DNA from: Nitrososphaerota archaeon | Lineage (GTDB): Archaea; Thermoproteota; Nitrososphaeria; Nitrososphaerales; UBA57 | Assembly (NCBI GenBank): GCA_013378375.1 | Contig: JACAFT010000004.1 | Span: 1 to 49,568, forward strand | Length of the DNA: 49,568 bases | Reading direction: 5' to 3' | Shown here: piece after piece, positions 1-49,568 of the stretch | Layout: every line of letters starts with the position of its first letter | Numbering within the stretch: position 1 is the first letter of the stretch | Notes under the pieces: model-generated | What the model saw: only the letters and a program-made list of their open reading frames with translations | Databases searched by the model: none | What the model was told of the DNA's origin: nothing | Made by a program: the position numbers and the translations under genes

Positions 1-111
1 CAGAACCAAAAGTTAAACGTGGAAGAAAAAGTAAAGTTTCTAAAGAAGTCGTAAAGAAAATAAAACAAGCAGAACCAGAACCAAAAGTTAAACGTGGAAG
101 AAAAAGTAAAG
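1..111 (+). repeat. Exact 36-nt direct repeat (1..36 and 76..111, period 75 nt) inside the coding frame, encoding EPKVKRGRKSK twice
   Basis: cagaaccaaaagttaaacgtggaagaaaaagtaaag read directly at both positions. Confidence 0.9.
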
Positions 112-476
112 ATGAATTTAATGATTTAACAGCAAAAGTTTATGAAATTGTAATTGAAAATGGAAAAGAAGGAATACTACAAAGTGAATTGTGGAAGAAA
201 TTAGGACTAACAAGTAGAGAAGGATCACGACTTGCAATAAAAATGGAAAAAAGAAGAATTGTAGATAGACAAAAATTACTAGAAGGAGGAAGATGGACGT
301 ATAAATTAACCCCAGTAAAATTTCCAGTAAAAGTTGATTCAATAGAAAACATCCCATGTATAACATGTCCTGATGAAGAAAGATGCGCAGCAGATGGAGT
401 AGTTACACCATTTAATTGTTTATTAATAGAGAATTGGGTTTTGACTGAAATAGGAAAAAGTAAAACAGAAAAATAA
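3..476 (+). CDS. RPC34/TFE-beta-like winged-helix protein with C-terminal Cys4 (Fe-S) domain; 5' end outside the window
   Basis: Frame is open from base 3 (EPKVKRGRKSK...GILQSELWKKLGLTSREGSR), upstream of the track's start at 189. wHTH region followed by PCITCPDEERC...PFNC, the archaeal RPC34-like cluster motif. Confidence 0.8.
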   Translation, partial: EPKVKRGRKSKVSKEVVKKIKQAEPEPKVKRGRKSKDEFNDLTAKVYEIVIENGKEGILQSELWKKLGLTSREGSRLAIKMEKRRIVDRQKLLEGGRWTYKLTPVKFPVKVDSIENIPCITCPDEERCAADGVVTPFNCLLIENWVLTEIGKSKTEK

Positions 477-497
477 TTACCAGGTAGATATAGTATT

Positions 498-1091
498 TTG
501 CGATTAAATGATGCAAAAAAAGATCATTATAGAAAATTAGCGAAAGAGCAAGGTTATAGAAGTAGAGCTTCATTTAAACTCATACAACTAAACCAAAAAT
601 ATAATCTAATTAGGTCAAATGATTATGTTATAGATTTAGGAGCTGCGCCCGGAGGTTGGCTGCAAGTAGCATCAAAGATAGTAGAGCCAAATGGAAAAGT
701 AATAGGCGTGGATTTACTTCCAATTAAAGAAATAGAAGATAATGTTGTAATATTTCAAGATAATATACATCGAAAAGGTATAGAAATAGAAATAATAGAA
801 GTCTTAAAGAAAAAAGCCAATGTAGTATTATCAGATTTAGCTCCAAATATATCAGGAATTTGGAAAATTGATCACAATAATCAAATAGATTTAACAATTT
901 CAGTAGTTGATGCTCTGCCGAAGATTTTAAAAAAGGAAGGATGTTGTTTATTAAAAGTTTTTGATGGTCCAATGTTAAAAACATTGGAAAATAATTTAAA
1001 AAATAAATTTAGAAATGTAAAATTGATTAAACCAAAAGCAAGTAGAAGTGCAAGTAGTGAATTATATATGATCTGCACAGGGTTCAAATAA
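498..1091 (+). CDS. rlmE: 23S rRNA 2'-O-methyltransferase RlmE/FtsJ
   Basis: GYRSRASFKL, DLGAAPGGW, VLSDLAPN, KPKASR..SSELY motifs; TTG start. Confidence 0.95.
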   Translation: MRLNDAKKDHYRKLAKEQGYRSRASFKLIQLNQKYNLIRSNDYVIDLGAAPGGWLQVASKIVEPNGKVIGVDLLPIKEIEDNVVIFQDNIHRKGIEIEIIEVLKKKANVVLSDLAPNISGIWKIDHNNQIDLTISVVDALPKILKKEGCCLLKVFDGPMLKTLENNLKNKFRNVKLIKPKASRSASSELYMICTGFK

Positions 1092-1097
1092 TAACAT

Positions 1098-2237
1098 TTA
1101 GAGCAAAAGTTTGTTTATATCAGAAATATTTCCATTAGTACGGAAACCTTTTGTATTAAAAGCAGTTTTCGAACTTTCGAACCCATGATTTTGTAATTTC
1201 TCGACTATTTTCTCTACAGAAAAAGAAGATATTTGTAGATCCTGGGAAATTTTATCAGTAACATAATACATGGACGGTAATGACACCTCAGTTAATGCAA
1301 TTTCCAATAATTTGGTTAATTTTGTATTAATAGACAGTTTTAGTGATTCAGTTAATAATAGCTTGTCAAAAAGTTTTCCAGTCCATAAAGGTCCAGCAAT
1401 CTTACAATCAGCATCGCACAAATTACATGATGTATACGGATGTTTAGAGATGTTGCGATTCCCGCATTTAATACAATGTTGAAGGAAACCATGATTACCC
1501 TCAGAAGAAGAGACAGAATTAACAACTTTGGCATAAACTCTGATATAATGTTTGTCAGTATGACAAAAAATTGGTTCAACTCCTAAATTATTTCTACAAG
1601 CTATAGTGGATAAAGTCGAAAAAAGAATTCGTATTGCAATCTCATTAAAGTATTCAGTATTAAGAGATAAACTTCCATATTTACGTAGACATACTTCAGG
1701 ATAAACACCACAAAGGACAGCTCCATCAGTAGCAGTAATCGAAATAATTCCATTAATTTTTAGTGCTCTTATAGCTGAATCAATAAATGGAACAGGAGAA
1801 CCAAATGGATCTAAGTCAATAAAATCAAATCTATCTTCTTTACCTGAAAAATTTGATAAAAATTTATTAGCTTCATTATTGGAAGTTGCACAAAATGAAC
1901 CAAAATTGTTTCGTTCAATAGATCGGTTTAGAAAGTCAATTGCAATTGGATTAGCGTCATTAAAGTATATTTTTTTTATGTAATTAGATTCATTTGCAAT
2001 TCTCATTCCTGTTGCACCAATACTCGATAAAACATCAGCAAAAGTAATTTTTTCATTAAATTGTGATGCGTAAGTATTTAATATTGTAATAAGAGTGTCA
2101 CGTTTGAATTTGGCAAGAGTATTAAAAAACGCAGGGTTTCTAGGAGGGGGAGATGTGTCAATACTATTTCTAGGAACGTAAAACTGCGTTTTTCCTTCAG
2201 TAATTAACATATATTGATTGTTTTGAAGATTAAACAT
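1098..2237 (-). CDS. trm1: tRNA (guanine26-N2)-dimethyltransferase
   Basis: ITEGK, FFN, DLDPFGSP, ITATD, Zn knuckles CIKC/CNLC, GPLW, GFRTN. Confidence 0.95.
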   Translation of the reverse strand: MFNLQNNQYMLITEGKTQFYVPRNSIDTSPPPRNPAFFNTLAKFKRDTLITILNTYASQFNEKITFADVLSSIGATGMRIANESNYIKKIYFNDANPIAIDFLNRSIERNNFGSFCATSNNEANKFLSNFSGKEDRFDFIDLDPFGSPVPFIDSAIRALKINGIISITATDGAVLCGVYPEVCLRKYGSLSLNTEYFNEIAIRILFSTLSTIACRNNLGVEPIFCHTDKHYIRVYAKVVNSVSSSEGNHGFLQHCIKCGNRNISKHPYTSCNLCDADCKIAGPLWTGKLFDKLLLTESLKLSINTKLTKLLEIALTEVSLPSMYYVTDKISQDLQISSFSVEKIVEKLQNHGFESSKTAFNTKGFRTNGNISDINKLLL

Positions 2238-2247
2238 AAAAAATCAT

Positions 2248-2550
2248 TTAAGAAGATTTATGAGTTTCACCTTTAACAATTGTAAACATCTTTGCAATAT
2301 CTTGAAGGATTGTAGATTTCTTAGTTTTCTTATCAATTGAAATATATCCTGAAGTAATAGAAACTCGTTTTGGATGACGAGCTTCTTTACCAATTGGATT
2401 AAGATCAAGTCTTTTTGCAGCTTCAACAAGATCAGACAATTCAGGATTCTTAATAGAGCGATTCTTAGAAATCCTCCTACCTTGAGAACGAGAATATAAA
2501 GAATTAAAATAATCCAACCAGATTATTTGTTTTTCATAGTCTTTCATCAA
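2248..2550 (-). CDS. srp19: Signal recognition particle protein SRP19
   Basis: IIWLDYFNS..SRSQGRRI..P motif and HP..G; start could be the ATG at 2547. Confidence 0.93.
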   Translation of the reverse strand: MMKDYEKQIIWLDYFNSLYSRSQGRRISKNRSIKNPELSDLVEAAKRLDLNPIGKEARHPKRVSITSGYISIDKKTKKSTILQDIAKMFTIVKGETHKSS

Positions 2551-2604
2551 TAAGACACCAGTAAATTCATTTAATTTATAGATAAGAATAAGTATTTACT
2601 TGGA

Positions 2605-2748
2605 TTAAGATTTATTTTTCTTGCCCAAATACCACCACATAAACCAAAAACCAAGAGATATGATAAGTACAACAATACCAATACCCCAAGATACTAGAGT
2701 CTGAAGGAAAGGATCAGAACCAACAAAAACATGTGCGAGAAATTTCAT
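2605..2748 (-). CDS. 47-aa single-pass membrane protein, not in the ORF track
   Basis: Hand translation: MKFLAHVFVGSDPFLQTLVSWGIGIVVLIISLGFWFMWWYLGKKNKS*. One TM helix with a basic C-tail. Fills the srp19-rps8e gap in the same orientation; TTTAAA lies 25-30 nt upstream (2773..2778). Confidence 0.7.
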   Translation of the reverse strand: MKFLAHVFVGSDPFLQTLVSWGIGIVVLIISLGFWFMWWYLGKKNKS

Positions 2749-2794
2749 ATTATAAAATCCCAATTAACTAAATTTAAAGCTGTTGAAATGAAGA

Positions 2795-3181
2795 TCATTC
2801 ATTAATAAGCATTCCATTAAGTATTCCATTTTGTCCAGGTCGAGAAAGAACTTTTACTTTACCTAGTTCAGTGTCAATAATAGCACCTTTAGTTATCACA
2901 CCACGTCTTTCATAATCTCGGTTAGATGGATTTTTTAATACGCGAGTAATTGTAGTCTTTGAAACGGTATTATTATTTTTATCAACAACATTCACAACAT
3001 TATCAGAGACTAAAGAGATCTTTCTATTTCCACCTCTAGAAGTCTTTTCACGTATAGAACGTTCTCCTAAAAGAGTATCAACAGAAAATGAATCTGATTC
3101 ATCTGCACGTCGATTTCTCGAGAATTTAACTCGTCCACCAGATGTTTTTCTTTTTCTTAAATTTTCTAATGTTTTAACCAT
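2795..3181 (-). CDS. rps8e: Ribosomal protein S8e
   Basis: RKTSGG, RGGN, NPSN.DY.RRGVITKGAII.TELG, SRPGQ.G. Confidence 0.97.
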   Translation of the reverse strand: MVKTLENLRKRKTSGGRVKFSRNRRADESDSFSVDTLLGERSIREKTSRGGNRKISLVSDNVVNVVDKNNNTVSKTTITRVLKNPSNRDYERRGVITKGAIIDTELGKVKVLSRPGQNGILNGMLINE

Positions 3182-3221
3182 ATTACATCATATTAGAGAA
3201 TTAGTATTATATAATTTTATT

Positions 3222-3800
3222 TTATTCTTTTGGTTTAATTTTAATTATAGGGGTTTTAATTTTCACGCCATGCTTGACTAATTGGTCTTTTACGGTTGAT
3301 AGGTCATTTTCAACACCAAAATACTCTGCTAGGCGATTAGTAGTAGTAAATATCTTAGTTCTGCCTAAAGGTTCAGATTTAATAAAACCTAATTTTTTTA
3401 AAGCACGAACATGTTGATACGAATTCTGACCACGTCGTTCTGCAAGATCCTTGCCTGAAATTGGTTGGAACCACATTATATGAGATAATGTCTTGAGTTC
3501 CGCACTAGATAATAAAGGCCGTGAAGAAAATTTTCGTGCAGGAGTAGTAAATTCAGATTTTAATTGAATAACAAATCTATCATTTTCTAATTCAAACATT
3601 TGAATGGCATCAAAAGTAGAATTAACATCCATCATAAGATTTCGTGCAATGGTAGAAGATTTTTTTGTAGAAGTAATACCTGCTGCTTTTGCAAGCTCGA
3701 ATTTAGACAATGGACGACCTGCAGCATATAAAGCAGCTTCTATCCTAGCCTTCAGTTTCTTATCTTTTTCACCATCTAAGGTTTCATGTTGACTATTCAT
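3222..3800 (-). CDS. scpB: SMC-Scp complex subunit ScpB
   Basis: IEAALYAAGRPL, LKTLS.I...QP, RG, GRT..F.TT..LAEYFG; TAATG overlap with scpA. Confidence 0.93.
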   Translation of the reverse strand: MNSQHETLDGEKDKKLKARIEAALYAAGRPLSKFELAKAAGITSTKKSSTIARNLMMDVNSTFDAIQMFELENDRFVIQLKSEFTTPARKFSSRPLLSSAELKTLSHIMWFQPISGKDLAERRGQNSYQHVRALKKLGFIKSEPLGRTKIFTTTNRLAEYFGVENDLSTVKDQLVKHGVKIKTPIIKIKPKE

Positions 3801-4462
3801 TATATCATCCGTCGAATCATAATATCTTCTGAGTTATTATCAGATTCAATCTGTTCTAGAGTAACTAGACCTTCTACTGCAACAAACAACAGTAATAAAA
3901 AAGACTGGGTTTGTTCAAGCAATGTTTTATTCCGAATTAATTCAGTAAAAAGCAGTTCACTAGATTGCGCAAGTTTACTAGTCAAATCTTTTTTGAATTC
4001 AACTACTAATTCTTCTATTTTGATTACAAATTTATCTATTTCAACTTCTGGCTCAGGTTGTAATAAAGTTGATTCCTTTTTCAACTCAGCATCTTGTCGT
4101 GAAACATCTTCTAGGATTTTTTCTAATGTTGTGATTAAATCATCTATAGATGTAGAATATAATTCATATCGAAATGGAAGAACAATAAGACTAGGAGGCC
4201 CTTGTCGAGGAATACGTGGTCTTTGGACTTTGAGTTTCTCAAAATAAAATAATGTTTCAACTTTTAAACGATAAAGTAAAGCAGAAGAAAATGCAACAGT
4301 ACCACATAAACGTAGATCAGGGTTATCTTTTTCAACTATCTTTTCTAAAAAAATATCTAACAAATCAGATATATCAACCTCCCAAGGTTTTCCTTTTTTA
4401 GCAGTTTTTGGATTAACTAATAGATTCAAAGGGGCTTTTGATAATTGACTAGAATCATTCAT
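3800..4462 (-). CDS. scpA: Kleisin subunit ScpA
   Basis: PWEVDI, DLR..G......LYRLK, C-terminal FL.LLF...G...L.Q; lies between smc and scpB. Confidence 0.9.
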   Translation of the reverse strand: MNDSSQLSKAPLNLLVNPKTAKKGKPWEVDISDLLDIFLEKIVEKDNPDLRLCGTVAFSSALLYRLKVETLFYFEKLKVQRPRIPRQGPPSLIVLPFRYELYSTSIDDLITTLEKILEDVSRQDAELKKESTLLQPEPEVEIDKFVIKIEELVVEFKKDLTSKLAQSSELLFTELIRNKTLLEQTQSFLLLLFVAVEGLVTLEQIESDNNSEDIMIRRMI

Positions 4463-7400
4463 TTGATTTGCATTCCTTTAGCATATTTGACATCGCTTTC
4501 TGTAGGTTGATATGTAAGTATCTTAGTAATACCACGTTCATGATAGACACCATACATATTATCAACACGCGACAATATAGTATCCTTTAAACTAACCATA
4601 ATTATTTGTGAATAAACAGTTCTTTCTCTAATTATTTCGGCCAGTTTAGTAGAATTAACAGCGTCTAAGTGAGCGTCAATTTCGTCGAACACATAAAATG
4701 GAGCAGGTTTCACAGCTTGAATTGCTAATATTAAACATAAAGCCGCAACAGTTTTTTCGCCACCACTAATGCCTGTACTTTCACGTGCAATTTTATTGGG
4801 AAATTGAGCCATCAAAGACACTCCAGAAGTAAAAATGTCATCTTCGTTCTCCAATTCTAACCAAGCTTCTCCATGAATTCCACTATCTTTTGTTGTAAGT
4901 TTTGAGAAAAGATGTCTCAATTCTTTATCGATTTTTTCAAAAGCATCTAGAAATGCTTTACGTTTATCGGAATCCACGCTATTAATAAATTCAATTATTG
5001 AATTACGCTCTTTTTGTAATTGATTTTTCCTGTGTGAAAAATTTTTGTAACCTGTATATATTTCACGATATTGTTCGTCTGCTAATAAATTCACACGAGA
5101 TTTTAAGCTATTATACTCTTTATCAAGTTCGTCTAGAATAGCAGATATATTAGGGAAATATTCTAGAGATTCGTCATAACCAAGTAATTGTAATTGGTCA
5201 CGATATGATTGTTTTGAATCAGTCAATCTTGCATTATCATTTGTGATAGTTTGATATTTAGAAGCAGTTTGTAGAATATTTTTGTTGATACTTTCTTTTT
5301 CTTTATTTAATAATTTATTTTGTTTATCTAGATTATCAATGATTGGTTTCATTTTACGAGATTCGTCGGAAAGTTTTTTTTCTGTTAAGGTTAATTCAGT
5401 AACACGTTTCTCTAGTTCTGGCAATAAAGAATCACACTCGGTAAGGAATAGTTTTTTATCCTTTAATTCATCTTCAAAGTTAGAAATTTTTTCAGTAAGT
5501 TCATTTTTCCTGTTTTTTAGATTATGTTCAAGATTTGCATTGTCACGTGCAAGTGTTGTTTCGTTAGTTCGTATTTGGTCAGATAACAGATCAATTTGAG
5601 AGGATATCTCTTCCCTTTCACTTTCTAAAGATAATAAATTAGTCTTTAAGGATTGAATAGAAGATTTAGAATCAAGTTTACTTTTTTGGGTTATAATTAA
5701 ATCGTCTATGTCTTTAAGTTCTAGTTCTTGTTTAATTTTTAATTCAGAAATCTGTTTAAGTTTTATCTGTAAATCATCATTTGTTTTGTTTCCTTTAGAA
5801 ATCACACCAACATAACGATTTCTCATATTTTTCATATTATTAAGTTCGGAATTCAGTCGCTCTAGTGATAATTTTCTTTCATTTTGATCCGATTCCATCT
5901 CCTTGACTTGAGAATTTAGAGTCGTAATTACATTTTTACGTCTTTGAATTGACGTTCGTAAATTACTAACACTTGATTTAATCTGTGTGAATGATGTAGA
6001 ATCAAAGAATAAATTAGCAAGTGGTGAAACACTACCGGTTTCGAAAACAGAACCACCAGGTTCAAAAATATCCCCAGAAATGCTTACTGTACGATACCCT
6101 TTTTGTGACCATATATAACCAGATTTAGCAGAGGAAACCAGTAAAGTATCACCAAAAATAAAATTAGCGAGATCCTTGTATTTATCGTCGACGGCTAGAA
6201 AATCTGCTAACGAGCCTAAAATATCCTTATTTTTAGGTGCATTAACTCGTTCAGAACCTACAATATCAGAAAGAGGAATCAAAGCAACACGGCCAAGTTT
6301 ATATCTTTTAACCAGCTCGACAACTTGAAAGAGTGATTTCATTTCTTCAATAATAATTGCATTAGACCATCGTTTGGTAGCAGCTTGTAATGCAGTTTTG
6401 TACTTGCCAGTAAAAGTAAAAATATCGTCAACACCACCCAAATAACCAGGAATAGAATTTTCTTGTGCAATCAACTTAAGTTTTAATTGAATGTTTTGTT
6501 TAGAAGTTATTTCCTTTGCAGCTTCGACCTTAGACTCGTGCTTTAAGACTTCTTCATGCGCTCGCGATAGTATACCAACAGCTTTAGAGAGTTCAAACTC
6601 GATTTTCTCACGTCGTAATGCTAATTTAGAATTTGAACTAGTAACAGAAGTTAAAGAGTTTTGTTCTTGAGATTGTAAAGATTCCAAGTCCAATATAGAT
6701 TTAGAAATAATATCAACAAGAGCTTGTGTTTGTTTTTTCTTCTGATCACCAGTTAAAATTTTTGCTTTAAGAATAGATTGGTTTGTGTCAGTAGTAGAGA
6801 AAGATTGATTAATTTGAGTTTTCCTATCATAGGATTGTCGAAGTTGTGTGTCAATATTAGTTAATAATTGTTCTTCTTCTTGAATAGAATCGTTTAAAGA
6901 TTTTCTTTTTGAATTAAAAGTTTTCATTTTGTCGTGCAACTGGATTAGATCATTTTTAGAACTGTCAAGTGTTTTTGAAAGAGTTTCTATCTTTATTTTA
7001 GTTTTAGATATATCATCAATAGTTTCAGAAAGCATATCATTAAGATATGGCAATGACTCGCTTATTTTTTTAATTTCATTATGAAAATTAGTTTTTGTAT
7101 CATTACGATTATTTAATTCGTCGGTTTTTTTATTTAATTCGATTTGTATAGATAATAATTCATCACTAGCGCCACCAATCACTTTTGAAAGAGTAGATTG
7201 TTTGGTTTTATCCAATTCGTCAATTTTATTGTTCATTTGAATTAGTTTTTGATCTAGGCTTTCTTTTTCTTCTGAAAGAGTAATCAATAATTTATTATTT
7301 TCTTCGATTGTATTAGTAATATCATGAAGTTTTTTGACAAACAACATAGATTTTAGCCAATTACGTTCCTGATCAAGATATTGCAAACGGAGATGATTAT

Positions 7401-8031
7401 TTCTTTGTACTTCTAAGACATCAATGTTTTTCTTAACTTCGCCGATTTTTGCCATTGCAACTTCAAGTTGTCGATCAGCAGCATCTAGTTGTTTCAATGC
7501 GTCTTCTTTCTTTGAGTCAAATTGAGCAACCCCAACAATTTCTTCAATTAACAATCGTTTTTCTTCCGGATTAAGTTCGGCTAGATGAGTAACCATACCT
7601 TGAGGAACAAAATTTAACCCATCAGAACTAATCAAGGCAAGGCTTAATAATTCAGATAAATGTCCTTTTTGTGTTTTTTTACCATTTAATAAATATGTGC
7701 TATCTCCACTAGAACGTATTTCTCTTGTAATTGTGACCCGATCATTATCAATTGAAATATCTCGACTGGTATTATCAAGAGTTAATGTAACTCTTGCACT
7801 AGTTGAAGGATTACCTCCAGCACCGTCAAAGATCAATCCACTGAGTTTATTAACTCTCATCATTCTAGGTTTGTTTTCGCCAAGAGCAAATAAAATTGCG
7901 TCAATAATATTACTTTTACCTGAGCCGTTGGGACCGGTAATCCCAATAAATTTACCATCAAAATTTACATGAACAGGTCTAGTTCCAAACGACTTGAAGC
8001 CTCTTGTTTCCACTTTTTTTATGTAAACCAT
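4459..8031 (-). CDS. smc: Chromosome segregation protein SMC
   Basis: GFKSF, GPNGSGKSN, coiled coils, hinge, SGGEK, FDEIDAHLD. Confidence 0.97.
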   Translation of the reverse strand: MVYIKKVETRGFKSFGTRPVHVNFDGKFIGITGPNGSGKSNIIDAILFALGENKPRMMRVNKLSGLIFDGAGGNPSTSARVTLTLDNTSRDISIDNDRVTITREIRSSGDSTYLLNGKKTQKGHLSELLSLALISSDGLNFVPQGMVTHLAELNPEEKRLLIEEIVGVAQFDSKKEDALKQLDAADRQLEVAMAKIGEVKKNIDVLEVQRNNHLRLQYLDQERNWLKSMLFVKKLHDITNTIEENNKLLITLSEEKESLDQKLIQMNNKIDELDKTKQSTLSKVIGGASDELLSIQIELNKKTDELNNRNDTKTNFHNEIKKISESLPYLNDMLSETIDDISKTKIKIETLSKTLDSSKNDLIQLHDKMKTFNSKRKSLNDSIQEEEQLLTNIDTQLRQSYDRKTQINQSFSTTDTNQSILKAKILTGDQKKKQTQALVDIISKSILDLESLQSQEQNSLTSVTSSNSKLALRREKIEFELSKAVGILSRAHEEVLKHESKVEAAKEITSKQNIQLKLKLIAQENSIPGYLGGVDDIFTFTGKYKTALQAATKRWSNAIIIEEMKSLFQVVELVKRYKLGRVALIPLSDIVGSERVNAPKNKDILGSLADFLAVDDKYKDLANFIFGDTLLVSSAKSGYIWSQKGYRTVSISGDIFEPGGSVFETGSVSPLANLFFDSTSFTQIKSSVSNLRTSIQRRKNVITTLNSQVKEMESDQNERKLSLERLNSELNNMKNMRNRYVGVISKGNKTNDDLQIKLKQISELKIKQELELKDIDDLIITQKSKLDSKSSIQSLKTNLLSLESEREEISSQIDLLSDQIRTNETTLARDNANLEHNLKNRKNELTEKISNFEDELKDKKLFLTECDSLLPELEKRVTELTLTEKKLSDESRKMKPIIDNLDKQNKLLNKEKESINKNILQTASKYQTITNDNARLTDSKQSYRDQLQLLGYDESLEYFPNISAILDELDKEYNSLKSRVNLLADEQYREIYTGYKNFSHRKNQLQKERNSIIEFINSVDSDKRKAFLDAFEKIDKELRHLFSKLTTKDSGIHGEAWLELENEDDIFTSGVSLMAQFPNKIARESTGISGGEKTVAALCLILAIQAVKPAPFYVFDEIDAHLDAVNSTKLAEIIRERTVYSQIIMVSLKDTILSRVDNMYGVYHERGITKILTYQPTESDVKYAKGMQIK

Positions 8032-8160
8032 TTACATTAACCAAATCACATATACAAACTTACTGAACTAAGATTTTTACAAAGTTTTAATATATAAATA
8101 AAGGGAATGAAATATTATTTACATACCAAAGCAGAAAGAAAAAATTTATTCACTTACGTC

Positions 8161-8180
8161 AAAAAAACAAGCGCAAAAAA
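8161..8180 (-). terminator. Possible archaeal oligo-U terminator after mfnA
   Basis: Minus strand reads TTTTTTGCGCTTGTTTTTTT about 15 nt after the stop codon. Confidence 0.4.
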
Positions 8181-8195
8181 GTAATAATAATATAA

Positions 8196-9362
8196 TTAAA
8201 TAGAGTTTTTTACAAGGTTTTTAATATCTTTAATAAAACTATCAATATGCTTACGTTTAATATGTGGCATAATAACAATACGAATATGTGTTGGAAAAAC
8301 AGAAATAGCCCAACCATGTTGACGAATACTTTTAATGAATTTTGTTTGAGAAGAACTAGTTATCTTAAAACCAATTATATTCAAAACAGGTTTAGAAACA
8401 ACAGAGATATTTGGAATCTTAATTAACTCATTATAAAAATAATCAGTATTTTTCATACATTGATTAATAAGTTTAACATAGCCATTTCTTCCGTTTAGGT
8501 TGAGAATAGACCATAAAGAAATAATAGAAGCTCCAGGACTAGTTCCCAATAATGTAGAACGAGATTTATGACCGCCAGAAAGGTAATTAATATCATTTTT
8601 TATACCTTTCAATAAACTGCGTTTACGAAATAAAATACAACTTGAAGGAATAGGAGCAAGACCCATTTTATGCGAATCAATAGCAATAGAAGAAACTCCA
8701 GGTAATTTGAAATCAAAAACAGGCGGAGAATAACCAAGGTCTTTTAAGAAAGGGATAACAAAACCACCAAAAGATGCGTCCACATGTAAAAGTAATGAAT
8801 GATCAGATGCAAGATCAGATAGATTATCAATAGGATCAATTAATCCCAAAGGAGTAGTTCCGGCAACTCCGACCAACATGATGGTATTTTTAGTAATACT
8901 CTTTTTGACCTTAGTGATATCAACAATACCATGAACATCTGGCACTTGAACAAGCTTAATTCCAAGAAGGTCGGCAGCTTTATAAAAAGAATTATGTGAA
9001 TGAGTTGGGATAATAATTTCAGAATTAGGTTTATTAAAATAATTTCTTGCAGCCCACATTGCAAGAATATTTGCTTCCGTACCGCCAGAAACTACATTCC
9101 CAATAGCATTAGATTTTGATAGTAAATTTCCAAGAATGGCAATAATATCTTTTTCAAGTTTAGATGTTCCCTTTAATAAACCAGGATCCCCAATATTTTT
9201 TTCAAGATGTTTTGAATAAATTTTTTGAGAAAAGATGTGTGGTTTAGTACACATAGAACCAATTATTTTACCTGAAGAAAAAGTTTCATCTAACATTAAA
9301 ATGTTATTTAATTTTTTATAAACATCGTTTTGACTTAATCCATTAGTACGCATTTTTATCAC
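8196..9362 (-). CDS. mfnA: PLP-dependent L-aspartate/L-tyrosine decarboxylase (MfnA family), probably the beta-alanine source for CoA
   Basis: GSMCT.PH, N.GDPGL..GT, SGGTEAN, HVDASFGG, DSHKMG (PLP Lys); last gene of the pantothenate operon. Confidence 0.9.
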   Translation of the reverse strand: MIKMRTNGLSQNDVYKKLNNILMLDETFSSGKIIGSMCTKPHIFSQKIYSKHLEKNIGDPGLLKGTSKLEKDIIAILGNLLSKSNAIGNVVSGGTEANILAMWAARNYFNKPNSEIIIPTHSHNSFYKAADLLGIKLVQVPDVHGIVDITKVKKSITKNTIMLVGVAGTTPLGLIDPIDNLSDLASDHSLLLHVDASFGGFVIPFLKDLGYSPPVFDFKLPGVSSIAIDSHKMGLAPIPSSCILFRKRSLLKGIKNDINYLSGGHKSRSTLLGTSPGASIISLWSILNLNGRNGYVKLINQCMKNTDYFYNELIKIPNISVVSKPVLNIIGFKITSSSQTKFIKSIRQHGWAISVFPTHIRIVIMPHIKRKHIDSFIKDIKNLVKNSI

Positions 9363-9370
9363 AAAGAAAT

Positions 9371-10225
9371 CTATATTTTGGCTTTTTTAATTTCTCCAAA
9401 ATATTTTTTTAGTTTCTTTAATTCTAAATTATCTAAAGACCATGAATGATTATTAGAGGGAAAATTATTTAGAGAAACATCGGTTTTATAATTAGTCAAT
9501 GCGTTAAAGGTTTCAGTTTTAAGATCTGCATATTTTTTAACAAATTTAGGTTTAAGTGAATCGTATAAATTAAGAAGGTCGTGTAAAACTAGTATTTGTC
9601 CATCACAATAAGGACCAGATCCAATTCCAATAGTTGGAATACTAAGCGAATTAGTAATAATCTTTGAAACTTCCTTGGTAATCATCTCCAAGACTATACA
9701 AAAAGCTCCTGCTTGTTCAAGCTCTTGTGCATCTTCAATAAGTTGCTTTGCAGAGGTGTAATCAGTTCCTTGAACACGATAACCATCCCATGACTGAGCC
9801 ATTTGAGGTTGTAATCCAATGTGACCCATAACAGGGATACCTGCTTTAGTAACTACACGAACAGTTTTAGCAACATCAAGACCACCTTCAATTTTTACAG
9901 CTTGCATTCCACCTTCTTTAATAAAACGTCCAGCATTACGAACTGCTTCGTCAGAAGAAACATGATACGACATAAATGGCATATCTCCAACAAGAAGTGA
10001 TTTACGGCCACCACGAGAAACAGCCTTAGACATTAACAACATTTCATCCATCGTTGCAGGAGAAGTATTTTCATAACCAAACATAACCATAGCTCCAGAA
10101 TCACCGACAAGGATAATGTCTATTTCAGCTTCATTTGCAATTTTCGCAAATGAATAATCATAAGAAGTAATGGCAGAAATTTTCTGCCCATTTGCCTTCA
10201 TTTCTGTTAATGTTTTTACATTCAA
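9371..10225 (-). CDS. panB: Ketopantoate hydroxymethyltransferase
   Basis: TSYDY, ILVGDS, GDMPFMSY, VKIEGG, GHIGL.PQ, IGIGSG..CDGQILV. Confidence 0.97.
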   Translation of the reverse strand: MNVKTLTEMKANGQKISAITSYDYSFAKIANEAEIDIILVGDSGAMVMFGYENTSPATMDEMLLMSKAVSRGGRKSLLVGDMPFMSYHVSSDEAVRNAGRFIKEGGMQAVKIEGGLDVAKTVRVVTKAGIPVMGHIGLQPQMAQSWDGYRVQGTDYTSAKQLIEDAQELEQAGAFCIVLEMITKEVSKIITNSLSIPTIGIGSGPYCDGQILVLHDLLNLYDSLKPKFVKKYADLKTETFNALTNYKTDVSLNNFPSNNHSWSLDNLELKKLKKYFGEIKKAKI

Positions 10226-10243
10226 AATATATACAATCTCATT

Positions 10244-11011
10244 TTATTGTTTCTTTGTTAAATCTATTAATCTTTTAGACATATAGCGCAGGGTTAAGTT
10301 TAATTGTTTCTGATTGTCGAATTTTTTAATAATTTTTTTAAGATCAGAATCAGAATACTTTAACATTTTTCTCGATTGTTTAATCATTTCAGGAATAACA
10401 CGAACTAAATTATCTATAATACTAATATCAGACATAGTAGCTGTTCGTGAAAGAGGATTAAGATCAATAGTAATCACAATTTTCCCCATTTTTTTAAGAA
10501 ATTCTGTTCGATCCCCATCTTCCAAAGGTACAAAAACAACATCAGCTTGGTATATTCCTCGTTTATCAATAAATTTTCTATTACTACGAAGGCTCGGAAT
10601 AGTCGTCAAATAATCGTCGTTTGTGCCATAAACAATTGCAGCCCCATGATCTTTTAGTAGGCGAGAAATTTGTGTTGCTCTTTTCTTAGTTTTATGAAAG
10701 AGATTTATTTCTAGCTTTGAATTAGTCAGGTTAGAAAGTTTAACAAGATTTTTCGATTCTAAAGCAGCAGTATTGCCATTGATTGAAATAACTGAATTTG
10801 ACACTATTAATTGCGCAGTAGCAACACGAATTGTCTGGAGTGCTAAATCAATAGTTTTTTCACCAATTAAATAATCAAATGCTTCACCACGACCATGTGC
10901 AATCAAACCAAAATCTGAAATTATTCCCTTATTATAAAAATCAGACAGATCATTTCGAATTTTTAATGATCCAAATCTAGGATGGTTTTTTGGAATACCA
11001 CTATCTGTCAT
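10244..11011 (-). CDS. Archaeal 4-phosphopantoate--beta-alanine ligase (phosphopantothenate synthetase)
   Basis: IP..HPR..SL, GLIAHGRGEAFDYL.GE, SINGN, VPLEDGDR, IDLNPLSRT. Confidence 0.95.
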   Translation of the reverse strand: MTDSGIPKNHPRFGSLKIRNDLSDFYNKGIISDFGLIAHGRGEAFDYLIGEKTIDLALQTIRVATAQLIVSNSVISINGNTAALESKNLVKLSNLTNSKLEINLFHKTKKRATQISRLLKDHGAAIVYGTNDDYLTTIPSLRSNRKFIDKRGIYQADVVFVPLEDGDRTEFLKKMGKIVITIDLNPLSRTATMSDISIIDNLVRVIPEMIKQSRKMLKYSDSDLKKIIKKFDNQKQLNLTLRYMSKRLIDLTKKQ

Positions 11012-11904
11012 ATAATTTTTGCTCCAGAATAATTAATATTGGAAAAAAATATATGTCCATATAATTTACTTTTTAAAAATAAATTATAAAACTCTGTCAA
11101 CTCGTTGGCTCTTAAAATAGAGAATAATGAATTGCCAAAGAGATTCATACTACAAATCATATCGAACCGATTTGCGAGTTTCATAAAGTTAAAGAAGTCA
11201 AGTGGAAAAAAATTTATCATCAATGCAAACTGTCTAGACAAATGTAGAAAATATTCATAATTTGGTTTGTTTAATAATTGAATTAAATATTTGCCTCCAG
11301 TATTATTAATAGATTTTATTAAAGAGGAATTCAATAATAGATTAGTTGTAGATAGTTGTCCAAGAGTAAATGTTGCAACAATTTTTTTATCATTAATTGG
11401 AATTTGAGAAGTTTTACCAATTCCAGGAGCACCTGGTTGTAAACGTATTTGTAAACCACCATGATACGCACCAAGAACAGTACCCAATCCAGTTTTACAT
11501 CTAACTTCTGCAATGTGTGCAACCTGTGCGGCTTCAGTTTTACTAAGACCTAAATTGAGAGCTTCGTTGAGAGCGTATGATAAACTAAGAGCAGCAGCTC
11601 CACTAGAACCATAACCGCATTTTATCGGTATATCAAGATAATGATTTATTGTCAAAGAAAATTTTTTATCAGAACGGCCAATTAGTTGTTGAACTACAGA
11701 ATTTGAAACTTTTGCATTATGACATGGAAATTTATTAATAAATATATTCAATTGAAATTTTTGCGATGGTGATATGTTTACGGTTGTTTTAACGCCCTTT
11801 TGTATACAAATACCAGCTCCTATCGAACCTGTTAATAATGGATCTTTTACAGAATGAGTTGAAAAAAAACCTGTGATTTGACCGGGAGAAAAGGCAGTAA
11901 TCAA
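11008..11904 (-). CDS. Pantoate kinase (GHMP family)
   Basis: AFSPG.ITGFF, GS.GAG, P...G.GSSGA, AH.AEV...TGLG.V, R..PGAPG. Confidence 0.93.
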   Translation of the reverse strand: MITAFSPGQITGFFSTHSVKDPLLTGSIGAGICIQKGVKTTVNISPSQKFQLNIFINKFPCHNAKVSNSVVQQLIGRSDKKFSLTINHYLDIPIKCGYGSSGAAALSLSYALNEALNLGLSKTEAAQVAHIAEVRCKTGLGTVLGAYHGGLQIRLQPGAPGIGKTSQIPINDKKIVATFTLGQLSTTNLLLNSSLIKSINNTGGKYLIQLLNKPNYEYFLHLSRQFALMINFFPLDFFNFMKLANRFDMICSMNLFGNSLFSILRANELTEFYNLFLKSKLYGHIFFSNINYSGAKII

Positions 11905-12012
11905 GATTATATTTATATTCTTTTCAATCTTAATTAAGATTCGTCGTATACAATATAACCAAAAAGTAGTTTATGTAGAAAATTTTAAAACATATAATAG
12001 TTATTTTTTTAT

Positions 12013-13656
12013 ATGCAGGCGTCAACACAAAGTTCAGTTCGTAATCCAAAATTTATATTTGTCACTGGAGGAGTCTTATCTGGAATAGGTAAAGGAATAG
12101 TCACGGCGTCCATTGCAAAGTTATTAGATTTATATGGAATATCAACAACATGTGTGAAAATTGATCCATATCTAAATGTTGATGCAGGAACAATGAATCC
12201 ATTTGCACATGGAGAAGTATTTGTCACAGATGACGGAGGAGAAACTGATATGGACATCGGTACATATGAAAGATTTCTTGGGAAAGAATTATCAAAGATT
12301 CACAATATAACTACAGGAGAAGTTTATTTAGATGTCATAGAAGCAGAACGAAGAGGAGATTTCTTAGGGGAATGTGTACAAATTATTCCCAATATAACAA
12401 ATTCAATTAAAGAAAAGATATCAAATGTTGCAAAACATCAAAATCACGGTGTTGTGTTAGTAGAATGTGGAGGAACAGTAGGAGATATTGAAAGTTTACC
12501 GTTTATTGAAGCAATAAGACAGCTTAGACTTGAATTAGGTCAAGAAAATTCCATGTTCATTCATGTGACGTTAGCTCCAATAATGGGTCCAGTTGGAGAA
12601 GAAAAAACTAAACCCACACAACACAGTGTACAGGAATTAAGGAGAATAGGAATACAACCAGATATAATAGTTGTACGAAGTGAAAAAAGATTATCTGAAG
12701 CATCAAAAAAGAAAATATCATTATTTACAAGTGTAGAATTAAAGAGTATAATTTCCAATCCAGATACTAAATCAATTTATGATGTGCCCGAGAACTTATA
12801 CAATGATGGAATAATAGATTCAATTATTGAAAGATTACGATTGCCTACTAGAGAAATGAATTGGAAAAATTGGAAATCGGTTTCCAAGACATTTACTAAT
12901 AATAAAAAAACATTGAATATTGCAATGATAGGAAAATATGTTTCATTAACAGATAGTTATGTTAGCGTAAATCAAGCTTTAGCTCATTCAGCAGCAAGTC
13001 AGAACCATTCAATTAAGTTAGAATGGGTAGAAAGTGCTGATTTTGAGCAAGATCAATCCAAACTAGAAAAACTTGAAAAATATAATGGGATTATTGTGCC
13101 TGGAGGATTTGGAAAGAGAGGCAGTGAAGGAATAATGTTAGCATCAGACTATGCAAGAAAGAAGTCAATACCATTCTTAGGTTTATGCTTTGGTTTCCAA
13201 TTATCGTTAATCGCATTTGCAAGATATGTATGCGGATTAAAGGATGCAAATTCTATTGAATTGGATCCAAAAACAAAGAATCCAATAATAAACATATTAC
13301 CATCACAAAAGAAAGTTACAGAAAAAGGAGGAAGTATGAGATTAGGTGGGCACGATATAGAAATAATCAGTAATACAAAAGCCCATAAGATTTATAATAA
13401 AAATAAAATTAGACAACGTCACAGACATAGATTTGAATTTAATATAAAATATCAAGAACTACTAGAAAAAAATAAGATGATTCTATCGGGTTTTAGTGAC
13501 AATAACAAAAGAACCGAAATATTGGAAATTCAGGATCATCCATTTTATATGGCAACGCAATATCATCCGGAGTTTTTAAGTAAACCTGGAGAACCTGAAC
13601 CTATATATTACAATTTTATAAAATCAATAATCAATAGAAAAAATGGAAAACAGTAA
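12013..13656 (+). CDS. pyrG: CTP synthase
   Basis: FVTGGVLSGIGKG, KIDPYLNVDAGTM, KTKPTQHSV, GLCFG.Q, RHRHRFE, QYHPE. Confidence 0.98.
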   Translation: MQASTQSSVRNPKFIFVTGGVLSGIGKGIVTASIAKLLDLYGISTTCVKIDPYLNVDAGTMNPFAHGEVFVTDDGGETDMDIGTYERFLGKELSKIHNITTGEVYLDVIEAERRGDFLGECVQIIPNITNSIKEKISNVAKHQNHGVVLVECGGTVGDIESLPFIEAIRQLRLELGQENSMFIHVTLAPIMGPVGEEKTKPTQHSVQELRRIGIQPDIIVVRSEKRLSEASKKKISLFTSVELKSIISNPDTKSIYDVPENLYNDGIIDSIIERLRLPTREMNWKNWKSVSKTFTNNKKTLNIAMIGKYVSLTDSYVSVNQALAHSAASQNHSIKLEWVESADFEQDQSKLEKLEKYNGIIVPGGFGKRGSEGIMLASDYARKKSIPFLGLCFGFQLSLIAFARYVCGLKDANSIELDPKTKNPIINILPSQKKVTEKGGSMRLGGHDIEIISNTKAHKIYNKNKIRQRHRHRFEFNIKYQELLEKNKMILSGFSDNNKRTEILEIQDHPFYMATQYHPEFLSKPGEPEPIYYNFIKSIINRKNGKQ

Positions 13657-13659
13657 CAA

Positions 13660-13971
13660 TCATTGTTTTGATTGATTAGATTCTAATAATAAAAAGATTT
13701 TACCATAATAACCTAAATTAAATTGTAAATTATCACGAAATTCATTAACATAACCTTTTTCTATTCTTATTTCGGAATTTAGTTTTATATTGTCAACTAA
13801 CGAACCCCAGATATTAACAGAAATTGAACCAGAATCATCTTGAAGAGTGATACTAGTAACAGTTTCAGTTTCCCCTGATTTTAGTGTAACCTCACGAGGT
13901 TGTCCAATATAGGAAACAATACCTCCAATACTAATATTTTTTTGACCTGTGGTGAGTTCTGATATTCTCAT
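13660..13971 (-). CDS. Single OB-fold ssDNA-binding protein (SSB/RPA-like)
   Basis: ISEL..G, PREV...SG, L.DDSG.I....WG, GYV.EFR...Q. Confidence 0.85.
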   Translation of the reverse strand: MRISELTTGQKNISIGGIVSYIGQPREVTLKSGETETVTSITLQDDSGSISVNIWGSLVDNIKLNSEIRIEKGYVNEFRDNLQFNLGYYGKIFLLLESNQSKQ

Positions 13972-14582
13972 AATGTTTCTCTAACTAATTCAATTAAATA
14001 CTTGTGAAATATTGCATTATTTGATAATTCTGGATGAAAACACGTAGCAAGAATATTCCCTTGTTTGACAGCTATAATATCTTCGTCTAATTTAGCAATA
14101 ATTTCTACATTTGAGCCAATATTACGGATTATAGGTGCTCGAATAAAGACACCAAGAAAGTTATCTAGTCCAAATTTAGGAATTGGAAATTCGGATTGGA
14201 AAGATTCTCGTTGTCTTCCAAATGCGTTACGTTCAATTTCTATATCAAGTGAGCCAAGAAGTTTTTGGGAAGTATTTGATGAATTTTGAACAATATGATT
14301 AGATAGAAAGATCAATCCTGCACACGTACCTAAAACAGGCATACCTTGAGTAATCTTCTTTTTTATAGAAGAATGAAAATCATCATTATTGGATAATTTA
14401 CCAATAGAAGTACTTTCACCTCCAGGAATTATTAAACCATTTATAGAGTTAATTTCTTCTGGGTATTTAATTACACTTACAATTCCATCCATAGTAATTT
14501 CACGAAAGGCAGATTCAACAGAAGCAATATGTTCTTCAACATCTCCCTGCACGCCAAGAATACCAATATTAACTTTTTTCAT
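13968..14582 (-). CDS. pdxT: PLP synthase glutaminase subunit
   Basis: G.QG...EH, PGGEST, GTCAG, RNAFGRQ..SF, FIRAP, FHPE. Confidence 0.97.
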   Translation of the reverse strand: MKKVNIGILGVQGDVEEHIASVESAFREITMDGIVSVIKYPEEINSINGLIIPGGESTSIGKLSNNDDFHSSIKKKITQGMPVLGTCAGLIFLSNHIVQNSSNTSQKLLGSLDIEIERNAFGRQRESFQSEFPIPKFGLDNFLGVFIRAPIIRNIGSNVEIIAKLDEDIIAVKQGNILATCFHPELSNNAIFHKYLIELVRETL

Positions 14583-15535
14583 TATATACCACGATCCTGC
14601 ATTTTAAAATCCAGATTGTCGCCAAGACCAACCATGGATTTTTTTTCATCAATCATTTCTTGTGCTTCAGACAACACTTCGACACTGTCATGAAAAGTAG
14701 TTGCAAGAACAATAGCTGATGCTCTTTCTAAAGGATCAGAAGATTTGTATATACCTGAACCAACAAAAACTCCATCACATCCAAGTTTCATCATAAGTGC
14801 TGCGTCAGCAGGAGTTGTTATTCCTCCTGCGGCAAAATTTACAACAGGTAAACGACCCAAACGTCCTGTTTCAACAACCAACTCATAAGAAGTATTCAAT
14901 TCTTTAGAAATACGAAAGAGCTCCTGTTTATCTTGTTGATTATAGAAATAAGTTATCTTAGCAATATCTTGATTCATAGCACGCATATGTCTAACAGCTT
15001 CAACTACATTTCCAGTACCCGGTTCTCCTTTAGTACGCATCATTGACGCTCCTTCTTCGATTCGACGTAGAGCTTGACCAAGATTTTTAGCGCCGTCAAC
15101 AAAAGGAGTGGTAAAATCCCATTTCCAGATATGAGAAGACTCATCAGCTGGAGTTAAAACTTCAGATTCATCAATCATGTCAACACCAGAATTTTCTAAG
15201 ACTACAGCTTCTGAAATATGACCGATTCTACATTTTGCCATAACAGGAATAGATACGTTATTAACAACATCTTTGATTATTTTCATACCTGCTGTACGAG
15301 CTACTCCACCTGATTGCCTTACTTCAATAGGTAATTTATCAAGAACCATAACTGCAACAGCACCAGCTTCTTCGGCAATTTGAGCTTGATTTACATTAGT
15401 AACATCCATAATAACGCCATGTTTGAGCATATGCGCAAAACCACGTTTTAATAATACAGTTCCATGAATGGAACTTTTATTATCAACCAGAGTAGATGAA
15501 AGTACTAAATCTTTTGATCCAACCAATGAAATCAT
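14582..15535 (-). CDS. pdxS: PLP synthase lyase subunit
   Basis: [50 protein letters not shown]. Confidence 0.98.
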
Positions 15536-15650
15536 AGTTAATTCAAATAATATGAGTCTTAGATAAGTAAAAAGTTTTGTTTGTAAATAACAAGAGATAA
15601 CAAAGTAATCATTGTGTCAATATAAACAAAGTAAGTCTAGTTATATGGAT

Positions 15651-16748
15651 TTACCATTTTTCAATTGTTTCCCACGGCACATTTTTATCTCCAAAATGTC
15701 CATATACACAATTTTTAGAATACTCTGTAAAATTAAAAAGATCAAACTTGCGAATAATACCAAGTGGTGTCAGATCACAGGTATTTCTAATCTTGTTTTC
15801 AATTAACGAATTATCTCCATTGGAATCAACATATAATGACGTAGGTTCCTTAACTCCAATAGCGTAACTAATTTGAATAGTACACCAATCAGCTAGTTCA
15901 TTGGCTACTACATTCTTAGCAAGCCACCGAGCCATATAAGCAGCAGAACGATCAACTTTTGTAGGATCTTTACCAGAAAATGCACCACCGCCATGTGGAG
16001 CATATCCTCCATACGTATCAACAATTATTTTACGACCAGTCATTCCTGCATCACCTGCAGGACCTCCAATAACAAAATTACCAGTTGGATTAACAAGAAA
16101 CTCAGTACGATTTTTATCAATCAGATCACTACATGCATCATCCATAGCCATCTCTGCATATGCACGTGCTTGATTATTTTCTCCTTCAGCATGTTGTGTA
16201 GAAACTACAATTTTATCAATGTAAAGAGGTTTTCCATCTTCGTACATTATACTAACTTGACTTTTAGAATCAGGTCCAAGTATATTGGGATTTTTATCTC
16301 GGATTTTACGAAGAGAACGTAAAATTTGATGAGAATAATATATTGGCGCAGGCATCATAGAAGGTGTTTCACGACAAGCATAGCCAAACATCAATCCTTG
16401 ATCACCCGCACCAAAATCATCAGTTCCTAATGCGATATCAGAAGATTGGTTATGAAGAAGATTTTCAAATGATAACTTTTCCCAATGAAATCCCTCTTGT
16501 TCGTAACCAATATCACGAACAGTTTGACGAACAATTGATTCAACCTCTTGACTATTTGGTAAAAAATTTTTAGTTTCTCCAAAAACCAGAACATAATTTG
16601 TAGTTGTAGCTGTTTCAATTCCACAACGGGTAGTTTCATCACCAGCAGATAACGCAGCGTCGACTAATGCATCACTAATTTGATCAGCAACTTTATCTGG
16701 ATGTCCTTGTGATACAGATTCGGATGTAAAAATAAAATTATTTTTCAT
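15651..16748 (-). CDS. metK: S-adenosylmethionine synthetase, bacterial/eukaryotic type
   Basis: FTSESVS.GHPDK, GAGDQG, G.TGRKIIVDTYGG, HGGGAFSGKDPTKVDRS. Confidence 0.97.
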   Translation of the reverse strand: MKNNFIFTSESVSQGHPDKVADQISDALVDAALSAGDETTRCGIETATTTNYVLVFGETKNFLPNSQEVESIVRQTVRDIGYEQEGFHWEKLSFENLLHNQSSDIALGTDDFGAGDQGLMFGYACRETPSMMPAPIYYSHQILRSLRKIRDKNPNILGPDSKSQVSIMYEDGKPLYIDKIVVSTQHAEGENNQARAYAEMAMDDACSDLIDKNRTEFLVNPTGNFVIGGPAGDAGMTGRKIIVDTYGGYAPHGGGAFSGKDPTKVDRSAAYMARWLAKNVVANELADWCTIQISYAIGVKEPTSLYVDSNGDNSLIENKIRNTCDLTPLGIIRKFDLFNFTEYSKNCVYGHFGDKNVPWETIEKW

Positions 16749-16835
16749 TATATAATTATCCTAACATGAATGACCAATTTAGAAATAATAGAAATATAAA
16801 TTTAATATTTGTATTCCTATTTGAAAACAAAATAA

Positions 16836-17105
16836 TCACATCTGGATTTCAGGTCGAATATAAATAAATAAAACGTTATTTCCTCGTATGACAACTTTAC
16901 CAAAATTTTCTGATAGAGAACCATTAACAAATTCCTCAGCGTCACTCAATATTACATTCATATATGCATCAACATTTGTCATTTTACCTTTATACTCAAC
17001 ATCATTCTTCAACCTCACAGTAACATTTCTGTGAATAGATTTTTGTAAAGTATTCAATGGCTTTTTGATTGTATGTTCTTCGTTATCAGTAATAATAGGG
17101 CTCAT
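16836..17105 (-). CDS. Sm-like archaeal protein (LSm/SmAP)
   Basis: Sm1 V.VRLK...Y.G....D.YMN..L; Sm2 G.VVIRGNNV. Confidence 0.95.
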   Translation of the reverse strand: MSPIITDNEEHTIKKPLNTLQKSIHRNVTVRLKNDVEYKGKMTNVDAYMNVILSDAEEFVNGSLSENFGKVVIRGNNVLFIYIRPEIQM

Positions 17106-17182
17106 ATACTAATTGAAAAAAGAAAGTAAACATTAATAAAAAGCTTGGAATTGATAGAATAATATATTTAAGGAGTATGTAA

Positions 17183-17998
17183 ATGAAGAGTAATTTTAAA
17201 AAAATAGATGAAAAGTATCCAGAAAATCATGGATATAACAATTTTGACTTATTCATGTCAAAAGAATGCAAATCACAAAAAAATAGTAAATTAAATGGAT
17301 TTGAAATAATAGGCAATAATAAAGTAAAAATAGAAAACAAAGATGAAATAATATTTAAAAAATTAGACACAGTGATCTACAGATTTCCAAAAGGTACAAT
17401 AGTTGATTTATATGGACCAACTTCGTCTGGAAAATCACAAATTTTATTTCAATCAGTAGTAAATATTTCAAGAAAAGATAAGAAAATTTTATTTATTGAT
17501 TCGTCAGGAAACTTTCGTCCTGAAAGAATTATTCAATTAAGTCAAATAAAAAAATACAATATAAAAGAAATTTTAAATAACATATTCACAATTAGATGTA
17601 ATTCATTAGATCAACAATTAGAAACAATTCCAAAAATTAAAGAATTTATAAAAAATAACAATGTAACATATGTAATAATTGACGATTTAACAAGAAATTT
17701 TACAGAATATCCGTTTGAATCTAGAAATGAAATAGAAGATATATTATCAGAATATATTCGAGAACTAGCATACATAGCTTGGAATAACAATATTTCACTA
17801 ATTGTCACAAATTCAGTTCGTGCAAATATTGATGATTCACAAATAAATGAAAAAGAAACATACGAAACAGTAATTAATAGACTAATTCATCTAAGAGTAA
17901 GTTTGAAAAGAATAAATGAATTCTGGTTAGCAAGAAATAATAAAGAAAAACAATGTATTTTTAATATAACAAAAAATGGAATAGAAGGTGTAAAATAA
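17183..17998 (+). CDS. RadA/Rad51 paralog (RadB/aRadC-like ATPase)
   Basis: Walker A GPTSSGKSQ, FIDS.GNFRPERI, Walker B VIIDD, TN.V; no RadA N-terminal HhH domain. AGGAG upstream at 17171. Confidence 0.85.
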   Translation: MKSNFKKIDEKYPENHGYNNFDLFMSKECKSQKNSKLNGFEIIGNNKVKIENKDEIIFKKLDTVIYRFPKGTIVDLYGPTSSGKSQILFQSVVNISRKDKKILFIDSSGNFRPERIIQLSQIKKYNIKEILNNIFTIRCNSLDQQLETIPKIKEFIKNNNVTYVIIDDLTRNFTEYPFESRNEIEDILSEYIRELAYIAWNNNISLIVTNSVRANIDDSQINEKETYETVINRLIHLRVSLKRINEFWLARNNKEKQCIFNITKNGIEGVK

Positions 17999-18370
17999 AT
18001 GTCAAAAGAATCAATCAACGAATGTATAGAAAATATAATAAAAAAAGATTTTTCAAAAGCAAAACTAGCAATAGCAGAAAATTTTAAAAATTCTTCCAAT
18101 AAAAGAAATATCGGTACAAAATTTGCATTAGAAGGAATAATATCTAAATATGCAGTAAAAAATATTGACATTTCTGAATCACTAGAAGATTTTAAATCAA
18201 TGAAAAAAGGAATTAACGAAAAATTGTCTTCTATTTGGATAGATGATTTTGAAAAAGGATTTTTTTCTGTATGGAAAATATTTGTGAAAAAGGCAATAGA
18301 AAACTTAGATAATAAAGAAAGTGTCGTAAAAGATCCAAGTGAAGAGAAACAATCCAATAAAGCTTCCTAA
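17999..18370 (+). CDS. Hypothetical protein
   Basis: Abuts the RadA paralog stop; helical, with ALEG and DDFEKGFFSVW; 3' end overlaps the opposite-strand gene. Confidence 0.65.
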   Translation: MSKESINECIENIIKKDFSKAKLAIAENFKNSSNKRNIGTKFALEGIISKYAVKNIDISESLEDFKSMKKGINEKLSSIWIDDFEKGFFSVWKIFVKKAIENLDNKESVVKDPSEEKQSNKAS

Positions 18371-18601
18371 ACCAGTTATTGTGATAAGTTTAGTTCTCTC
18401 ATCTTCTTTAATTTTTGAAAAATAGAAATTTCTTACAACGACCATAGAGAACAAATACACAGATATTGCGAAAAAGACTCCAACATTAGCAGAGGGATTA
18501 AGAGATGTATAACCAAGTAAACCAGCAGCAAATCCCGATATCAATCCAAGAACAACTCGAAACCAGAAAATTGTATTAAATATAGCGGTGGAATCGGACA
18601 C
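18305..18601 (-). CDS. EMC6/Rab5ip-like three-TM membrane protein
   Basis: Three hydrophobic helices, W.R....G..AG.LG, C-terminal G.GSF..LF..TW..Y, resembling EMC6/OPTI family ends. Confidence 0.7.
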   Translation of the reverse strand: MSDSTAIFNTIFWFRVVLGLISGFAAGLLGYTSLNPSANVGVFFAISVYLFSMVVVRNFYFSKIKEDERTKLITITGLGSFIGLFLFTWIFYDTFFII

Positions 18602-18672
18602 GATTTAATCATTTATTATAAAATCCAAGAAGATATAAAACTATATGAACAATATTATCTTGGGTTTCTAAA

Positions 18673-20565
18673 TTGGAATTATCATCAATTGAATTTTTAA
18701 AGATAATTTCTGCATTAAATAAGGAAATAGAAGGATATTATCTCAACAACGTATATCAAATAATGGAAAACTCTTATTTGCTAAAATGTCATCATCCGGA
18801 AAAATCCAAAAAATTTATTTTAATAAACCCAAAAATTGGAATTTGGTCATCAAAATATGAATTTGAAAAATTAGAATCAACAGGATATGTAACTTCATTA
18901 AGAAAAAATTTAACTAGAGCAAAATTATTAAAATTTGAACAGCCGCCAGGAGAAAGAATATGTATAATTCATTTTAAAACAGAAAAAGGTATAAGAAAAT
19001 TAGTTTGTGAATTTTTCAGAGAAGGAAATATAATAGTAATAGATGATAATGACAAAATTCTATCTTGTTTAAGTAAATTAAAAGTAAGACATAGAGAAAT
19101 ATTCCCAGGAAGTCTATACAAGCTTCCGCCATCAAAGGGAATAAATTTAGAAATTTTCAATGATAATGATTTAGAAAAAATAAAAAACAGCAATATAGAA
19201 ATAGCAAAATGGTTGGGTAGAAACTATTCAATTTCAAGAAAATATGTGGAAGAAATTCTAAGCAGAATTAATATTGATTATAATAAAATTTGTAATAAAT
19301 TAACTGAAATTGAGATAAATGAGATATCAAATCAAATAAAAGAGCTAGTTAAAATCATTAATTCGAAAGAATCGAATGCATGGATATATAAAGAAAATGA
19401 CACAATAAATGATATATCATTAATTGAACTTAAATCCAGTAAATCGGAAAAATATGAAAAAACAGAATCATTAATGAAGGCATTAGATAATTTAATCACT
19501 TCAAATCTATCGCAAAAACAGGTCATCACACAACAAAAATCAGTAAATAAAAAAGTAATTGAATTAGAAAAAACTATTCAATTACAAGAAGAGGCATATC
19601 AGACAAATGTTAATCTGGCAAAAATTTTAAGGCTGACAGCAATAGAATTGAGTAAATCCAATAGTTATGAAGAGATTCTACAAGATCAAAATATTGAATT
19701 TAGTAAATCAAGGAACAACCTAATAAAAATACCAATAATCAGTACAAATAGAGAATTAGAAGAGGAGATAAAACCAATAAAACTTTCGTCGATCTTTTTT
19801 AATAAAGCAAAGACAATAGAGAAAAAAATTGAAGCAATAGAAAATGCAACTAAAAAATTAAAAATAAATTTAGATAATATCAAGAATAAAATCGATAATC
19901 AGAAAGATAGAACAGAACTGAAAGAAAAAGAAGAATTATTGTGGTTTGAAAGATATAGATGGTTCATTACATCAGAAGGTATATTAGCAATAGGTGGAAG
20001 AGATTCTCATTCAAATAGTGCAATAATAAGAAAACATACAAAATCCAATGATTTAGTCTTTCATTCGGAAATAATAGGATCTCCATTTTTTATATTAAAG
20101 GATAATGCGAGTAATTTATCAATACAAGAAGTTGCAATGGCTACGGGTTCTTTTAGTAGAGCTTGGAGAACACAAATCCCGGTGGATGTGTATTTTGTTA
20201 AACCAGAACAAGTAAAAAAAGGAGCGCCAAGTGGATCATATCTTCCAAAAGGAAGTTTCTTAATTGAAGGGAAAAAAAACATAATAAAAAATATAAAACC
20301 GGAAATTGCAATAGGAGCAATAAAATATGAAAACAAGTATACAATAATGAGCGGTCCAGTAAAAGCGATAAAAGTAAATTCTTTAGCAATTGTTATTATT
20401 AAACCAGGAAAAAGAAAATCATCGGAAATAGCAAAAATTGTAAAACAGAAGCTTATAGCTAAATTAGATAGCAATTTATCAGAAATTTATAAAAATAAAT
20501 CATTAGATGATTTCTTACGCATACTTCCAGCTGGGGGTTCAGAATTAGTAGAAAAGCGAGAGTAA
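18673..20565 (+). CDS. rqc2: Ribosome quality-control protein Rqc2/NEMF (NFACT family)
   Basis: ER...F, EFF..GNII, WFE.YRWF..S.G...IGGRD, SFSRAW, QV.K..PSG.YL.KGSF. Confidence 0.92.
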   Translation: MELSSIEFLKIISALNKEIEGYYLNNVYQIMENSYLLKCHHPEKSKKFILINPKIGIWSSKYEFEKLESTGYVTSLRKNLTRAKLLKFEQPPGERICIIHFKTEKGIRKLVCEFFREGNIIVIDDNDKILSCLSKLKVRHREIFPGSLYKLPPSKGINLEIFNDNDLEKIKNSNIEIAKWLGRNYSISRKYVEEILSRINIDYNKICNKLTEIEINEISNQIKELVKIINSKESNAWIYKENDTINDISLIELKSSKSEKYEKTESLMKALDNLITSNLSQKQVITQQKSVNKKVIELEKTIQLQEEAYQTNVNLAKILRLTAIELSKSNSYEEILQDQNIEFSKSRNNLIKIPIISTNRELEEEIKPIKLSSIFFNKAKTIEKKIEAIENATKKLKINLDNIKNKIDNQKDRTELKEKEELLWFERYRWFITSEGILAIGGRDSHSNSAIIRKHTKSNDLVFHSEIIGSPFFILKDNASNLSIQEVAMATGSFSRAWRTQIPVDVYFVKPEQVKKGAPSGSYLPKGSFLIEGKKNIIKNIKPEIAIGAIKYENKYTIMSGPVKAIKVNSLAIVIIKPGKRKSSEIAKIVKQKLIAKLDSNLSEIYKNKSLDDFLRILPAGGSELVEKRE

Positions 20566-20570
20566 TCAAA

Positions 20571-21833
20571 TTGGTATTAAATATAATAAACGGTAGAGTG
20601 TGGACAGGAAATCAACTAGAGGAGATTGGAATTTCTATAGAAGGGAACAAAATAATCAAAGTTAGTAATGAAATGAATCTCTTAAAAGCTGAAAATACAA
20701 TAGATGCAGAAGACAATATTGTATTTCCAGGTTGTATTGACGTACATAGTCATTTAAGAGATTCAAATTTGAGTTATAAAGAAGATTTTATTTCAGGAAC
20801 TAGTGCTGCTTTAGCAGGTGGTTTTACAACTATACTCGATATGCCAAACACAAAACCACCAATAACTAATGTAAAGGAATTAATCAAACGTCAAAAGGAG
20901 GCGTCGGAAAAAATTTTCTGCAATGTAGGATTCTATTGTTCTCCAATAAACAACAATGATATAGAACCATTAGTAAAATCAAATGCGATAGGCTTTAAAA
21001 TTTATTTACACAAACCATTTGAAAATCAAGAATTATCCAGAGACAATATTGAAACAATGATGAGAAACATAAAAAAGAATAATTCGATTTTATTAATACA
21101 TGCAGAAAGCTCAGATTTATTTGAGAATAATAATCATGTAGTAGAATCCGAAACAGTAGCAATTGAACAAATGATTAAATTAGCAAAAAAAACTAAATGT
21201 AAAATACATATTGTTCATGTATCAACGAATAAAGGATTAAAAATCATAATGGATAACAAACACAAAATTGACATTTCATGTGAAACAACTCCACATCATA
21301 TGATTTTAAACACAGAGGAGATTATAGAAGGTCAACATTGTGAACCTCCGTTAAGAGATAGAAATAATCAACAAGCAATATTTGAAGGTATAAAAAATGG
21401 AAACATTGACATGATAGCAACAGATCATGCACCTCATACAGTAGAAGAAAAAGAACAATCATATCCAGGATTTCCAGGTTTAGAAATAACAGTTCCAATA
21501 ATGTTTGATTTATTTTATCAGGAGAAAATTACGTTGCAAAGAATATTTGAAGTATTAGTAAAAAATCCTGTAGAAAGATTTAAGTTAAAAAATATTGGTC
21601 AAATAAAAGAAGGATATAATGCAGATTTAATATTAGTTAATGAAAAAAATAATAAAATAATTGAGCCAAAGAATTTCTTGTCAAAAGCTAAATTTACACC
21701 ATTTAAAGGAAAGAAAGTGAATGGTGAAATAACTGCAACAATTATTAACGGAAAGATTGGATTTCGAAATGGAAAAATTTTAAGCAAACCAGGAATAGGC
21801 AGAGTACTAAAAAGAACTACTGATTTCAATTAA
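20571..21833 (+). CDS. pyrC: Dihydroorotase
   Basis: PG.ID.HSHLRD, AA.AGG.T..DMPNT, HAE, HVS, E.TPHH, PPLR, ATDHAPH. Confidence 0.9.
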   Translation: MVLNIINGRVWTGNQLEEIGISIEGNKIIKVSNEMNLLKAENTIDAEDNIVFPGCIDVHSHLRDSNLSYKEDFISGTSAALAGGFTTILDMPNTKPPITNVKELIKRQKEASEKIFCNVGFYCSPINNNDIEPLVKSNAIGFKIYLHKPFENQELSRDNIETMMRNIKKNNSILLIHAESSDLFENNNHVVESETVAIEQMIKLAKKTKCKIHIVHVSTNKGLKIIMDNKHKIDISCETTPHHMILNTEEIIEGQHCEPPLRDRNNQQAIFEGIKNGNIDMIATDHAPHTVEEKEQSYPGFPGLEITVPIMFDLFYQEKITLQRIFEVLVKNPVERFKLKNIGQIKEGYNADLILVNEKNNKIIEPKNFLSKAKFTPFKGKKVNGEITATIINGKIGFRNGKILSKPGIGRVLKRTTDFN

Positions 21834-21854
21834 AAGTATAATGATGTATGTGCT

Positions 21855-23009
21855 ATGAATCAAAAAAATATATATTTTCCAACTTTTGGTTCAGGCATAG
21901 GACATGCAAATAGAAATTTGTTAATTGCAAAATCATTAAATAAAAATTATAAATATTTTTTTAGTTCATTCAGTGATGGATATGAATTTTTGACAGCAAA
22001 TGGAATGCAATGTAAAAAAATTCCAAAAATTGATGTGTCTTGGAATAAAGATGGAACGGTATCAACAATAAAGACAGTTATTAGCATGCCAAAATTAATT
22101 TCAATATTTCTATATCACTTGGGATATGAATTTAATTTAATTTCAAAGCAAAAACCTGATCTAATATTTAGTGATTCAAGATTATCACCAATCCTATGTT
22201 CAAAGAGGTTAGATGTACCATCAATAGTCATTCTGAATCAAATTAAATTATTAATCAGATTACAAAACAAAAGAAGAAAGAAATTAGAACAAATTAATGC
22301 TGAACTTTTGGGACGTCTATGGAATTATGCAAATGAAATTTTAATACCAGATTTACCTCCGCCAAATACGATATGTATAGAAAATATAGAAGGAGTCAAA
22401 TCTATAAAAAATAATATTGAATACATAGGATTTATTTCAAGAGAAATAGATTACAAAAAAACAGACAGAATTAAAAAAGAATTAAAACTGGTCGAGAATA
22501 AACCTACAATCTATATACAAATAAGTGGACCAGAACAAAGTAGACCAAATATTTACAATAACATCATAAAGCAAATGAAATCAGTTCAAAATAAATATAA
22601 TATAATAATTTCCAAAGGAAATCCAAATGGAAATACAGAGCCAAAGAAAATAAATGAAATAATAGTATTTGAATGGTGTCCATTTAAAGAAATGTTTCAA
22701 TTATCAGATTGTATGATTACAAGAGGAGGGCATTCAACAATAGGAAATTCGATAACATGTGGAAAGCCATCAATAATAATACCAATAAAAAATCAAACAG
22801 AACAAATTCAGAATGCTGCGAAAATAGAAAAATTGGGTTTAGGAATAAAATTAGAGGAGAAAAACATACATAATTCGCTATTAAATTCTATAAATAAAAT
22901 TTTTAATGAAAATAAATTTATTTCAAATGTAGAAAAATTTCAGAATTTGACCAGAGAATACAACGGAATAGAAACATGCAAGAAAAAAATTACCAAATAT
23001 GTAAGTTAA
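21855..23009 (+). CDS. GT-B glycosyltransferase (GT28/MurG/MGDG-synthase-like)
   Basis: G.G.GH..R, SDSR, PD.PPP, RGGHST, P...Q.EQ..NA. Confidence 0.85.
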   Translation: MNQKNIYFPTFGSGIGHANRNLLIAKSLNKNYKYFFSSFSDGYEFLTANGMQCKKIPKIDVSWNKDGTVSTIKTVISMPKLISIFLYHLGYEFNLISKQKPDLIFSDSRLSPILCSKRLDVPSIVILNQIKLLIRLQNKRRKKLEQINAELLGRLWNYANEILIPDLPPPNTICIENIEGVKSIKNNIEYIGFISREIDYKKTDRIKKELKLVENKPTIYIQISGPEQSRPNIYNNIIKQMKSVQNKYNIIISKGNPNGNTEPKKINEIIVFEWCPFKEMFQLSDCMITRGGHSTIGNSITCGKPSIIIPIKNQTEQIQNAAKIEKLGLGIKLEEKNIHNSLLNSINKIFNENKFISNVEKFQNLTREYNGIETCKKKITKYVS

Positions 23010-23882
23010 TTATTTTTTAGAAAATTTTTGTTCCAATTTATTAAAGTTATCATAATCAACAAGTTGATTAAATATATCAAAAGTAGTTAGATTTTTTTCA
23101 ATACCAACAGAAGTATTGTGTTTTTTAAGAAAAGTAAGTGCGTCAATCATGGCTTTAGTAGATGCGTATAAAGAAGTTAATGGAAATAAAATAATTTTAA
23201 ACCCTATTTTCTTAGCTTTTTTAAAAGGTATCATAGGAGTTTTACCTCCTTCTAATTGATTCAACAACAAAGGAAGTTTTACTTTTTTTGCAATAATTTC
23301 TAATTCATCAAGTTTATTGGGCGCCTCGATAAACAATAAATCAGCTCCAGCTCTCTTATAACTTTTAATTCGTTCTATTGCCAGATCAACACCATCAACA
23401 GCCAAGCTATCTGTTCTGCCAACAATAACCAAATTTGATTTTTCTTCTTTACGACTCTGAACTGCAGCACGAATTTTTGATTGCATGTCTTCAATAGAGA
23501 TTACTGATTTTCCTTTCATATGTCCGCATTTTTTTGGCCAAACCTGATCTTCTAATATCAATCCTGCAGCGCCAGAACGAATATAATTTTTTACGGTTCT
23601 CATAGTATTCAATGTATTTCCATAACCTGTATCAGCATCTGCAATAACAGGTATATCAATAGAATTACAGATAGATGAGACTCTTTCATTCATTTCGGAA
23701 AAACTTACTAAACCAATATCAGGAACGCCAAGTAATGTAGCTGCAGTTCCATAGCCAGTATGAAATACAGTATCAAAACCAACTTGTTGGGCAATCTTTG
23801 CACTTAAAGCGTCATAAATACCAGGCACCAGAATGGTATCATTATTTTGTAGAATTTTACGAAGGGATTTTGATTTATCCAT
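23010..23882 (-). CDS. Isocitrate lyase/PEP mutase family enzyme (2-methylisocitrate lyase-like)
   Basis: PG.YDA.SA, DADTGYG, EDQV.PKKCGH, RTD, GAD..F.EA. Confidence 0.9.
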   Translation of the reverse strand: MDKSKSLRKILQNNDTILVPGIYDALSAKIAQQVGFDTVFHTGYGTAATLLGVPDIGLVSFSEMNERVSSICNSIDIPVIADADTGYGNTLNTMRTVKNYIRSGAAGLILEDQVWPKKCGHMKGKSVISIEDMQSKIRAAVQSRKEEKSNLVIVGRTDSLAVDGVDLAIERIKSYKRAGADLLFIEAPNKLDELEIIAKKVKLPLLLNQLEGGKTPMIPFKKAKKIGFKIILFPLTSLYASTKAMIDALTFLKKHNTSVGIEKNLTTFDIFNQLVDYDNFNKLEQKFSKK

Positions 23883-23965
23883 AAGTTATAAACAAGTTTC
23901 TCATTATTATTTTCTATTATTGACAATTAATTATTTTTTAATACTAGGATATAGATAAAAAAAAT

Positions 23966-24586
23966 ATGGAATTTGTTGAAACAAATAATAGACCGTACAG
24001 ATCTGGACCAAAATGGACATTAATATTTATAGGAATAGCAATAGCAGGATTCATAATACAATTTATAACAGGTCCAGGAATATGGCAATATTTTGCATTC
24101 ATACCAGAACATGCAATAACTAGACCATGGACTTTTATTACAACAATATTTCTTCATGCAGATATAAATCACTTATTTTTCAACATGTTCATGTTATTTG
24201 CATTTGGAATAAATCTTGAACGTTTACTTGGAAAAAATAGATTTTTAATTATATTTTTAGTATCGGGAATTCTTGGAAACTTAGGATATTGGATAACAAC
24301 AGGTAATTATTCAATTCCTGCTATAGGTGCATCAGGAGCAGTTTACGGATTAATGGGTACATTATCAATACTAGCTCCATTCATGAAATTTTACGTATGG
24401 GGATTAGTACCAGTACCAATGATTGTACTTACAGCACTATACGCAATTGGAGATATTTTTGGTCTATTTACACCATCAAATATTGCACATGGAGCACATC
24501 TAGCAGGGCTAATTGCAGGAATAGCATTTGGAATATACTTAAGACCATTTTTTGGATATAGAAGAAACAAAGATATTGAATTATAA
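23966..24586 (+). CDS. Rhomboid intramembrane serine protease
   Basis: FLH....HL.FNM, GASG, AH.AHL.G. Confidence 0.95.
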   Translation: MEFVETNNRPYRSGPKWTLIFIGIAIAGFIIQFITGPGIWQYFAFIPEHAITRPWTFITTIFLHADINHLFFNMFMLFAFGINLERLLGKNRFLIIFLVSGILGNLGYWITTGNYSIPAIGASGAVYGLMGTLSILAPFMKFYVWGLVPVPMIVLTALYAIGDIFGLFTPSNIAHGAHLAGLIAGIAFGIYLRPFFGYRRNKDIEL

Positions 24587-25765
24587 TCAAGATTTTTTAT
24601 AATATCTATCTCTCCATGTAAAAGGAGAATTAAATTGAATTTTTACAACGGAAATAATTAGTGATGTAAATAATAATATACAAGAAAATGGATGTAAGAA
24701 GACGTACAATTTAGAATGTTTGACATCAATGAATTCAAAAAAATATGATAATTGCATAAAAGAAACTATCAAGAATATTTTAAGAATATTTTCTAATGAA
24801 AAATAAGTAAACTGTAAAACAAGAATATATGGAAGAATTAATGCGAAGAATCCAATAATTATAGTTATTATACCAAAAAATGGATGTATGTCAATAAAAG
24901 ATGAAGAAATACCACGCTGCATTGCATTAATATTATCAGAAAACCCAATGTTTGAAAATGTTTTAACAATATTCCCAGAACGAATAAATTTTAACTTATA
25001 ACCAGCGGTTTTTAGTAATTCACCAAGAGATTTATCTTCTACAAAAGAATTTTTAACAGCTTCATGACCACCTACATCATCATACACTTTTCTATTAATT
25101 AAAATAAAACCTCCTATCAAGTATGCAATAGGTAATTTTTTTGAGTTTAAGAATAAAGGCGAATAAAGAAGATTTATCATAGAGATTAAAATAGGTAAAA
25201 TAAGTTTACTCCAATAATCTTTACAGACAAGTGTAGGAAGAAGAGTCAATACATCAAGATGAAACTTATTCATATATGCTAACGATGAAGAAATAGATTC
25301 TTTATTATGATCAGTATCAGCGTCAGTAAACAATAACATATCGCCAGTGGCTTTTTGTGAACCTTGGTAGCATGCAAAATTTTTTCCAGCCCAGTTCTTC
25401 TTTTTCTCTGATAAATGAATAGAAATAAAACGATCATCGGTTAAACAGAATTTTTGTATAATTTTTAAAGTATCATCAGTTGAACAATCATCAACAACGA
25501 TTACTTCAAAATTATCATAATCCTGTGCCTGTAATGATTTTAAACACCTCGTAATATTCTTTTCTTCGTTTCGTGCAGGAACTATAACAGAAACACGATT
25601 ATTTCCCACATTATCCAAAATTAAATGCCCAAGTTCGTCTATATAAAAAAAAGTAATAATTCGAAATAATACTATAACAAACCATAAAATAACTAGAATT
25701 TGAATAAGCGTATGAAGAAAATATTCAAGGAACATATAATAAATCAGAATCGGGTTAGTTAACAA
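24587..25765 (-). CDS. Membrane GT2 glycosyltransferase (HpnB/CruC-like)
   Basis: VPARNEE, DD.S.D.T, W.GK..A, FTDAD, GGH.....ED; TM helices at both ends; start may be 25735. Confidence 0.88.
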   Translation of the reverse strand: MLTNPILIYYMFLEYFLHTLIQILVILWFVIVLFRIITFFYIDELGHLILDNVGNNRVSVIVPARNEEKNITRCLKSLQAQDYDNFEVIVVDDCSTDDTLKIIQKFCLTDDRFISIHLSEKKKNWAGKNFACYQGSQKATGDMLLFTDADTDHNKESISSSLAYMNKFHLDVLTLLPTLVCKDYWSKLILPILISMINLLYSPLFLNSKKLPIAYLIGGFILINRKVYDDVGGHEAVKNSFVEDKSLGELLKTAGYKLKFIRSGNIVKTFSNIGFSDNINAMQRGISSSFIDIHPFFGIITIIIGFFALILPYILVLQFTYFSLENILKIFLIVSFMQLSYFFEFIDVKHSKLYVFLHPFSCILLFTSLIISVVKIQFNSPFTWRDRYYKKS

Positions 25766-25806
25766 GGTTTATTTACAATATAACATTACCATATGCTAGT
25801 GGTAAT

Positions 25807-26139
25807 ATGAGCGAAGAAAGACAATATTCAGGAATAACATGCGATATGACTGGAGTAATTACAGAATTTGGCCCAGGAGCAGAAAAACTATTTGGCTATA
25901 CAAAAGATGAATTAATTGGAAAAGGAAATGTTGGAATGTTTCATACTGAAGAGAATGTTAAAACATTAGTCCCAGTACTCTTGCAAACGGCAGTAGAGAA
26001 AGGTGTTTGGGAAGAGGTTGTAGAACTAGTCAGGAAGGACGGATCTCATTTTAACGGAAAACTCACTGTTAGACCGTTAAAAGATGGAGACCAACAAATT
26101 GGATTTGTTGGCACGACCGAATTCATTGAAGATATATAA
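25807..26139 (+). CDS. Stand-alone PAS-domain protein
   Basis: D..G.I...GAEKLFGYTKDELIG, RKDGS.F, G...GF.G. Confidence 0.88.
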   Translation: MSEERQYSGITCDMTGVITEFGPGAEKLFGYTKDELIGKGNVGMFHTEENVKTLVPVLLQTAVEKGVWEEVVELVRKDGSHFNGKLTVRPLKDGDQQIGFVGTTEFIEDI

Positions 26140-26153
26140 AAGTGATAAAGTAA

Positions 26154-27161
26154 TTGAAACTTGAAGTTTGGGCAAAAGAATTAAGAATTCCTTTCCTCAG
26201 TCTTCCAGTTATTTTTGTTCCTTTAGGAGTAATGGTTGCATATTTTGATGTTGCAACTATTAATCTACTTCATGCAATATTAACGCTAATAGGTGTGGTA
26301 TGTTTACATGCCAGTGTAAATGTCCTAAATGATTATTTTGATTATAAAAGTGGAATAGATGTTGCAACAACACCAACACCATTCAGCGGAGGTAGTAGGG
26401 TATTACCTGAAAAATTACTGTCGCCAAATAATGTTTTAATTGGCGGAATTATTTTACTGATCATAGGTTCATCAATTGGTTTATATTTCTTAAATTATTT
26501 TGGATTTAATTCAGTTCTATTAGGAATAATTGCAATTTCTATTTTATCAGTAATATTATACTCACCAGTACTTTCTACTTTAGGGTTAGGGGAATTAACA
26601 GTATTTCTTAATTTCGGTCCATTATTATTCTCAGGAGTTTACTTTATTCAAAGTGGAGGAAATTGTTCAAACTGTTTTTACGGATTAGAAATTGAAGCTA
26701 TTATAATTGGTTCAATTGTTGGATTAATGACAACAGGAATATTATATATTAATCAATTTCCAGATACGGAAGCAGATAAATCAAAAGGTAGACGTCACCT
26801 AGTTGCTAGGTTAGGAAAAGAAAGAGCTGTAGGATTATACAATATCATGATGATATTAAGTTATGTAATAATAATTATAGGTGTAATATCATCTTTTGTA
26901 ATTGGAATAGGTATTCCTCCAACATGTCTCATAGCATTAGCTACTTATTCAATGACGCCAAAGGGAAATTATAGAACTGCATCAAAAATTTTAAAAACTG
27001 AATATGACAAGATAATGGAATTAATTCCTGCAATGGGAAATACAGTAATGACAACAATACAAACTGGTATTTTATTGTTAATTGGATACATACTTTGGTT
27101 AGCTTTATTATACATATTCCCAGATGGATTAGCAATCGCCCAAGGAAAATTTATTCAATAA
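26154..27161 (+). CDS. menA: UbiA-family prenyltransferase, MenA-like
   Basis: N..NDYFDYKSG.D, SGGSR, GLGE, N.FPD..AD...GR; multiple TMs. Confidence 0.8.
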   Translation: MKLEVWAKELRIPFLSLPVIFVPLGVMVAYFDVATINLLHAILTLIGVVCLHASVNVLNDYFDYKSGIDVATTPTPFSGGSRVLPEKLLSPNNVLIGGIILLIIGSSIGLYFLNYFGFNSVLLGIIAISILSVILYSPVLSTLGLGELTVFLNFGPLLFSGVYFIQSGGNCSNCFYGLEIEAIIIGSIVGLMTTGILYINQFPDTEADKSKGRRHLVARLGKERAVGLYNIMMILSYVIIIIGVISSFVIGIGIPPTCLIALATYSMTPKGNYRTASKILKTEYDKIMELIPAMGNTVMTTIQTGILLLIGYILWLALLYIFPDGLAIAQGKFIQ

Positions 27162-27217
27162 TTATATTCATAAATTTTCCAAAAAAACATTATATCGAAG
27201 TAATTAAAATACATAAT

Positions 27218-27487
27218 ATGAGACAGTACAAAGTTGTTGCAGAAAGTACAAAAAAATTATTTGAAGAAGAATTGAATAAATTAGCAGAAGAAGGTTGGGA
27301 AATTATACATTATGGAAATTCAGTAAGTGTAGGATCAACAAGATCAAACACAATGGCATGTTTTAGTGCAATTTTAGAAAAAGAAAAAACAATAACTCGA
27401 AAAAAAGTAAAAACAAGTTCTAATAAAAAAAAGAAATCTACTGAAAAAAAAACAGATACATCATCAAATGAGTATTCAACAAACTAG
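27218..27487 (+). CDS. Small DUF4177-like protein with a Lys-rich tail
   Basis: QYKV...EELNKLAEEGWE motif. ATG at 27218 preferred over the track's 27095, which overlaps menA. Confidence 0.65.
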   Translation: MRQYKVVAESTKKLFEEELNKLAEEGWEIIHYGNSVSVGSTRSNTMACFSAILEKEKTITRKKVKTSSNKKKKSTEKKTDTSSNEYSTN

Positions 27488-28287
27488 TTTTCTATAGGTA
27501 AATCAGCACGAGTACTCCAATCGGCAAAAGAACGGTCATAAATTTTTACATTAGGATAATTACAAAATTGTAAAGCAACAAATGTGTGAGATGCACGCTC
27601 TCCAACCTGACAATAACAAATAATTTCCTTATCTTTAGTAATACCGTATTTTTCAAAGATTTTGTCAAGTTCTTCAATATTTTTAAAAATATACCCATCA
27701 GTACCAACTCCTATTTCCCAAGGAAAATTTATCGAACCAGGAATTCGACCTGCTTTAGGTCCAGCTGCAATAACTCCATTAAATTCGTCAGGGCTTCTTG
27801 TATCAAGTAAAATAGAATTTGAATCACTAAGCTTAGATTGGACATATTCATGATTTACTTTAAAATTTACAAAAGGAGTTGTAATAACAAAGTCAGTAGG
27901 TTGAATCTCAGGTACTTCTTCACTAACAGGATAACCTAATTGCAACCATTTAGAAAACGACGTATCAAGAAATTTTACAGTAATTCCATAATATTTTAGC
28001 GACCAGAACAAACGAGTTGCTGTTGCACCGTTTTTATCCCCGTATACAACAATCACGGAATCATTCGTGATTCCATTTACACTGAGTAATTTTTCTATTG
28101 CGTCTTGAGGAGCAACATCAAAAAAAGAAAGATCTTCAGAAAAACTTAATATTTTTTCATAAGGAATCAAATGCGCCCCAGGTAAATGAGATCGTACATA
28201 CTCACGCGGAGACCTTATATCAAAAGGAACAATATTTGGATCTTCAATATTATCTTTAAGCCAAGTAGCACTAATTAAATCAGTCAA
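27484..28287 (-). CDS. Two-domain rhodanese (thiosulfate/mercaptopyruvate sulfurtransferase)
   Basis: D.R...Y...HLPGA, A.RLFW.L, D.R...EF.G, GRIPGS, catalytic YCQVGERAS, YD.S..DW. Confidence 0.93.
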   Translation of the reverse strand: MTDLISATWLKDNIEDPNIVPFDIRSPREYVRSHLPGAHLIPYEKILSFSEDLSFFDVAPQDAIEKLLSVNGITNDSVIVVYGDKNGATATRLFWSLKYYGITVKFLDTSFSKWLQLGYPVSEEVPEIQPTDFVITTPFVNFKVNHEYVQSKLSDSNSILLDTRSPDEFNGVIAAGPKAGRIPGSINFPWEIGVGTDGYIFKNIEELDKIFEKYGITKDKEIICYCQVGERASHTFVALQFCNYPNVKIYDRSFADWSTRADLPIEN

Positions 28288-28515
28288 TTATTTTTTCCTC
28301 AAATAGAATTTAATATAGTTATTTTCCTCAGTTAGTTCTAATAATTCATGTCCTGAACGATTAGCCCATGCAGGTATATCTTCTTTTGCAGCAGGATCAG
28401 TAGCGGATATTTCCAATATTTGTCCACTCTGCATTTTTGAAATTAGTTGTTTTGTTTTTAAAACAGGGATGGGACAAACAAGTCCTTTAACATCTAATGC
28501 TTGATCAATTTTCAT
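28288..28515 (-). CDS. tusA: TusA/SirA-family sulfur carrier (copy 1)
   Basis: LDVKGLVCPIP (CPxP), ATDP....DI..W. Confidence 0.92.
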   Translation of the reverse strand: MKIDQALDVKGLVCPIPVLKTKQLISKMQSGQILEISATDPAAKEDIPAWANRSGHELLELTEENNYIKFYLRKK

Positions 28516-28543
28516 AATATCAATTCGCCAAAAAAAAATTAAA

Positions 28544-28783
28544 TTATATTTTATTAGTTTTAATTTCTATTTTAAACACACCGTCGTCAATTTCTTTAGA
28601 ACTAAGTATTTCATGTCCGTCTTTTTTTACTGCAGAAGGAATATTGATTGTTGATGGCAAATGATCAACAAGTACTTCTAAAACTTCACCGTTTTCTAAT
28701 TTTTTTAATTCTTTCACAGTAAAAATTACAGGCCAGGGACATACTTGTCCAACAAGATCAAGTTTCTTAGTTTGTGTTTGCAT
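28544..28783 (-). CDS. TusA/YeeD-family sulfur carrier (copy 2)
   Basis: LDLVGQVCPWP, LEVL.DH..S..NIP. Confidence 0.9.
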   Translation of the reverse strand: MQTQTKKLDLVGQVCPWPVIFTVKELKKLENGEVLEVLVDHLPSTINIPSAVKKDGHEILSSKEIDDGVFKIEIKTNKI

Positions 28784-28786
28784 GAA

Positions 28787-30217
28787 TCAGTTTCCACCAA
28801 TTTGTAATTGATTTAACAATATATCAGATGCAATCATGTCTTTTACGTCTTCCGAAACTTTAACAATTCCAGTTCCTTTGCCTAAAATTCGACCAATAAT
28901 TTGTGGATCATAACCCGATGCAGACAAATCAAGACTTATACTTTCTATTATATTTGGACTAGCAATAACAGCTACAGCGCCATTAGTGCCTGCAGTACCA
29001 TTGTCCATTAAGAAATTATCAGTAGCAAATTTAACAAATTCTGGATAACGAAGTGGTAAATTATCAATGGAGATATCAACATTTGCATTATCTGCATGTT
29101 CTTTAAAGATCATTATACCAGGACCAGAAAGATCGCCAGTGGCCAGAATATGTTCGTGAATATCAAAGTTGTTTTCAAAATCAGGCAGATATTTATTAAT
29201 AATTTTTGCGACTGCAAGATTAGGTTCGTTCATAGTTTCAATAACTGAATCCTTAGCACGTTGAACATCTTCAAGAGTATAACCAATGGTTTCAAGGTCT
29301 TTAAGGAAATTTTCGTCGGCTACACAAGACAAAAAGACGTTAATAGGTGCAAGATCGCCAAACGGACGTGTAACGAGAATTTCCATACCAGAATCTAACA
29401 AATTTAATTTAGTTGGAGGTTCTTTTCGTAATGAACCAAATAATGTAGCGCCAATTAGTAATTTATTTCGTTTAGGAGACTCTGCAGAAATTAATTCAAT
29501 TTTATATTTAGATGCGAAATTATCCATGTTTTTTAGAATTTGCGCTTCAATTTCTTGATTTGGTGCATCGACAACGGGCAAAACTTTCAGTTCTTCAAAA
29601 CAACCTAAAGATATTAAATCATTAAGAGAATTTGATACGGCGACATTTGTTTGTTGTTCAGATGAAGGGTCTGCAGTAGGATCAATAATTTGTATAGTAT
29701 CATTATTTGATAAACAATAACCGTCGGATCGTCCTTCTTCGTAAGAAATAAAATCAAAAAGTGCAAATTCTGCGTTTTCATCTCCAGTTATTATTGAATG
29801 TCCTTTTCCAACAGCAAAATTAACATTTGATTTAGATATTGATGTATAAAGACTAGTCAACAATGCTTGGAATTTTTCTTGCTTTTCTGCATTCTTTTGA
29901 AATACTTGTAATAGTGAAATAGCTCGTTTTGGATTAATTCGTCTAAGGTCATCTAAATCAACATCAGGATCAAATGGGTTGTAAATTCTGCGATTTATTA
30001 TTGGGCCACTGTCAGTTAAAGGAAATATATCAGCGTCAACTCTCTCACCAAGAGAAATTCCCATTTGTTTTAAATCCGGCTTTAAATTATGCAAAGTAGG
30101 ATAAACTACTGTATTAAGATCAACTTTAACAGCACAACCTGCCACCCATCTTAAAGGATCCATTCCCATTTCTCGGTATTTTGAGACATTGTCCCAAAAT
30201 TCTTGCTTCGTACTCAT
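28787..30217 (-). CDS. Archaeal SelD-like (selenophosphate synthetase-related, PurM fold) protein, putative thiophosphate synthetase
   Basis: AGCAVK matches the SelD C17/K20 spacing (Cys codon TGT). GHSI, NDTIQIIDP, SNSLNDL (N87/D91-like), TRPFG and GDLSGPG (DVTGFG-like) are present. At 476 aa it is longer than canonical SelD. Confidence 0.85.
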   Translation of the reverse strand: MSTKQEFWDNVSKYREMGMDPLRWVAGCAVKVDLNTVVYPTLHNLKPDLKQMGISLGERVDADIFPLTDSGPIINRRIYNPFDPDVDLDDLRRINPKRAISLLQVFQKNAEKQEKFQALLTSLYTSISKSNVNFAVGKGHSIITGDENAEFALFDFISYEEGRSDGYCLSNNDTIQIIDPTADPSSEQQTNVAVSNSLNDLISLGCFEELKVLPVVDAPNQEIEAQILKNMDNFASKYKIELISAESPKRNKLLIGATLFGSLRKEPPTKLNLLDSGMEILVTRPFGDLAPINVFLSCVADENFLKDLETIGYTLEDVQRAKDSVIETMNEPNLAVAKIINKYLPDFENNFDIHEHILATGDLSGPGIMIFKEHADNANVDISIDNLPLRYPEFVKFATDNFLMDNGTAGTNGAVAVIASPNIIESISLDLSASGYDPQIIGRILGKGTGIVKVSEDVKDMIASDILLNQLQIGGN

Positions 30218-30285
30218 TTGTTAACGAATTAATCAGATACCGATAAATATATAAATATAACGGCATTATAAAATATCGATAAGAT
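30218..30285. promoter_or_regulatory. 68-bp divergent promoter with a shared central TATA element
   Basis: ATAAATATATAAATATAA at about 30243..30260 sits roughly 25-40 nt from both start codons (30217 minus, 30286 plus). Confidence 0.6.
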
Positions 30286-31473
30286 ATGGTCGAATCAAAT
30301 AGAAGAGATTTTCTAAAGTATGGAGTTGGAGCAGCTGTTGGTCTAGGAATAGGAGGAGCAGGTTATCTATCTTCAAATTCTCAAGTTGGCACATTAACAA
30401 GTGAACTTGAACAGGTAAAAGAAAAATTACAAGGAAGAGGACATTTAGGCTATGTCTTTGGCGCTGAAGGATCAATTGCAACTATAGATCTAGCTCGTGG
30501 AAAAGTCTTAGCATCATCAGGACCTACTTGGATTGCAGATGCAGGAAGTATAGACTGGTGTAATCATTATCCGGATGCAAATGGAAATGTATGGGGACTT
30601 GTAAGAAAGCAAGGTCAAATAGGATCTACAATTGCAGTTAATCCAACTACGAATGAATTAGTTCACGATGTTCCATTAGAAGGAAGATGGAGAATAAGAT
30701 TAGGAGAAACAGATGAAGAAGGAAAATACGGATACATGTTAAATGGATATATTGCAGATAAATATGATTCAGAAAAATTTAACGCAGCAAGAGATGAATT
30801 TGAAATTCCATATAATGATATAGATCCAGGAGAAATTCATAAAATCGATCTTCTTAAGGGAGAAGTAGTTGATGTATTACCAGTTCCAAAATTCTGTTGT
30901 GACGTTGCAATAGCACCTGATGGTAAATTGTGGCTTGTAAATCAATTAGAGAGTTTGATTTCAGTAGTAGATACAAAGACATTCACAATTGAAGAACATT
31001 TAGGTACAGAATACTCTGACTATGGTGCAAGTATGATAACAATTTCACCCAACAATGATGTTGCATTTATCGAAGTAAATTCAGCAGGAAATTGGTCGAA
31101 TGCAGCTGGATTCAAGAATTTGGATCCGATTGAAATGGTATGGGATATTCAAGCAAAAGAGATGGTTAAAGAGTTTCCATTAGAAGCAGGTCCACGTACT
31201 AGTGAATTTACACCAGATGGAAAATACTGTGTAGTTAGAACCAGACCAGCATCAATAGTATATGATGTAGAAAGCTTGACTGAAGTCACGAGGATAGAAA
31301 TTGAGAATACTGGACATCCAGCATTTAGTCCTGACAGCACTCTTGCGTATATACCAAATCCTGGAGACAGTTCAGTTGATGTATTCGAGGTAGGATCTTT
31401 CAAGAAGGTCGATAGTCTAAAACTACCTTATTCACCATCAAAGATTGTTCCAATCAATACAAACAATTACTAA
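30286..31473 (+). CDS. Tat-exported YncE/YVTN-like beta-propeller protein
   Basis: NRRDFLK twin-arginine motif plus hydrophobic segment; blade repeats APDG, SPN, TPDG, SPD, ISVVD; Cys motifs WCNH, FCCD. Confidence 0.8.
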   Translation: MVESNRRDFLKYGVGAAVGLGIGGAGYLSSNSQVGTLTSELEQVKEKLQGRGHLGYVFGAEGSIATIDLARGKVLASSGPTWIADAGSIDWCNHYPDANGNVWGLVRKQGQIGSTIAVNPTTNELVHDVPLEGRWRIRLGETDEEGKYGYMLNGYIADKYDSEKFNAARDEFEIPYNDIDPGEIHKIDLLKGEVVDVLPVPKFCCDVAIAPDGKLWLVNQLESLISVVDTKTFTIEEHLGTEYSDYGASMITISPNNDVAFIEVNSAGNWSNAAGFKNLDPIEMVWDIQAKEMVKEFPLEAGPRTSEFTPDGKYCVVRTRPASIVYDVESLTEVTRIEIENTGHPAFSPDSTLAYIPNPGDSSVDVFEVGSFKKVDSLKLPYSPSKIVPINTNNY

Positions 31474-31482
31474 GTGGAATAG

Positions 31483-32553
31483 TTGTCAGAACAAAACAAT
31501 CAGAGATTACTATTAGTTAGCTCAATAATAGTTGGGTTAACAATAGGGTTTTTGATTGGAGGAACTTATGTATACCATTTAGACAATGAAGCAGAAATTA
31601 AACAATATCAAGCAGTAGTATTCAATACAATAGGTAAAACAGCAACTGTAATAGATAACATTCAGCTTAAGACTTTAACCAATATAGAAATTAACATTGA
31701 AGAAGGTCAGTACGGAGCACATTTTAATGAAAATAAGAACAAATTATATTTAATTCACGATGGAGAATCAGAATTATTTACTCTAAATCCACAATCATTA
31801 GAAATTGAATCAAGAGTTCGAGTAGGTCCAAATCTTCAACATGCAGGAATATTTGATGAGACTGGAGAAATATTTTTCTTGATAAGTCGTGACTCTAATT
31901 CTTTGATAATGATTAACACAACAACAGATCGAATAATATCGAGAATTGAAGTTCAAGAGCAGCCGCATCATATTGCACTGTTAAATGATGGAGTAGCAGT
32001 TACAAATACAAAATCACTATCAATATCAATTGTTGATATAATAAAAATGGAGGTCAAAGATAACATCAAGATTGATGCAGAACCATTAATGATAGTTTCA
32101 AACAAGAATGATAAAATGTTTGTAGGTGCAATAAATCCTTCAAAAATTTTCTTTATAGATAATAATGAAGTAAAGAACAGCATAAACTTAGAGTCAGATC
32201 CGCACGGAATAGCATTAACGTTAAATGGAGATAATCTTCTTGTGACTATACCTGAAGATGACAAAATATTAATAATAAATATGAAAGGAGAGATAGTGAA
32301 AGAACTAATGACAGGGAGTTTTCCGCATAATATAGATATAGATCCTGATGGAAGATACGGATACATCAGCAACAGTAATGATGCAAGTGTATCAATAATT
32401 GATTTAACAAATTTTGAAATTGTTGCAACATTAGAAACCGGAAACGGATCTCATAATGTACAATTTTACAATATATTGAATAGCAATACTCAATTGAACA
32501 AAATAAAAGACAATAACAAAATAATTAGTGCGAATTTCAATTGTGGGGGTTAG
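31483..32553 (+). CDS. Membrane-anchored YncE/YVTN beta-propeller with His-rich blades and C-terminal CGG
   Basis: N-terminal TM; repeats VGPNLQH, QPHHIA, DPHGIA, FPHNID, GSHNV, VSIID; ends ...ANFNCGG*. Confidence 0.85.
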   Translation: MSEQNNQRLLLVSSIIVGLTIGFLIGGTYVYHLDNEAEIKQYQAVVFNTIGKTATVIDNIQLKTLTNIEINIEEGQYGAHFNENKNKLYLIHDGESELFTLNPQSLEIESRVRVGPNLQHAGIFDETGEIFFLISRDSNSLIMINTTTDRIISRIEVQEQPHHIALLNDGVAVTNTKSLSISIVDIIKMEVKDNIKIDAEPLMIVSNKNDKMFVGAINPSKIFFIDNNEVKNSINLESDPHGIALTLNGDNLLVTIPEDDKILIINMKGEIVKELMTGSFPHNIDIDPDGRYGYISNSNDASVSIIDLTNFEIVATLETGNGSHNVQFYNILNSNTQLNKIKDNNKIISANFNCGG

Positions 32554-32556
32554 AGC

Positions 32557-33654
32557 ATGATAGAATATAATAATATTTTTTCATTAGGCGTGACAGTCTT
32601 GATTGGACTTGGTTTTGGAATACTTCTACAGAAAGGACGTTTTTGTTTTACAAGTGCATTGAGAGATTTTATCGCATTCAAAGATACAAGAGTACTAAAG
32701 GGAGTAATTATCGGAATTATTACAATGATGGCAGGTACTAGTTTAGCATACGTTTTGGGAGTTTCAAGTTCTAATTTCTGGGTATCAAATTATGGATTGT
32801 CAAATATCATAGGAGGATTCATCTTTGGAATAGGCATGGTTTATGGCGGAGGTTGTGCATCTGGAACATTGTATAGAGCAGGAGAAGGATATTTACATTA
32901 TTGGTTAGTGCTAATATCAGCGTGTGTTGGGTATGTAATATTTGCCGCATTATTTTCTGGATTATTTCTACCATACTTTTTCATTCCATTACAAATATTC
33001 GAAGGCTATAGTATAATTAGAAGTTTAGAAGTGTTAGCTCCTCTAGTACCAATATCAATAATATTAGGATTAGTAATTTATCTAAGAAAGAAAAATCAAT
33101 TAGATTTATCACAAGAAATAAGCAAGGTTCAATTTTCAAGTATTACGGTTAAGAAAATAAAATCAGAATGGGATGCAAAAATTGTTGGTTTAGGAATGGG
33201 AATACTAGCAACATTTTGGTTTGTTGTTTGGGGCACATTAAGTGTTACAGGTCCACAAGCAAGATGGGTAGGTTTAGCATACAGCAACATAGCAGGAATA
33301 GAAGTATTAGAACAAAATATGTACTGGAACAATGTTGTATTCAATGAAGGAAATTTTGCAATTAGTTTAGACATGATAATGTTAGTGTGTTTAATTTTTG
33401 GAGCATTTATATCTGCATACATGAGTGGAGATTTTAAAATAAGAACAATTAAATCTAAGAGAATACCCAATGCAGTATTAGGAGGACTAGTTATGGGATT
33501 TGGATCAAGAATGGCACCAGGATGTAATATTAGTAACACATTTAGCGGATTAGCATTTCTATCAGTTGCAGGATTTATAACATCATTAGGTTTAATATTA
33601 GGAGTATATGTTGCAACACATTGGATGTTTAGAAAAACAGGTTGCGCAATTTAG
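32557..33654 (+). CDS. YeeE/YedE-family sulfur-compound (thiosulfate) transporter
   Basis: RFCF, GG.IFGIGM...GGCASG.L, GG..MGFG.R.A.GCN (three conserved Cys); multi-TM. Confidence 0.93.
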   Translation: MIEYNNIFSLGVTVLIGLGFGILLQKGRFCFTSALRDFIAFKDTRVLKGVIIGIITMMAGTSLAYVLGVSSSNFWVSNYGLSNIIGGFIFGIGMVYGGGCASGTLYRAGEGYLHYWLVLISACVGYVIFAALFSGLFLPYFFIPLQIFEGYSIIRSLEVLAPLVPISIILGLVIYLRKKNQLDLSQEISKVQFSSITVKKIKSEWDAKIVGLGMGILATFWFVVWGTLSVTGPQARWVGLAYSNIAGIEVLEQNMYWNNVVFNEGNFAISLDMIMLVCLIFGAFISAYMSGDFKIRTIKSKRIPNAVLGGLVMGFGSRMAPGCNISNTFSGLAFLSVAGFITSLGLILGVYVATHWMFRKTGCAI

Positions 33655-33666
33655 GAGTAATAAATA

Positions 33667-33945
33667 ATGTCAAAAGAAATAGAAATATCAAATGAGGAAA
33701 TTACTGAATTGGAAACCAATTCGAGTTCAATAGACATGGAAGGAGAAGTTTGTCCTTATCCTCAAATCATTGCGCGAGAAGAACTAAAGAAAATAGAACC
33801 TGGAGGAATTGTAATTATTAAAACAGATCATGTAATGGCAACTAAAGCAGTACCTCAATCAGTAATTGAAGAAATATCAAAATATGGTATTTGGAAATCA
33901 GGAGCAGGTCAATATAAAATAGTATTGTGGAAAAAAAGCAAATAA
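33667..33945 (+). CDS. TusA/YeeD-family sulfur carrier (copy 3, partner of YeeE)
   Basis: IDMEGEVCPYP, TDH..A...VP; directly after YeeE; GGAG upstream. Confidence 0.88.
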   Translation: MSKEIEISNEEITELETNSSSIDMEGEVCPYPQIIAREELKKIEPGGIVIIKTDHVMATKAVPQSVIEEISKYGIWKSGAGQYKIVLWKKSK

Positions 33946-33995
33946 TTTCACAACAAACAGTATATTAAACAGGCATTTGAGTAAATAGCTGAGAT

Positions 33996-35498
33996 TTGTC
34001 ACTTAGAATTGCATATGCTGGAAGTATACAAATTATAACTCAATTCGCTACACTGTTTACAGGTCTAGCTTTTGTCATCATAATTACACGAAACTTATCA
34101 GTAGAAGAATTTGGGCTTTGGCAGGTCTTAGGAAACACAATTGGACTGGCGGTAATCCCAATATTCCCAATTGGATACTGGGCTCTAAGGAATATTTCAC
34201 GTGGAGAAGATGTAGGAAAAACTGCAGTATATTCTGGTATTATATCCATTCCAATAATCATTCTCGGATATATTATACTATTAACGTTTGCATCTACAAT
34301 ATTTGAAGCGGGATTTAATTCACCAATATTATATCTGGCAGTTATTGCAATGGTTCAAATACCATTTTTAGTATTAATTGAACCATTCAAATCAATAATA
34401 CGCGGAACACGTCCTCAATTTATAGGTTATTCATCATTAGGTTTTGAAATTGCAAAAGTGAGTGTAGCCTATTACTTAGTACATATCAACAGTTTATCAT
34501 TAATCGGCGCAATAATATCATTAGCTGCGGCACAACTAATTCAAGTTCTTATCATGTATTATGGTTCGTATAATAGAATTCGTGGTAAATTTCAAATTAA
34601 TGTAGCACGTTCTTGGATTTCAGCATCATGGATTCCATTTTTTGGTTTTGGCGTCAGTAGAATATTTTTATTTGATTCTTTAATTGTTTCTCTACTTGCA
34701 GGTACAACTATAATAGTTGGACTTTATGCAGCATGTAAGACATTTACATCAATAGTAAGATATAGCGAAATATTTCAACGAATTTTGTATCCAAAATTAA
34801 TGAAAGATAAACTTTCCAGTGATGTCACAATGACTCTAAAACTACAAACATTGGTACAAGTTCCACTCGCTATAGGAGCTTTCATGCTTGCAGAACCGCT
34901 TTTAGGTATATTAAAAGCAGATTATGTACAAGTTGCAAATGTACTTCGTCTATTAATCATTGTAGCAATCTTTGAAGGAATAGAAAATGCAGTGCAAAAC
35001 GTTCTAATAGGTTCAGAGGATTCAGACAGAGATATCAATAATCTTAAATTTAAAATCTTAAGGAAAACATGGTTATTCAAACTCCCACTTATTGACGTAT
35101 TCAAATCTTTACTTTATGTAGGAGGATTGGCCGCAATAATACTTATTTTCAAAAATACAACAGACAACATTACTTTAGCTTTATACTGGGGAATTCTTTA
35201 TGCAGGAATAGTAATTCCATTTACAATTTTTAAATACATAGCAGCTCGTTCAGTAATGCCTTTTGTCTTTCCAAAAACTCAAGCAATAATATACTCAATT
35301 GGTGGTGTAATAATGGTGTTATTCTTACAATTTTATAAAAATACTTTTCAATGGACGCAATCAGGAATATTAGAAACAATCATATATATAATTCCTCCAG
35401 GAATAATTTCAGTAGGAATCTATGTAATTTTTGTATATATCTTTGAAAAAGACTTTAGAATACTTGTTCAAAATCTTGTAAAAAATATATCCAACTAA
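33996..35498 (+). CDS. Oligosaccharide flippase (Wzx/MOP family)
   Basis: TRNLS.EEFG.W, about 13-14 hydrophobic segments; starts the glycan cluster. Confidence 0.8.
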   Translation: MSLRIAYAGSIQIITQFATLFTGLAFVIIITRNLSVEEFGLWQVLGNTIGLAVIPIFPIGYWALRNISRGEDVGKTAVYSGIISIPIIILGYIILLTFASTIFEAGFNSPILYLAVIAMVQIPFLVLIEPFKSIIRGTRPQFIGYSSLGFEIAKVSVAYYLVHINSLSLIGAIISLAAAQLIQVLIMYYGSYNRIRGKFQINVARSWISASWIPFFGFGVSRIFLFDSLIVSLLAGTTIIVGLYAACKTFTSIVRYSEIFQRILYPKLMKDKLSSDVTMTLKLQTLVQVPLAIGAFMLAEPLLGILKADYVQVANVLRLLIIVAIFEGIENAVQNVLIGSEDSDRDINNLKFKILRKTWLFKLPLIDVFKSLLYVGGLAAIILIFKNTTDNITLALYWGILYAGIVIPFTIFKYIAARSVMPFVFPKTQAIIYSIGGVIMVLFLQFYKNTFQWTQSGILETIIYIIPPGIISVGIYVIFVYIFEKDFRILVQNLVKNISN

Positions 35499-35508
35499 AG
35501 AACAAAAA

Positions 35509-36126
35509 TTATTTCCATGCAACAATAGTACCTGCAAGCGCACAAAACCGTTGATTAACTGCACTTAATGAAAATATGTAAGGAGTAATAATTGAATCCA
35601 ACGTAGTCTGTTTTTCACGGCCCTTAATTCCGAAGCCTCTCACATTATAACCACGTGTCACAAAATCCTTGTATATCCAAGAAGACTTATGTCGCAATGG
35701 TTCAATGTCAGGATCATTACAGAGACTTTTTTTGTGTGAATGTAATGTTGTAGGTGCAGTAACAATATGATGTTTAGAAATTCTTTCAAGTTCAGATAAT
35801 AAATGATTGCCTTCATTTTTTTCAAGATGTGCTAAAACACCACTAGCAATTCCAATATCAATACTTTTATCGTTATGAGGTAATTTGCTTTTTCCAATAT
35901 CAAGTTTATTCATCGTTTCATAAGCATATCCAAGAGACTTTGCATAATCCAAAGCTGGTTGATAAGAATCATAACCATATATTTCAATAGCCTTGTGTGG
36001 ATGATCTAATTTTATTGCAAAACCTAACCGTCCAAAACCCATACCAGCATCAACAATTTTACAAGATTCAAGATTATCAATCCAAGAATTTACATGATGA
36101 TTTACATATCTGTTCCACAAAAACAC
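35509..36126 (-). CDS. Class I SAM-dependent methyltransferase
   Basis: IVDAGMGFG, LP..D.S.D, VLAHL, H.S.W. Confidence 0.8.
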   Translation of the reverse strand: MFLWNRYVNHHVNSWIDNLESCKIVDAGMGFGRLGFAIKLDHPHKAIEIYGYDSYQPALDYAKSLGYAYETMNKLDIGKSKLPHNDKSIDIGIASGVLAHLEKNEGNHLLSELERISKHHIVTAPTTLHSHKKSLCNDPDIEPLRHKSSWIYKDFVTRGYNVRGFGIKGREKQTTLDSIITPYIFSLSAVNQRFCALAGTIVAWK

Positions 36127-36127
36127 A

Positions 36128-37342
36128 TCACCTATGATTAATTACTCTCAAATTTGGCATAGGAATAATATAATTCAAATTTGGATGTTTTTCTTCAACT
36201 TTAGCAATAATTTCATCTGCGTAATTCCATGCAAAAATCATTAAATAATCTGGCGTTTCATCTTGTAATATTTCTGGACCTGTTATCGGAATATGACTGC
36301 CAGGTGTAAATAGTCCTTGTTTTAATGGGGAATCCTCTATAATTAATTCAACATTACTATTGTCTAATCCAATTGAATTAATCATAGTACTAGATTTTGC
36401 TGGCGCCCCATAACCAAAAATTCTTTTTTTCTCGTTGCTTAATCTGTTAAATAATTCTCGAATCTCATTAATGTTATTCTGAAGTTGGTCATTAAATTTC
36501 TCCAATGTATGTAAATCATCGATTCCGTTTTGTTTTTCTTCTTTTAGTAAATCGTCAACACTATGATGTCTAGGATTATTTGTTTTAGAAATATAACCAC
36601 GGATTGATCCTCCGTGTGTTGGAATCTTTTCAACTTTGTATACATTCATATTATGTTTATCAAATAAATTAATCATTGAATGTACAGTATAATACAACAC
36701 ATGTTCATGATATATATTGTCAAACGTCATATCTTTAATCATATCTGCAAAATACTGTACTTCGACAATGTAAGTTCCATTTTCTGACAATAATGACTTT
36801 ATATTTTCAATGATATCATGATATTCGTCCAAATGTGCAAAAACATTTGATGCAACGACTATATCAGCATGACCGCTATCGGAAATAATTTTATCAACAA
36901 TCTCTTTATTAAAATACGAACATAGAGTTGTAAGTCCATTAACATTAGCTTGTTTAGCCAGATTAGCCGCAGGTTCTACTCCAATTGCCTCACAACCCAG
37001 TTCTAACAATGGTTTTAATAACACTCCATCATTTGAACCAATATCCACTACGATTTTCGGATTAAATTCAGATTTTAACTGATTAGCTAATTCTGTGAAA
37101 TGATTTCTCAATCCTCCTGAAATAGAAGACGCATATGCATAATCTAGAAATAATTTATCCCTAGGAATATAACTCTCTTCAGTCAATTGTACAAGCAAAC
37201 AATTCTTACAACAAGTCACGTCTAAAGGATAAGAAATTTCTTTATCAAAGTCATCTTCTTTAAGAAAGGCATTTGCAGGTGGTTGACGTTTTAATGAAAT
37301 GAATTCTAAGAATTCTTTGTGATTACATGATCTGCATCTCAA
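36128..37342 (-). CDS. NDP-hexose C-methyltransferase (Zn-binding N-domain), paralog 1
   Basis: CRSC, CKNC.LVQL, DIGSNDG, NVFAH, YHEH, HGGS.R, GYGAPAK, AWNY. Confidence 0.92.
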   Translation of the reverse strand: MRCRSCNHKEFLEFISLKRQPPANAFLKEDDFDKEISYPLDVTCCKNCLLVQLTEESYIPRDKLFLDYAYASSISGGLRNHFTELANQLKSEFNPKIVVDIGSNDGVLLKPLLELGCEAIGVEPAANLAKQANVNGLTTLCSYFNKEIVDKIISDSGHADIVVASNVFAHLDEYHDIIENIKSLLSENGTYIVEVQYFADMIKDMTFDNIYHEHVLYYTVHSMINLFDKHNMNVYKVEKIPTHGGSIRGYISKTNNPRHHSVDDLLKEEKQNGIDDLHTLEKFNDQLQNNINEIRELFNRLSNEKKRIFGYGAPAKSSTMINSIGLDNSNVELIIEDSPLKQGLFTPGSHIPITGPEILQDETPDYLMIFAWNYADEIIAKVEEKHPNLNYIIPMPNLRVINHR

Positions 37343-38064
37343 ACTTCCGGCACCCTGATTATTGGTTCTTGGTCTTTTATAATAACAACATCTGAACCAT
37401 TAGATACATCAAGATCACCCAACAATATCCTTGAGATTATATCAGTGATTCTCGACGTAGTTTGTTGATTTTGTGCATCACTCTGTCCAAATACCATCGC
37501 CCTCATTCCAGTATTAACTCCTGCAGGAGAGATTGAAATACACTTAATATCTGTATCTTGAACTTCTTTTGCCGCAGATTCTGTTAAACCTCTTACAGCA
37601 AATTTCGCAGCAGTATATGCTGATAATTTAGGTACGGCTCGTCTTCCAGCACGTGACGACATGTTAATTATTGTTCCTGAATTATTTCGTTTCATCACAG
37701 GCATCACATGTTTTATCATATTGAATGTAGGTAGTAAATTATCTTTTACAATGGAACTTAACATATCTGAACTAATATCTTCAACTAAAGCTAAATTATG
37801 CGCTACCCCTGCGTTGTTGATTAGAATATCTATACTATCTTCTTTTTGTATAATTCCTTTAATATATTTCTCGACGTTTTTTTCATTAGATAAATCTAAT
37901 AATTCAAAAATACATTCCTGTTTGTCTTTTGTTGTTATCTCTCTTTCGTTTCTTGATGAAGCATACACAATTGCTCCTTCTTGAATAAAATATCGTAATA
38001 ATGCATGTCCAATTCCACTAGAAGATCCAGTCAGAATAATTCTTTTATTTTCAAATGCTTTCAT
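37339..38064 (-). CDS. Short-chain dehydrogenase/reductase
   Basis: TGSSSGIG, INNAG, SS, YTAAK, P...NT.M. Confidence 0.92.
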   Translation of the reverse strand: MKAFENKRIILTGSSSGIGHALLRYFIQEGAIVYASSRNEREITTKDKQECIFELLDLSNEKNVEKYIKGIIQKEDSIDILINNAGVAHNLALVEDISSDMLSSIVKDNLLPTFNMIKHVMPVMKRNNSGTIINMSSRAGRRAVPKLSAYTAAKFAVRGLTESAAKEVQDTDIKCISISPAGVNTGMRAMVFGQSDAQNQQTTSRITDIISRILLGDLDVSNGSDVVIIKDQEPIIRVPEV

Positions 38065-38432
38065 ATTATTTCATGAGGTATTGTGTCTTTGTCATATTTA
38101 CCTTTAAGCCGTTTCTGTGTTGTCATTGCAAGAAATATAGAACTCTCGAGGAACTTCATTGCGTGTGGAACACCAGGTGCACTATAGACCATTTCACCAG
38201 CTTTCACAGTTACTTTCTCAACTTTTCCACTTTTTCTCTCTTCGTAATATTTCATCTTTCCCTTAATGATATAGGACCAATGTGAGTCTCTTTTATGATA
38301 ATGATTTGCCCTTATCGCACCTTTTTTTGAAGTAATAATTACAATACTGGTTACAGGTTTCTCTAAAATATTTGTTATCTTCCCTCTTTTATCGATAAAA
38401 GATTCTTTTATTTTGATTACTTTAATTGTCAT
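38061..38432 (-). CDS. Cupin-fold sugar isomerase/epimerase (FdtA/WxcM/RmlC-like)
   Basis: F.D.RG.I, RANHYH, PG..HA. ATG at 38432 overlaps the upstream stop (TAATG), so it is preferred over 38450. Confidence 0.8.
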   Translation of the reverse strand: MTIKVIKIKESFIDKRGKITNILEKPVTSIVIITSKKGAIRANHYHKRDSHWSYIIKGKMKYYEERKSGKVEKVTVKAGEMVYSAPGVPHAMKFLESSIFLAMTTQKRLKGKYDKDTIPHEII

Positions 38433-39343
38433 TATAAATTCCTCATCCATTGTACTGTATTTTCTATACCTTCTTCAAAGGATACCTTTGGAGAATATCC
38501 AAAATCCCTTTTTGCTTTGTCAATTGATAGCGATAATTTCATACCTTTCTCGCCAGATCGCCATGGTAAATTCTTAATAGAAGAGCTGCTATTTGTTTTT
38601 TCCAAAACAGTATCAACGATTTCTTTAACAGAATATTCTTTTCCATATGCAATATTGTATACGCCAGAAAGTTCATTATTTGTAATTGAGATAATTGAAT
38701 TCACCAAGTTTTGTACATAATTAAAATCAGTTGATTGACTACCATCACCTTCTATAGTAATTGGAGAATTTTCAAGAGCTTGTTTAATAAATATAGGAAT
38801 AGCTTGTTGTAATCGAGAATACGGACCAAAAAGTCCACTGCTTCTAATAATTGTTATTGGCAATCCAAATGAAGATGAATAACTTTGACACATCAGATCC
38901 GCCGCTGCTTTACTTGCCCCATAAGGATCAGTAGGTCGGAGAGGTTCCTCCTCGACGATAGGTAAATTAGTAGATTTTCCATAAACATTCTTACTACTCA
39001 TATAAACAAGACGAGTATTTTGTTTATTCCTCAATAATTCTAGTACATTAATCAGGCCACTAGTGTTAACATAAAATGAATATTTTGGAGAAGAAAGAAC
39101 AAGAGGAACATCAGCTTGTGCAGCCAAGAAAACAATACAATCAACATTAACTAAATCTTCATCGTTAAGATCTTCTGCACTTTTCCAGAGATAATGAATT
39201 GAATCCATATACGGTTTTATTCTAAGAGCTGATTCCGGCCCAATTATATCAGAAACAGTTACATCGATTTGTTCGTCGAGTAAGCTCTTGATTAGATGTG
39301 AACCTAAAAATCCAGATCCTCCCACAACTAGGAATTTTTTCAT
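38432..39343 (-). CDS. NAD-dependent nucleotide-sugar epimerase/dehydratase
   Basis: GGSGFLG, SS..VYG, YGASK, GDG.Q..DF. Confidence 0.93.
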   Translation of the reverse strand: MKKFLVVGGSGFLGSHLIKSLLDEQIDVTVSDIIGPESALRIKPYMDSIHYLWKSAEDLNDEDLVNVDCIVFLAAQADVPLVLSSPKYSFYVNTSGLINVLELLRNKQNTRLVYMSSKNVYGKSTNLPIVEEEPLRPTDPYGASKAAADLMCQSYSSSFGLPITIIRSSGLFGPYSRLQQAIPIFIKQALENSPITIEGDGSQSTDFNYVQNLVNSIISITNNELSGVYNIAYGKEYSVKEIVDTVLEKTNSSSSIKNLPWRSGEKGMKLSLSIDKAKRDFGYSPKVSFEEGIENTVQWMRNL

Positions 39344-39460
39344 TGTTAAGTTAGAAATTCCCAGACATTATATATGAATCTTCAGGATTGTCGTGTTAAT
39401 AATTCCAAAATTTTGGTTATAAACAGAAATTTCATATTGTTAGACAGGTATGAATAATAT

Positions 39461-40234
39461 ATGAAAATTGTAGGAGCCATGCAAATAGGAGGCAATTGTT
39501 CATGGATCTTAGATTCTAGTCTAAAAAATCTAAGTTCATTAGTTGATGAGATTGTAGTTGTTGGAACAGGAAACATACCAGAAGAAACAAGGAAAATTAT
39601 CGCAAATTATGATAAAATTGTTGATAGTCACTTTGACATCAACATAGCTAATAGAATTGAATGGAATGATATGAATAAACTATTAAATATGGCACAAAAG
39701 AGGCAAGCAGATTGGATACTGTTCATGGACGCTGACGAAACTTTTGAACCTCGACTTGCAAAAGAGATACGACAACTGGTAAAGAATTCCACAGCAGGTA
39801 TGTATAGATTTAAGAGACATTGGTTGTGGAAAGATACAAATCATTACAGGGTAGATCGTCCTGATAAATTTTCTACAATATCATTTAACACTTATTTGGT
39901 TCGTTCAAACTCATCACTGGTATTTCCTAATCCTGCTGGAAAAATATTAAAAAGAATAATAAAACATGTATCAGGAAAAGAAAAACTACGTCCATATTTT
40001 GGAAGAGATCCAATAACTGGTGTTAAAGGTAAAGTTATTGAAACAGATATAATATTACTGCATCACGCGGCATTAAATTGGTCACAATTCATACAGAATC
40101 AGATCTGGTACGCCACACTAATTTCTAAAAGACAACCCAAACGAAAGGAAGAAGAAATTGTAAATCAGTTTTATAGTATTATCGATGAATCAACATTAAA
40201 ACTTGAACAAGTAAAACCTGAATGGTTTGAATGA
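39461..40234 (+). CDS. GT2-like glycosyltransferase
   Basis: VDEIVVV, DWILFMDADE, LLH. Confidence 0.75.
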   Translation: MKIVGAMQIGGNCSWILDSSLKNLSSLVDEIVVVGTGNIPEETRKIIANYDKIVDSHFDINIANRIEWNDMNKLLNMAQKRQADWILFMDADETFEPRLAKEIRQLVKNSTAGMYRFKRHWLWKDTNHYRVDRPDKFSTISFNTYLVRSNSSLVFPNPAGKILKRIIKHVSGKEKLRPYFGRDPITGVKGKVIETDIILLHHAALNWSQFIQNQIWYATLISKRQPKRKEEEIVNQFYSIIDESTLKLEQVKPEWFE

Positions 40235-40251
40235 AGACAGTATTGAGATGA

Positions 40252-41145
40252 ATGGGAATGAAAAAAAAAGTATTGATAGTAGGTTCAGATAGTGCAATAG
40301 GAACTAAAATAGTTAATCATTTCAAGGATAAATATGATTTAATCGGATTATCTAGGAAAAAAATAAACAATTCAATAACAAATCATGTGTTTGATTTGGA
40401 TAAAACGGATATATCAGGTTTACCAGATATATCAGCAGATATCTGCATAGTATTTTCATCTATAACAGATATAGATGTCTGTGAAAAATTTCCAAAAAAA
40501 GCTTTTAAAACCAATGTTGAAGGAACAAAAAAGATTTTTGATGCATTAAAAATTAACAAAATTAAGCGTTTAATTTATTTTTCTACAGGAACGGTTGTAT
40601 CAGGATATGATACACCAATGAATGAGAATATGACTCCATCGCCACCAAATGTATACTCAGTAACCAAGCATCTTGCCGAGAAAGAGATTAAAAATTATTC
40701 AGAATTTTTTGATTCCATAGTTATTAGACCTTTCTTTGTGTATGGACCAAATACAAGGCACAATCGTCTAATATACAATCTGATTACTAATATTGCAAAA
40801 AAGAATACTATAAATCTAAATATAGATGCAAAACCAAAAATTAATCCGATATATATAGACGACGTAATACAAATAATACAATTATTAGTGGAAAATAAAA
40901 ATAACATATCTTTTGATTGTATTAACATTGCAGGAAATGAGGTAGTATCAATAAAAGAATTAGCAGAAAAAATTTCAAAAATTCTTAAAACTAGTATAAT
41001 TTTTAAAGAATCAGAAAATAATTCAAAAAATATCATAGCAGATATTACAAAATTAAAAGAAAAATATAATTATAAATTTCAATTCAAATTAGATGAAGGA
41101 CTGGAACGTATGATTTTTGCAATGCAAAATAAAAATTTAATATAA
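40252..41145 (+). CDS. NAD-dependent epimerase/reductase with a degenerate Gly-rich motif
   Basis: VGSDSAIG, TNVEGT, YSVTK, R...VYGP, PIYIDD. Confidence 0.85.
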   Translation: MGMKKKVLIVGSDSAIGTKIVNHFKDKYDLIGLSRKKINNSITNHVFDLDKTDISGLPDISADICIVFSSITDIDVCEKFPKKAFKTNVEGTKKIFDALKINKIKRLIYFSTGTVVSGYDTPMNENMTPSPPNVYSVTKHLAEKEIKNYSEFFDSIVIRPFFVYGPNTRHNRLIYNLITNIAKKNTINLNIDAKPKINPIYIDDVIQIIQLLVENKNNISFDCINIAGNEVVSIKELAEKISKILKTSIIFKESENNSKNIIADITKLKEKYNYKFQFKLDEGLERMIFAMQNKNLI

Positions 41146-41153
41146 AAATAGAT

Positions 41154-42389
41154 TTATTTTATATCAATTTCAGGAAGTGGAATAATAAATTTTCCGCCAT
41201 TCGTTCGATATTGTTCATGTTTCTTCATAATATCATCAGCAAAATTCCATGCCAAAATAAGAACGTAATCAGGATTATCTTCGTCAATTTTTTCAGTAGG
41301 AAGGATTGGTATATGTTTGCCAGGAGTAAATAATCCGTGTTTAATCTCAGCAATATCAACTACATAATCTAAGATATCAGGACCAATTCCAAAATAATTT
41401 AATAAAGTATTTCCCTTAGCCGCAGCTCCATAACCAACAATTGTTTTACCATCGTCTTTTAATTGAAGTAATAACTTCATAATTTCATTTTTACATTTCT
41501 CAATTTCAGTACCATAGTTCTTGTAAGTAACTGCTTGATCCATTTTCAATCTATTTTCCAGGGCCAAATGATTACTAACAGATTCAGTAATGTTATGTTT
41601 TCCAATCTTTCTTTTCGCGTATACTCGTATAGAACCGCCTGCAGTAGAAATATCTTCAACGTCAAAGATTTCCATGTCAAATTTTTCAAAAAATCTCTGT
41701 AATGGCCTAATACAGTAATATGATACATGTTCATGATAGATTAAATCAAAGTATTTCTTTTCTAACATATTTACCATATAAGTCGCTTCAGCAACAAATA
41801 TTCCATCATCTTTGAGTAAAACAGAAACTCCGCGTAAAACATCGTCAAGATCGTCAATATGCGCAAAAACATTTGCGCTTGTGATTATATCAGCAGGTCC
41901 ATATTTTTCTAGGATTATTTTTGCATTATCCTCAGTAAAAAAATCAACAAAAGTTTCTATTCCATCACTTTCAGCTATTTTAGCAATATTCTCGGCAGGG
42001 TCTACACCCAGAGTTTTAATTCCAAGATTTTTTAAGGGTTTCAATAAAATTCCGTCGTTACTACCAAATTCAATAACAAAAGATTCATCAGTAAGATCAA
42101 ATCTTTTCACAATATCTTGTGCGTACTTTGTAAAATGTTCAATATAAGATGGTGCAGTAGAAGATATATACAAATAGTTTCTAAAAAGAACTTCACCAGG
42201 AATAATATCCAACAATTGGACTAGACCACAATCTTGACAAAAATAAGTTTCTAAAGGATAACTTGGTTCAGGAATTTTTAGTTCCTCGGGTTTAAGATAG
42301 CTGTTTGCTAACGGAGTCTTTCCTAGGCTTAAGAATTTAATCATATCAGTGCTTTTACAAAGTCTACAAGTAGTGCGTAAATACGACAT
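41154..42389 (-). CDS. NDP-hexose C-methyltransferase, paralog 2
   Basis: CRLC, CQDC.LVQL, GSNDG, NVFAH, YHEH, GGS.R, GYGAAAKG, AWNF; start at 42389 or 42407. Confidence 0.92.
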   Translation of the reverse strand: MSYLRTTCRLCKSTDMIKFLSLGKTPLANSYLKPEELKIPEPSYPLETYFCQDCGLVQLLDIIPGEVLFRNYLYISSTAPSYIEHFTKYAQDIVKRFDLTDESFVIEFGSNDGILLKPLKNLGIKTLGVDPAENIAKIAESDGIETFVDFFTEDNAKIILEKYGPADIITSANVFAHIDDLDDVLRGVSVLLKDDGIFVAEATYMVNMLEKKYFDLIYHEHVSYYCIRPLQRFFEKFDMEIFDVEDISTAGGSIRVYAKRKIGKHNITESVSNHLALENRLKMDQAVTYKNYGTEIEKCKNEIMKLLLQLKDDGKTIVGYGAAAKGNTLLNYFGIGPDILDYVVDIAEIKHGLFTPGKHIPILPTEKIDEDNPDYVLILAWNFADDIMKKHEQYRTNGGKFIIPLPEIDIK

Positions 42390-42479
42390 ACATTTACCCA
42401 CATTCATTATATCTAATAACCTTTATTTTTCAGTGAATACCGACATACTAAAATTACTGATTAACCAATTTATTTCAAC

Positions 42480-44285
42480 TTGTGTGGAATTACAGGGATT
42501 TTCGGAACTAACGATCAACATATCATTAAAAAAATGACTGATTCAGTGACTCATAGAGGACCGGATGAAGTTGGTTATTTTCACGATGATCGAATAAGTT
42601 TGGGACATGCGCGGTTAAGTATAATAGATCTACACACAGGTTCACAACCAATGTTCAATGAAAATAAAAATTTTGTAGTAGTATATAACGGTGAGATATA
42701 TAATTATCAGGAATTAAAATCAGAACTTGAGAAGAAAGGCCATAATTTTTCAACTTCTTCAGATACTGAAGTCATTGTTCATGCGTACGAAGAATACGGA
42801 ATTGAATCTTTTAACATGTTTAATGGAATGTTTGCATTTGCAATATGGGACTCCAAGAAAAAGGAATTAATATTAGCACGAGATTCCCATGGAATAAAAC
42901 CACTATATTTTTCAGAAGTCAACAAGAAATTATTATTTGCTTCAGAAGCAAAGGCAATATTGAATTCCAAGGATATTGAACCTGAAGTAAACATTGAATC
43001 TTTGTATTATATGTTAAATCTCAGATACATACCTTATGAACAAACAATTTTTAAGAATATTCAAAGACTTGCAGCTGGACATTTTCTGCGTGCAAAAAGC
43101 AACGGTCAATTAGAAATTCGCAAATATAAAAGGGAAAATACACATAATTTGTTAGAAATTACAGAAAATCAGGCAGCTACAAAATTAAATAATGCATTAC
43201 TTTCAAGCATTAAACGTCATTTGATAAGCGACGTTCCATTAGGGTTCTACCTATCAGGAGGGATTGATAGTACTACATTAGTAGCAATATCAAAAGAACT
43301 TGGTCACAAGAAGTTAACAACATTTTCAATGGGATTTGGTGAAGAAAGAGATGAATTACAAACAGCAAAACAAGTATCAGAATATTTTGAAACAGATCAT
43401 AAAGAGATTATAATAGACGGAGCCATAATGAAAGAATTTCCATCCATGATATGGTGCGCAGAAGGTCCTAAAAGAAATCTATGGCATTATTATCTAGCAA
43501 AATTAGCAAGAAAACATGTCAAAGTTGTACTAAGTGGTTTAGGATGTGATGAATTTTTTGGAGGATATGATTTTAGATATAAACAAATTATGAAGTATAA
43601 GGATGATTTACCAACACAAGAAAAAGTTAAAACATATATCAATACACAAGGTCGAGATATACTATCAGAAAACGAAATGAATGATTTTTTTGGCAAACAG
43701 TTTAAAAATTTTTCAAAAAGATCCGTGTCTAATCTTTTTATACCTTTTTTTAATACAAATGGAAGTTTCCTTCAACAAGTAGTAGAAGCAGATAAAGAAA
43801 TGAAGATGACAAATGAGTTTTTGTTAGTTGATGATGCAGTTAGTATGGCTCATGGTTTAGAAGTAAGAGTACCTTTTCTAGATAATGAATTAACCAGTTT
43901 GTCACAACAACTGCCAATGAATTATAAATTCCACAATAATGAAGGGAAATTCATTCTTAAAAAAACCATGACTAACAGGTTACCAGACTTTGTGCTTAAG
44001 AAATCGAAACAAGGATTCAACCCAGATCCAGTACTTGTGTACAAGAAAGAACTACATGAATATGCAAAACAGTATTTATTAGATGGAATAGGAATTAGTC
44101 AAGGGTTTTTCACAAAAGATTTTGTTACAAAGTTACTTTCACAAGAAACATCAGACCATTTTCGAACACATTATAATAAATTATGGGATATATTTGCATT
44201 TGAAACATGGTATAAACTATTTATCGTAAGAAAAGAGTTTACAAAACCAAATATTTCTTTAGATAAATTACTTATGGATTCTTAG
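42480..44285 (+). CDS. asnB: Asparagine synthase-like glutamine amidotransferase, probably amidating a sugar
   Basis: N-terminal CGI, HRGPD, RLSIID, NGEIYN, LSGG.DS, E.RVPFLD, K.GF. Confidence 0.9.
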   Translation: MCGITGIFGTNDQHIIKKMTDSVTHRGPDEVGYFHDDRISLGHARLSIIDLHTGSQPMFNENKNFVVVYNGEIYNYQELKSELEKKGHNFSTSSDTEVIVHAYEEYGIESFNMFNGMFAFAIWDSKKKELILARDSHGIKPLYFSEVNKKLLFASEAKAILNSKDIEPEVNIESLYYMLNLRYIPYEQTIFKNIQRLAAGHFLRAKSNGQLEIRKYKRENTHNLLEITENQAATKLNNALLSSIKRHLISDVPLGFYLSGGIDSTTLVAISKELGHKKLTTFSMGFGEERDELQTAKQVSEYFETDHKEIIIDGAIMKEFPSMIWCAEGPKRNLWHYYLAKLARKHVKVVLSGLGCDEFFGGYDFRYKQIMKYKDDLPTQEKVKTYINTQGRDILSENEMNDFFGKQFKNFSKRSVSNLFIPFFNTNGSFLQQVVEADKEMKMTNEFLLVDDAVSMAHGLEVRVPFLDNELTSLSQQLPMNYKFHNNEGKFILKKTMTNRLPDFVLKKSKQGFNPDPVLVYKKELHEYAKQYLLDGIGISQGFFTKDFVTKLLSQETSDHFRTHYNKLWDIFAFETWYKLFIVRKEFTKPNISLDKLLMDS

Positions 44286-45159
44286 AAGACCAAGTAGATT
44301 GTAAACCGTCTCTCAAATCAGTAAAAGAAAGATCTCCAAATAATCCCTTTAGTTTTTCAGTATTTGCAGTAAAATTTCCTATTTCTCCTGGTCGAGCAGG
44401 AAGAAATTCTATATCAGGAGTCTTATTTACAATTTCTCCACATAACTTTACGAGATCTATTATATTGGTAGCTGTTCCAGTACCCATATTAAAGACGTCA
44501 TTAGGAGAAGTAAGTGATAATAATTTTGTTATATATCTGCAAATATCTACAACATAAATAAAATCTCGAATTTGTTTACCATCACCATATATCTGAATTT
44601 TTTTTCCGTTAGATATGTTGTCCAAAAGATTTGGAATTATTCTACCACTACCTCCTGCCTGAAGGGGACCATATACATTAAAGAATCTAAACACAGTAAA
44701 GTTCAATCCATATAACTCATTAAACACTCTCAAATAATGCTCACAAGCAAACTTTGAAACTCCATAGGGAGTTCTAGGAGTACAAGAATGATCTTCTGCA
44801 ACATCAGATGTTTCTACTTTTCCATAAAGAGATGATGCAGAACTAAATACAACAGATTTAATTTTGTTAATTTTACACGCTTCAAAGACATTTACATTTC
44901 CAAGAACATTTGTTGCAACATCACTTACTGGATCAGATGTGGACTTAATCAAAGGACTAGCAGCTAAATTAATCAGTACATCACAATTTTTTGTAGCTTT
45001 TATGATTGATTCCAGGTTAGTTATATCAACTAAAGAAAGATCTTTAAACAATTTTAGATCAACAGAATCTAAACATTGAACAGAATATCCTTGATTTTCA
45101 AGTTCATTAACCATATTCCGACCTATAAACCCACAGGCACCTAAAACTCCTACATTCAT
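44272..45159 (-). CDS. NAD-dependent epimerase/dehydratase (GalE/WbpP-like)
   Basis: GACGFIG, YGVSK, RFFNVYGP, GDG.Q.RDF. Confidence 0.93.
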   Translation of the reverse strand: MNVGVLGACGFIGRNMVNELENQGYSVQCLDSVDLKLFKDLSLVDITNLESIIKATKNCDVLINLAASPLIKSTSDPVSDVATNVLGNVNVFEACKINKIKSVVFSSASSLYGKVETSDVAEDHSCTPRTPYGVSKFACEHYLRVFNELYGLNFTVFRFFNVYGPLQAGGSGRIIPNLLDNISNGKKIQIYGDGKQIRDFIYVVDICRYITKLLSLTSPNDVFNMGTGTATNIIDLVKLCGEIVNKTPDIEFLPARPGEIGNFTANTEKLKGLFGDLSFTDLRDGLQSTWSSKNP

Positions 45160-45223
45160 CAGTCATTAATTTTTTTTCCACTTGATAAATGTTCATATTA
45201 ATTAACAGAATATTAATTTAATA

Positions 45224-46150
45224 ATGCAAATAAAAAAATCGCAAACACTTGGTATTGTTCTAGCAGCAGGATCAGGGACACGCTTACATCCTTTAACAAA
45301 ATCAATATCAAAAGCACTAATTCCAATAGCAGGAGTTCCAATAATTGAATATTCTCTATCAGCATTAACAAAAATTGGAATTAAAAATTTTAACATTGTA
45401 TGTCAAAAATCAAAAGACTTTGAATATCTACTAAATATGAAGAAATTTCATAACCATAATATAAAAATAACATCAATAAAAAAACCAATTGGAATTAGAA
45501 AAACTATTCTGGCAGTAACAAAAAATAATAATTTTAAACATTATTTAATATGTCATGCAGATAATGTGTACTCTTCATTTCCAAACAAACTATTACAAGT
45601 GTCAACGTTTGCAGGGTTAACATTTGAAAAATTTCAGAAAAACAATATAAACGCACGAATTCAAAATGGTAAAGTAATAGATTTTTTAACAAAACCTAAT
45701 GCCACAATTAGTGGAGTATATGTATTTAGCAGAGAGGCAATTATGTATATTAAATCAAATAATAAAATATTTGATTCGTGGGGAATAACAAGTGGACTTC
45801 AACAAGCACTTGTTGACAAAAACGTTATTGCGGGATTAAGATTTACAAAAAAAATAATCAATGTCAATACATTACAAGATTTAATTTGCGCAAATTCGTA
45901 TGTTTTAAAGAATATTACTAAACAAAAAAATTTTATAGATAAGAATTCAAAAATAGATGTTAATGCAAAAATAGGTCCTAATGTTAGTATTGGCAAAAAC
46001 TCTGTAATCAATGCCCAAACATCAATATCAAATTCAATTATAATGAATGATGTTATAGTAAAAAGAGGAGCGAGTATCAAAAATTCAGTAATTTATAATG
46101 GAAATATTGTTACGCAAAATAGCAACATAATCAATCAGATTATCATATAG
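45224..46150 (+). CDS. Sugar-phosphate nucleotidyltransferase with a left-handed beta-helix
   Basis: LAAG.GTRL.PLT...K.L.P, DN, hexapeptide repeats IGPNVSIG. Confidence 0.88.
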   Translation: MQIKKSQTLGIVLAAGSGTRLHPLTKSISKALIPIAGVPIIEYSLSALTKIGIKNFNIVCQKSKDFEYLLNMKKFHNHNIKITSIKKPIGIRKTILAVTKNNNFKHYLICHADNVYSSFPNKLLQVSTFAGLTFEKFQKNNINARIQNGKVIDFLTKPNATISGVYVFSREAIMYIKSNNKIFDSWGITSGLQQALVDKNVIAGLRFTKKIINVNTLQDLICANSYVLKNITKQKNFIDKNSKIDVNAKIGPNVSIGKNSVINAQTSISNSIIMNDVIVKRGASIKNSVIYNGNIVTQNSNIINQIII

Positions 46151-46204
46151 ATTTATCAATGTATTTGTAAATTAATCAATTACAGGATCAGGAGGCGTAT
46201 TGAT

Positions 46205-47419
46205 TTGTCAAAGAAAATATTAAGAATAACAAAGGGAGTTCCTCGACCAAATGATGTAACAACCTATGGTAGGCATGCGTTAACACCAAGATTGGCCAAA
46301 ATAGGTTATACAACATACGCATTGACAATGAATCCAATAAGTGAAAGTATTTCTTCTCTTCCATTACTTCGCAGTATTACGAAATTACAAATTTCAAAGT
46401 TTGATAAAAATAACGATAATTTAATTTGGATATTACCACCGACAATACGTACAGGCTCTAGTTTTGTCAATGAAATAATTTTTTGCATCTCTTCAATATT
46501 AACAATATTATTTTTATTATTACAAAAAAGAATTTCTTTCGATGTAATTTACAGTTCACAGACATTCTTTTTTGGTTTAATCGCAGGAATTCTAAAAATA
46601 ATTACAAAAAAGAGATGGATTGCTGAACCGTCTGACCCAAGATCGGATGATTTATATCGAGGAATTAAAGGAAAGATTTTACTAATAACAGAGAAAATTG
46701 TTTTCTTCCTCTCTCCAGATTATGTATTTGCAGTTGATCCAGTACAAGCAAAACAATATAGTAATAAATACAAACGAAAAGTTACATTCTTTCCATTATG
46801 TTATGATGACAGATTTAAAACTGTAATTAAGGATGCGGAAATAGAAAAATTTCGAAAACAAAATAAACTTGATGGAAAGATAGTAATACTGTTTGCAGGA
46901 TTGATGCATCCACATTACAATCGTGTTGATATATTATCAGAAACTGCAAAAAAGGTATGTGAAGCTCATGACAATATACAATTTTTGATTGTTGCCCACA
47001 ATAAAGACGGATTAAACCTATTAAAAAAACGAATTAAAGAATTTGGAATTGAAAATCGGTTTGTATTTATAGATTGGATGGACCATGATGAAATACCTTT
47101 ATTGATAAAATCATGTGATATCAGCCTAAATATCAATTATCTATACAACATTTCTACAAAAATTACTGAAGGAATGATAATGAATAGACCTACTATTTCA
47201 GCAGCTCCATGGTTTGATCAATATGATGAATTCTTGAAAACTGAACACAATACAATCCTCACACCACTGGATCCTAATATAATTACTGAGAAAATCTTAC
47301 AATTGACTACTGATCAAGAATACAGAGAAAAAATAGCAAAAAATGGCTATAAAACAATAAAACCATATGACTGGGATTATGAAAATAAATTATTCGTAGA
47401 TTTATTTTTCCGTCAGTAA
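46205..47419 (+). CDS. GT4 glycosyltransferase
   Basis: LFAG, K..E.M...P, YDW; AGGAGG at 46190..46195 before the TTG. Confidence 0.85.
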   Translation: MSKKILRITKGVPRPNDVTTYGRHALTPRLAKIGYTTYALTMNPISESISSLPLLRSITKLQISKFDKNNDNLIWILPPTIRTGSSFVNEIIFCISSILTILFLLLQKRISFDVIYSSQTFFFGLIAGILKIITKKRWIAEPSDPRSDDLYRGIKGKILLITEKIVFFLSPDYVFAVDPVQAKQYSNKYKRKVTFFPLCYDDRFKTVIKDAEIEKFRKQNKLDGKIVILFAGLMHPHYNRVDILSETAKKVCEAHDNIQFLIVAHNKDGLNLLKKRIKEFGIENRFVFIDWMDHDEIPLLIKSCDISLNINYLYNISTKITEGMIMNRPTISAAPWFDQYDEFLKTEHNTILTPLDPNIITEKILQLTTDQEYREKIAKNGYKTIKPYDWDYENKLFVDLFFRQ

Positions 47420-47420
47420 T

Positions 47421-47687
47421 TTAAACAGACTTGACTTTAGCATGTTTATCCAGAATACCATCAATACTCAATAAATCTTTATAATAGATTTTTGATTTGA
47501 AATCACAGTATCCACATATAACTCGGATAAAACTCGTGTTAGTATCAAGAGTAACGCGTAAAGAACAAGGCAATTCAGAATTATTATTCTCGCCATTCAT
47601 CAATGGACAAGAATTACATTTCAAATCTTTTACGGTTTTAATTATTCTGAATCTATTTGTTTCGTTCAATAAACAACTCACGTTCAA
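47421..47687 (-). CDS. Small Cys-rich putative Zn-finger protein
   Basis: CNSC and CGYC pairs plus extra Cys; fills the gap after the QueF-like gene; start uncertain because of overlap. Confidence 0.55.
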   Translation of the reverse strand: MNVSCLLNETNRFRIIKTVKDLKCNSCPLMNGENNNSELPCSLRVTLDTNTSFIRVICGYCDFKSKIYYKDLLSIDGILDKHAKVKSV

Positions 47688-48042
47688 ATGAATCGACAGT
47701 CAATGTAGAAGAGATTCCACCCCTAGGATTAAACTCCATAGAAATGACTAAGCGTTTTGGTTTATAGGTAGACATTAAATCATCATAGATTATATTAATC
47801 ACTCGTTCATATGAAAAAATTATATTTCTAAACTGTTGTAAATAAATTTTAAAGGATTTTAATTCAATTACAGATTTATCAGGAATTGTTGTAATATTAA
47901 TAAATGCATAATCAGGTTGGTTCTTAGCTCCATAGAAAGTAAATTCAGGGGCGTCAAGTTTTATCTCATATGGTTCAGAAACAGGATTGGATATTTTTTT
48001 CAAAACCCCTCTGTTAATTTTTTTAATTTTTTTTGCGGTCAT
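47653..48042 (-). CDS. QueF-fold (T-fold) protein lacking the catalytic Cys
   Basis: PEFT....QPD, IELKS.K.YL..FRN, E, F.PRGGI are all QueF hallmarks, yet the whole ORF has no Cys. Confidence 0.85.
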   Translation of the reverse strand: MTAKKIKKINRGVLKKISNPVSEPYEIKLDAPEFTFYGAKNQPDYAFINITTIPDKSVIELKSFKIYLQQFRNIIFSYERVINIIYDDLMSTYKPKRLVISMEFNPRGGISSTLTVDSFERELFIERNK

Positions 48043-48077
48043 ATTATATTATATAATTATTATACATATTAATTAGA

Positions 48078-49403
48078 TTAACCCAAGCCTATTGCATAAT
48101 ATTCAACAGGTTTTTTAAAATGATTCTTAGAAAATAGCCTCCTTCCATCAATAATCAACGGGTTTTTCATTAATTTTGTTATATCGTCATTGTTTAGCTT
48201 CTTAAATTCTTCCCACTCAGTAACAAGCAAACAACATTCAGAAGATTTCAAACAGGAACGAGCATTTTTGGTATATTTTATGGAAGTTCCAAATATTTGC
48301 TTAATATTAGGAATTGCTATAGGGTCATACACAGTTACTCTCGCGCCATGCTTAAGTAATTTTTCAATAATCTTGATAGAAGTAGCTTCTCGAATATCAT
48401 CAGTATTTGGTTTAAAAGATAGACCTAAAATTGATATCTTCTTGTTATTTATCGTACCAAGTTTATTTCGTAAAAGTGAAATGATTTGAAGAAATTGTGT
48501 ATTATTAATTCTCATAACTGATTTGAGAATGTCAGATTCTACTCGAACACTTTCACTAAAAGCAATTAATGCTCGAACATCTTTTGGAAAACAAGATCCA
48601 CCAAAACCAAGACCAGCATTAAGAAAAGAATCAGAAATTCTTTTATCTAAACCAAGTGCATTTTTTATATCATTAACATCTGCACCAGGTATTTCTTCGG
48701 CAATCCTTGCAATGTAATTCATAAAACTAATTTTCGTTGCCAAAAATGAATTATTAGAATATTTTATCAGCTCGGCATTCACTAATGAAGTTTCTATAAC
48801 TGGAGGAAGTTGACGATAAAATTTTTTATATAAATTTTTTATCATAGTAAGTTCATTTTTTGAATTGGCTCCTATAACCAGCCTATCAGGATAAAATGTA
48901 TCATGAATAGCTTTACCTTCTTGTAAAAATTCAGGGTTAGCAATAATTCCAAAATGTTTTCCTAACTTCTTATTTGAATATTTTTCAAGATCTTTTTTAA
49001 TTATATTATTTGATGTACCTGGAACGACAGTACTCTTGACAACTATCAGAAAATATTCATCGATGGATTTAATTATTTTTGCAATCTCTTTAGTTGCCTG
49101 GCGAATATACCTCACATCAATAGAACCATTCTTATTACTTGGTGTACCTACTGTCAGAAAGATGATACGAGTTTTTTGTAATTCATTATAGTCAGAAGAC
49201 ACAACTAAATTATTTTTATCAATGGCTTTTTTTAATAATTCTGACATATCTTTCTCATGAATTGGAGTCTTTGCTTTACGAATTTGAGAAATTTTATTAG
49301 TATCAATTTCTATCCCAAGCACCTTCATTCTACGATTAGAAAAGCAAACTGCCGTGGACAAGCCCACATATCCTAAACCTACAAAACCAACATCATATTC
49401 CAT
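48078..49403 (-). CDS. ugd: UDP-glucose/GDP-mannose 6-dehydrogenase
   Basis: GLGYVG, VGTP, KSTV.PG, NPEFL.EG, GFGGSCFPKD, FKP.TDD.R. Confidence 0.95.
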   Translation of the reverse strand: MEYDVGFVGLGYVGLSTAVCFSNRRMKVLGIEIDTNKISQIRKAKTPIHEKDMSELLKKAIDKNNLVVSSDYNELQKTRIIFLTVGTPSNKNGSIDVRYIRQATKEIAKIIKSIDEYFLIVVKSTVVPGTSNNIIKKDLEKYSNKKLGKHFGIIANPEFLQEGKAIHDTFYPDRLVIGANSKNELTMIKNLYKKFYRQLPPVIETSLVNAELIKYSNNSFLATKISFMNYIARIAEEIPGADVNDIKNALGLDKRISDSFLNAGLGFGGSCFPKDVRALIAFSESVRVESDILKSVMRINNTQFLQIISLLRNKLGTINNKKISILGLSFKPNTDDIREATSIKIIEKLLKHGARVTVYDPIAIPNIKQIFGTSIKYTKNARSCLKSSECCLLVTEWEEFKKLNNDDITKLMKNPLIIDGRRLFSKNHFKKPVEYYAIGLG

Positions 49404-49437
49404 ACATATTTTGATGATACATTGAAATAAATGGATT

Positions 49438-49568
49438 ATGAGAATAGAAGTGAGTAAGTTGATAAAAAAAGCAGTTATACCTGTGGCAGGTAGAGGAACT
49501 AGACTATTACCGACTACAAAAGAACAGCCAAAGGAAATGCTTCCAATATTCGCTAAAAGTAAGAAAGG
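49438..49568 (+). CDS. galU: UTP-glucose-1-phosphate uridylyltransferase-like protein, 3' truncated by the window
   Basis: Hand translation [37 protein letters not shown]; divergent from ugd. Confidence 0.8.

Follow-up and report, generated by a model that had tools for sequence, protein, structure and literature searches.

Clustering of selD with yedE and yedF is well established in bacteria, and HypE and HypF are a PurM-superfamily ATPase and an acylphosphatase-domain protein, respectively, acting on a cysteine-bound group. A SelD-like family with SirA/TusA and rhodanese neighbours was published by Li et al. in 2014; in the available text of that paper, it is found only in organisms without selenium traits, and its setting is a hyperthermophilic sulfur reducer (PMC4210487). 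A 2026 review still treats the role of the family as speculative (PMC13188914), and NCBI calls its model NF038049 "SelD-related putative sulfur metabolism protein". In the accessible parts of other reports, the YeeE/YeeD (TsuA/TsuB) systems of E. coli and Spirochaeta thermophila join a membrane protein with three cysteines to a TusA-like protein with a CPxP cysteine (PMC11073785), Hyphomicrobium denitrificans combines the extracytoplasmic SoxYZ with the YeeE-family importer SoxT1A and TusA (PMC11582611), and the carboxy-terminal GGCGG of SoxY carries sulfur (PMC6067878).

In this study, we analysed an eight-gene locus in a 49,568-nucleotide stretch (the window) of a non-ammonia-oxidising marine Nitrososphaerota MAG (0.92 Mb, 86.7% complete). 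We give somewhat better than an even chance to the reading that it acquires and traffics reduced sulfur for a heterotrophic marine lineage, replacing the sulfate reduction that was not found there.

The locus resembles each known system in part. Like the family of Li et al., its SelD-like protein scores above the model cut-off, carries N-terminal Cys-x-x-Lys and Asp/Asn core motifs, and has TusA and rhodanese neighbours. Unlike that family, it belongs to a marine host with relatives in groundwater, it falls in a separate clade of a quick tree (22 of 78 rows, with Halobacteria, Hydrothermarchaeota and Bipolaricaulota), and no acylphosphatase is adjacent or fused to it. YeeE and propeller partners go unmentioned in the available sections of that paper (PMC4210487). 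As in YeeE/YeeD, a membrane protein with the three aligned cysteines is followed by a TusA-like protein, but this YeeE stays under the equivalog cut-offs, shares its locus with a SelD-like enzyme and two extracytoplasmic propellers, and occurs in a genome where no sulfite-handling enzyme was found. The likeness to SoxYZ with SoxT1A is a resemblance of one motif and of logic only: the membrane propeller ends in a glycine-flanked cysteine, whereas the candidate carrier has a seven-bladed propeller fold rather than that of SoxY, and its Pfam and NCBIfam matches include no Sox family. The three superfamilies of the bacterial selD-yedE-yedF clusters also stand side by side here; however, the SelD-like protein stays under the cut-offs of canonical SelD models, and no selenium-utilisation trait was found in the genome. 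Finally, HypE was the best, albeit weak (E 0.012), match in a profile search of solved structures, and 35 of 79 loci surveyed besides the window's have an acylphosphatase, free or fused, with the SelD-like gene. In contrast, the conserved cysteine is placed N-terminally, where SelD has it, and not C-terminally like that of HypE, and the acylphosphatase is absent from the window's locus, with one copy elsewhere in the genome, which counts against our reading.

The eight genes and their products

ORF positions together with Pfam and NCBIfam matches bear out the eight ORFs, their coordinates and their identities as first described, in two divergent arms of four at 27484-33945 (Table 1). The tight packing also holds, with intergenic gaps of 3, 28 and 0 bp in the left arm and 9, 3 and 12 bp in the right arm. 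Exposed cysteine motifs had been claimed for every product; homologue alignments show at least one conserved cysteine in each of the eight, the counts bearing on conservation rather than on exposure.

Table 1. Features of the divergent locus in window coordinates
Feature	Position	Strand	Basis
Tandem-domain rhodanese sulfurtransferase, 267 aa	27484..28287	-	PF00581, NCBIfam
TusA_c, TusA-type sulfur carrier, 75 aa, CPIP motif	28288..28515	-	PF01206
TusA_b, TusA-type sulfur carrier, 79 aa, CPWP motif	28544..28783	-	PF01206
SelD-related putative sulfur metabolism protein, 476 aa, PurM/SelD superfamily	28787..30217	-	NF038049
Divergent spacer, 68 bp	30218..30285	.	sequence and same-genus alignment
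Tat-signal seven-bladed beta-propeller, 395 aa	30286..31473	+	TIGR01409, AF2, Foldseek
Membrane-anchored YncE/YVTN-type propeller, 356 aa	31483..32553	+	PF21783, PF02239
YeeE/YedE-family membrane transporter, 365 aa	32557..33654	+	PF04143, match to 6leo_A
TusA_d, TusA/YeeD-like carrier, 92 aa, CPYP motif, directly after YeeE	33667..33945	+	PF01206

The SelD-like protein scores 547.6 bits against NF038049 (cut-off 250), with no Pfam match and all canonical SelD models of NCBIfam under their cut-offs. It has an N-terminal Gly-Cys-Ala-Val-Lys motif, and the residues invariant among 21 members are G27, C28 (21/21), V30, K31, D33, GKGH at 137-140, NNDTI at 171-175, N196, D200, D362, G365, P366, G367, T408, G410, T411, N412, G413 and A414. 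By analogy with SelD, a putative ATP-dependent chemistry can be assigned to it. Its near-constant partner is TusA_b (PF01206, 71.7 bits), whose CPxP cysteine is kept in 53/53 homologues. TusA_c (90.8 bits; cysteine kept in 17/17) is paired with the rhodanese, and the pair is retained in other genera of the host family. The rhodanese matches PF00581 in two stretches (120 bits), and its top NCBIfam match is 3-mercaptopyruvate sulfurtransferase at 115.8 bits, under the cut-off of 250; the active-site Cys226, in the C-terminal domain, is kept in 27 of 28 homologues adjoining SelD-like genes. TusA_d (38.8 bits; cysteine kept in 6/6) reaches 28.5 bits against the YeeD model NF041048, under its cut-off.

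YeeE matches PF04143 with 190.8 bits and the solved S. thermophila YeeE (6leo_A) with an E value of 6.6e-27, and its C30, C100 and C323 align with C22, C91 and C293, all three transport cysteines. C30 and C100 are conserved in 31 and 32, respectively, of 33 homologues neighbouring SelD-like genes. The third cysteine is aligned in only 7 of the 33, and YeeE falls under both TsuA equivalog cut-offs (130.9 vs 400 and 107.8 vs 645 bits); both points count against our reading. The selenium-type YedE/FdhT model scores higher, at 164.3 bits, with its cut-off of 350 unmet.

The Tat propeller (TIGR01409, 18.7 bits vs cut-off 16.7) gave an AF2 model with pLDDT 79.8 and pTM 0.79, in which the innermost strands of two neighbouring blades begin at the invariant C205 and M250; C205 is kept in 13/13 archaeal and 3/3 bacterial homologues. 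Foldseek returned only generic seven-bladed propellers (best 1l0q_A, E 6e-15), and the family is narrow, with 22 close homologues followed by a fall to 23-34% identity. The membrane propeller has an N-terminal hydrophobic anchor, matches PF21783 (30.6 bits) and PF02239 (30.5 bits) above cut-offs, and shows a conserved His/Met ring with one residue per blade. Among relatives reaching down to 28% identity, H120, H162, M203, H241, H282 and C354 are kept in 6/6 and H324 in 5/6, and the C-terminal tail ends in a SoxY-like Asn-Cys-Gly-Gly. Family and structure comparisons found no specific functional relatives of either propeller, which also counts against our reading.

Conservation of the gene order and its recurrence

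The eight genes occur in identical order in five of seven same-genus genomes, the other two loci being cut by contig ends, and because of this conservation the arrangement is not a chance one. The flanking genes are likewise syntenic within the genus; therefore, order alone is weak evidence. A genome of a second genus (G010) has the right arm in identical order on a separate contig, and other genera of the family have left-arm genes without the right arm.

Co-occurrence in other genomes, whose absence the preliminary description named among the results that would refute it, was found across the 79 loci: TusA no more than 300 bp away from the SelD-like gene at 49, YeeE within 5 kb at 32 in several phyla, a rhodanese nearby at 24 and a propeller at 10. 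YeeE, TusA and SelD-like genes are consecutive in many Thermoproteota. In Acetothermia, one locus (L090) carries on one strand the SelD-like gene, a Tat propeller, a rhodanese with a Tat-like N-terminus and YeeE, and at two further Bipolaricaulota loci a propeller immediately follows the SelD-like gene. The reading of the two arms as unrelated neighbours, a SelD-like/TusA/rhodanese operon abutting a propeller/YeeE operon in one genus, would account for left arms that stand alone in the family and for the equally syntenic flanks. We regard it as very improbable in view of the YeeE genes near so many SelD-like genes and of the homologous propeller after the SelD-like gene at three of five Bipolaricaulota/Fraserbacteria loci. 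In the SelD-like tree, starred branches lie between these lineages and the clade of the window.

The earlier suggestion that this is not a described system holds in part. The core of SelD-like protein with TusA and rhodanese is known, at least from the available text of Li et al. (PMC4210487), whereas the YeeE link, the two-propeller module and the occurrence of the family in mesophilic marine Nitrososphaerota were not found in the papers covered by the search.

Host sulfur metabolism, the proposed route and its alternatives

In the accessible text of published accounts, this group has deficient sulfur metabolism without a reported sulfite reductase (PMC13374868) and no identifiable sulfate reductases (PMC7300363). 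We compared the host genus (g1, seven genomes and the host's own) with four other genera of its family (g2, n=3; g3, n=1; g4, n=1; g5, n=2). The NIR_SIR domain was found in g2 (3/3), g3 (1/1) and g5 (2/2), and in none of g1 (0/7, own 0) or g4 (0/1). YeeE occurs in g1 (7/7 and own) and g4 (1/1) and in none of the six g2, g3 and g5 genomes, and the Tat propeller has this distribution as well. PAPS reductase gives strong matches in G008 and G009 and at most 21 bits in g1. Thus, within detection, YeeE and the propellers are complementary to sulfite and PAPS reductase across these genera, a pattern that may go back to one event in the evolution of these related genera and is not a statistic. The same-genus genomes are 71-96% complete, which limits such absences and counts against our reading. 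In the sister-genus genomes G008 and G012, a NIR_SIR-domain ORF directly follows the SelD-like-TusA pair; that of G008 scores 312 bits as assimilatory sulfite reductase and 99 bits as nitrite reductase. In the host genome, genes resembling cysteine synthase (267 bits) and cysteine desulfurase (494 bits) lie side by side, the latter answering the call to look for cysteine desulfurases; both are likely consumers of reduced sulfur.

The preliminary description proposed a relay for sulfur or selenium. Its gene identities, and the order from import through TusA and rhodanese to the SelD-like enzyme, fit the neighbourhoods across phyla, but the selenium half does not stand. Sulfur is far likelier than selenium as the substrate element because, in the 86.7% complete host genome, canonical selD (best 26.7 bits vs cut-off 125), tRNA-Sec (best 28.8 vs 47), SepSecS and MnmH were not found. 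A selenium route, with a YedE-like importer, YedF-like carriers and a SelD-like enzyme forming selenophosphate, would agree with the established bacterial clustering, with selenium-type YedE/FdhT as the top NCBIfam score of YeeE and with YedF as the best score of TusA_b and TusA_d. It would also agree, as far as the available texts go, with a Methanococcus YedE-like protein linked to selenium transport (PMC11582611) and with the Cys-x-x-Lys motif shared with SelD (PMC4210487). We nevertheless consider it highly improbable given the missing selenium genes, as all YedE and YedF scores are under their cut-offs, the YedE match is split in two stretches (best at residues 8-135), the sister-genus pair adjoins a sulfite-reductase-like gene, and Li et al. 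met the family solely in organisms without selenium traits (PMC4210487).

In the sulfur acquisition reading, the two extracytoplasmic propellers would bind or convert external sulfur species, possibly through the hub Cys/Met of the Tat-exported one and the His/Met ring and C-terminal Cys-Gly-Gly arm of the membrane-anchored one. YeeE and the YeeD-like TusA would import thiosulfate or, more likely, sulfane sulfur, and the rhodanese and the other two TusA proteins may hand it on as persulfide. Cys28 of the SelD-like enzyme would accept the sulfur for ATP-driven activation, by analogy with selenophosphate synthesis, and the product, presumably thiophosphate or a related S-P compound, would enter biosynthesis. 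Thiosulfate as substrate would entail release of sulfite, and neither sulfite reductase nor a sulfite-oxidase Mo domain was found in the 86.7% complete genome, which counts against this reading.

Energy-yielding use is another option, with imported thiosulfate or sulfane sulfur oxidised in the cytoplasm as in SoxT1A-TusA-sHdr and the SelD-like protein as an accessory. At one related locus (L054), the SelD-like/TusA/rhodanese/acylphosphatase set adjoins Hdr-like and GcvH/LbpA-like genes, and, in the accessible parts of two reports, YeeE-type importers supply sulfur oxidation in Hyphomicrobium, a role also proposed for them in Sulfolobaceae, in which sulfur strongly induces yeeE (PMC11582611, PMC11323534). 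Against this, no HdrB-type CCG domain or sulfite-oxidase domain was found in the host genome, DsrE reached 20 bits (cut-off 22.7), and the available published descriptions of the lineage do not mention sulfur oxidation, so that we hold this use to be very unlikely. Buffering, detoxification or sensing of reactive sulfur instead of biosynthetic supply is unlikely, though it draws on available reports that rhodaneses and TusA also limit cellular sulfane sulfur (PMC9163753) and that one SoxT homologue works in signalling (PMC11582611), and on a small PAS-domain gene retained nearby across the genus. Such homeostasis leaves unexplained both a predicted ATP-using enzyme with SelD-type catalytic residues and the swap with sulfite and PAPS reductase in the family, and the locus itself encodes no regulator.

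RNA-library contigs and the divergent spacer

RNA-library contigs from four runs in three studies, which may contain DNA, lie on the SelD-like and both propeller genes; two of them cross the propeller-propeller junction, and such contigs cannot show co-regulation. The two arms had been described as sharing one promoter in the 68-bp spacer. The spacer is as stated, and its promoter is putative, suggested by an invariant core with TATA-like runs. In the alignment of the window with six same-genus loci (spacers of 67-71 bp), this 23-nt core spans 30248-30270, and the distances from its A/T run (30248-30259) to the two start codons are 30 nt and 26 nt.

Layout and transcription of the locus

All eight ORFs were found at exactly the positions given in the preliminary description, and their identities were confirmed by Pfam and NCBIfam searches. 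Within each arm, 0-28 bp separate the genes: 3 bp between the stop codon of the SelD-like gene and TusA_b, for example, and 12 bp between YeeE and TusA_d.

Products of the eight genes in the two divergent arms
Product	Length and features	Arm	Strand	Family matches
SelD-like protein	476 aa	left	-	NF038049; Pfam match absent
Two TusA proteins (TusA_b, TusA_c)	79 and 75 aa	left	-	PF01206
Tandem rhodanese	267 aa	left	-	PF00581, two stretches
Tat propeller	395 aa; twin-arginine signal	right	+	passes TAT-signal model only
Membrane propeller	356 aa; one N-terminal hydrophobic segment	right	+	passes YncE and cytochrome-d1-type propeller cut-offs
YeeE	365 aa	right	+	PF04143, 190.8 bits
TusA_d	92 aa; CPYP motif	right	+	PF01206

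The spacer between the divergent arms is 68 bp long, and 67-71 bp in six same-genus loci; a seventh, where the ORF caller picked upstream starts, was left out of the alignment. All seven aligned sequences (the window and the six same-genus loci) share an identical 23-nt core (window 30248-30270). Its A/T runs resemble archaeal TATA boxes, the larger run lying 30 nt and 26 nt from the two start codons. As judged from its sequence, the spacer fits predicted back-to-back or shared promoter elements with short leaders. An Rfam search of the window gave no match. RNA-library contigs from four libraries of three studies cover parts of the SelD-like gene and of both propeller genes, and two of them cross the junction of the propeller genes; such contigs may include DNA and are unfit for ranking genes. 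None was seen for the rhodanese gene, the TusA genes, YeeE or the spacer, and these holes prove nothing.

A small DUF4177 ORF (window 27218-27487, + strand; 25.3 bits against a cut-off of 25) is convergent with the rhodanese gene, the last 4 bp of which it overlaps; it is conserved within the genus, with identities of 53-77%. The flanks (window 24587-27161 and 33996-35498) carry a family-2 glycosyltransferase, a 110-aa PAS protein, which is the sole sensor-like gene near the locus, a UbiA prenyltransferase and a 500-aa polytopic membrane protein with no Pfam match. This order is kept in the genus and partly in G010, a genome of a second genus. The glycosyltransferase, PAS, UbiA and DUF4177 genes were considered as parts of the system and dropped, their synteny being limited to the genus and G010.

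The SelD-like family and its gene neighbourhoods

The SelD-like protein matches NF038049 with 547.6 bits (cut-off 250; residues 6-472 on model positions 2-464 of 465), as was confirmed by the genome search, and fails both canonical SelD models (TIGR00476, 16 bits against a cut-off of 125; NF010705, 49.9 against 291). Used as a control, Sulfolobus acidocaldarius also exceeded the cut-off of the family. Alignment of 21 diverse members shows the Gly-Cys-Ala-Val-Lys motif (C28, K31), D33 and several core residues, N196, D200 and D362 among them, to be invariant. With the equivalence to E. coli SelD residues taken from the accessible text of Li et al. 2014 (PMC4210487), this invariance agrees with their statement that the catalytic residues of SelD are kept. 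Searching solved structures with the protein (phmmer) gave no match, and the family profile gave weak matches to HypE (E 0.012), PurM (0.28) and selenophosphate synthetase (0.63).

According to the accessible part of their paper, Li et al. defined the family computationally, found it in Sulfolobales and Thermoproteales only, and listed as partners a SirA-like protein (TusA), a "Prx-like" COG2210 protein, rhodanese and a fused acylphosphatase domain; from computation and without experiment, they proposed that it synthesizes thiophosphate (PMC4210487). The role is still called speculative in the available text of a 2026 review (PMC13188914). Our literature search on the family with TusA, thiophosphate or SelD homologues returned nothing beyond Li et al. 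and one selenium preprint, and a paper on sulfur-transferase cascades mentions neither SelD nor acylphosphatase. The first described hosts were hyperthermophilic sulfur-reducing crenarchaea, whereas the host of the window is marine. Since a hyperthermophilic host is a trait of the first description and not of the HMM, the range of the family is wider than published. Among 5.8 billion proteins, 201 matched, some of them named in their source as Nitrososphaerales, Halobacteria, Hydrothermarchaeales or Acetothermia, and a scan of one genome per species gave at least 101 SelD-like loci, 80 of which were kept. In a quick maximum-likelihood tree of 78 sequences (SH-aLRT support, midpoint root), one clade has 56 rows, nearly all Thermoproteota. 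The other (22 rows, support 98) contains the window, seven marine MAGs and other Nitrososphaerota, together with Halobacteria/Methanobacteriota, one Hydrothermarchaeota sequence and six bacterial sequences.

Two kinds of aberrant member were seen. A divergent homologue (L037 314-1756, L038 9266-10630 and L039 9116-10540; genomes G042, G028 and G052; 27-30% identity, 236-267 bits) is present in ammonia-oxidising relatives whose genomes are ~3 Mb in size; in it, the lysine of the Cys-x-x-Lys motif is replaced and, in one case, the cysteine is lost; TusA, rhodanese and YeeE were not detected beside these three genes. The homologue is possibly a non-catalytic or repurposed paralogue. At L035 7518-8922 (genome G014), the SelD-like gene is split into parts with 265 and 199 matched aa, 13 bp apart; the break may be a frameshift or an assembly error.

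The neighbourhood analysis proposed in the preliminary description showed that TusA, YeeE, rhodanese and propeller genes accompany the SelD-like gene in other genomes. Within 5 kb of it, in 79 loci without the window, we found TusA in 54 (49 of these loci having it within 300 bp), YeeE in 32, rhodanese in 24 and a propeller in 10; acylphosphatase occurred in 35, free in 26 and fused in 9. Protein clustering gave similar counts (TusA 58, YeeE 32, rhodanese 25, Tat propeller 10, acylphosphatase 26). All these counts are lower bounds, because the sequence extends 3 kb in both directions at only 43 of the 79 loci. A run of YeeE, TusA and the SelD-like gene is common in Pyrodictiaceae, Acidilobaceae, Thermofilaceae, Ignisphaera and hot-spring Nitrososphaeria. 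Other neighbours were a dual-specificity-phosphatase-like gene (following it in 4 loci), ThiF-family genes (6) and an FTR1 permease (7). None of these, and no acylphosphatase, lies in the window's locus; the one acylphosphatase of its genome is on another contig (G000:C2:11578-11829).

The complete arrangement was found closer to home. All eight genes are in the window's order in 5 of the 7 same-genus genomes, the other two loci ending at contig ends; these genomes are the seven marine loci of the species-level scan and are counted once. In G010 the arms are on separate contigs: one has the left arm, and the other has the right arm in the window's order (Tat propeller, membrane propeller, YeeE, TusA), followed by the same 500-aa membrane protein. 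The three other genera of the family have the core only and rearranged, with rhodanese-TusA divergent from SelD-like-TusA. The propeller link nevertheless extends beyond the marine genus. L090, from an Acetothermia MAG, has on one strand the SelD-like gene, the Tat propeller, a rhodanese with a Tat-like N-terminus and YeeE (281 bits to TsuA), and in L110 and L113, from Bipolaricaulota MAGs, a homologous propeller is directly 3' of the SelD-like gene.

The host and the exchange with sulfate assimilation

The host assembly of 918,577 bp (46 contigs, 86.7% complete, ~31% G+C) includes the window as contig C34. Archaeal amoA was not found in this genome nor in 14 other genomes of its family; it is present in all 15 sampled genomes from four other families of the order. 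The closest SelD-like sequences (83-84% identity) are from marine MAGs labelled Thaumarchaeota or Nitrososphaerales, and the relatives more broadly are marine and groundwater MAGs. One of the closest carriers, the ASW8 MAG, is listed by Aylward and Santoro as a heterotrophic marine thaumarchaeon, a group with genomes of ~1 Mb (PMC7300363). With a possible source run set aside, 8 studies yielded 13 marine or seawater runs with near-identical locus DNA. The host group, heterotrophic marine Nitrososphaerota, is widespread in the dark ocean and is reported to be without sulfate assimilation. In the available text of Aylward and Santoro, these archaea are described as having no identifiable sulfate reductases (PMC7300363), and another paper reports, in its accessible part, that sulfite reductase is absent from a heterotrophic marine group whose proteins are sulfur-poor (PMC13374868).

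Among the sampled genera of the family, right arm and sulfate assimilation are mutually exclusive. In the compared genomes, which are 70-96% complete, YeeE was found in 7 of 7 genomes of the window's genus (g1) as well as in the window's own and in the single genome of g4, and in none of the 6 genomes of g2, g3 and g5; the Tat propeller follows the same distribution. Conversely, the sulfite/nitrite reductase domain was not found in the 7 genomes of g1, the window's own and the one of g4, and was found in all those of g2 (3/3), g3 (1/1) and g5 (2/2). PAPS reductase scores 172-176 bits in two genomes, G008 and G009, and at most 21 bits in g1. As the genera are related, the swap may be one evolutionary event and should not be read as a statistic.

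In two genomes of a sister genus, an ORF with a NIR_SIR domain directly follows SelD-like-TusA (L022 10559-12457 in G008 and G012:C15 ~50577-51152; 632 and 644 aa), and both genomes have further such ORFs elsewhere. The G008 ORF scores 312 bits to the assimilatory sulfite reductase hemoprotein and 99 bits to nitrite reductase. With a sulfite-reductase-like gene in one place and YeeE in the other, the same core thus adjoins a sulfide source in some relatives and an importer with surface proteins in others, which points to reduced sulfur as the input of the SelD-like enzyme. Reduced sulfur also has a destination in the host, since the window's genome has a cysteine-synthase-like gene (267 bits) adjoining a cysteine-desulfurase-like gene (494 bits). 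Because its host group is reported to lack sulfate assimilation, the locus is a concrete candidate for the means by which these archaea acquire sulfur, and for the choice of sulfur species on which they rely.

Importer, propellers and the proposed sulfur route

YeeE aligns with the solved Spirochaeta thermophila YeeE (6leo_A, E 6.6e-27), its C30, C100 and C323 matching C22, C91 and C293, the three cysteines reported to hand thiosulfate to the YeeD cysteine (PMC11073785). It resembles the YeeE/TsuA-YeeD/TsuB systems in its Sulf_transp domain, these cysteines and the adjacent TusA_d with a CPxP cysteine, but misses the YeeE/TsuA equivalog cut-offs (NF052577, 130.9 against 400; NF041049, 107.8 against 645). 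The rhodanese, of the tandem SseA/MST-like type, likewise scores 115.8 against an equivalog cut-off of 250; C226, the catalytic cysteine in the second of its domains, is kept in 27 of 28 homologues.

What YeeE imports, and to what end, can be weighed from the rest of the genome. Cleavage of thiosulfate would release sulfite, and neither sulfite reductase nor a sulfite-oxidase domain, an Hdr-type CCG domain or DsrE above cut-off was found in the window's genome. Based on this gene content, we lean towards sulfane sulfur rather than thiosulfate as the imported species and towards assimilation rather than energy metabolism as its use. Selenium is the other candidate, and the highest raw score of YeeE is indeed to the selenium-type YedE/FdhT model (164.3 against a cut-off of 350, in two stretches). 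Yet in the window's genome, at 86.7% completeness, the best matches to canonical selD (26.7 bits against 125) and tRNA-Sec (28.8 against 47) are below cut-off, and SepSecS and the selenouridine synthase MnmH gave no match; the 13 tRNAs called by aragorn with bacterial settings carry no weight on tRNA-Sec. Among these markers, nothing points to selenium use by the host, which, with 13% of the genome missing, falls short of proof. Of the relay from surface capture through YeeE and persulfide transfer to thio- or selenophosphate that the preliminary description envisaged, the sulfur part is right in outline and the selenium part is unsupported.

The Tat propeller is a narrow family, with 22 homologues at 61% identity or more and then none above 34%. 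Below all domain cut-offs, it owes its fold assignment to an AF2 model, which is all-beta (pLDDT 79.8, pTM 0.79). Foldseek with this model returned generic seven-bladed propellers only, such as the archaeal S-layer YVTN domain, quinohemoprotein amine dehydrogenase beta, NirF and hydrazine synthase beta; thiocyanate dehydrogenase appeared at ranks 21-44 only (TM ~0.55) and is without functional weight. The order of strands in the model, read together with the YVTN repeat pattern, probably puts C205 and M250, which are invariant in 13 archaeal and 3 bacterial homologues, on adjacent blades, each where the innermost strand begins.

The membrane propeller, a YVTN-type protein that evolves fast, passes PF21783 (30.6 against 27.1) and TIGR02276 (39.2 against 27.85). 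Its N-terminal anchor is conserved in relatives of equal size with 28-36% identity. His or Met recurs at the equivalent site of successive blades (H120, H162, M203, H241 and H282 in 6 of 6 sequences, H324 in 5 of 6), and most relatives end in Ser-Ala-Asn-Phe-Asn/Thr-Cys-Gly-Gly, with C354 in 6 of 6; bacterial homologues have Cys at the H162 position and a Cys-rich tail. SoxY carries sulfur on a carboxy-terminal GGCGG (PMC6067878), and in Hyphomicrobium, sulfur from the periplasmic Sox system is reported to reach the cytoplasm via the YeeE-like SoxT protein (PMC11582611). The glycine-flanked C-terminal Cys of the membrane propeller (Asn-Cys-Gly-Gly) resembles the SoxY motif without implying membership, as its fold is YncE-type and Sox families are absent from the Pfam and NCBIfam matches. 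Atlas searches for relatives of the propellers returned generic YncE, YVTN and lactonase clusters only. A tetrathionate-hydrolase-like or methanethiol-oxidase-like role was dropped, its sole trace being 17-19-bit MtoX matches in Bipolaricaulota homologues.

We consider it unlikely, if worth setting out, that the two propellers form a new extracytoplasmic sulfur-capture device feeding a YeeE-TusA-SelD-like thiophosphate route, a new sulfur-assimilation pathway that would replace sulfate reduction in an abundant group of deep-ocean archaea. In such a scheme, the His/Met ring of the membrane propeller would bind a metal, and its SoxY-like C-terminal Cys-Gly-Gly arm would be the carrier of sulfane sulfur, loaded or unloaded by the Tat propeller via the hub cysteine of the latter. 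Sulfur would then pass from the propellers to YeeE and TusA, and the SelD-like enzyme would use ATP to convert it to thiophosphate, a bound, non-volatile donor for cysteine or cofactor synthesis. A possible route is an S-phosphocysteine-type intermediate, which the acylphosphatase and the neighbours resembling phosphatases would hydrolyse where present. The chemistry of the SelD-like enzyme is the central question of the locus, with thiophosphate as the predicted product. The family has been known since 2014; if its product is thiophosphate, an activated form of sulfur new to biology would have come to light, and the marine locus offers a sharper context for this question than hot-spring archaea. 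The SoxY-like-tailed propeller, if confirmed, would be a new kind of extracellular sulfur carrier.

The SelD-like core itself is a published, named family, so that the novelty claimed for the locus in the preliminary description does not extend to it. New with respect to the papers searched are the widespread YeeE-TusA-SelD-like module, the occurrence of the family in mesophilic marine archaea and Bipolaricaulota, the module of two propellers, in which hub residues and a SoxY-like tail are conserved, and the swap with sulfate assimilation inside one family.

Two further arrangements are of note. Genome G001, of the window's genus, has two copies of the Tat propeller, at C17:59622-60797 (90% identical to the window's) and C4:6-1184 (71%), the latter followed by the rest of the right arm; these could be a strain mixture or a duplication. 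L054 (1-13033), from a MAG labelled Acidobacteriota, has GcvH/LbpA-like, thioredoxin, HdrA-, HdrB- and HdrC-like genes on one contig and, on the opposite strand, SelD-like-TusA-rhodanese-acylphosphatase-TusA. In the quick tree, the SelD-like protein of L054 falls within archaeal sequences. A binning error or gene transfer could account for the arrangement, which hints that the SelD-like set may be linked to sHdr-type sulfur oxidation.

What the first reader, a model, noticed from the sequence alone, without database searches (positions are those of the whole stretch)
28787..30217. SelD-like family member outside its known hyperthermophile range
Seen: it keeps CxxK and the Asp/Asn metal-ATP motifs but is about 130 aa longer than canonical SelD, and GHSI lies before rather than after the N..ND motif. 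From recall, this long form is described from sulfur-metabolising Crenarchaeota that lack selenium traits. Its presence in a very AT-rich, presumably non-thermophilic archaeon would argue for a general biosynthetic role, such as thiophosphate supply for tRNA or cofactor thiolation.
Basis: partly seen in the sequence, partly recalled or inferred. Interest (0 to 1): 0.7.

Follow-up and report, generated by a model that had tools for sequence, protein, structure and literature searches.

The report
SelD-like sulfur enzyme in marine thaumarchaeon
This gene is an intact member of the little-studied SelD-like family, found here in a cold-ocean heterotrophic archaeon rather than a hot-spring one, and it sits in a sulfur-carrier gene cluster that points to sulfur assimilation rather than selenium use.

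Summary
The ORF at 28787-30217 (-) is real, 476 aa, and a full-length member of NCBIfam NF038049, the SelD-like family of Li et al. 2014 (547.6 bits, cut-off 250). It is not canonical SelD (16 and 49.9 bits against cut-offs of 125 and 291). GKGHSI is family-invariant and lies in a ~100-aa insert. The host is a ~1 Mb, 31% GC marine thaumarchaeon. Its nearest named relatives are dark-ocean heterotrophic Thaumarchaeota MAGs. No canonical SelD, SelU, SepSecS or YqeC was found, and no sulfite reductase, ATP sulfurylase or real PAPS reductase. The gene heads an operon with two TusA genes and a rhodanese. A diverging operon encodes two exported beta-propellers, a YeeE-type transporter and a third TusA. 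A TusA gene lies within 5 kb in 60 of 80 family loci. A complex model places the partner TusA's cysteine loop beside the CxxK loop (0.66; best control 0.01). Groundwater relatives place sulfite reductase directly downstream. Most likely it is an ATP-dependent sulfur-activating enzyme fed by TusA in reduced-sulfur assimilation; the thiophosphate product is inferred, not shown. The range extension is new to the literature I searched, but database annotation already reflects it.

The parts
28787..30217 (-). SelD-like protein, 476 aa. PurM/SelD fold with an N-terminal C28xxK31 loop, a ~100-aa family-specific insert (about residues 64-170) carrying the invariant GKGHSI, and an intact set of Asp/Asn residues.
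   Evidence: ORF. NF038049 at 547.6 bits over positions 2-464 of 465. Model with pLDDT 94.4. Best fold matches are selenophosphate synthetases. Conserved residues.
28544..28783 (-). Partner TusA-family sulfur carrier, 79 aa, active-site Cys15 in the motif GQVCPWP. It starts 3 bases after the SelD-like stop codon.
   Evidence: Pfam TusA 71.7 bits. A TusA gene is directly adjacent and co-oriented with SelD-like in 49 of 80 loci. Complex model 0.66 against best control 0.01.
28288..28515 (-). Second TusA-family carrier, 75 aa. In relatives it is paired with the rhodanese.
   Evidence: Pfam TusA 90.8 bits. The Rhod-TusA pair is kept next to SelD-like in L095-L098 and L101.
27484..28287 (-). Two-domain rhodanese sulfurtransferase, 267 aa. 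It abuts the TusA gene with no gap.
   Evidence: Pfam Rhodanese 120 bits in two stretches. A rhodanese lies within 5 kb of SelD-like in 25 of 80 loci.
30218..30285 (.). AT-rich 68-bp spacer between the two diverging operons. It is presumed to hold both promoters.
   Evidence: Sequence read. Promoter function is inferred only.
30286..31473 (+). Beta-propeller protein, 395 aa, with an N-terminal twin-arginine-type signal (RRDFLK followed by a hydrophobic stretch). First gene of the diverging operon.
   Evidence: Translation. Weak YncE/lactonase-type propeller matches. Found only in the marine clade loci. That RRxFLK marks a Tat signal is from recall.
31483..32553 (+). Second YVTN/YncE-type beta-propeller protein, 356 aa, with an N-terminal hydrophobic anchor.
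   Evidence: Present in 7 marine-clade loci, window included.
32557..33654 (+). YeeE/YedE-family sulfur-compound transporter, 365 aa.
   Evidence: Pfam Sulf_transp 190.8 bits, full length. Matches to YedE/FdhT (164 bits) and TsuA (131 bits) are both below their cut-offs. A YeeE gene lies within 5 kb of SelD-like in 27 of 80 loci.
33667..33945 (+). Third TusA-family protein, 92 aa, placed after the transporter in the way YeeD follows YeeE.
   Evidence: Pfam TusA 38.8 bits. Weak YedF and YeeD matches below cut-off.

Best explanation
The gene encodes an intact SelD-like enzyme. It has the ATP-using PurM/SelD fold and works on sulfur, not selenium. Proposed working, step by step. (1) Reduced sulfur enters through the YeeE-type transporter with its own TusA, possibly after the two exported propeller proteins have acted on it outside the cell. 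(2) The rhodanese and the second TusA carry it as a cysteine persulfide. (3) The partner TusA, encoded 3 bases downstream, docks on SelD-like against surfaces formed partly by the family-specific insert and helices, and hands the sulfur to the mobile C28xxK31 loop. (4) SelD-like spends ATP to convert it into an activated form. By analogy with selenophosphate synthesis this would be thiophosphate or an enzyme-bound equivalent. (5) That form feeds cysteine or cofactor synthesis. The host genus lacks sulfate reduction, so this cluster would be its route for using imported reduced sulfur. Shown here: family membership, fold, intact motifs, conserved gene neighbourhoods, and absence of the searched selenium and sulfate-reduction genes. 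Supported only by a model: the TusA docking. Inferred: ATP use, the direction of sulfur transfer, the product and its acceptor.
For: Membership and fold: NF038049 at 547.6 bits against a cut-off of 250. The model has pLDDT 94.4, with only loop 26-28 below 50. The ten best fold matches are selenophosphate synthetases, E 5.9e-16 to 1.7e-14. The SelD residues for ATP and metal binding and the Cys/Lys loop are conserved. Sulfur context over 80 family loci with a SelD-like ORF, counted within 5 kb: TusA 60, YeeE 27, rhodanese 25, DsrE 10, acylphosphatase 42 (25 as a separate gene, 18 fused). A TusA gene is directly adjacent and co-oriented in 49 of 80 loci. Complex model: 0.66 (runs 0.66, 0.71, 0.62) against a best control of 0.01. 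That mark was reached by 116 of 157 solved complexes and 2 of 215 mismatched pairs. The runs share at least 94% of contacts and the partner pLDDT is at least 84. The interface holds TusA residues 12-17, which include Cys15, and SelD-like residues 22-25, 30, 33, 107-112, 145, 293-304 and 398-405. I know of no solved SelD-TusA complex (recall). Link to assimilation: sulfite reductase lies directly after SelD-like-TusA in L095, L096 and L097, which is 3 of the 5 non-marine loci of the same family that I examined. In four genomes of the host genus (86.7-96% complete) no NIR_SIR and no ATP sulfurylase was found. G000 had no PAPS_reduct match, and three relatives had only marginal ones of 18.6-21.2 bits (two reach the 22.5 cut-off only with neighbouring matches added). 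The sister genus G008 has all three. PMC13374868 states that heterotrophic marine Nitrososphaerota lack sulfite reductase (passages seen). No selenium users were found.
Against: No biochemistry exists for any member of the family, and thiophosphate is not a known metabolite of normal sulfur assimilation. The frequent acylphosphatase partner, adjacent or fused in 42 of 80 loci, is unexplained by a thiophosphate model. In this genome the acylphosphatase gene lies elsewhere (contig C2). The host also has a strong cysteine-desulfurase-type gene (494 bits) beside a CysK-like gene (235.6 bits, below cut-off), so ordinary sulfide-to-cysteine chemistry may need no activation step. The best NCBIfam matches of the transporter and the partner TusA are selenium-named families (YedE/FdhT, YedF), though below their cut-offs. 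8 of 80 loci carry none of the counted neighbours. The genomes are kin, so the counts overstate independence. The docking is a prediction and the CxxK loop itself is modelled with low confidence.
Confidence: 0.55

Rival explanations
1. It is a true selenium enzyme. A divergent selenophosphate synthetase would work with a YedE-like importer and YedF-like carrier to serve a selenium use that is not yet known.
For: The SelD fold and catalytic residues are kept. The transporter's best NCBIfam match is YedE/FdhT (164 bits against cut-off 350) and the partner TusA's is YedF (56.8 against 79). YedE and YedF are reported to co-occur with SelD (PMC5322559, search listing and abstract start only). Li et al. 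did not fully exclude a selenium role.
Against: No canonical SelD, SelU or SepSecS in 5 genomes, no YqeC in 8 genomes of the genus, and no tRNA-Sec among the 13 tRNAs that aragorn called, which is a weak scan. In relatives the family sits next to sulfite reductase, and its degenerate branch sits next to cysH-sat. All selenium-named matches are below cut-off. In the tree the family is separated from SelD by a branch with 100% support.
Confidence: 0.07
2. It is an ATP-dependent PurM-type enzyme that modifies a group held on the TusA cysteine or on a small acyl compound. This would be a HypE-like dehydration or an acyl-phosphate-forming step, with acylphosphatase as co-worker, and not thiophosphate synthesis.
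For: Acylphosphatase is fused or adjacent in 42 of 80 loci. HypE, ThiL and PurM are the next-best fold matches after SelD. A family profile gives a borderline hit to HypE among solved structures (E 0.0036). Li et al. proposed an acyl-thiophosphate model. That HypF carries an acylphosphatase domain and works with HypE is from recall.
Against: HypE's model scores 17.9 bits against a cut-off of 251.6. The protein ends in ...LQIGGN and has no C-terminal cysteine. The N-terminal Cys-x-x-Lys loop is reported as specific to SelD and SelD-like within the superfamily. No carbamoyl-transfer genes appeared in the neighbourhoods.
Confidence: 0.15
3. It is an accessory of energy-yielding sulfur metabolism (sulfur or thiosulfate oxidation, or sulfur reduction), as first suggested for the hyperthermophiles.
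For: DsrE genes occur in 10 loci and SQR/FCSD-type flavoprotein genes in 8 loci, all in Sulfolobales or Thermoproteales. Rhodanese-TusA-DsrE cascades feed sulfur-oxidising complexes (PMC11094781, search listing and abstract start only). Li et al. found co-occurrence with APS reductase in Thermoproteales.
Against: The window and its marine relatives show no sulfur-oxidising or sulfur-reducing enzyme next to the cluster. The published descriptions call these organisms aerobic heterotrophs without sulfate reductases (PMC7300363, passage seen). The closest non-marine relatives pair the gene with an assimilatory-type NIR_SIR protein. I did not search the genome for sHdr, Sox or sulfite-oxidising enzymes.
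Confidence: 0.1

Closest known systems
SelD-like family of Li et al. 2014 (BMC Genomics 15:908) = NCBIfam NF038049 'SelD-related putative sulfur metabolism protein' (model name SelD_rel_HyperS)
   Same: Full-length match well above the cut-off. Same length class, same CxxK loop and Asp/Asn residues, same GKGHSI and NNDTIQIID signatures. Same SirA/TusA neighbour, and the host has no selenium traits among those searched.
   Different: The host is a marine, AT-rich, small-genome thaumarchaeon and not a hyperthermophilic sulfur-metabolising crenarchaeote. Identity to Sulfolobales and Thermoproteales members is 35-43%. No acylphosphatase is fused or adjacent. The partner TusA lies downstream and lacks the second cysteine of the crenarchaeal partners (DHLPSTINIP instead of DNPPSCENVP). 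The neighbours are a rhodanese, a YeeE transporter and exported propellers.
Canonical selenophosphate synthetase SelD/SPS (selenide, water dikinase; TIGR00476, PRK14105; PDB 3u0o, 2zod, 2yye, 3fd5)
   Same: Closest solved fold. N-terminal flexible Cys-x-x-Lys loop. Equivalents of the metal- and ATP-binding Asp/Asn residues. C-terminal domain alignable at 99.5% probability.
   Different: About 130 aa longer, with a ~100-aa insert between the first two Asp motifs. The canonical GGH(T/S) position is not conserved. SelD models score 16 and 49.9 bits against cut-offs of 125 and 291. It forms a separate clade. No enzymes that use selenophosphate were found in the genome.
YeeE/YeeD (TsuA/TsuB) thiosulfate uptake pair and the YedE/YedF genes linked to SelD
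   Same: A Sulf_transp-family membrane protein followed by a small TusA-like protein, placed beside a SelD-type enzyme.
   Different: The matches to the curated TsuA, YeeD, YedE and YedF models are all below cut-off. The substrate is unknown. The pair is co-transcribed with two exported beta-propeller proteins, which I have not seen described for those systems (recall).
HypE with HypF ([NiFe]-hydrogenase maturation: a PurM-type ATP enzyme acting on a cysteine-bound group, with an acylphosphatase domain in its partner)
   Same: PurM-type fold. At family level there is a link to an acylphosphatase domain and to a cysteine-bearing carrier.
   Different: No C-terminal cysteine, HypE model far below cut-off, no carbamoyl-transfer domains nearby. 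This comparison rests on recalled knowledge of HypE and HypF.

Membership tests
SelD-like (NF038049; Li et al. 2014) | Score at or above the curated cut-off of the family model, over its full length | tested here: met
   547.6 bits against cut-off 250. Residues 6-472 match model positions 2-464 of 465. Same result on the genome.
SelD-like (NF038049; Li et al. 2014) | [quoted passage not shown] | tested here: met
   C28-A-V-K31. Both residues are invariant in 22 sequences and at least 90% conserved in 138 rows.
SelD-like (NF038049; Li et al. 2014) | Conserved Asp and Asn residues equivalent to the metal- and ATP-binding residues of SelD | tested here: met
   D61, D173, N196, D200 and D362 are present and invariant. 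N196/D200 align with the SelD N/D pair and D362 lies in TGDLSGPG opposite SelD's TDVTGYG. The placing of D61 and D173 rests on motif comparison by eye, because the insert prevents an automatic alignment.
SelD-like (NF038049; Li et al. 2014) | Forms a branch separate from canonical SelD | tested here: met
   Quick IQ-TREE of 93 rows. 89 SelD-like rows are split from 4 SelD rows by a branch with 100% SH-aLRT. The window falls in an 8-row marine clade (100) inside a 13-row thaumarchaeal clade (99).
SelD-like (NF038049; Li et al. 2014) | SirA/TusA-type gene close by | tested here: met
   Two TusA genes directly downstream. A TusA gene lies within 5 kb in 60 of 80 loci.
SelD-like (NF038049; Li et al. 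2014) | Host without known selenium utilisation traits | tested here: met
   No canonical selD over cut-off, no SelU and no SepSecS in G000, G001, G004, G005 and G008. No YqeC in 8 genomes of the genus. SelB, PSTK and YqeB were not searched. The tRNA-Sec scan was weak. G000 is 86.7% complete.
SelD-like (NF038049; Li et al. 2014) | Host a hyperthermophilic sulfur-metabolising crenarchaeote (part of the original description, not of the model) | tested here: not met
   The nearest named relatives are marine Thaumarchaeota/Nitrososphaerales MAGs. Genome GC is 31.3%. The IVYWREL fraction is 0.394 against 0.434-0.459 for thermophile loci.
Canonical SelD (TIGR00476 / PRK14105) | Score at or above the curated cut-off | tested here: not met
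   TIGR00476 16 bits against 125. PRK14105 49.9 bits against 291.
Canonical SelD (TIGR00476 / PRK14105) | GGH(T/S) motif after the N..D motif, and a length near 310-350 aa | tested here: not met
   The canonical GGHT aligns with a non-conserved stretch. The protein is 476 aa.
HypE (TIGR02124) | Model cut-off and a C-terminal cysteine that carries the substrate | tested here: not met
   17.9 bits against 251.6. The C-terminus ...LNQLQIGGN has no cysteine. That HypE needs a C-terminal Cys is from recall.

The most novel reading that the evidence does not exclude
SelD-like together with its dedicated TusA partner is a thiophosphate (activated-sulfur) synthetase. It would form a previously unrecognised step of archaeal sulfur assimilation, acting after sulfite reduction or after import of reduced sulfur. 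In the abundant heterotrophic marine Thaumarchaeota, which have lost sulfate reduction, this module, the YeeE importer and the exported propellers would be the cell's main entry point for sulfur.
Probability: 0.2. Interest if true: 0.85.

Novelty: new member of a known kind. Interest (0 to 1): 0.5.

Why it matters
The family has been known only from genome comparison since 2014, and its function is still open. If it makes an activated sulfur compound, that would be a sulfur counterpart of selenophosphate synthesis and a new step in sulfur assimilation. Four things found here sharpen the question. First, the intact enzyme is kept by every sampled genome of a marine and groundwater thaumarchaeal family (14 of 14), so it is not an adaptation to heat or to sulfur respiration. 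Second, it travels with a distinct TusA partner that a complex model docks at the catalytic loop. Third, its neighbours in relatives are assimilatory sulfate-reduction genes. Fourth, the host genus has lost sulfate reduction but kept this module beside a sulfur importer, which suggests how one of the commoner dark-ocean archaeal groups obtains sulfur. There is also a practical point. JGI names these proteins 'selenophosphate synthase', and one NCBI record names one 'selenide, water dikinase'. Surveys that count selD as a marker of selenium use may therefore wrongly credit Thaumarchaeota with it.

Tried and rejected
Pfam gave no hit for the protein at E <= 0.01, and only NCBIfam recognised it. 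A family profile against solved-structure sequences gave only a borderline HypE hit (E 0.0036); the fold search was needed to show SelD as the nearest structure.

The 500-aa ORF at 33996-35498 looked at first like part of the sulfur operon. It has no family hit, reads as a multi-pass membrane protein, adjoins a sugar-modification cluster and is kept in only 4 loci. I left it out.

An ORF cluster labelled c17 turned out to be opposite-strand ORFs that my greedy ORF picker chose over TusA genes, so the TusA counts are lower bounds. Locus L024 gave no SelD-like ORF in my calling and drops out of the 80.

AmoA (PF12942) was not found in 5 genomes, but the control genomes did not ring either, so that search shows nothing. 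Aragorn found only 13 tRNAs in the genome, so the lack of a tRNA-Sec is weak.

Metatranscriptome contigs from 4 runs of 3 studies match, at 95% identity or more, pieces of SelD-like (29058-29292, 29726-29948, 29923-30111) and more of the two propeller genes (30313-32081). They come from RNA libraries, but contigs cannot show transcription, and uncovered parts mean nothing.

I first took the universal homologue in family f15 as proof that the enzyme is general in soil ammonia oxidisers. Alignment showed that this branch has lost the catalytic residues, so I dropped that claim.

I did not fold the insert alone or the propellers, and I had no access to model coordinates, so the position of GKGHSI relative to the active site is unknown.
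Full report
**1. What is at the coordinates.** One search lists a single ORF at 28787..30217 on the minus strand, with an ATG start and 476 aa.
- C28-A-V-K31 (CxxK)
- G137-K-G-H-S-I142
- S195-N-S-L-N-D200
- further Asp residues at 61, 63, 155, 173, 179 and 362

Pfam does not recognise the protein. NCBIfam does. NF038049, 'SelD-related putative sulfur metabolism protein', scores 547.6 bits against a cut-off of 250 and matches end to end. The canonical SelD models score 49.9 bits (cut-off 291) and 16 bits (cut-off 125), and HypE scores 17.9 bits (cut-off 251.6).

**2. Relation to SelD.** An AlphaFold model built on a 138-row alignment is confident (pLDDT 94.4, pTM 0.92). Only residues 26-28, the CxxK loop, fall below 50. 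Its ten best matches among solved structures are selenophosphate synthetases of human, E. coli, Aquifex and Leishmania (E 5.9e-16 to 1.7e-14, 15-17% identity). ThiL, HypE and PurM follow.

A profile-profile alignment with four canonical SelD proteins (checked as SelD) aligns residues 181-460 with SelD 68-329 at 99.5% probability.
- It puts N196/D200 on the SelD Asn/Asp pair.
- It shows that the canonical GGHT has no conserved counterpart here.
- The invariant GKGHSI sits instead in a ~100-residue insert between D61 and D173.

In a tree of 93 rows the 89 SelD-like rows are split from the 4 SelD rows by a fully supported branch (quick search, SH-aLRT only, several long branches flagged).

**3. 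How rare the family is.** The family is rare. A profile search of 1.84 billion representative proteins found 182 hits at E <= 0.001 and 95 at E <= 1e-30.

**4. The organism.**
- The window lies in a genome of 918,577 bases in 46 contigs, 86.7% complete and 31.3% GC.
- The closest homologues (80-85% identity) include one named 'Nitrososphaerales archaeon'.
- The closest named genome loci (83-84% identity, same gene order) are MAGs titled Thaumarchaeota, Nitrososphaerales or Nitrosopumilales archaeon.
- Three of those names (SAT139, UBA223, ASW8.bin1) stand in the genome list of the paper that described heterotrophic marine Thaumarchaeota, next to its HMT bins (PMC7300363, supplements searched).
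- The genus has a RuBisCO large subunit, as that group is reported to have (recall).
- An amino-acid proxy for growth temperature (IVYWREL fraction; the formula is recalled) gives 0.394 for this genome. Loci of Sulfolobales, Thermoproteales and Desulfurococcales treated the same way give 0.434-0.459.
- The host is therefore not a thermophilic crenarchaeote.

**5. Selenium and sulfur inventory.** In G000 and four relatives (91-96% complete):
- No canonical selD was found over the cut-off; the best matches, 18.7-34.8 bits, are weak matches well below the 125-bit cut-off, in ORFs of 224-338 aa apart from G008's own SelD-like gene at 18.7 bits.
- There was no SelU and no SepSecS.
- YqeC was absent from 8 genomes of the genus.

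In the four genomes of the host genus no sulfite/nitrite reductase domain and no ATP sulfurylase was found. For PAPS reductase, G000 gave nothing and the three relatives gave only marginal matches of 18.6-21.2 bits (two of them reach the 22.5-bit cut-off only when neighbouring matches in the frame are added). The sister-genus genome G008 has all three. This agrees with a 2026 paper stating that heterotrophic marine Nitrososphaerota lack sulfite reductase (PMC13374868, passages seen). The genus does have a strong cysteine-desulfurase-type gene next to a CysK-like gene.

**6. The neighbourhood in the window.** SelD-like is followed on the same strand by three genes:
- a TusA gene 3 bases downstream
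- a second TusA
- a two-domain rhodanese that abuts the second TusA

Across a 68-bp AT-rich spacer, a tight operon runs the other way (gaps of 9, 3 and 12 bases):
- a beta-propeller with a twin-arginine-type signal
- a second, membrane-anchored propeller
- a YeeE/YedE-family transporter
- a third TusA

**7. The neighbourhood across the family.** A scan of one genome per prokaryote species found 101 relatives, of which 80 loci were kept. I called ORFs in these and in the window and clustered them. 80 of the 81 loci have a SelD-like ORF.

| Neighbour within 5 kb of SelD-like | Loci out of 80 |
|---|---|
| TusA | 60 |
| Acylphosphatase, any form | 42 |
| Acylphosphatase, separate gene | 25 |
| Acylphosphatase, fused | 18 |
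| YeeE | 27 |
| Rhodanese | 25 |
| DsrE | 10 |
| ThiF-type | 4 |
| None of these | 8 |

Many loci are cut by contig ends, and the genomes are related, so these are rough lower bounds and not independent counts.

A TusA gene is directly adjacent and co-oriented in 49 of 80 loci: 24 downstream, 30 upstream, 5 with both. I aligned 33 of those 54 adjacent TusA proteins, picked by eye as the partner type and to drop near-duplicates. They share L8, D9, G12, C15, P16, P18, D40, S44, P49 and G56.

**8. Docking test.** The partner TusA was folded with SelD-like.
- The score was 0.66 (three runs: 0.66, 0.71, 0.62) against a best control of 0.01.
- That mark was reached by 116 of 157 solved complexes and 2 of 215 mismatched pairs.
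- The runs agree in at least 94% of contacts and the partner pLDDT is at least 84. My own alignments were used, so the calibration holds only roughly.
- The interface includes TusA residues 12-17, the loop with the active Cys15.
- On SelD-like it includes residues 22-25, 30 and 33 (flanking the CxxK loop), 107-112 and 145 (in the insert), 293-304 (helices that are longer than in SelD) and 398-405 (just before the invariant TAGTNGA motif).
- This supports the idea that the extra sequence of the family forms a docking site for TusA, but does not show it.

**9. Distribution within Nitrososphaeria.**
- Among 41 relatives, all 14 other genomes of the window's family have the gene. Only 2 of 26 genomes from the other families of the order have it.
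- Among 301 genomes of the class, one large family has none (0 of 180). Family f15 has a match in all 39 genomes. Two others have 3 of 10 and 1 of 14.
- The f15 homologues are named by their sources as Candidatus Nitrosocosmicus proteins. NCBI calls them 'hypothetical protein' and JGI calls them 'selenophosphate synthase'.
- These homologues score 209-307 bits. Alignment of 13 of them shows they have lost K31, D61, the GKGHS motif, D173, N196, D200 and D362, while 11 of 13 keep the cysteine. They are probably not enzymes.
- Even so, they lie next to cysH-sat in 12 of 13 loci, and directly adjacent in 10.
- In the intact branch, sulfite reductase follows SelD-like-TusA in L095, L096 and L097, but not in L098 or L101.

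**10. Interpretation.** The shared theme is handling of assimilatory sulfur. The marine genus has lost sulfate reduction but kept SelD-like, its TusA partners and the rhodanese. Its neighbours are a sulfur-compound importer and exported propellers, whereas relatives have sulfite reductase immediately downstream of the SelD-like-TusA pair.

I therefore rank the explanations as follows:

| Explanation | Estimated probability |
|---|---|
| ATP-dependent sulfur activation fed by TusA (thiophosphate as product is an inference by analogy, about 0.3 on its own) | 0.55 |
| HypE-like or acyl-phosphate chemistry, which would better explain the acylphosphatase link | 0.15 |
| A role in energy-yielding sulfur metabolism | 0.10 |
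| A hidden selenium function | 0.07 |

**11. Novelty.**
- The family and the thiophosphate idea were published in 2014 (PMC4210487, Results and discussion read in full). That paper reported the family only in Sulfolobales and Thermoproteales, and as absent from Desulfurococcales, bacteria and eukaryotes.
- Reviews of 2022 and 2026 keep that description (passages seen).
- My full-text searches found no paper on SelD-like in Thaumarchaeota. 'SelD-like' + 'archaea' gave 5 papers. 'Thaumarchaeota' + 'selenophosphate' gave 4, none on this subject by title; I read the one passage in PMC9727886. 'Nitrososphaera' + 'selenophosphate' gave 0. 'SelD-like' + 'TusA' gave 0. A four-term search gave 1 unrelated paper.
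- The two papers on the heterotrophic marine group do not contain the terms SelD, thiosulfate, TusA or rhodanese in their main text. I did not search their supplements for these terms.
- Subscription-only papers, such as the 2022 review of the selenophosphate synthetase family cited, could not be read.
- Database annotation already labels such proteins in several non-thermophile MAGs.
- The gene is thus a new member of a known kind. The conserved TusA partner, the links to assimilatory genes and the degenerate soil-archaeal branch are observations I did not find in print.

**12. Limits.**
- There is no experimental evidence for any member of the family.
- I could not inspect model coordinates.
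- The tree is a quick search.
- The genome is incomplete.
- The neighbourhood counts come from related genomes and truncated contigs.

Noticed in passing
L100, L102-L113 (family f15 of the class search): All 39 sampled genomes of family f15 carry a divergent SelD-like homologue. Sources name its relatives Ca. Nitrosocosmicus. In the 13 I aligned it has lost K31, D61, GKGHS, D173, N196/D200 and D362, while 11 of 13 keep the cysteine. It still lies next to cysH-sat in 12 of 13 loci. It looks like a non-catalytic relative retained beside sulfate-assimilation genes.
   Followed up: partly
L022 (record titled Acidobacteriota bacterium, 406,733-base contig) and P0105 (Candidatus Acetothermia bacterium): Intact SelD-like genes occur in records labelled as bacteria. 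L022 has the order SelD-like, TusA, rhodanese, acylphosphatase, TusA, and groups with the thaumarchaeal and Hydrothermarchaeales branch. This is either gene transfer to bacteria or mislabelled bins. It contradicts the 2014 statement that the family is absent from bacteria.
   Followed up: no
window 30286-32553 (+): Two YVTN/YncE-type beta-propeller genes, one with a twin-arginine-type signal and one membrane-anchored, are co-transcribed with the YeeE-type transporter. They occur only in the marine clade. Marine metatranscriptome contigs match them at 95% identity or more. Their function is unknown.
   Followed up: partly
window 15651-16748 (-): A bacterial/eukaryotic-type S-adenosylmethionine synthetase (all three S-AdoMet_synt domains) in an archaeal genome. 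Whether this is usual for the lineage was not checked.
   Followed up: no
window 23010-23882 (-): A PEP mutase / isocitrate lyase family protein (162.7 bits). It could bear on phosphonate or methylisocitrate metabolism.
   Followed up: no
window 33996-47419: A large sugar-modification cluster: a flippase-like multi-pass membrane protein, two C-methyltransferases with zinc-binding domains, epimerases/dehydratases, glycosyltransferases and an asparagine synthase.
   Followed up: no
L100 11801-12601 and its counterparts in L105-L108, L111, L112: A conserved gene of about 266 aa with no Pfam family follows sat in the f15 loci.
   Followed up: no
L032 and L034 (Pyrodictiaceae / Desulfurococcales MAGs): In these two loci a YjjI-like glycyl-radical enzyme and its radical-SAM activase lie a few genes downstream of the run YeeE, TusA, SelD-like, acylphosphatase, phosphatase.
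   Followed up: no
G000 contigs, aragorn scan: Aragorn called only 13 tRNAs in 918 kb. Three of them have odd anticodon loops and are labelled tRNA-???. Intron-containing archaeal tRNAs were probably missed.
   Followed up: no
P0001 against window 28787-30217: The database cluster representative listed as 100% identical differs from the window's translation at two residues in the alignment (N for K near residue 238, G for E near residue 348). This looks like a rounding of identity.
   Followed up: no

Follow-up and report, generated by a model that had tools for sequence, protein, structure and literature searches.

A membrane-anchored beta-propeller with a conserved cysteine tail beside a YeeE-family transporter in Nitrososphaerota: a candidate extracellular sulfur carrier

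The DNA analysed, here called the window, is a 49,568-nt stretch of the forward strand of contig JACAFT010000004.1 from a Nitrososphaerota archaeon (GCA_013378375.1). It contains four consecutive genes on the same strand, encoding a propeller with a TAT signal, a second propeller that ends in a Cys-bearing tail (the Cys-tailed propeller), a YeeE/YedE-family transporter and a small TusA/YeeD-like carrier. On the other side of the first propeller gene, on the opposite strand, lie a SelD-related gene, two TusA genes and a tandem-rhodanese gene, see Table 1.

Table 1. Genes and sub-gene features at the locus, with their positions in the window and the evidence for each.
Feature	Position	Strand	Evidence
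Tandem-rhodanese gene	27484..28287	-	Pfam Rhodanese E 7e-35
TusA gene	28288..28515	-	Pfam TusA (E of the pair 4.5e-20, 4.9e-26)
TusA gene	28544..28783	-	Pfam TusA (E of the pair 4.5e-20, 4.9e-26)
SelD-related putative sulfur metabolism protein, divergent	28787..30217	-	NF038049, 547.6 bits vs cut-off 250
Upstream TAT-signal propeller, 395 aa, FCCD motif	30286..31473	+	TIGR01409; homologue alignments
Cys-tailed propeller gene, 356 aa	31483..32553	+	ORF; YVTN/YncE Pfam and NCBIfam matches; AF2 model
N-terminal membrane anchor, residues about 9-33	31507..31581	+	AF2 helix 7-33; mean column conservation 0.67
Seven-blade propeller body, residues 43-329, 3+1 Velcro closure	31609..32469	+	AF2 strands; Foldseek
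Variable disordered Asn/Lys-rich linker, residues 330-345	32470..32517	+	pLDDT; column conservation
Conserved tail tip K-I-I-S-A-N-F-N-C-G-G, residues 346-356	32518..32550	+	Column conservation; C354/G355 invariant
YeeE/YedE-family sulfur transporter	32557..33654	+	Pfam Sulf_transp E 5.6e-56; 6LEO match E 6.6e-27
TusA/YeeD-like sulfur carrier, 92 aa, CPYP motif	33667..33945	+	Pfam TusA E 8.4e-10

The gene of the Cys-tailed propeller starts with TTG and stops with TAG, and its product ends in ...LNSNTQLNKIKDNNKIISANFNCGG. C354 is the sole Cys of the protein; its TGT codon, read directly from the DNA, occupies 32542-32544, and the ATG of yeeE follows at 32557, 3 nt past the stop. The first-pass annotation had described a beta-propeller with a single Cys in an ANFNCGG end, placed after an Asn/Lys-rich linker and directly upstream of YeeE. 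The reading frame, the domain matches and the short gap all agree with this description. In homologues, basic residues stand ahead of the anchor helix, e.g. MKKLSKNGNK.

The body of the Cys-tailed protein belongs to the YVTN/YncE-type propellers. Three models match above their cut-offs: YNCE (Pfam PF21783, 30.6 bits vs 27.1), PF02239 (30.5 vs 25.5) and TIGR02276 (39.2 vs 27.85). The AF2 model, with a mean pLDDT of 85.7, has seven blades, and the 28 strands are arranged as 3 + 6x4 + 1. Its best Foldseek match is 1l0q_A (E 5.6e-20, TM 0.73), the YVTN domain of an archaeal S-layer protein, which shares the propeller fold. Searches of the ESM Atlas returned generic YncE, lactonase or YVTN clusters only, for both propellers. 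When metagenomes were scanned for diverged relatives, one of 80 loci (L021) was found to belong to the family, and the rest carry another YVTN subfamily. Among these other propellers, which represent essentially that one subfamily, none of the 30 genes with a complete 3' end encodes a Cys within the last 15 residues, and none of the 79 loci has a YeeE match.

Each blade of the Cys-tailed propeller has a His or Met at the start of the innermost strand, and H120, H162, M203, H241 and H282 are invariant in an alignment of 12 sequences. Such residues would suit an extracellular substrate receptor in which an anion or a metal is bound where His and Met line the mouth of the central channel, with the tail Cys serving as ligand or lid, and the Foldseek matches include AztD (6n01, 6cmk) and BtuG (8okv, 8blw, 8ptf). 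However, these matches are to generic seven-blade folds, unrelated YVTN propellers often have a P-H-G-type His at the same repeat position (P0087; the 'SPHG' family), and in the family member P0021 neither H80 nor H163 is conserved. Judging from the strand topology, the tail would also exit on the face opposite the His ring, and AF2 leaves it undocked on the propeller. We consider a receptor function quite unlikely. A CuZ-like metal site of seven His was likewise dropped, given how common the P-H-G His is in unrelated YVTN propellers and the lack of conservation of H80 and H163.

The strongest conservation is found in the tail tip. The mean column conservation is highest in the tip (0.82), compared with 0.43 in the linker and 0.42, the lowest value, in the eight-residue N-terminal stub. 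Each of the 13 full-length members of the family (29-100% identity) contains a single Cys, and in every case it lies in the tail; the fragments P0007, P0011, P0012 and P0125 are omitted from this count, and P0014, apparently a chimeric gene call, has the ANFNCGG end. C354 and G355 are invariant in the 12-sequence alignment, which reaches down to 29% identity. At the DNA level, six of the seven tip codons vary synonymously across eight distinct versions, which indicates that selection on the tip acts at the protein level. Residues 334 to 356, in the tail of about 25 residues, have pLDDT values below 50 in the AF2 model. Of the genome's 1041 ORFs that encode 100 aa or more, one has a CGG C-terminus, where the composition gives an expectation of 0.04; by this measure the CGG end is beyond chance.

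Hence, the part of the first-pass expectation that concerned the Cys stands, but the CGG end is not universal. One genus (G010) ends in ANFNCG-TGA and one metagenomic lineage (P0037, L021) in [FY]TCGAYIHVRD, i.e., the tip is not always terminal. P0021 ends in ANFTCGG; its genomic context was not found in the metagenome scan. In G010, an apparent open frame of 728 aa was dismissed, as a TGA follows CG and yeeE lies in the same frame two codons on; read-through is not claimed. A search for longer relatives gave no fused forms at E up to 1e-20, which is weak evidence, and there was no single-stretch fused form among the best 150 matches of an exhaustive search.

The arrangement of the four genes is stable. 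Every locus with enough contig (L002-L009, L013-L019) has the order TAT propeller, Cys-tailed propeller, YeeE and TusA-like carrier, and the diverged metagenomic locus L021 keeps it as well. Of 41 related genomes, 9 contain both propellers, and these are also the ones with an intact YeeE; the genomes compared are kin and stand for one or two evolutionary events. A further 400 genomes of the phylum gave no match at the family level. The SelD-related gene adjoins the module in 7/7 genome-contig loci with enough upstream flank. Taken together, operon order and co-occurrence strongly back the association with YeeE. Contigs from four metatranscriptome runs, belonging to three studies, span the TAT propeller gene and the 5' part of the Cys-tailed gene, and those in X16 and X17 (two studies) bridge the junction between the two genes; such libraries may contain DNA. 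These contigs stop at about 32081, leaving the tail and yeeE without a contig, from which nothing is concluded either way.

The upstream propeller matches the TAT signal model TIGR01409 (18.7 vs a cut-off of 16.7). Its RRDF[IL]KY motif is kept in 12 aligned sequences, and L021 keeps only the RR pair. With homologues at 61-92% identity, this protein is far better conserved than the Cys-tailed propeller. C205 is invariant and C204 is conserved in 11 of the 12 sequences; by repeat alignment, C205 occupies the position of the conserved His in the blades of the Cys-tailed propeller. The AF2 model has a mean pLDDT of 68 with a low-confidence N-terminal blade, and a Foldseek search with it gave generic propellers only, e.g. 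1l0q and the quinohemoprotein amine dehydrogenase beta subunit. Conservation of the TAT signal or anchor was considered as evidence of helix packing with the Cys-tailed propeller and dropped, as the signal region recurs, at 61-68% identity, in another exported protein of each genome. The first-pass annotation had overlooked this propeller with its invariant pocket Cys just upstream.

The TAT propeller with its pocket Cys is as likely a partner for the tail as YeeE, and this leads to the main rival of a carrier function, i.e., that the tail is a docking or tethering element. The tip could bind the TAT propeller, by strand addition and/or a C354-C205 disulfide, or it could plug or gate YeeE, and the Cys-tailed protein would then be a scaffold that keeps an otherwise soluble, exported enzyme at the membrane and close to the transporter. 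The constant position of the TAT propeller gene ahead of the Cys-tailed gene, their co-occurrence, the conserved Cys pair and the placement of C205 at a blade-His position fit such a role, as do the low confidence of the N-terminal blade and a tail Cys that is not always terminal. The 11 conserved tip residues have an alternating hydrophobic pattern, and the strand-like K-I-I-S-A-N-F suggests a docking peptide as much as a bare swinging arm. In addition, the propeller body evolves much faster than its neighbours (in G010 it is 37% identical, while the TAT propeller reaches 89% and YeeE 62%), which fits a scaffold and counts against a sulfur carrier. However, a disulfide with a structural role could do without a long variable linker, the conserved Gly-rich TAT signal region may itself stay as an anchor, making a tether less necessary, and the co-fold with YeeE described below exceeded all its controls, though weakly. 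Overall, we regard docking or tethering as somewhat unlikely, yet as the main rival.

The transporter is a member of the YeeE family and is not assigned to the TsuA or YedE equivalogs, since its NCBIfam scores lie under the cut-offs (NF052577 130.9 vs 400, NF041049 107.8 vs 645, NF033796 164.3 vs 350). C30, C100, C323 and R236 align to C22, C91, C293 and R215 of StYeeE (6LEO), and these three pathway Cys and the Arg are invariant in seven sequences. In StYeeE, the N terminus faces the outside and C293 is among the residues lining the outer indentation (PMC7449682). From the AF2 helix at residues 7-33, the strand order, this topology and the alignment of C323 to C293, the Cys-tailed propeller is predicted to be a type II protein with propeller and tail outside, on the side of the outer Cys of YeeE. 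The N-terminal anchor and the TAT-exported partner likewise point to an extracytoplasmic site. Given the AF2 strand order and canonical propeller geometry, the tail and the anchor stalk would leave the same face of the propeller. The first-pass idea that the tail faces YeeE is therefore in line with the modelled topology.

The co-fold of the two proteins, which that annotation had put forward, came out above all three controls but only weakly so: ipSAE was 0.36, 0.23 and 0.37, the best control reached 0.01, and the verdict was 'weak support'. Contact agreement between the runs was at least 67% and the partner pLDDT at least 80. Of 80 solved complexes, 58 reach the mark used, as do 2 of 110 mismatched pairs; at ipSAE of 0.60 or less, only 7 of the 80 solved complexes reach it, together with both passing mismatches. 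As the co-fold comes without a given interface, entry of the tail into YeeE cannot be read from it.

It might also be considered that the locus is a selenium module, a triad of the YedE/YedF/SelD type in which the tail Cys captures selenite as a selenotrisulfide. The best partial NCBIfam match of the transporter is indeed selen_YedE_FdhT (164 bits), that of the small carrier is YedF, and a SelD-related gene is next door. However, the selen_YedE_FdhT and YedF matches are all under the curated cut-offs (the small carrier also has a weak TsuB match, under its cut-off), and the SelD relative fits the NCBI 'putative sulfur metabolism' family well. The three TusA genes and the rhodanese in the surroundings speak against selenium too, and neither tRNA 2-selenouridine synthase nor SepSecS was found in this genome, which is 87% complete. 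A selenium function seems very unlikely.

The genomic background is compatible with a need for sulfur import. Small-genome heterotrophic marine Thaumarchaeota are reported to have neither sulfite reductase nor sulfonate transport (PMC13374868). In the compared genomes, a NIR_SIR match was found in none of the six module-bearing genomes and in 5/5 sister-genus genomes without the module, a family that also takes in nitrite reductases. For the NIR_SIR family, these counts agree with that report. ATP sulfurylase was not found in the genome studied here; with 87% completeness, its absences are provisional.

We suggest that the Cys-tailed propeller could be a subunit dedicated to a lineage-specific module for sulfur import, made up of the TAT propeller, the Cys-tailed propeller, YeeE and the TusA-like protein, with cytoplasmic backing by the products of the SelD-related, TusA and rhodanese genes. 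The C354 thiol, on its flexible tail, would pick up extracellular sulfane sulfur or a thiosulfonate, where polysulfide, polythionate, zero-valent sulfur or an organic persulfide are candidate sources; the Cys-Cys pocket of the TAT propeller might process the source beforehand. The tail, exiting beside the anchor on what the strand topology predicts to be the membrane-facing side of the propeller, would then present the sulfur to C323, the outer Cys of YeeE, and C100 and C30 could relay it onward to the TusA-like protein. Next to the gene anatomy, conservation, synteny, co-occurrence and predicted fold and disorder observed at these loci, a physical contact between the Cys-tailed propeller and YeeE is presumed. 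That the Cys-tailed propeller is a SoxY-like carrier, with sulfur held covalently on C354, is in our judgement a tentative reading, a little short of an even chance. Against it also counts that a lone exposed thiol would be prone to oxidation in oxic seawater, and an extracellular reductant is not evident.

A bolder version can be speculated on, in which YeeE-family channels are fed by a protein-tethered persulfide. C354 would swing between the pocket of the TAT propeller, then a new kind of exported enzyme that mobilises sulfur, and C323, forming a continuous Cys relay from the cell exterior across the membrane to TusA, and this would be the sole route of sulfur assimilation in an abundant deep-ocean lineage that has lost sulfite reduction. 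We think of this version as unlikely. If the carrier function is true, it would explain how small-genome heterotrophic marine Thaumarchaeota, an abundant group of the dark ocean, acquire sulfur, and the few proteins that carry sulfur on a Cys arm would be joined by one with a new scaffold. The operon ties a candidate presenter firmly to the transporter, giving a compact four-gene system that is testable in E. coli. No published description of a Cys-tailed propeller with YeeE was found, and the supplementary tables of PMC13374868 and PMC11582611 may list YeeE genes from these archaea; YeeE, thiosulfate and rhodanese are absent from the text of the HMT genome paper PMC7300363.

SoxY carries sulfur adducts covalently on a flexible peptide arm (PMC5336275, PMC11237559). 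The Cys-tailed propeller is similar in its predicted extracytoplasmic location, in a single Cys near the C terminus followed by Gly-Gly and in a flexible arm, where the Cys is reactive in SoxY. Thus, of the SoxY-like arm proposed in the first-pass annotation, a mobile tail predicted to lie outside is retained, but the likeness does not extend to homology. The two proteins have no sequence or fold relation, since the Cys-tailed protein is a membrane-anchored seven-blade propeller with an arm of about 25 residues, and no match to the SoxY domain (PF13501, NCBIfam SoxY models) was obtained in it at E up to 0.01. The tip reads NFNCGG and is not Gly-flanked like the GGCGG of the SoxY arm, only the Cys-Gly pair is invariant, and the Cys is not always terminal. 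A SoxY gene was not found in the genome (87% complete).

BtuG and AztD are also extracytoplasmic seven-blade propellers serving uptake, but the likeness ends with the generic fold. Their cargo, B12 or Zn, is held non-covalently in the propeller; they lack a Cys tail, and their partners are TonB-dependent or ABC transporters. On the transporter side, the YeeE/YeeD (TsuA/TsuB) system resembles the locus in a transporter with three essential Cys and an Arg followed by a TusA-like gene (PMC7449682), and the fused YeeE-YeeD structures 8J4C and 8K1R are among the matches listed for the transporter of the locus. The literature consulted on TsuA/TsuB describes no extracytoplasmic accessory protein, and the Cys-tailed propeller may represent a new kind of extracellular accessory that delivers sulfur to a YeeE importer.

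A further parallel is provided by the SoxT work (PMC11582611), which states that it is unknown how sulfur reaches YeeE-type importers from outside. There, the YeeE-like SoxT1A of Hyphomicrobium denitrificans is proposed to accept the sulfane sulfur of the SoxY Cys and to relay it along three Cys. Both systems would bring Cys-bound sulfur from outside the cytoplasmic membrane into a three-Cys YeeE-family channel and on to TusA or rhodanese proteins, and in both, accessory thiol proteins are encoded beside the transporter (PMC11582611). However, the SoxT1A system is bacterial and dissimilatory and uses a carrier (SoxYZ) and helpers (DsbA-like, SoxS) that are soluble thioredoxin or Ig-like proteins, whereas the module described here has its Cys on a propeller, a second, TAT-signal propeller, an archaeal host and a likely role in assimilation.

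The gene singled out by the first-pass annotation is present as described. Its product, the Cys-tailed propeller, has a YVTN/YncE-type body that scores above the curated cut-offs of Pfam and NCBIfam and a tail ending in ...LNSNTQLNKIKDNNKIISANFNCGG, followed directly by the stop codon; C354 in this tail is the sole cysteine of the protein, and a YeeE-family gene starts 3 bases beyond the stop. The Cys-tailed propeller very probably serves, outside the cytoplasm, as a dedicated part of a sulfur import module centred on YeeE.

Features of the sulfur module, its neighbourhood and related loci (window coordinates unless a contig or locus is named)
Feature	Position	Strand	Description
TAT propeller	30286-31473	+	395 aa; upstream of Cys-tailed propeller; twin-arginine signal, TIGR01409 above cut-off
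Cys-tailed propeller	31483..32553	+	356 aa; TTG start, TAG stop
YeeE	32557-33654	+	365 aa; downstream of Cys-tailed propeller; Pfam Sulf_transp, E 5.6e-56
TusA/YeeD-like gene			downstream of Cys-tailed propeller with YeeE
SelD-related 'putative sulfur metabolism' gene			divergent; 547.6 bits vs cut-off 250
Two TusA genes and tandem rhodanese			divergent; sulfur module neighbourhood
Trm1, archaeal phosphopantothenate synthetase, RadA-like gene			archaeal marker genes in the window
S-adenosylmethionine synthetase	15651-16748	-	bacterial type; three MetK domains, E 6e-30 to 2e-56
PEP mutase / isocitrate lyase family gene	23010-23882	-	PF13714, E 1.4e-47; adjoins glycosyltransferases
Surface-glycan gene island	33996-49568		beyond sulfur module
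~241-aa protein, window's genome (G000)	C23:49231-50040 = L107:5232-6032	-	lineage-specific, without Pfam family
~241-aa protein, g4 genome (G010)	L108:2622-3056	-	directly upstream of propeller-YeeE operon, same strand, at contig end
'Animal haem peroxidase' family gene (G000, contig C23)	L107:3505-5229	-	574 aa; PF03098, E 2e-144; 3 nt downstream of ~241-aa protein gene
TGA after tail CG, g4 genome (G010)	L009:1498-1500	-	yeeE in same reading frame two codons on

All related loci with sufficient contig share the gene order TAT propeller, Cys-tailed propeller, YeeE, TusA-like, and the diverged locus L021 keeps it among other flanking genes. Both propellers and an intact YeeE co-occur in the same nine of 41 related genomes, eight of genus g1 (the window's genome among them) and one of genus g4; one more genome holds YeeE in broken pieces only. 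A further 400 genomes sampled from the phylum yielded no family-level match. Judged by identity between g1 and g4 (89% for the TAT propeller, 62% for YeeE and 37% for the Cys-tailed propeller), the three proteins differ strongly in evolutionary rate. Metatranscriptome contigs from four libraries in three studies cover the 5' third of the Cys-tailed propeller gene as well as the TAT propeller gene, and the junction is bridged in two libraries, X16 and X17, from two studies; as such libraries may contain DNA, the contigs give no more than a hint of expression. Reading the module as a selenium system (YedE/YedF/SelD) is less likely, since the NCBIfam selenium models are not reached and searches of the window's genome found no selenouridine synthase and no SepSecS.

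Structurally, the AF2 model of the Cys-tailed propeller, built on a 12-sequence alignment (mean pLDDT 85.7), consists of a helix at residues 7-33, a stalk (34-42) running into the first N-terminal strand, and 28 strands forming seven blades: three strands at the N terminus, then six four-stranded blades and a single strand at the C terminus. The closest structural match is an archaeal S-layer YVTN propeller (1l0q_A, E 5.6e-20, TM 0.73). A receptor or metal site is a quite improbable role, as the His positions are generic among YVTN repeats. Basic residues precede the helix in the homologues and the partner is exported by the TAT route, which should place the body outside the cell. The tail, with pLDDT below 50 over residues 334-356, exits the single C-terminal strand, which bears the A-strand motif S-H-N-V-Q-F. 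In a canonical propeller, the entry point of the stalk and the exit point of the tail share one face, opposite to the His-bearing face, so the shared face should be the one turned to the membrane. By this geometry, rather than from coordinates, the tail would begin near the central axis above the membrane-facing side, and its disordered stretch of roughly 25 residues is long enough for contact with an adjacent membrane protein. The tail would thus sit on the outer side facing YeeE, where the first-pass annotation had supposed it, and not away from it.

The YeeE of the window aligns to Spirochaeta thermophila YeeE, whose structure is solved (6LEO, E 6.6e-27), with C30, C100, C323 and R236 matching C22, C91, C293 and R215. 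Excerpts of PMC7449682 place the N terminus of the latter outside, report its three cysteines as essential and describe C293 and R215 as lining a positively charged outer indentation, the thiosulfate-binding site. Relative to that protein, the window's YeeE carries an insertion of about eight residues past the outer Arg loop (residues ~245-270, around YWNNVVFNEG), where N254, Y256, W257, V260 and V261 are invariant; this insertion is a candidate docking surface on the outer side. At the cytoplasmic side, YeeE ends in a conserved G-C-A-I.

Co-folding of YeeE (7-row alignment) with the Cys-tailed propeller (12-row alignment) gives ipSAE values of 0.36, 0.23 and 0.37 against 0.01 for the best control, a verdict of 'weak support'. 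Of 80 solved complexes, 58 attain this mark, as do 2 of 110 mismatched pairs; at 0.60 or below, only 7 of the 80 do so, together with both passing mismatches. The runs share at least 67% of contacts, which are not listed, with partner pLDDT of at least 80. The models are compatible with contact and silent on where the tail is placed.

The family of the Cys-tailed propeller is small, with 13 full-length members known here: 12 (P0001-P0006, P0008-P0010, P0013, P0021, P0037; 29-100% identity) from word-indexed and exhaustive phmmer searches, and L021 from a metagenome contig; the fragments P0007, P0011, P0012 and P0125 are left outside the tail count. In each of the 13 the tail holds the sole Cys of the protein, and C354 and G355 are invariant. 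The free CGG end seen in the first-pass annotation is not universal: g4 ends in ANFNCG before TGA and the P0037/L021 lineage in [FY]TCGAYIHVRD. The CGG-ended tail is beyond chance, being the only one among the 1041 ORFs with 100 aa or more in the 918,577-base genome of the window (0.04 expected from amino-acid composition). Column conservation averages 0.82 over the last 11 residues, against 0.69 for the propeller and 0.43 for the linker. Among eight distinct DNA versions of the gene, 6/7 tip codons vary synonymously with residues unchanged, thus the constraint acts on the peptide and not on, e.g., the yeeE ribosome-binding site. The main rival to a sulfur-carrying Cys, rather unlikely in our view, is that the 11-residue tip docks or disulfide-tethers to the TAT propeller, or forms a lid on YeeE. 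This would account for the conserved residues flanking the Cys, for the 7 extra residues found in one lineage and for the rapid evolution of the body.

In G010, a genome search reported a 728-aa 'open frame' at the tail/yeeE junction. Topology would allow read-through or an ancestral fusion there, as both joined ends would face the cell exterior; sequence searches found no fused form.

The TAT propeller (moderate AF2 model, mean pLDDT 68) carries an F-C-C-D-V motif in which C205 is invariant down to 33% identity and C204 conserved in 11/12 aligned sequences. By a repeat motif aligned by eye, C205 would occupy the position that the conserved His has in the P-H-G motifs, where an innermost strand begins. 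Its homologues (the window's copy, P0178, P0180) look mosaic, with blocks alternating between two sequence types, and one MAG (G001, contigs C17 and C4) has two copies at 90% and 71% identity, which points to recombination or to mixed strains at this locus. In every g1 and g4 genome, the ~241-aa protein has its signal and Gly-rich region in common with the TAT propeller (61-68% identity), and it may be a further module component. The neighbouring haem peroxidase, of a family one would not expect in a marine thaumarchaeon with so small a genome, may be co-exported with it.

Elsewhere in the window, the PEP mutase / isocitrate lyase family gene may mark phosphonate biosynthesis, and the S-adenosylmethionine synthetase is of bacterial type in an archaeal genome. 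The surface-glycan island encodes a 500-aa multi-pass protein without Pfam match, C-methyltransferases, epimerases, dehydratases, asparagine synthase, glycosyltransferases and UDP-glucose dehydrogenase.

A free thiol can react spontaneously with polysulfide, zero-valent sulfur or tetrathionate and needs an oxidant to react with thiosulfate, so thiosulfate may not be the real substrate of the tail Cys. The tetrathionate reaction served to load SoxY, according to part of PMC5336275. The window has a G+C content of about 30%, and its genome (87% complete, ~0.9 Mb) would place it with the heterotrophic marine Thaumarchaeota of small genome size portrayed in excerpts of PMC7300363. No ATP sulfurylase was found in this genome. 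NIR_SIR (sulfite or nitrite reductase) has no match in it or in five other module-bearing genomes (70%-96% complete) and has matches in 5/5 sampled sister-genus genomes without the module, a comparison among kin that amounts to one or two events and a family that is not sulfite-specific. Passages of PMC13374868 describe heterotrophic marine Nitrososphaerota as Cys- and Met-poor and without sulfite reductase or sulfonate transport. This fits a lineage that depends on reduced-sulfur import via the YeeE module.

We tentatively regard the tail Cys as a candidate sulfur carrier, because it is the protein's only thiol, invariant and carried on a mobile arm, its channel partner has a Cys-lined pathway, TusA and rhodanese acceptors are present in the cytoplasm, other sulfur assimilation is lacking, and the YeeE-like SoxT1A is proposed, in part of PMC11582611, to take sulfane sulfur from the SoxY cysteine. 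Full-text literature searches found no published description of a propeller partner of YeeE. By family the Cys-tailed propeller belongs to the YVTN propellers and is not a SoxY, but it may act as SoxY does in the SoxYZ-to-SoxT1A model. Like BtuG and AztD, it may be a propeller serving a transporter. It would represent a putative Cys-arm sulfur carrier, or transporter accessory, on a new scaffold.
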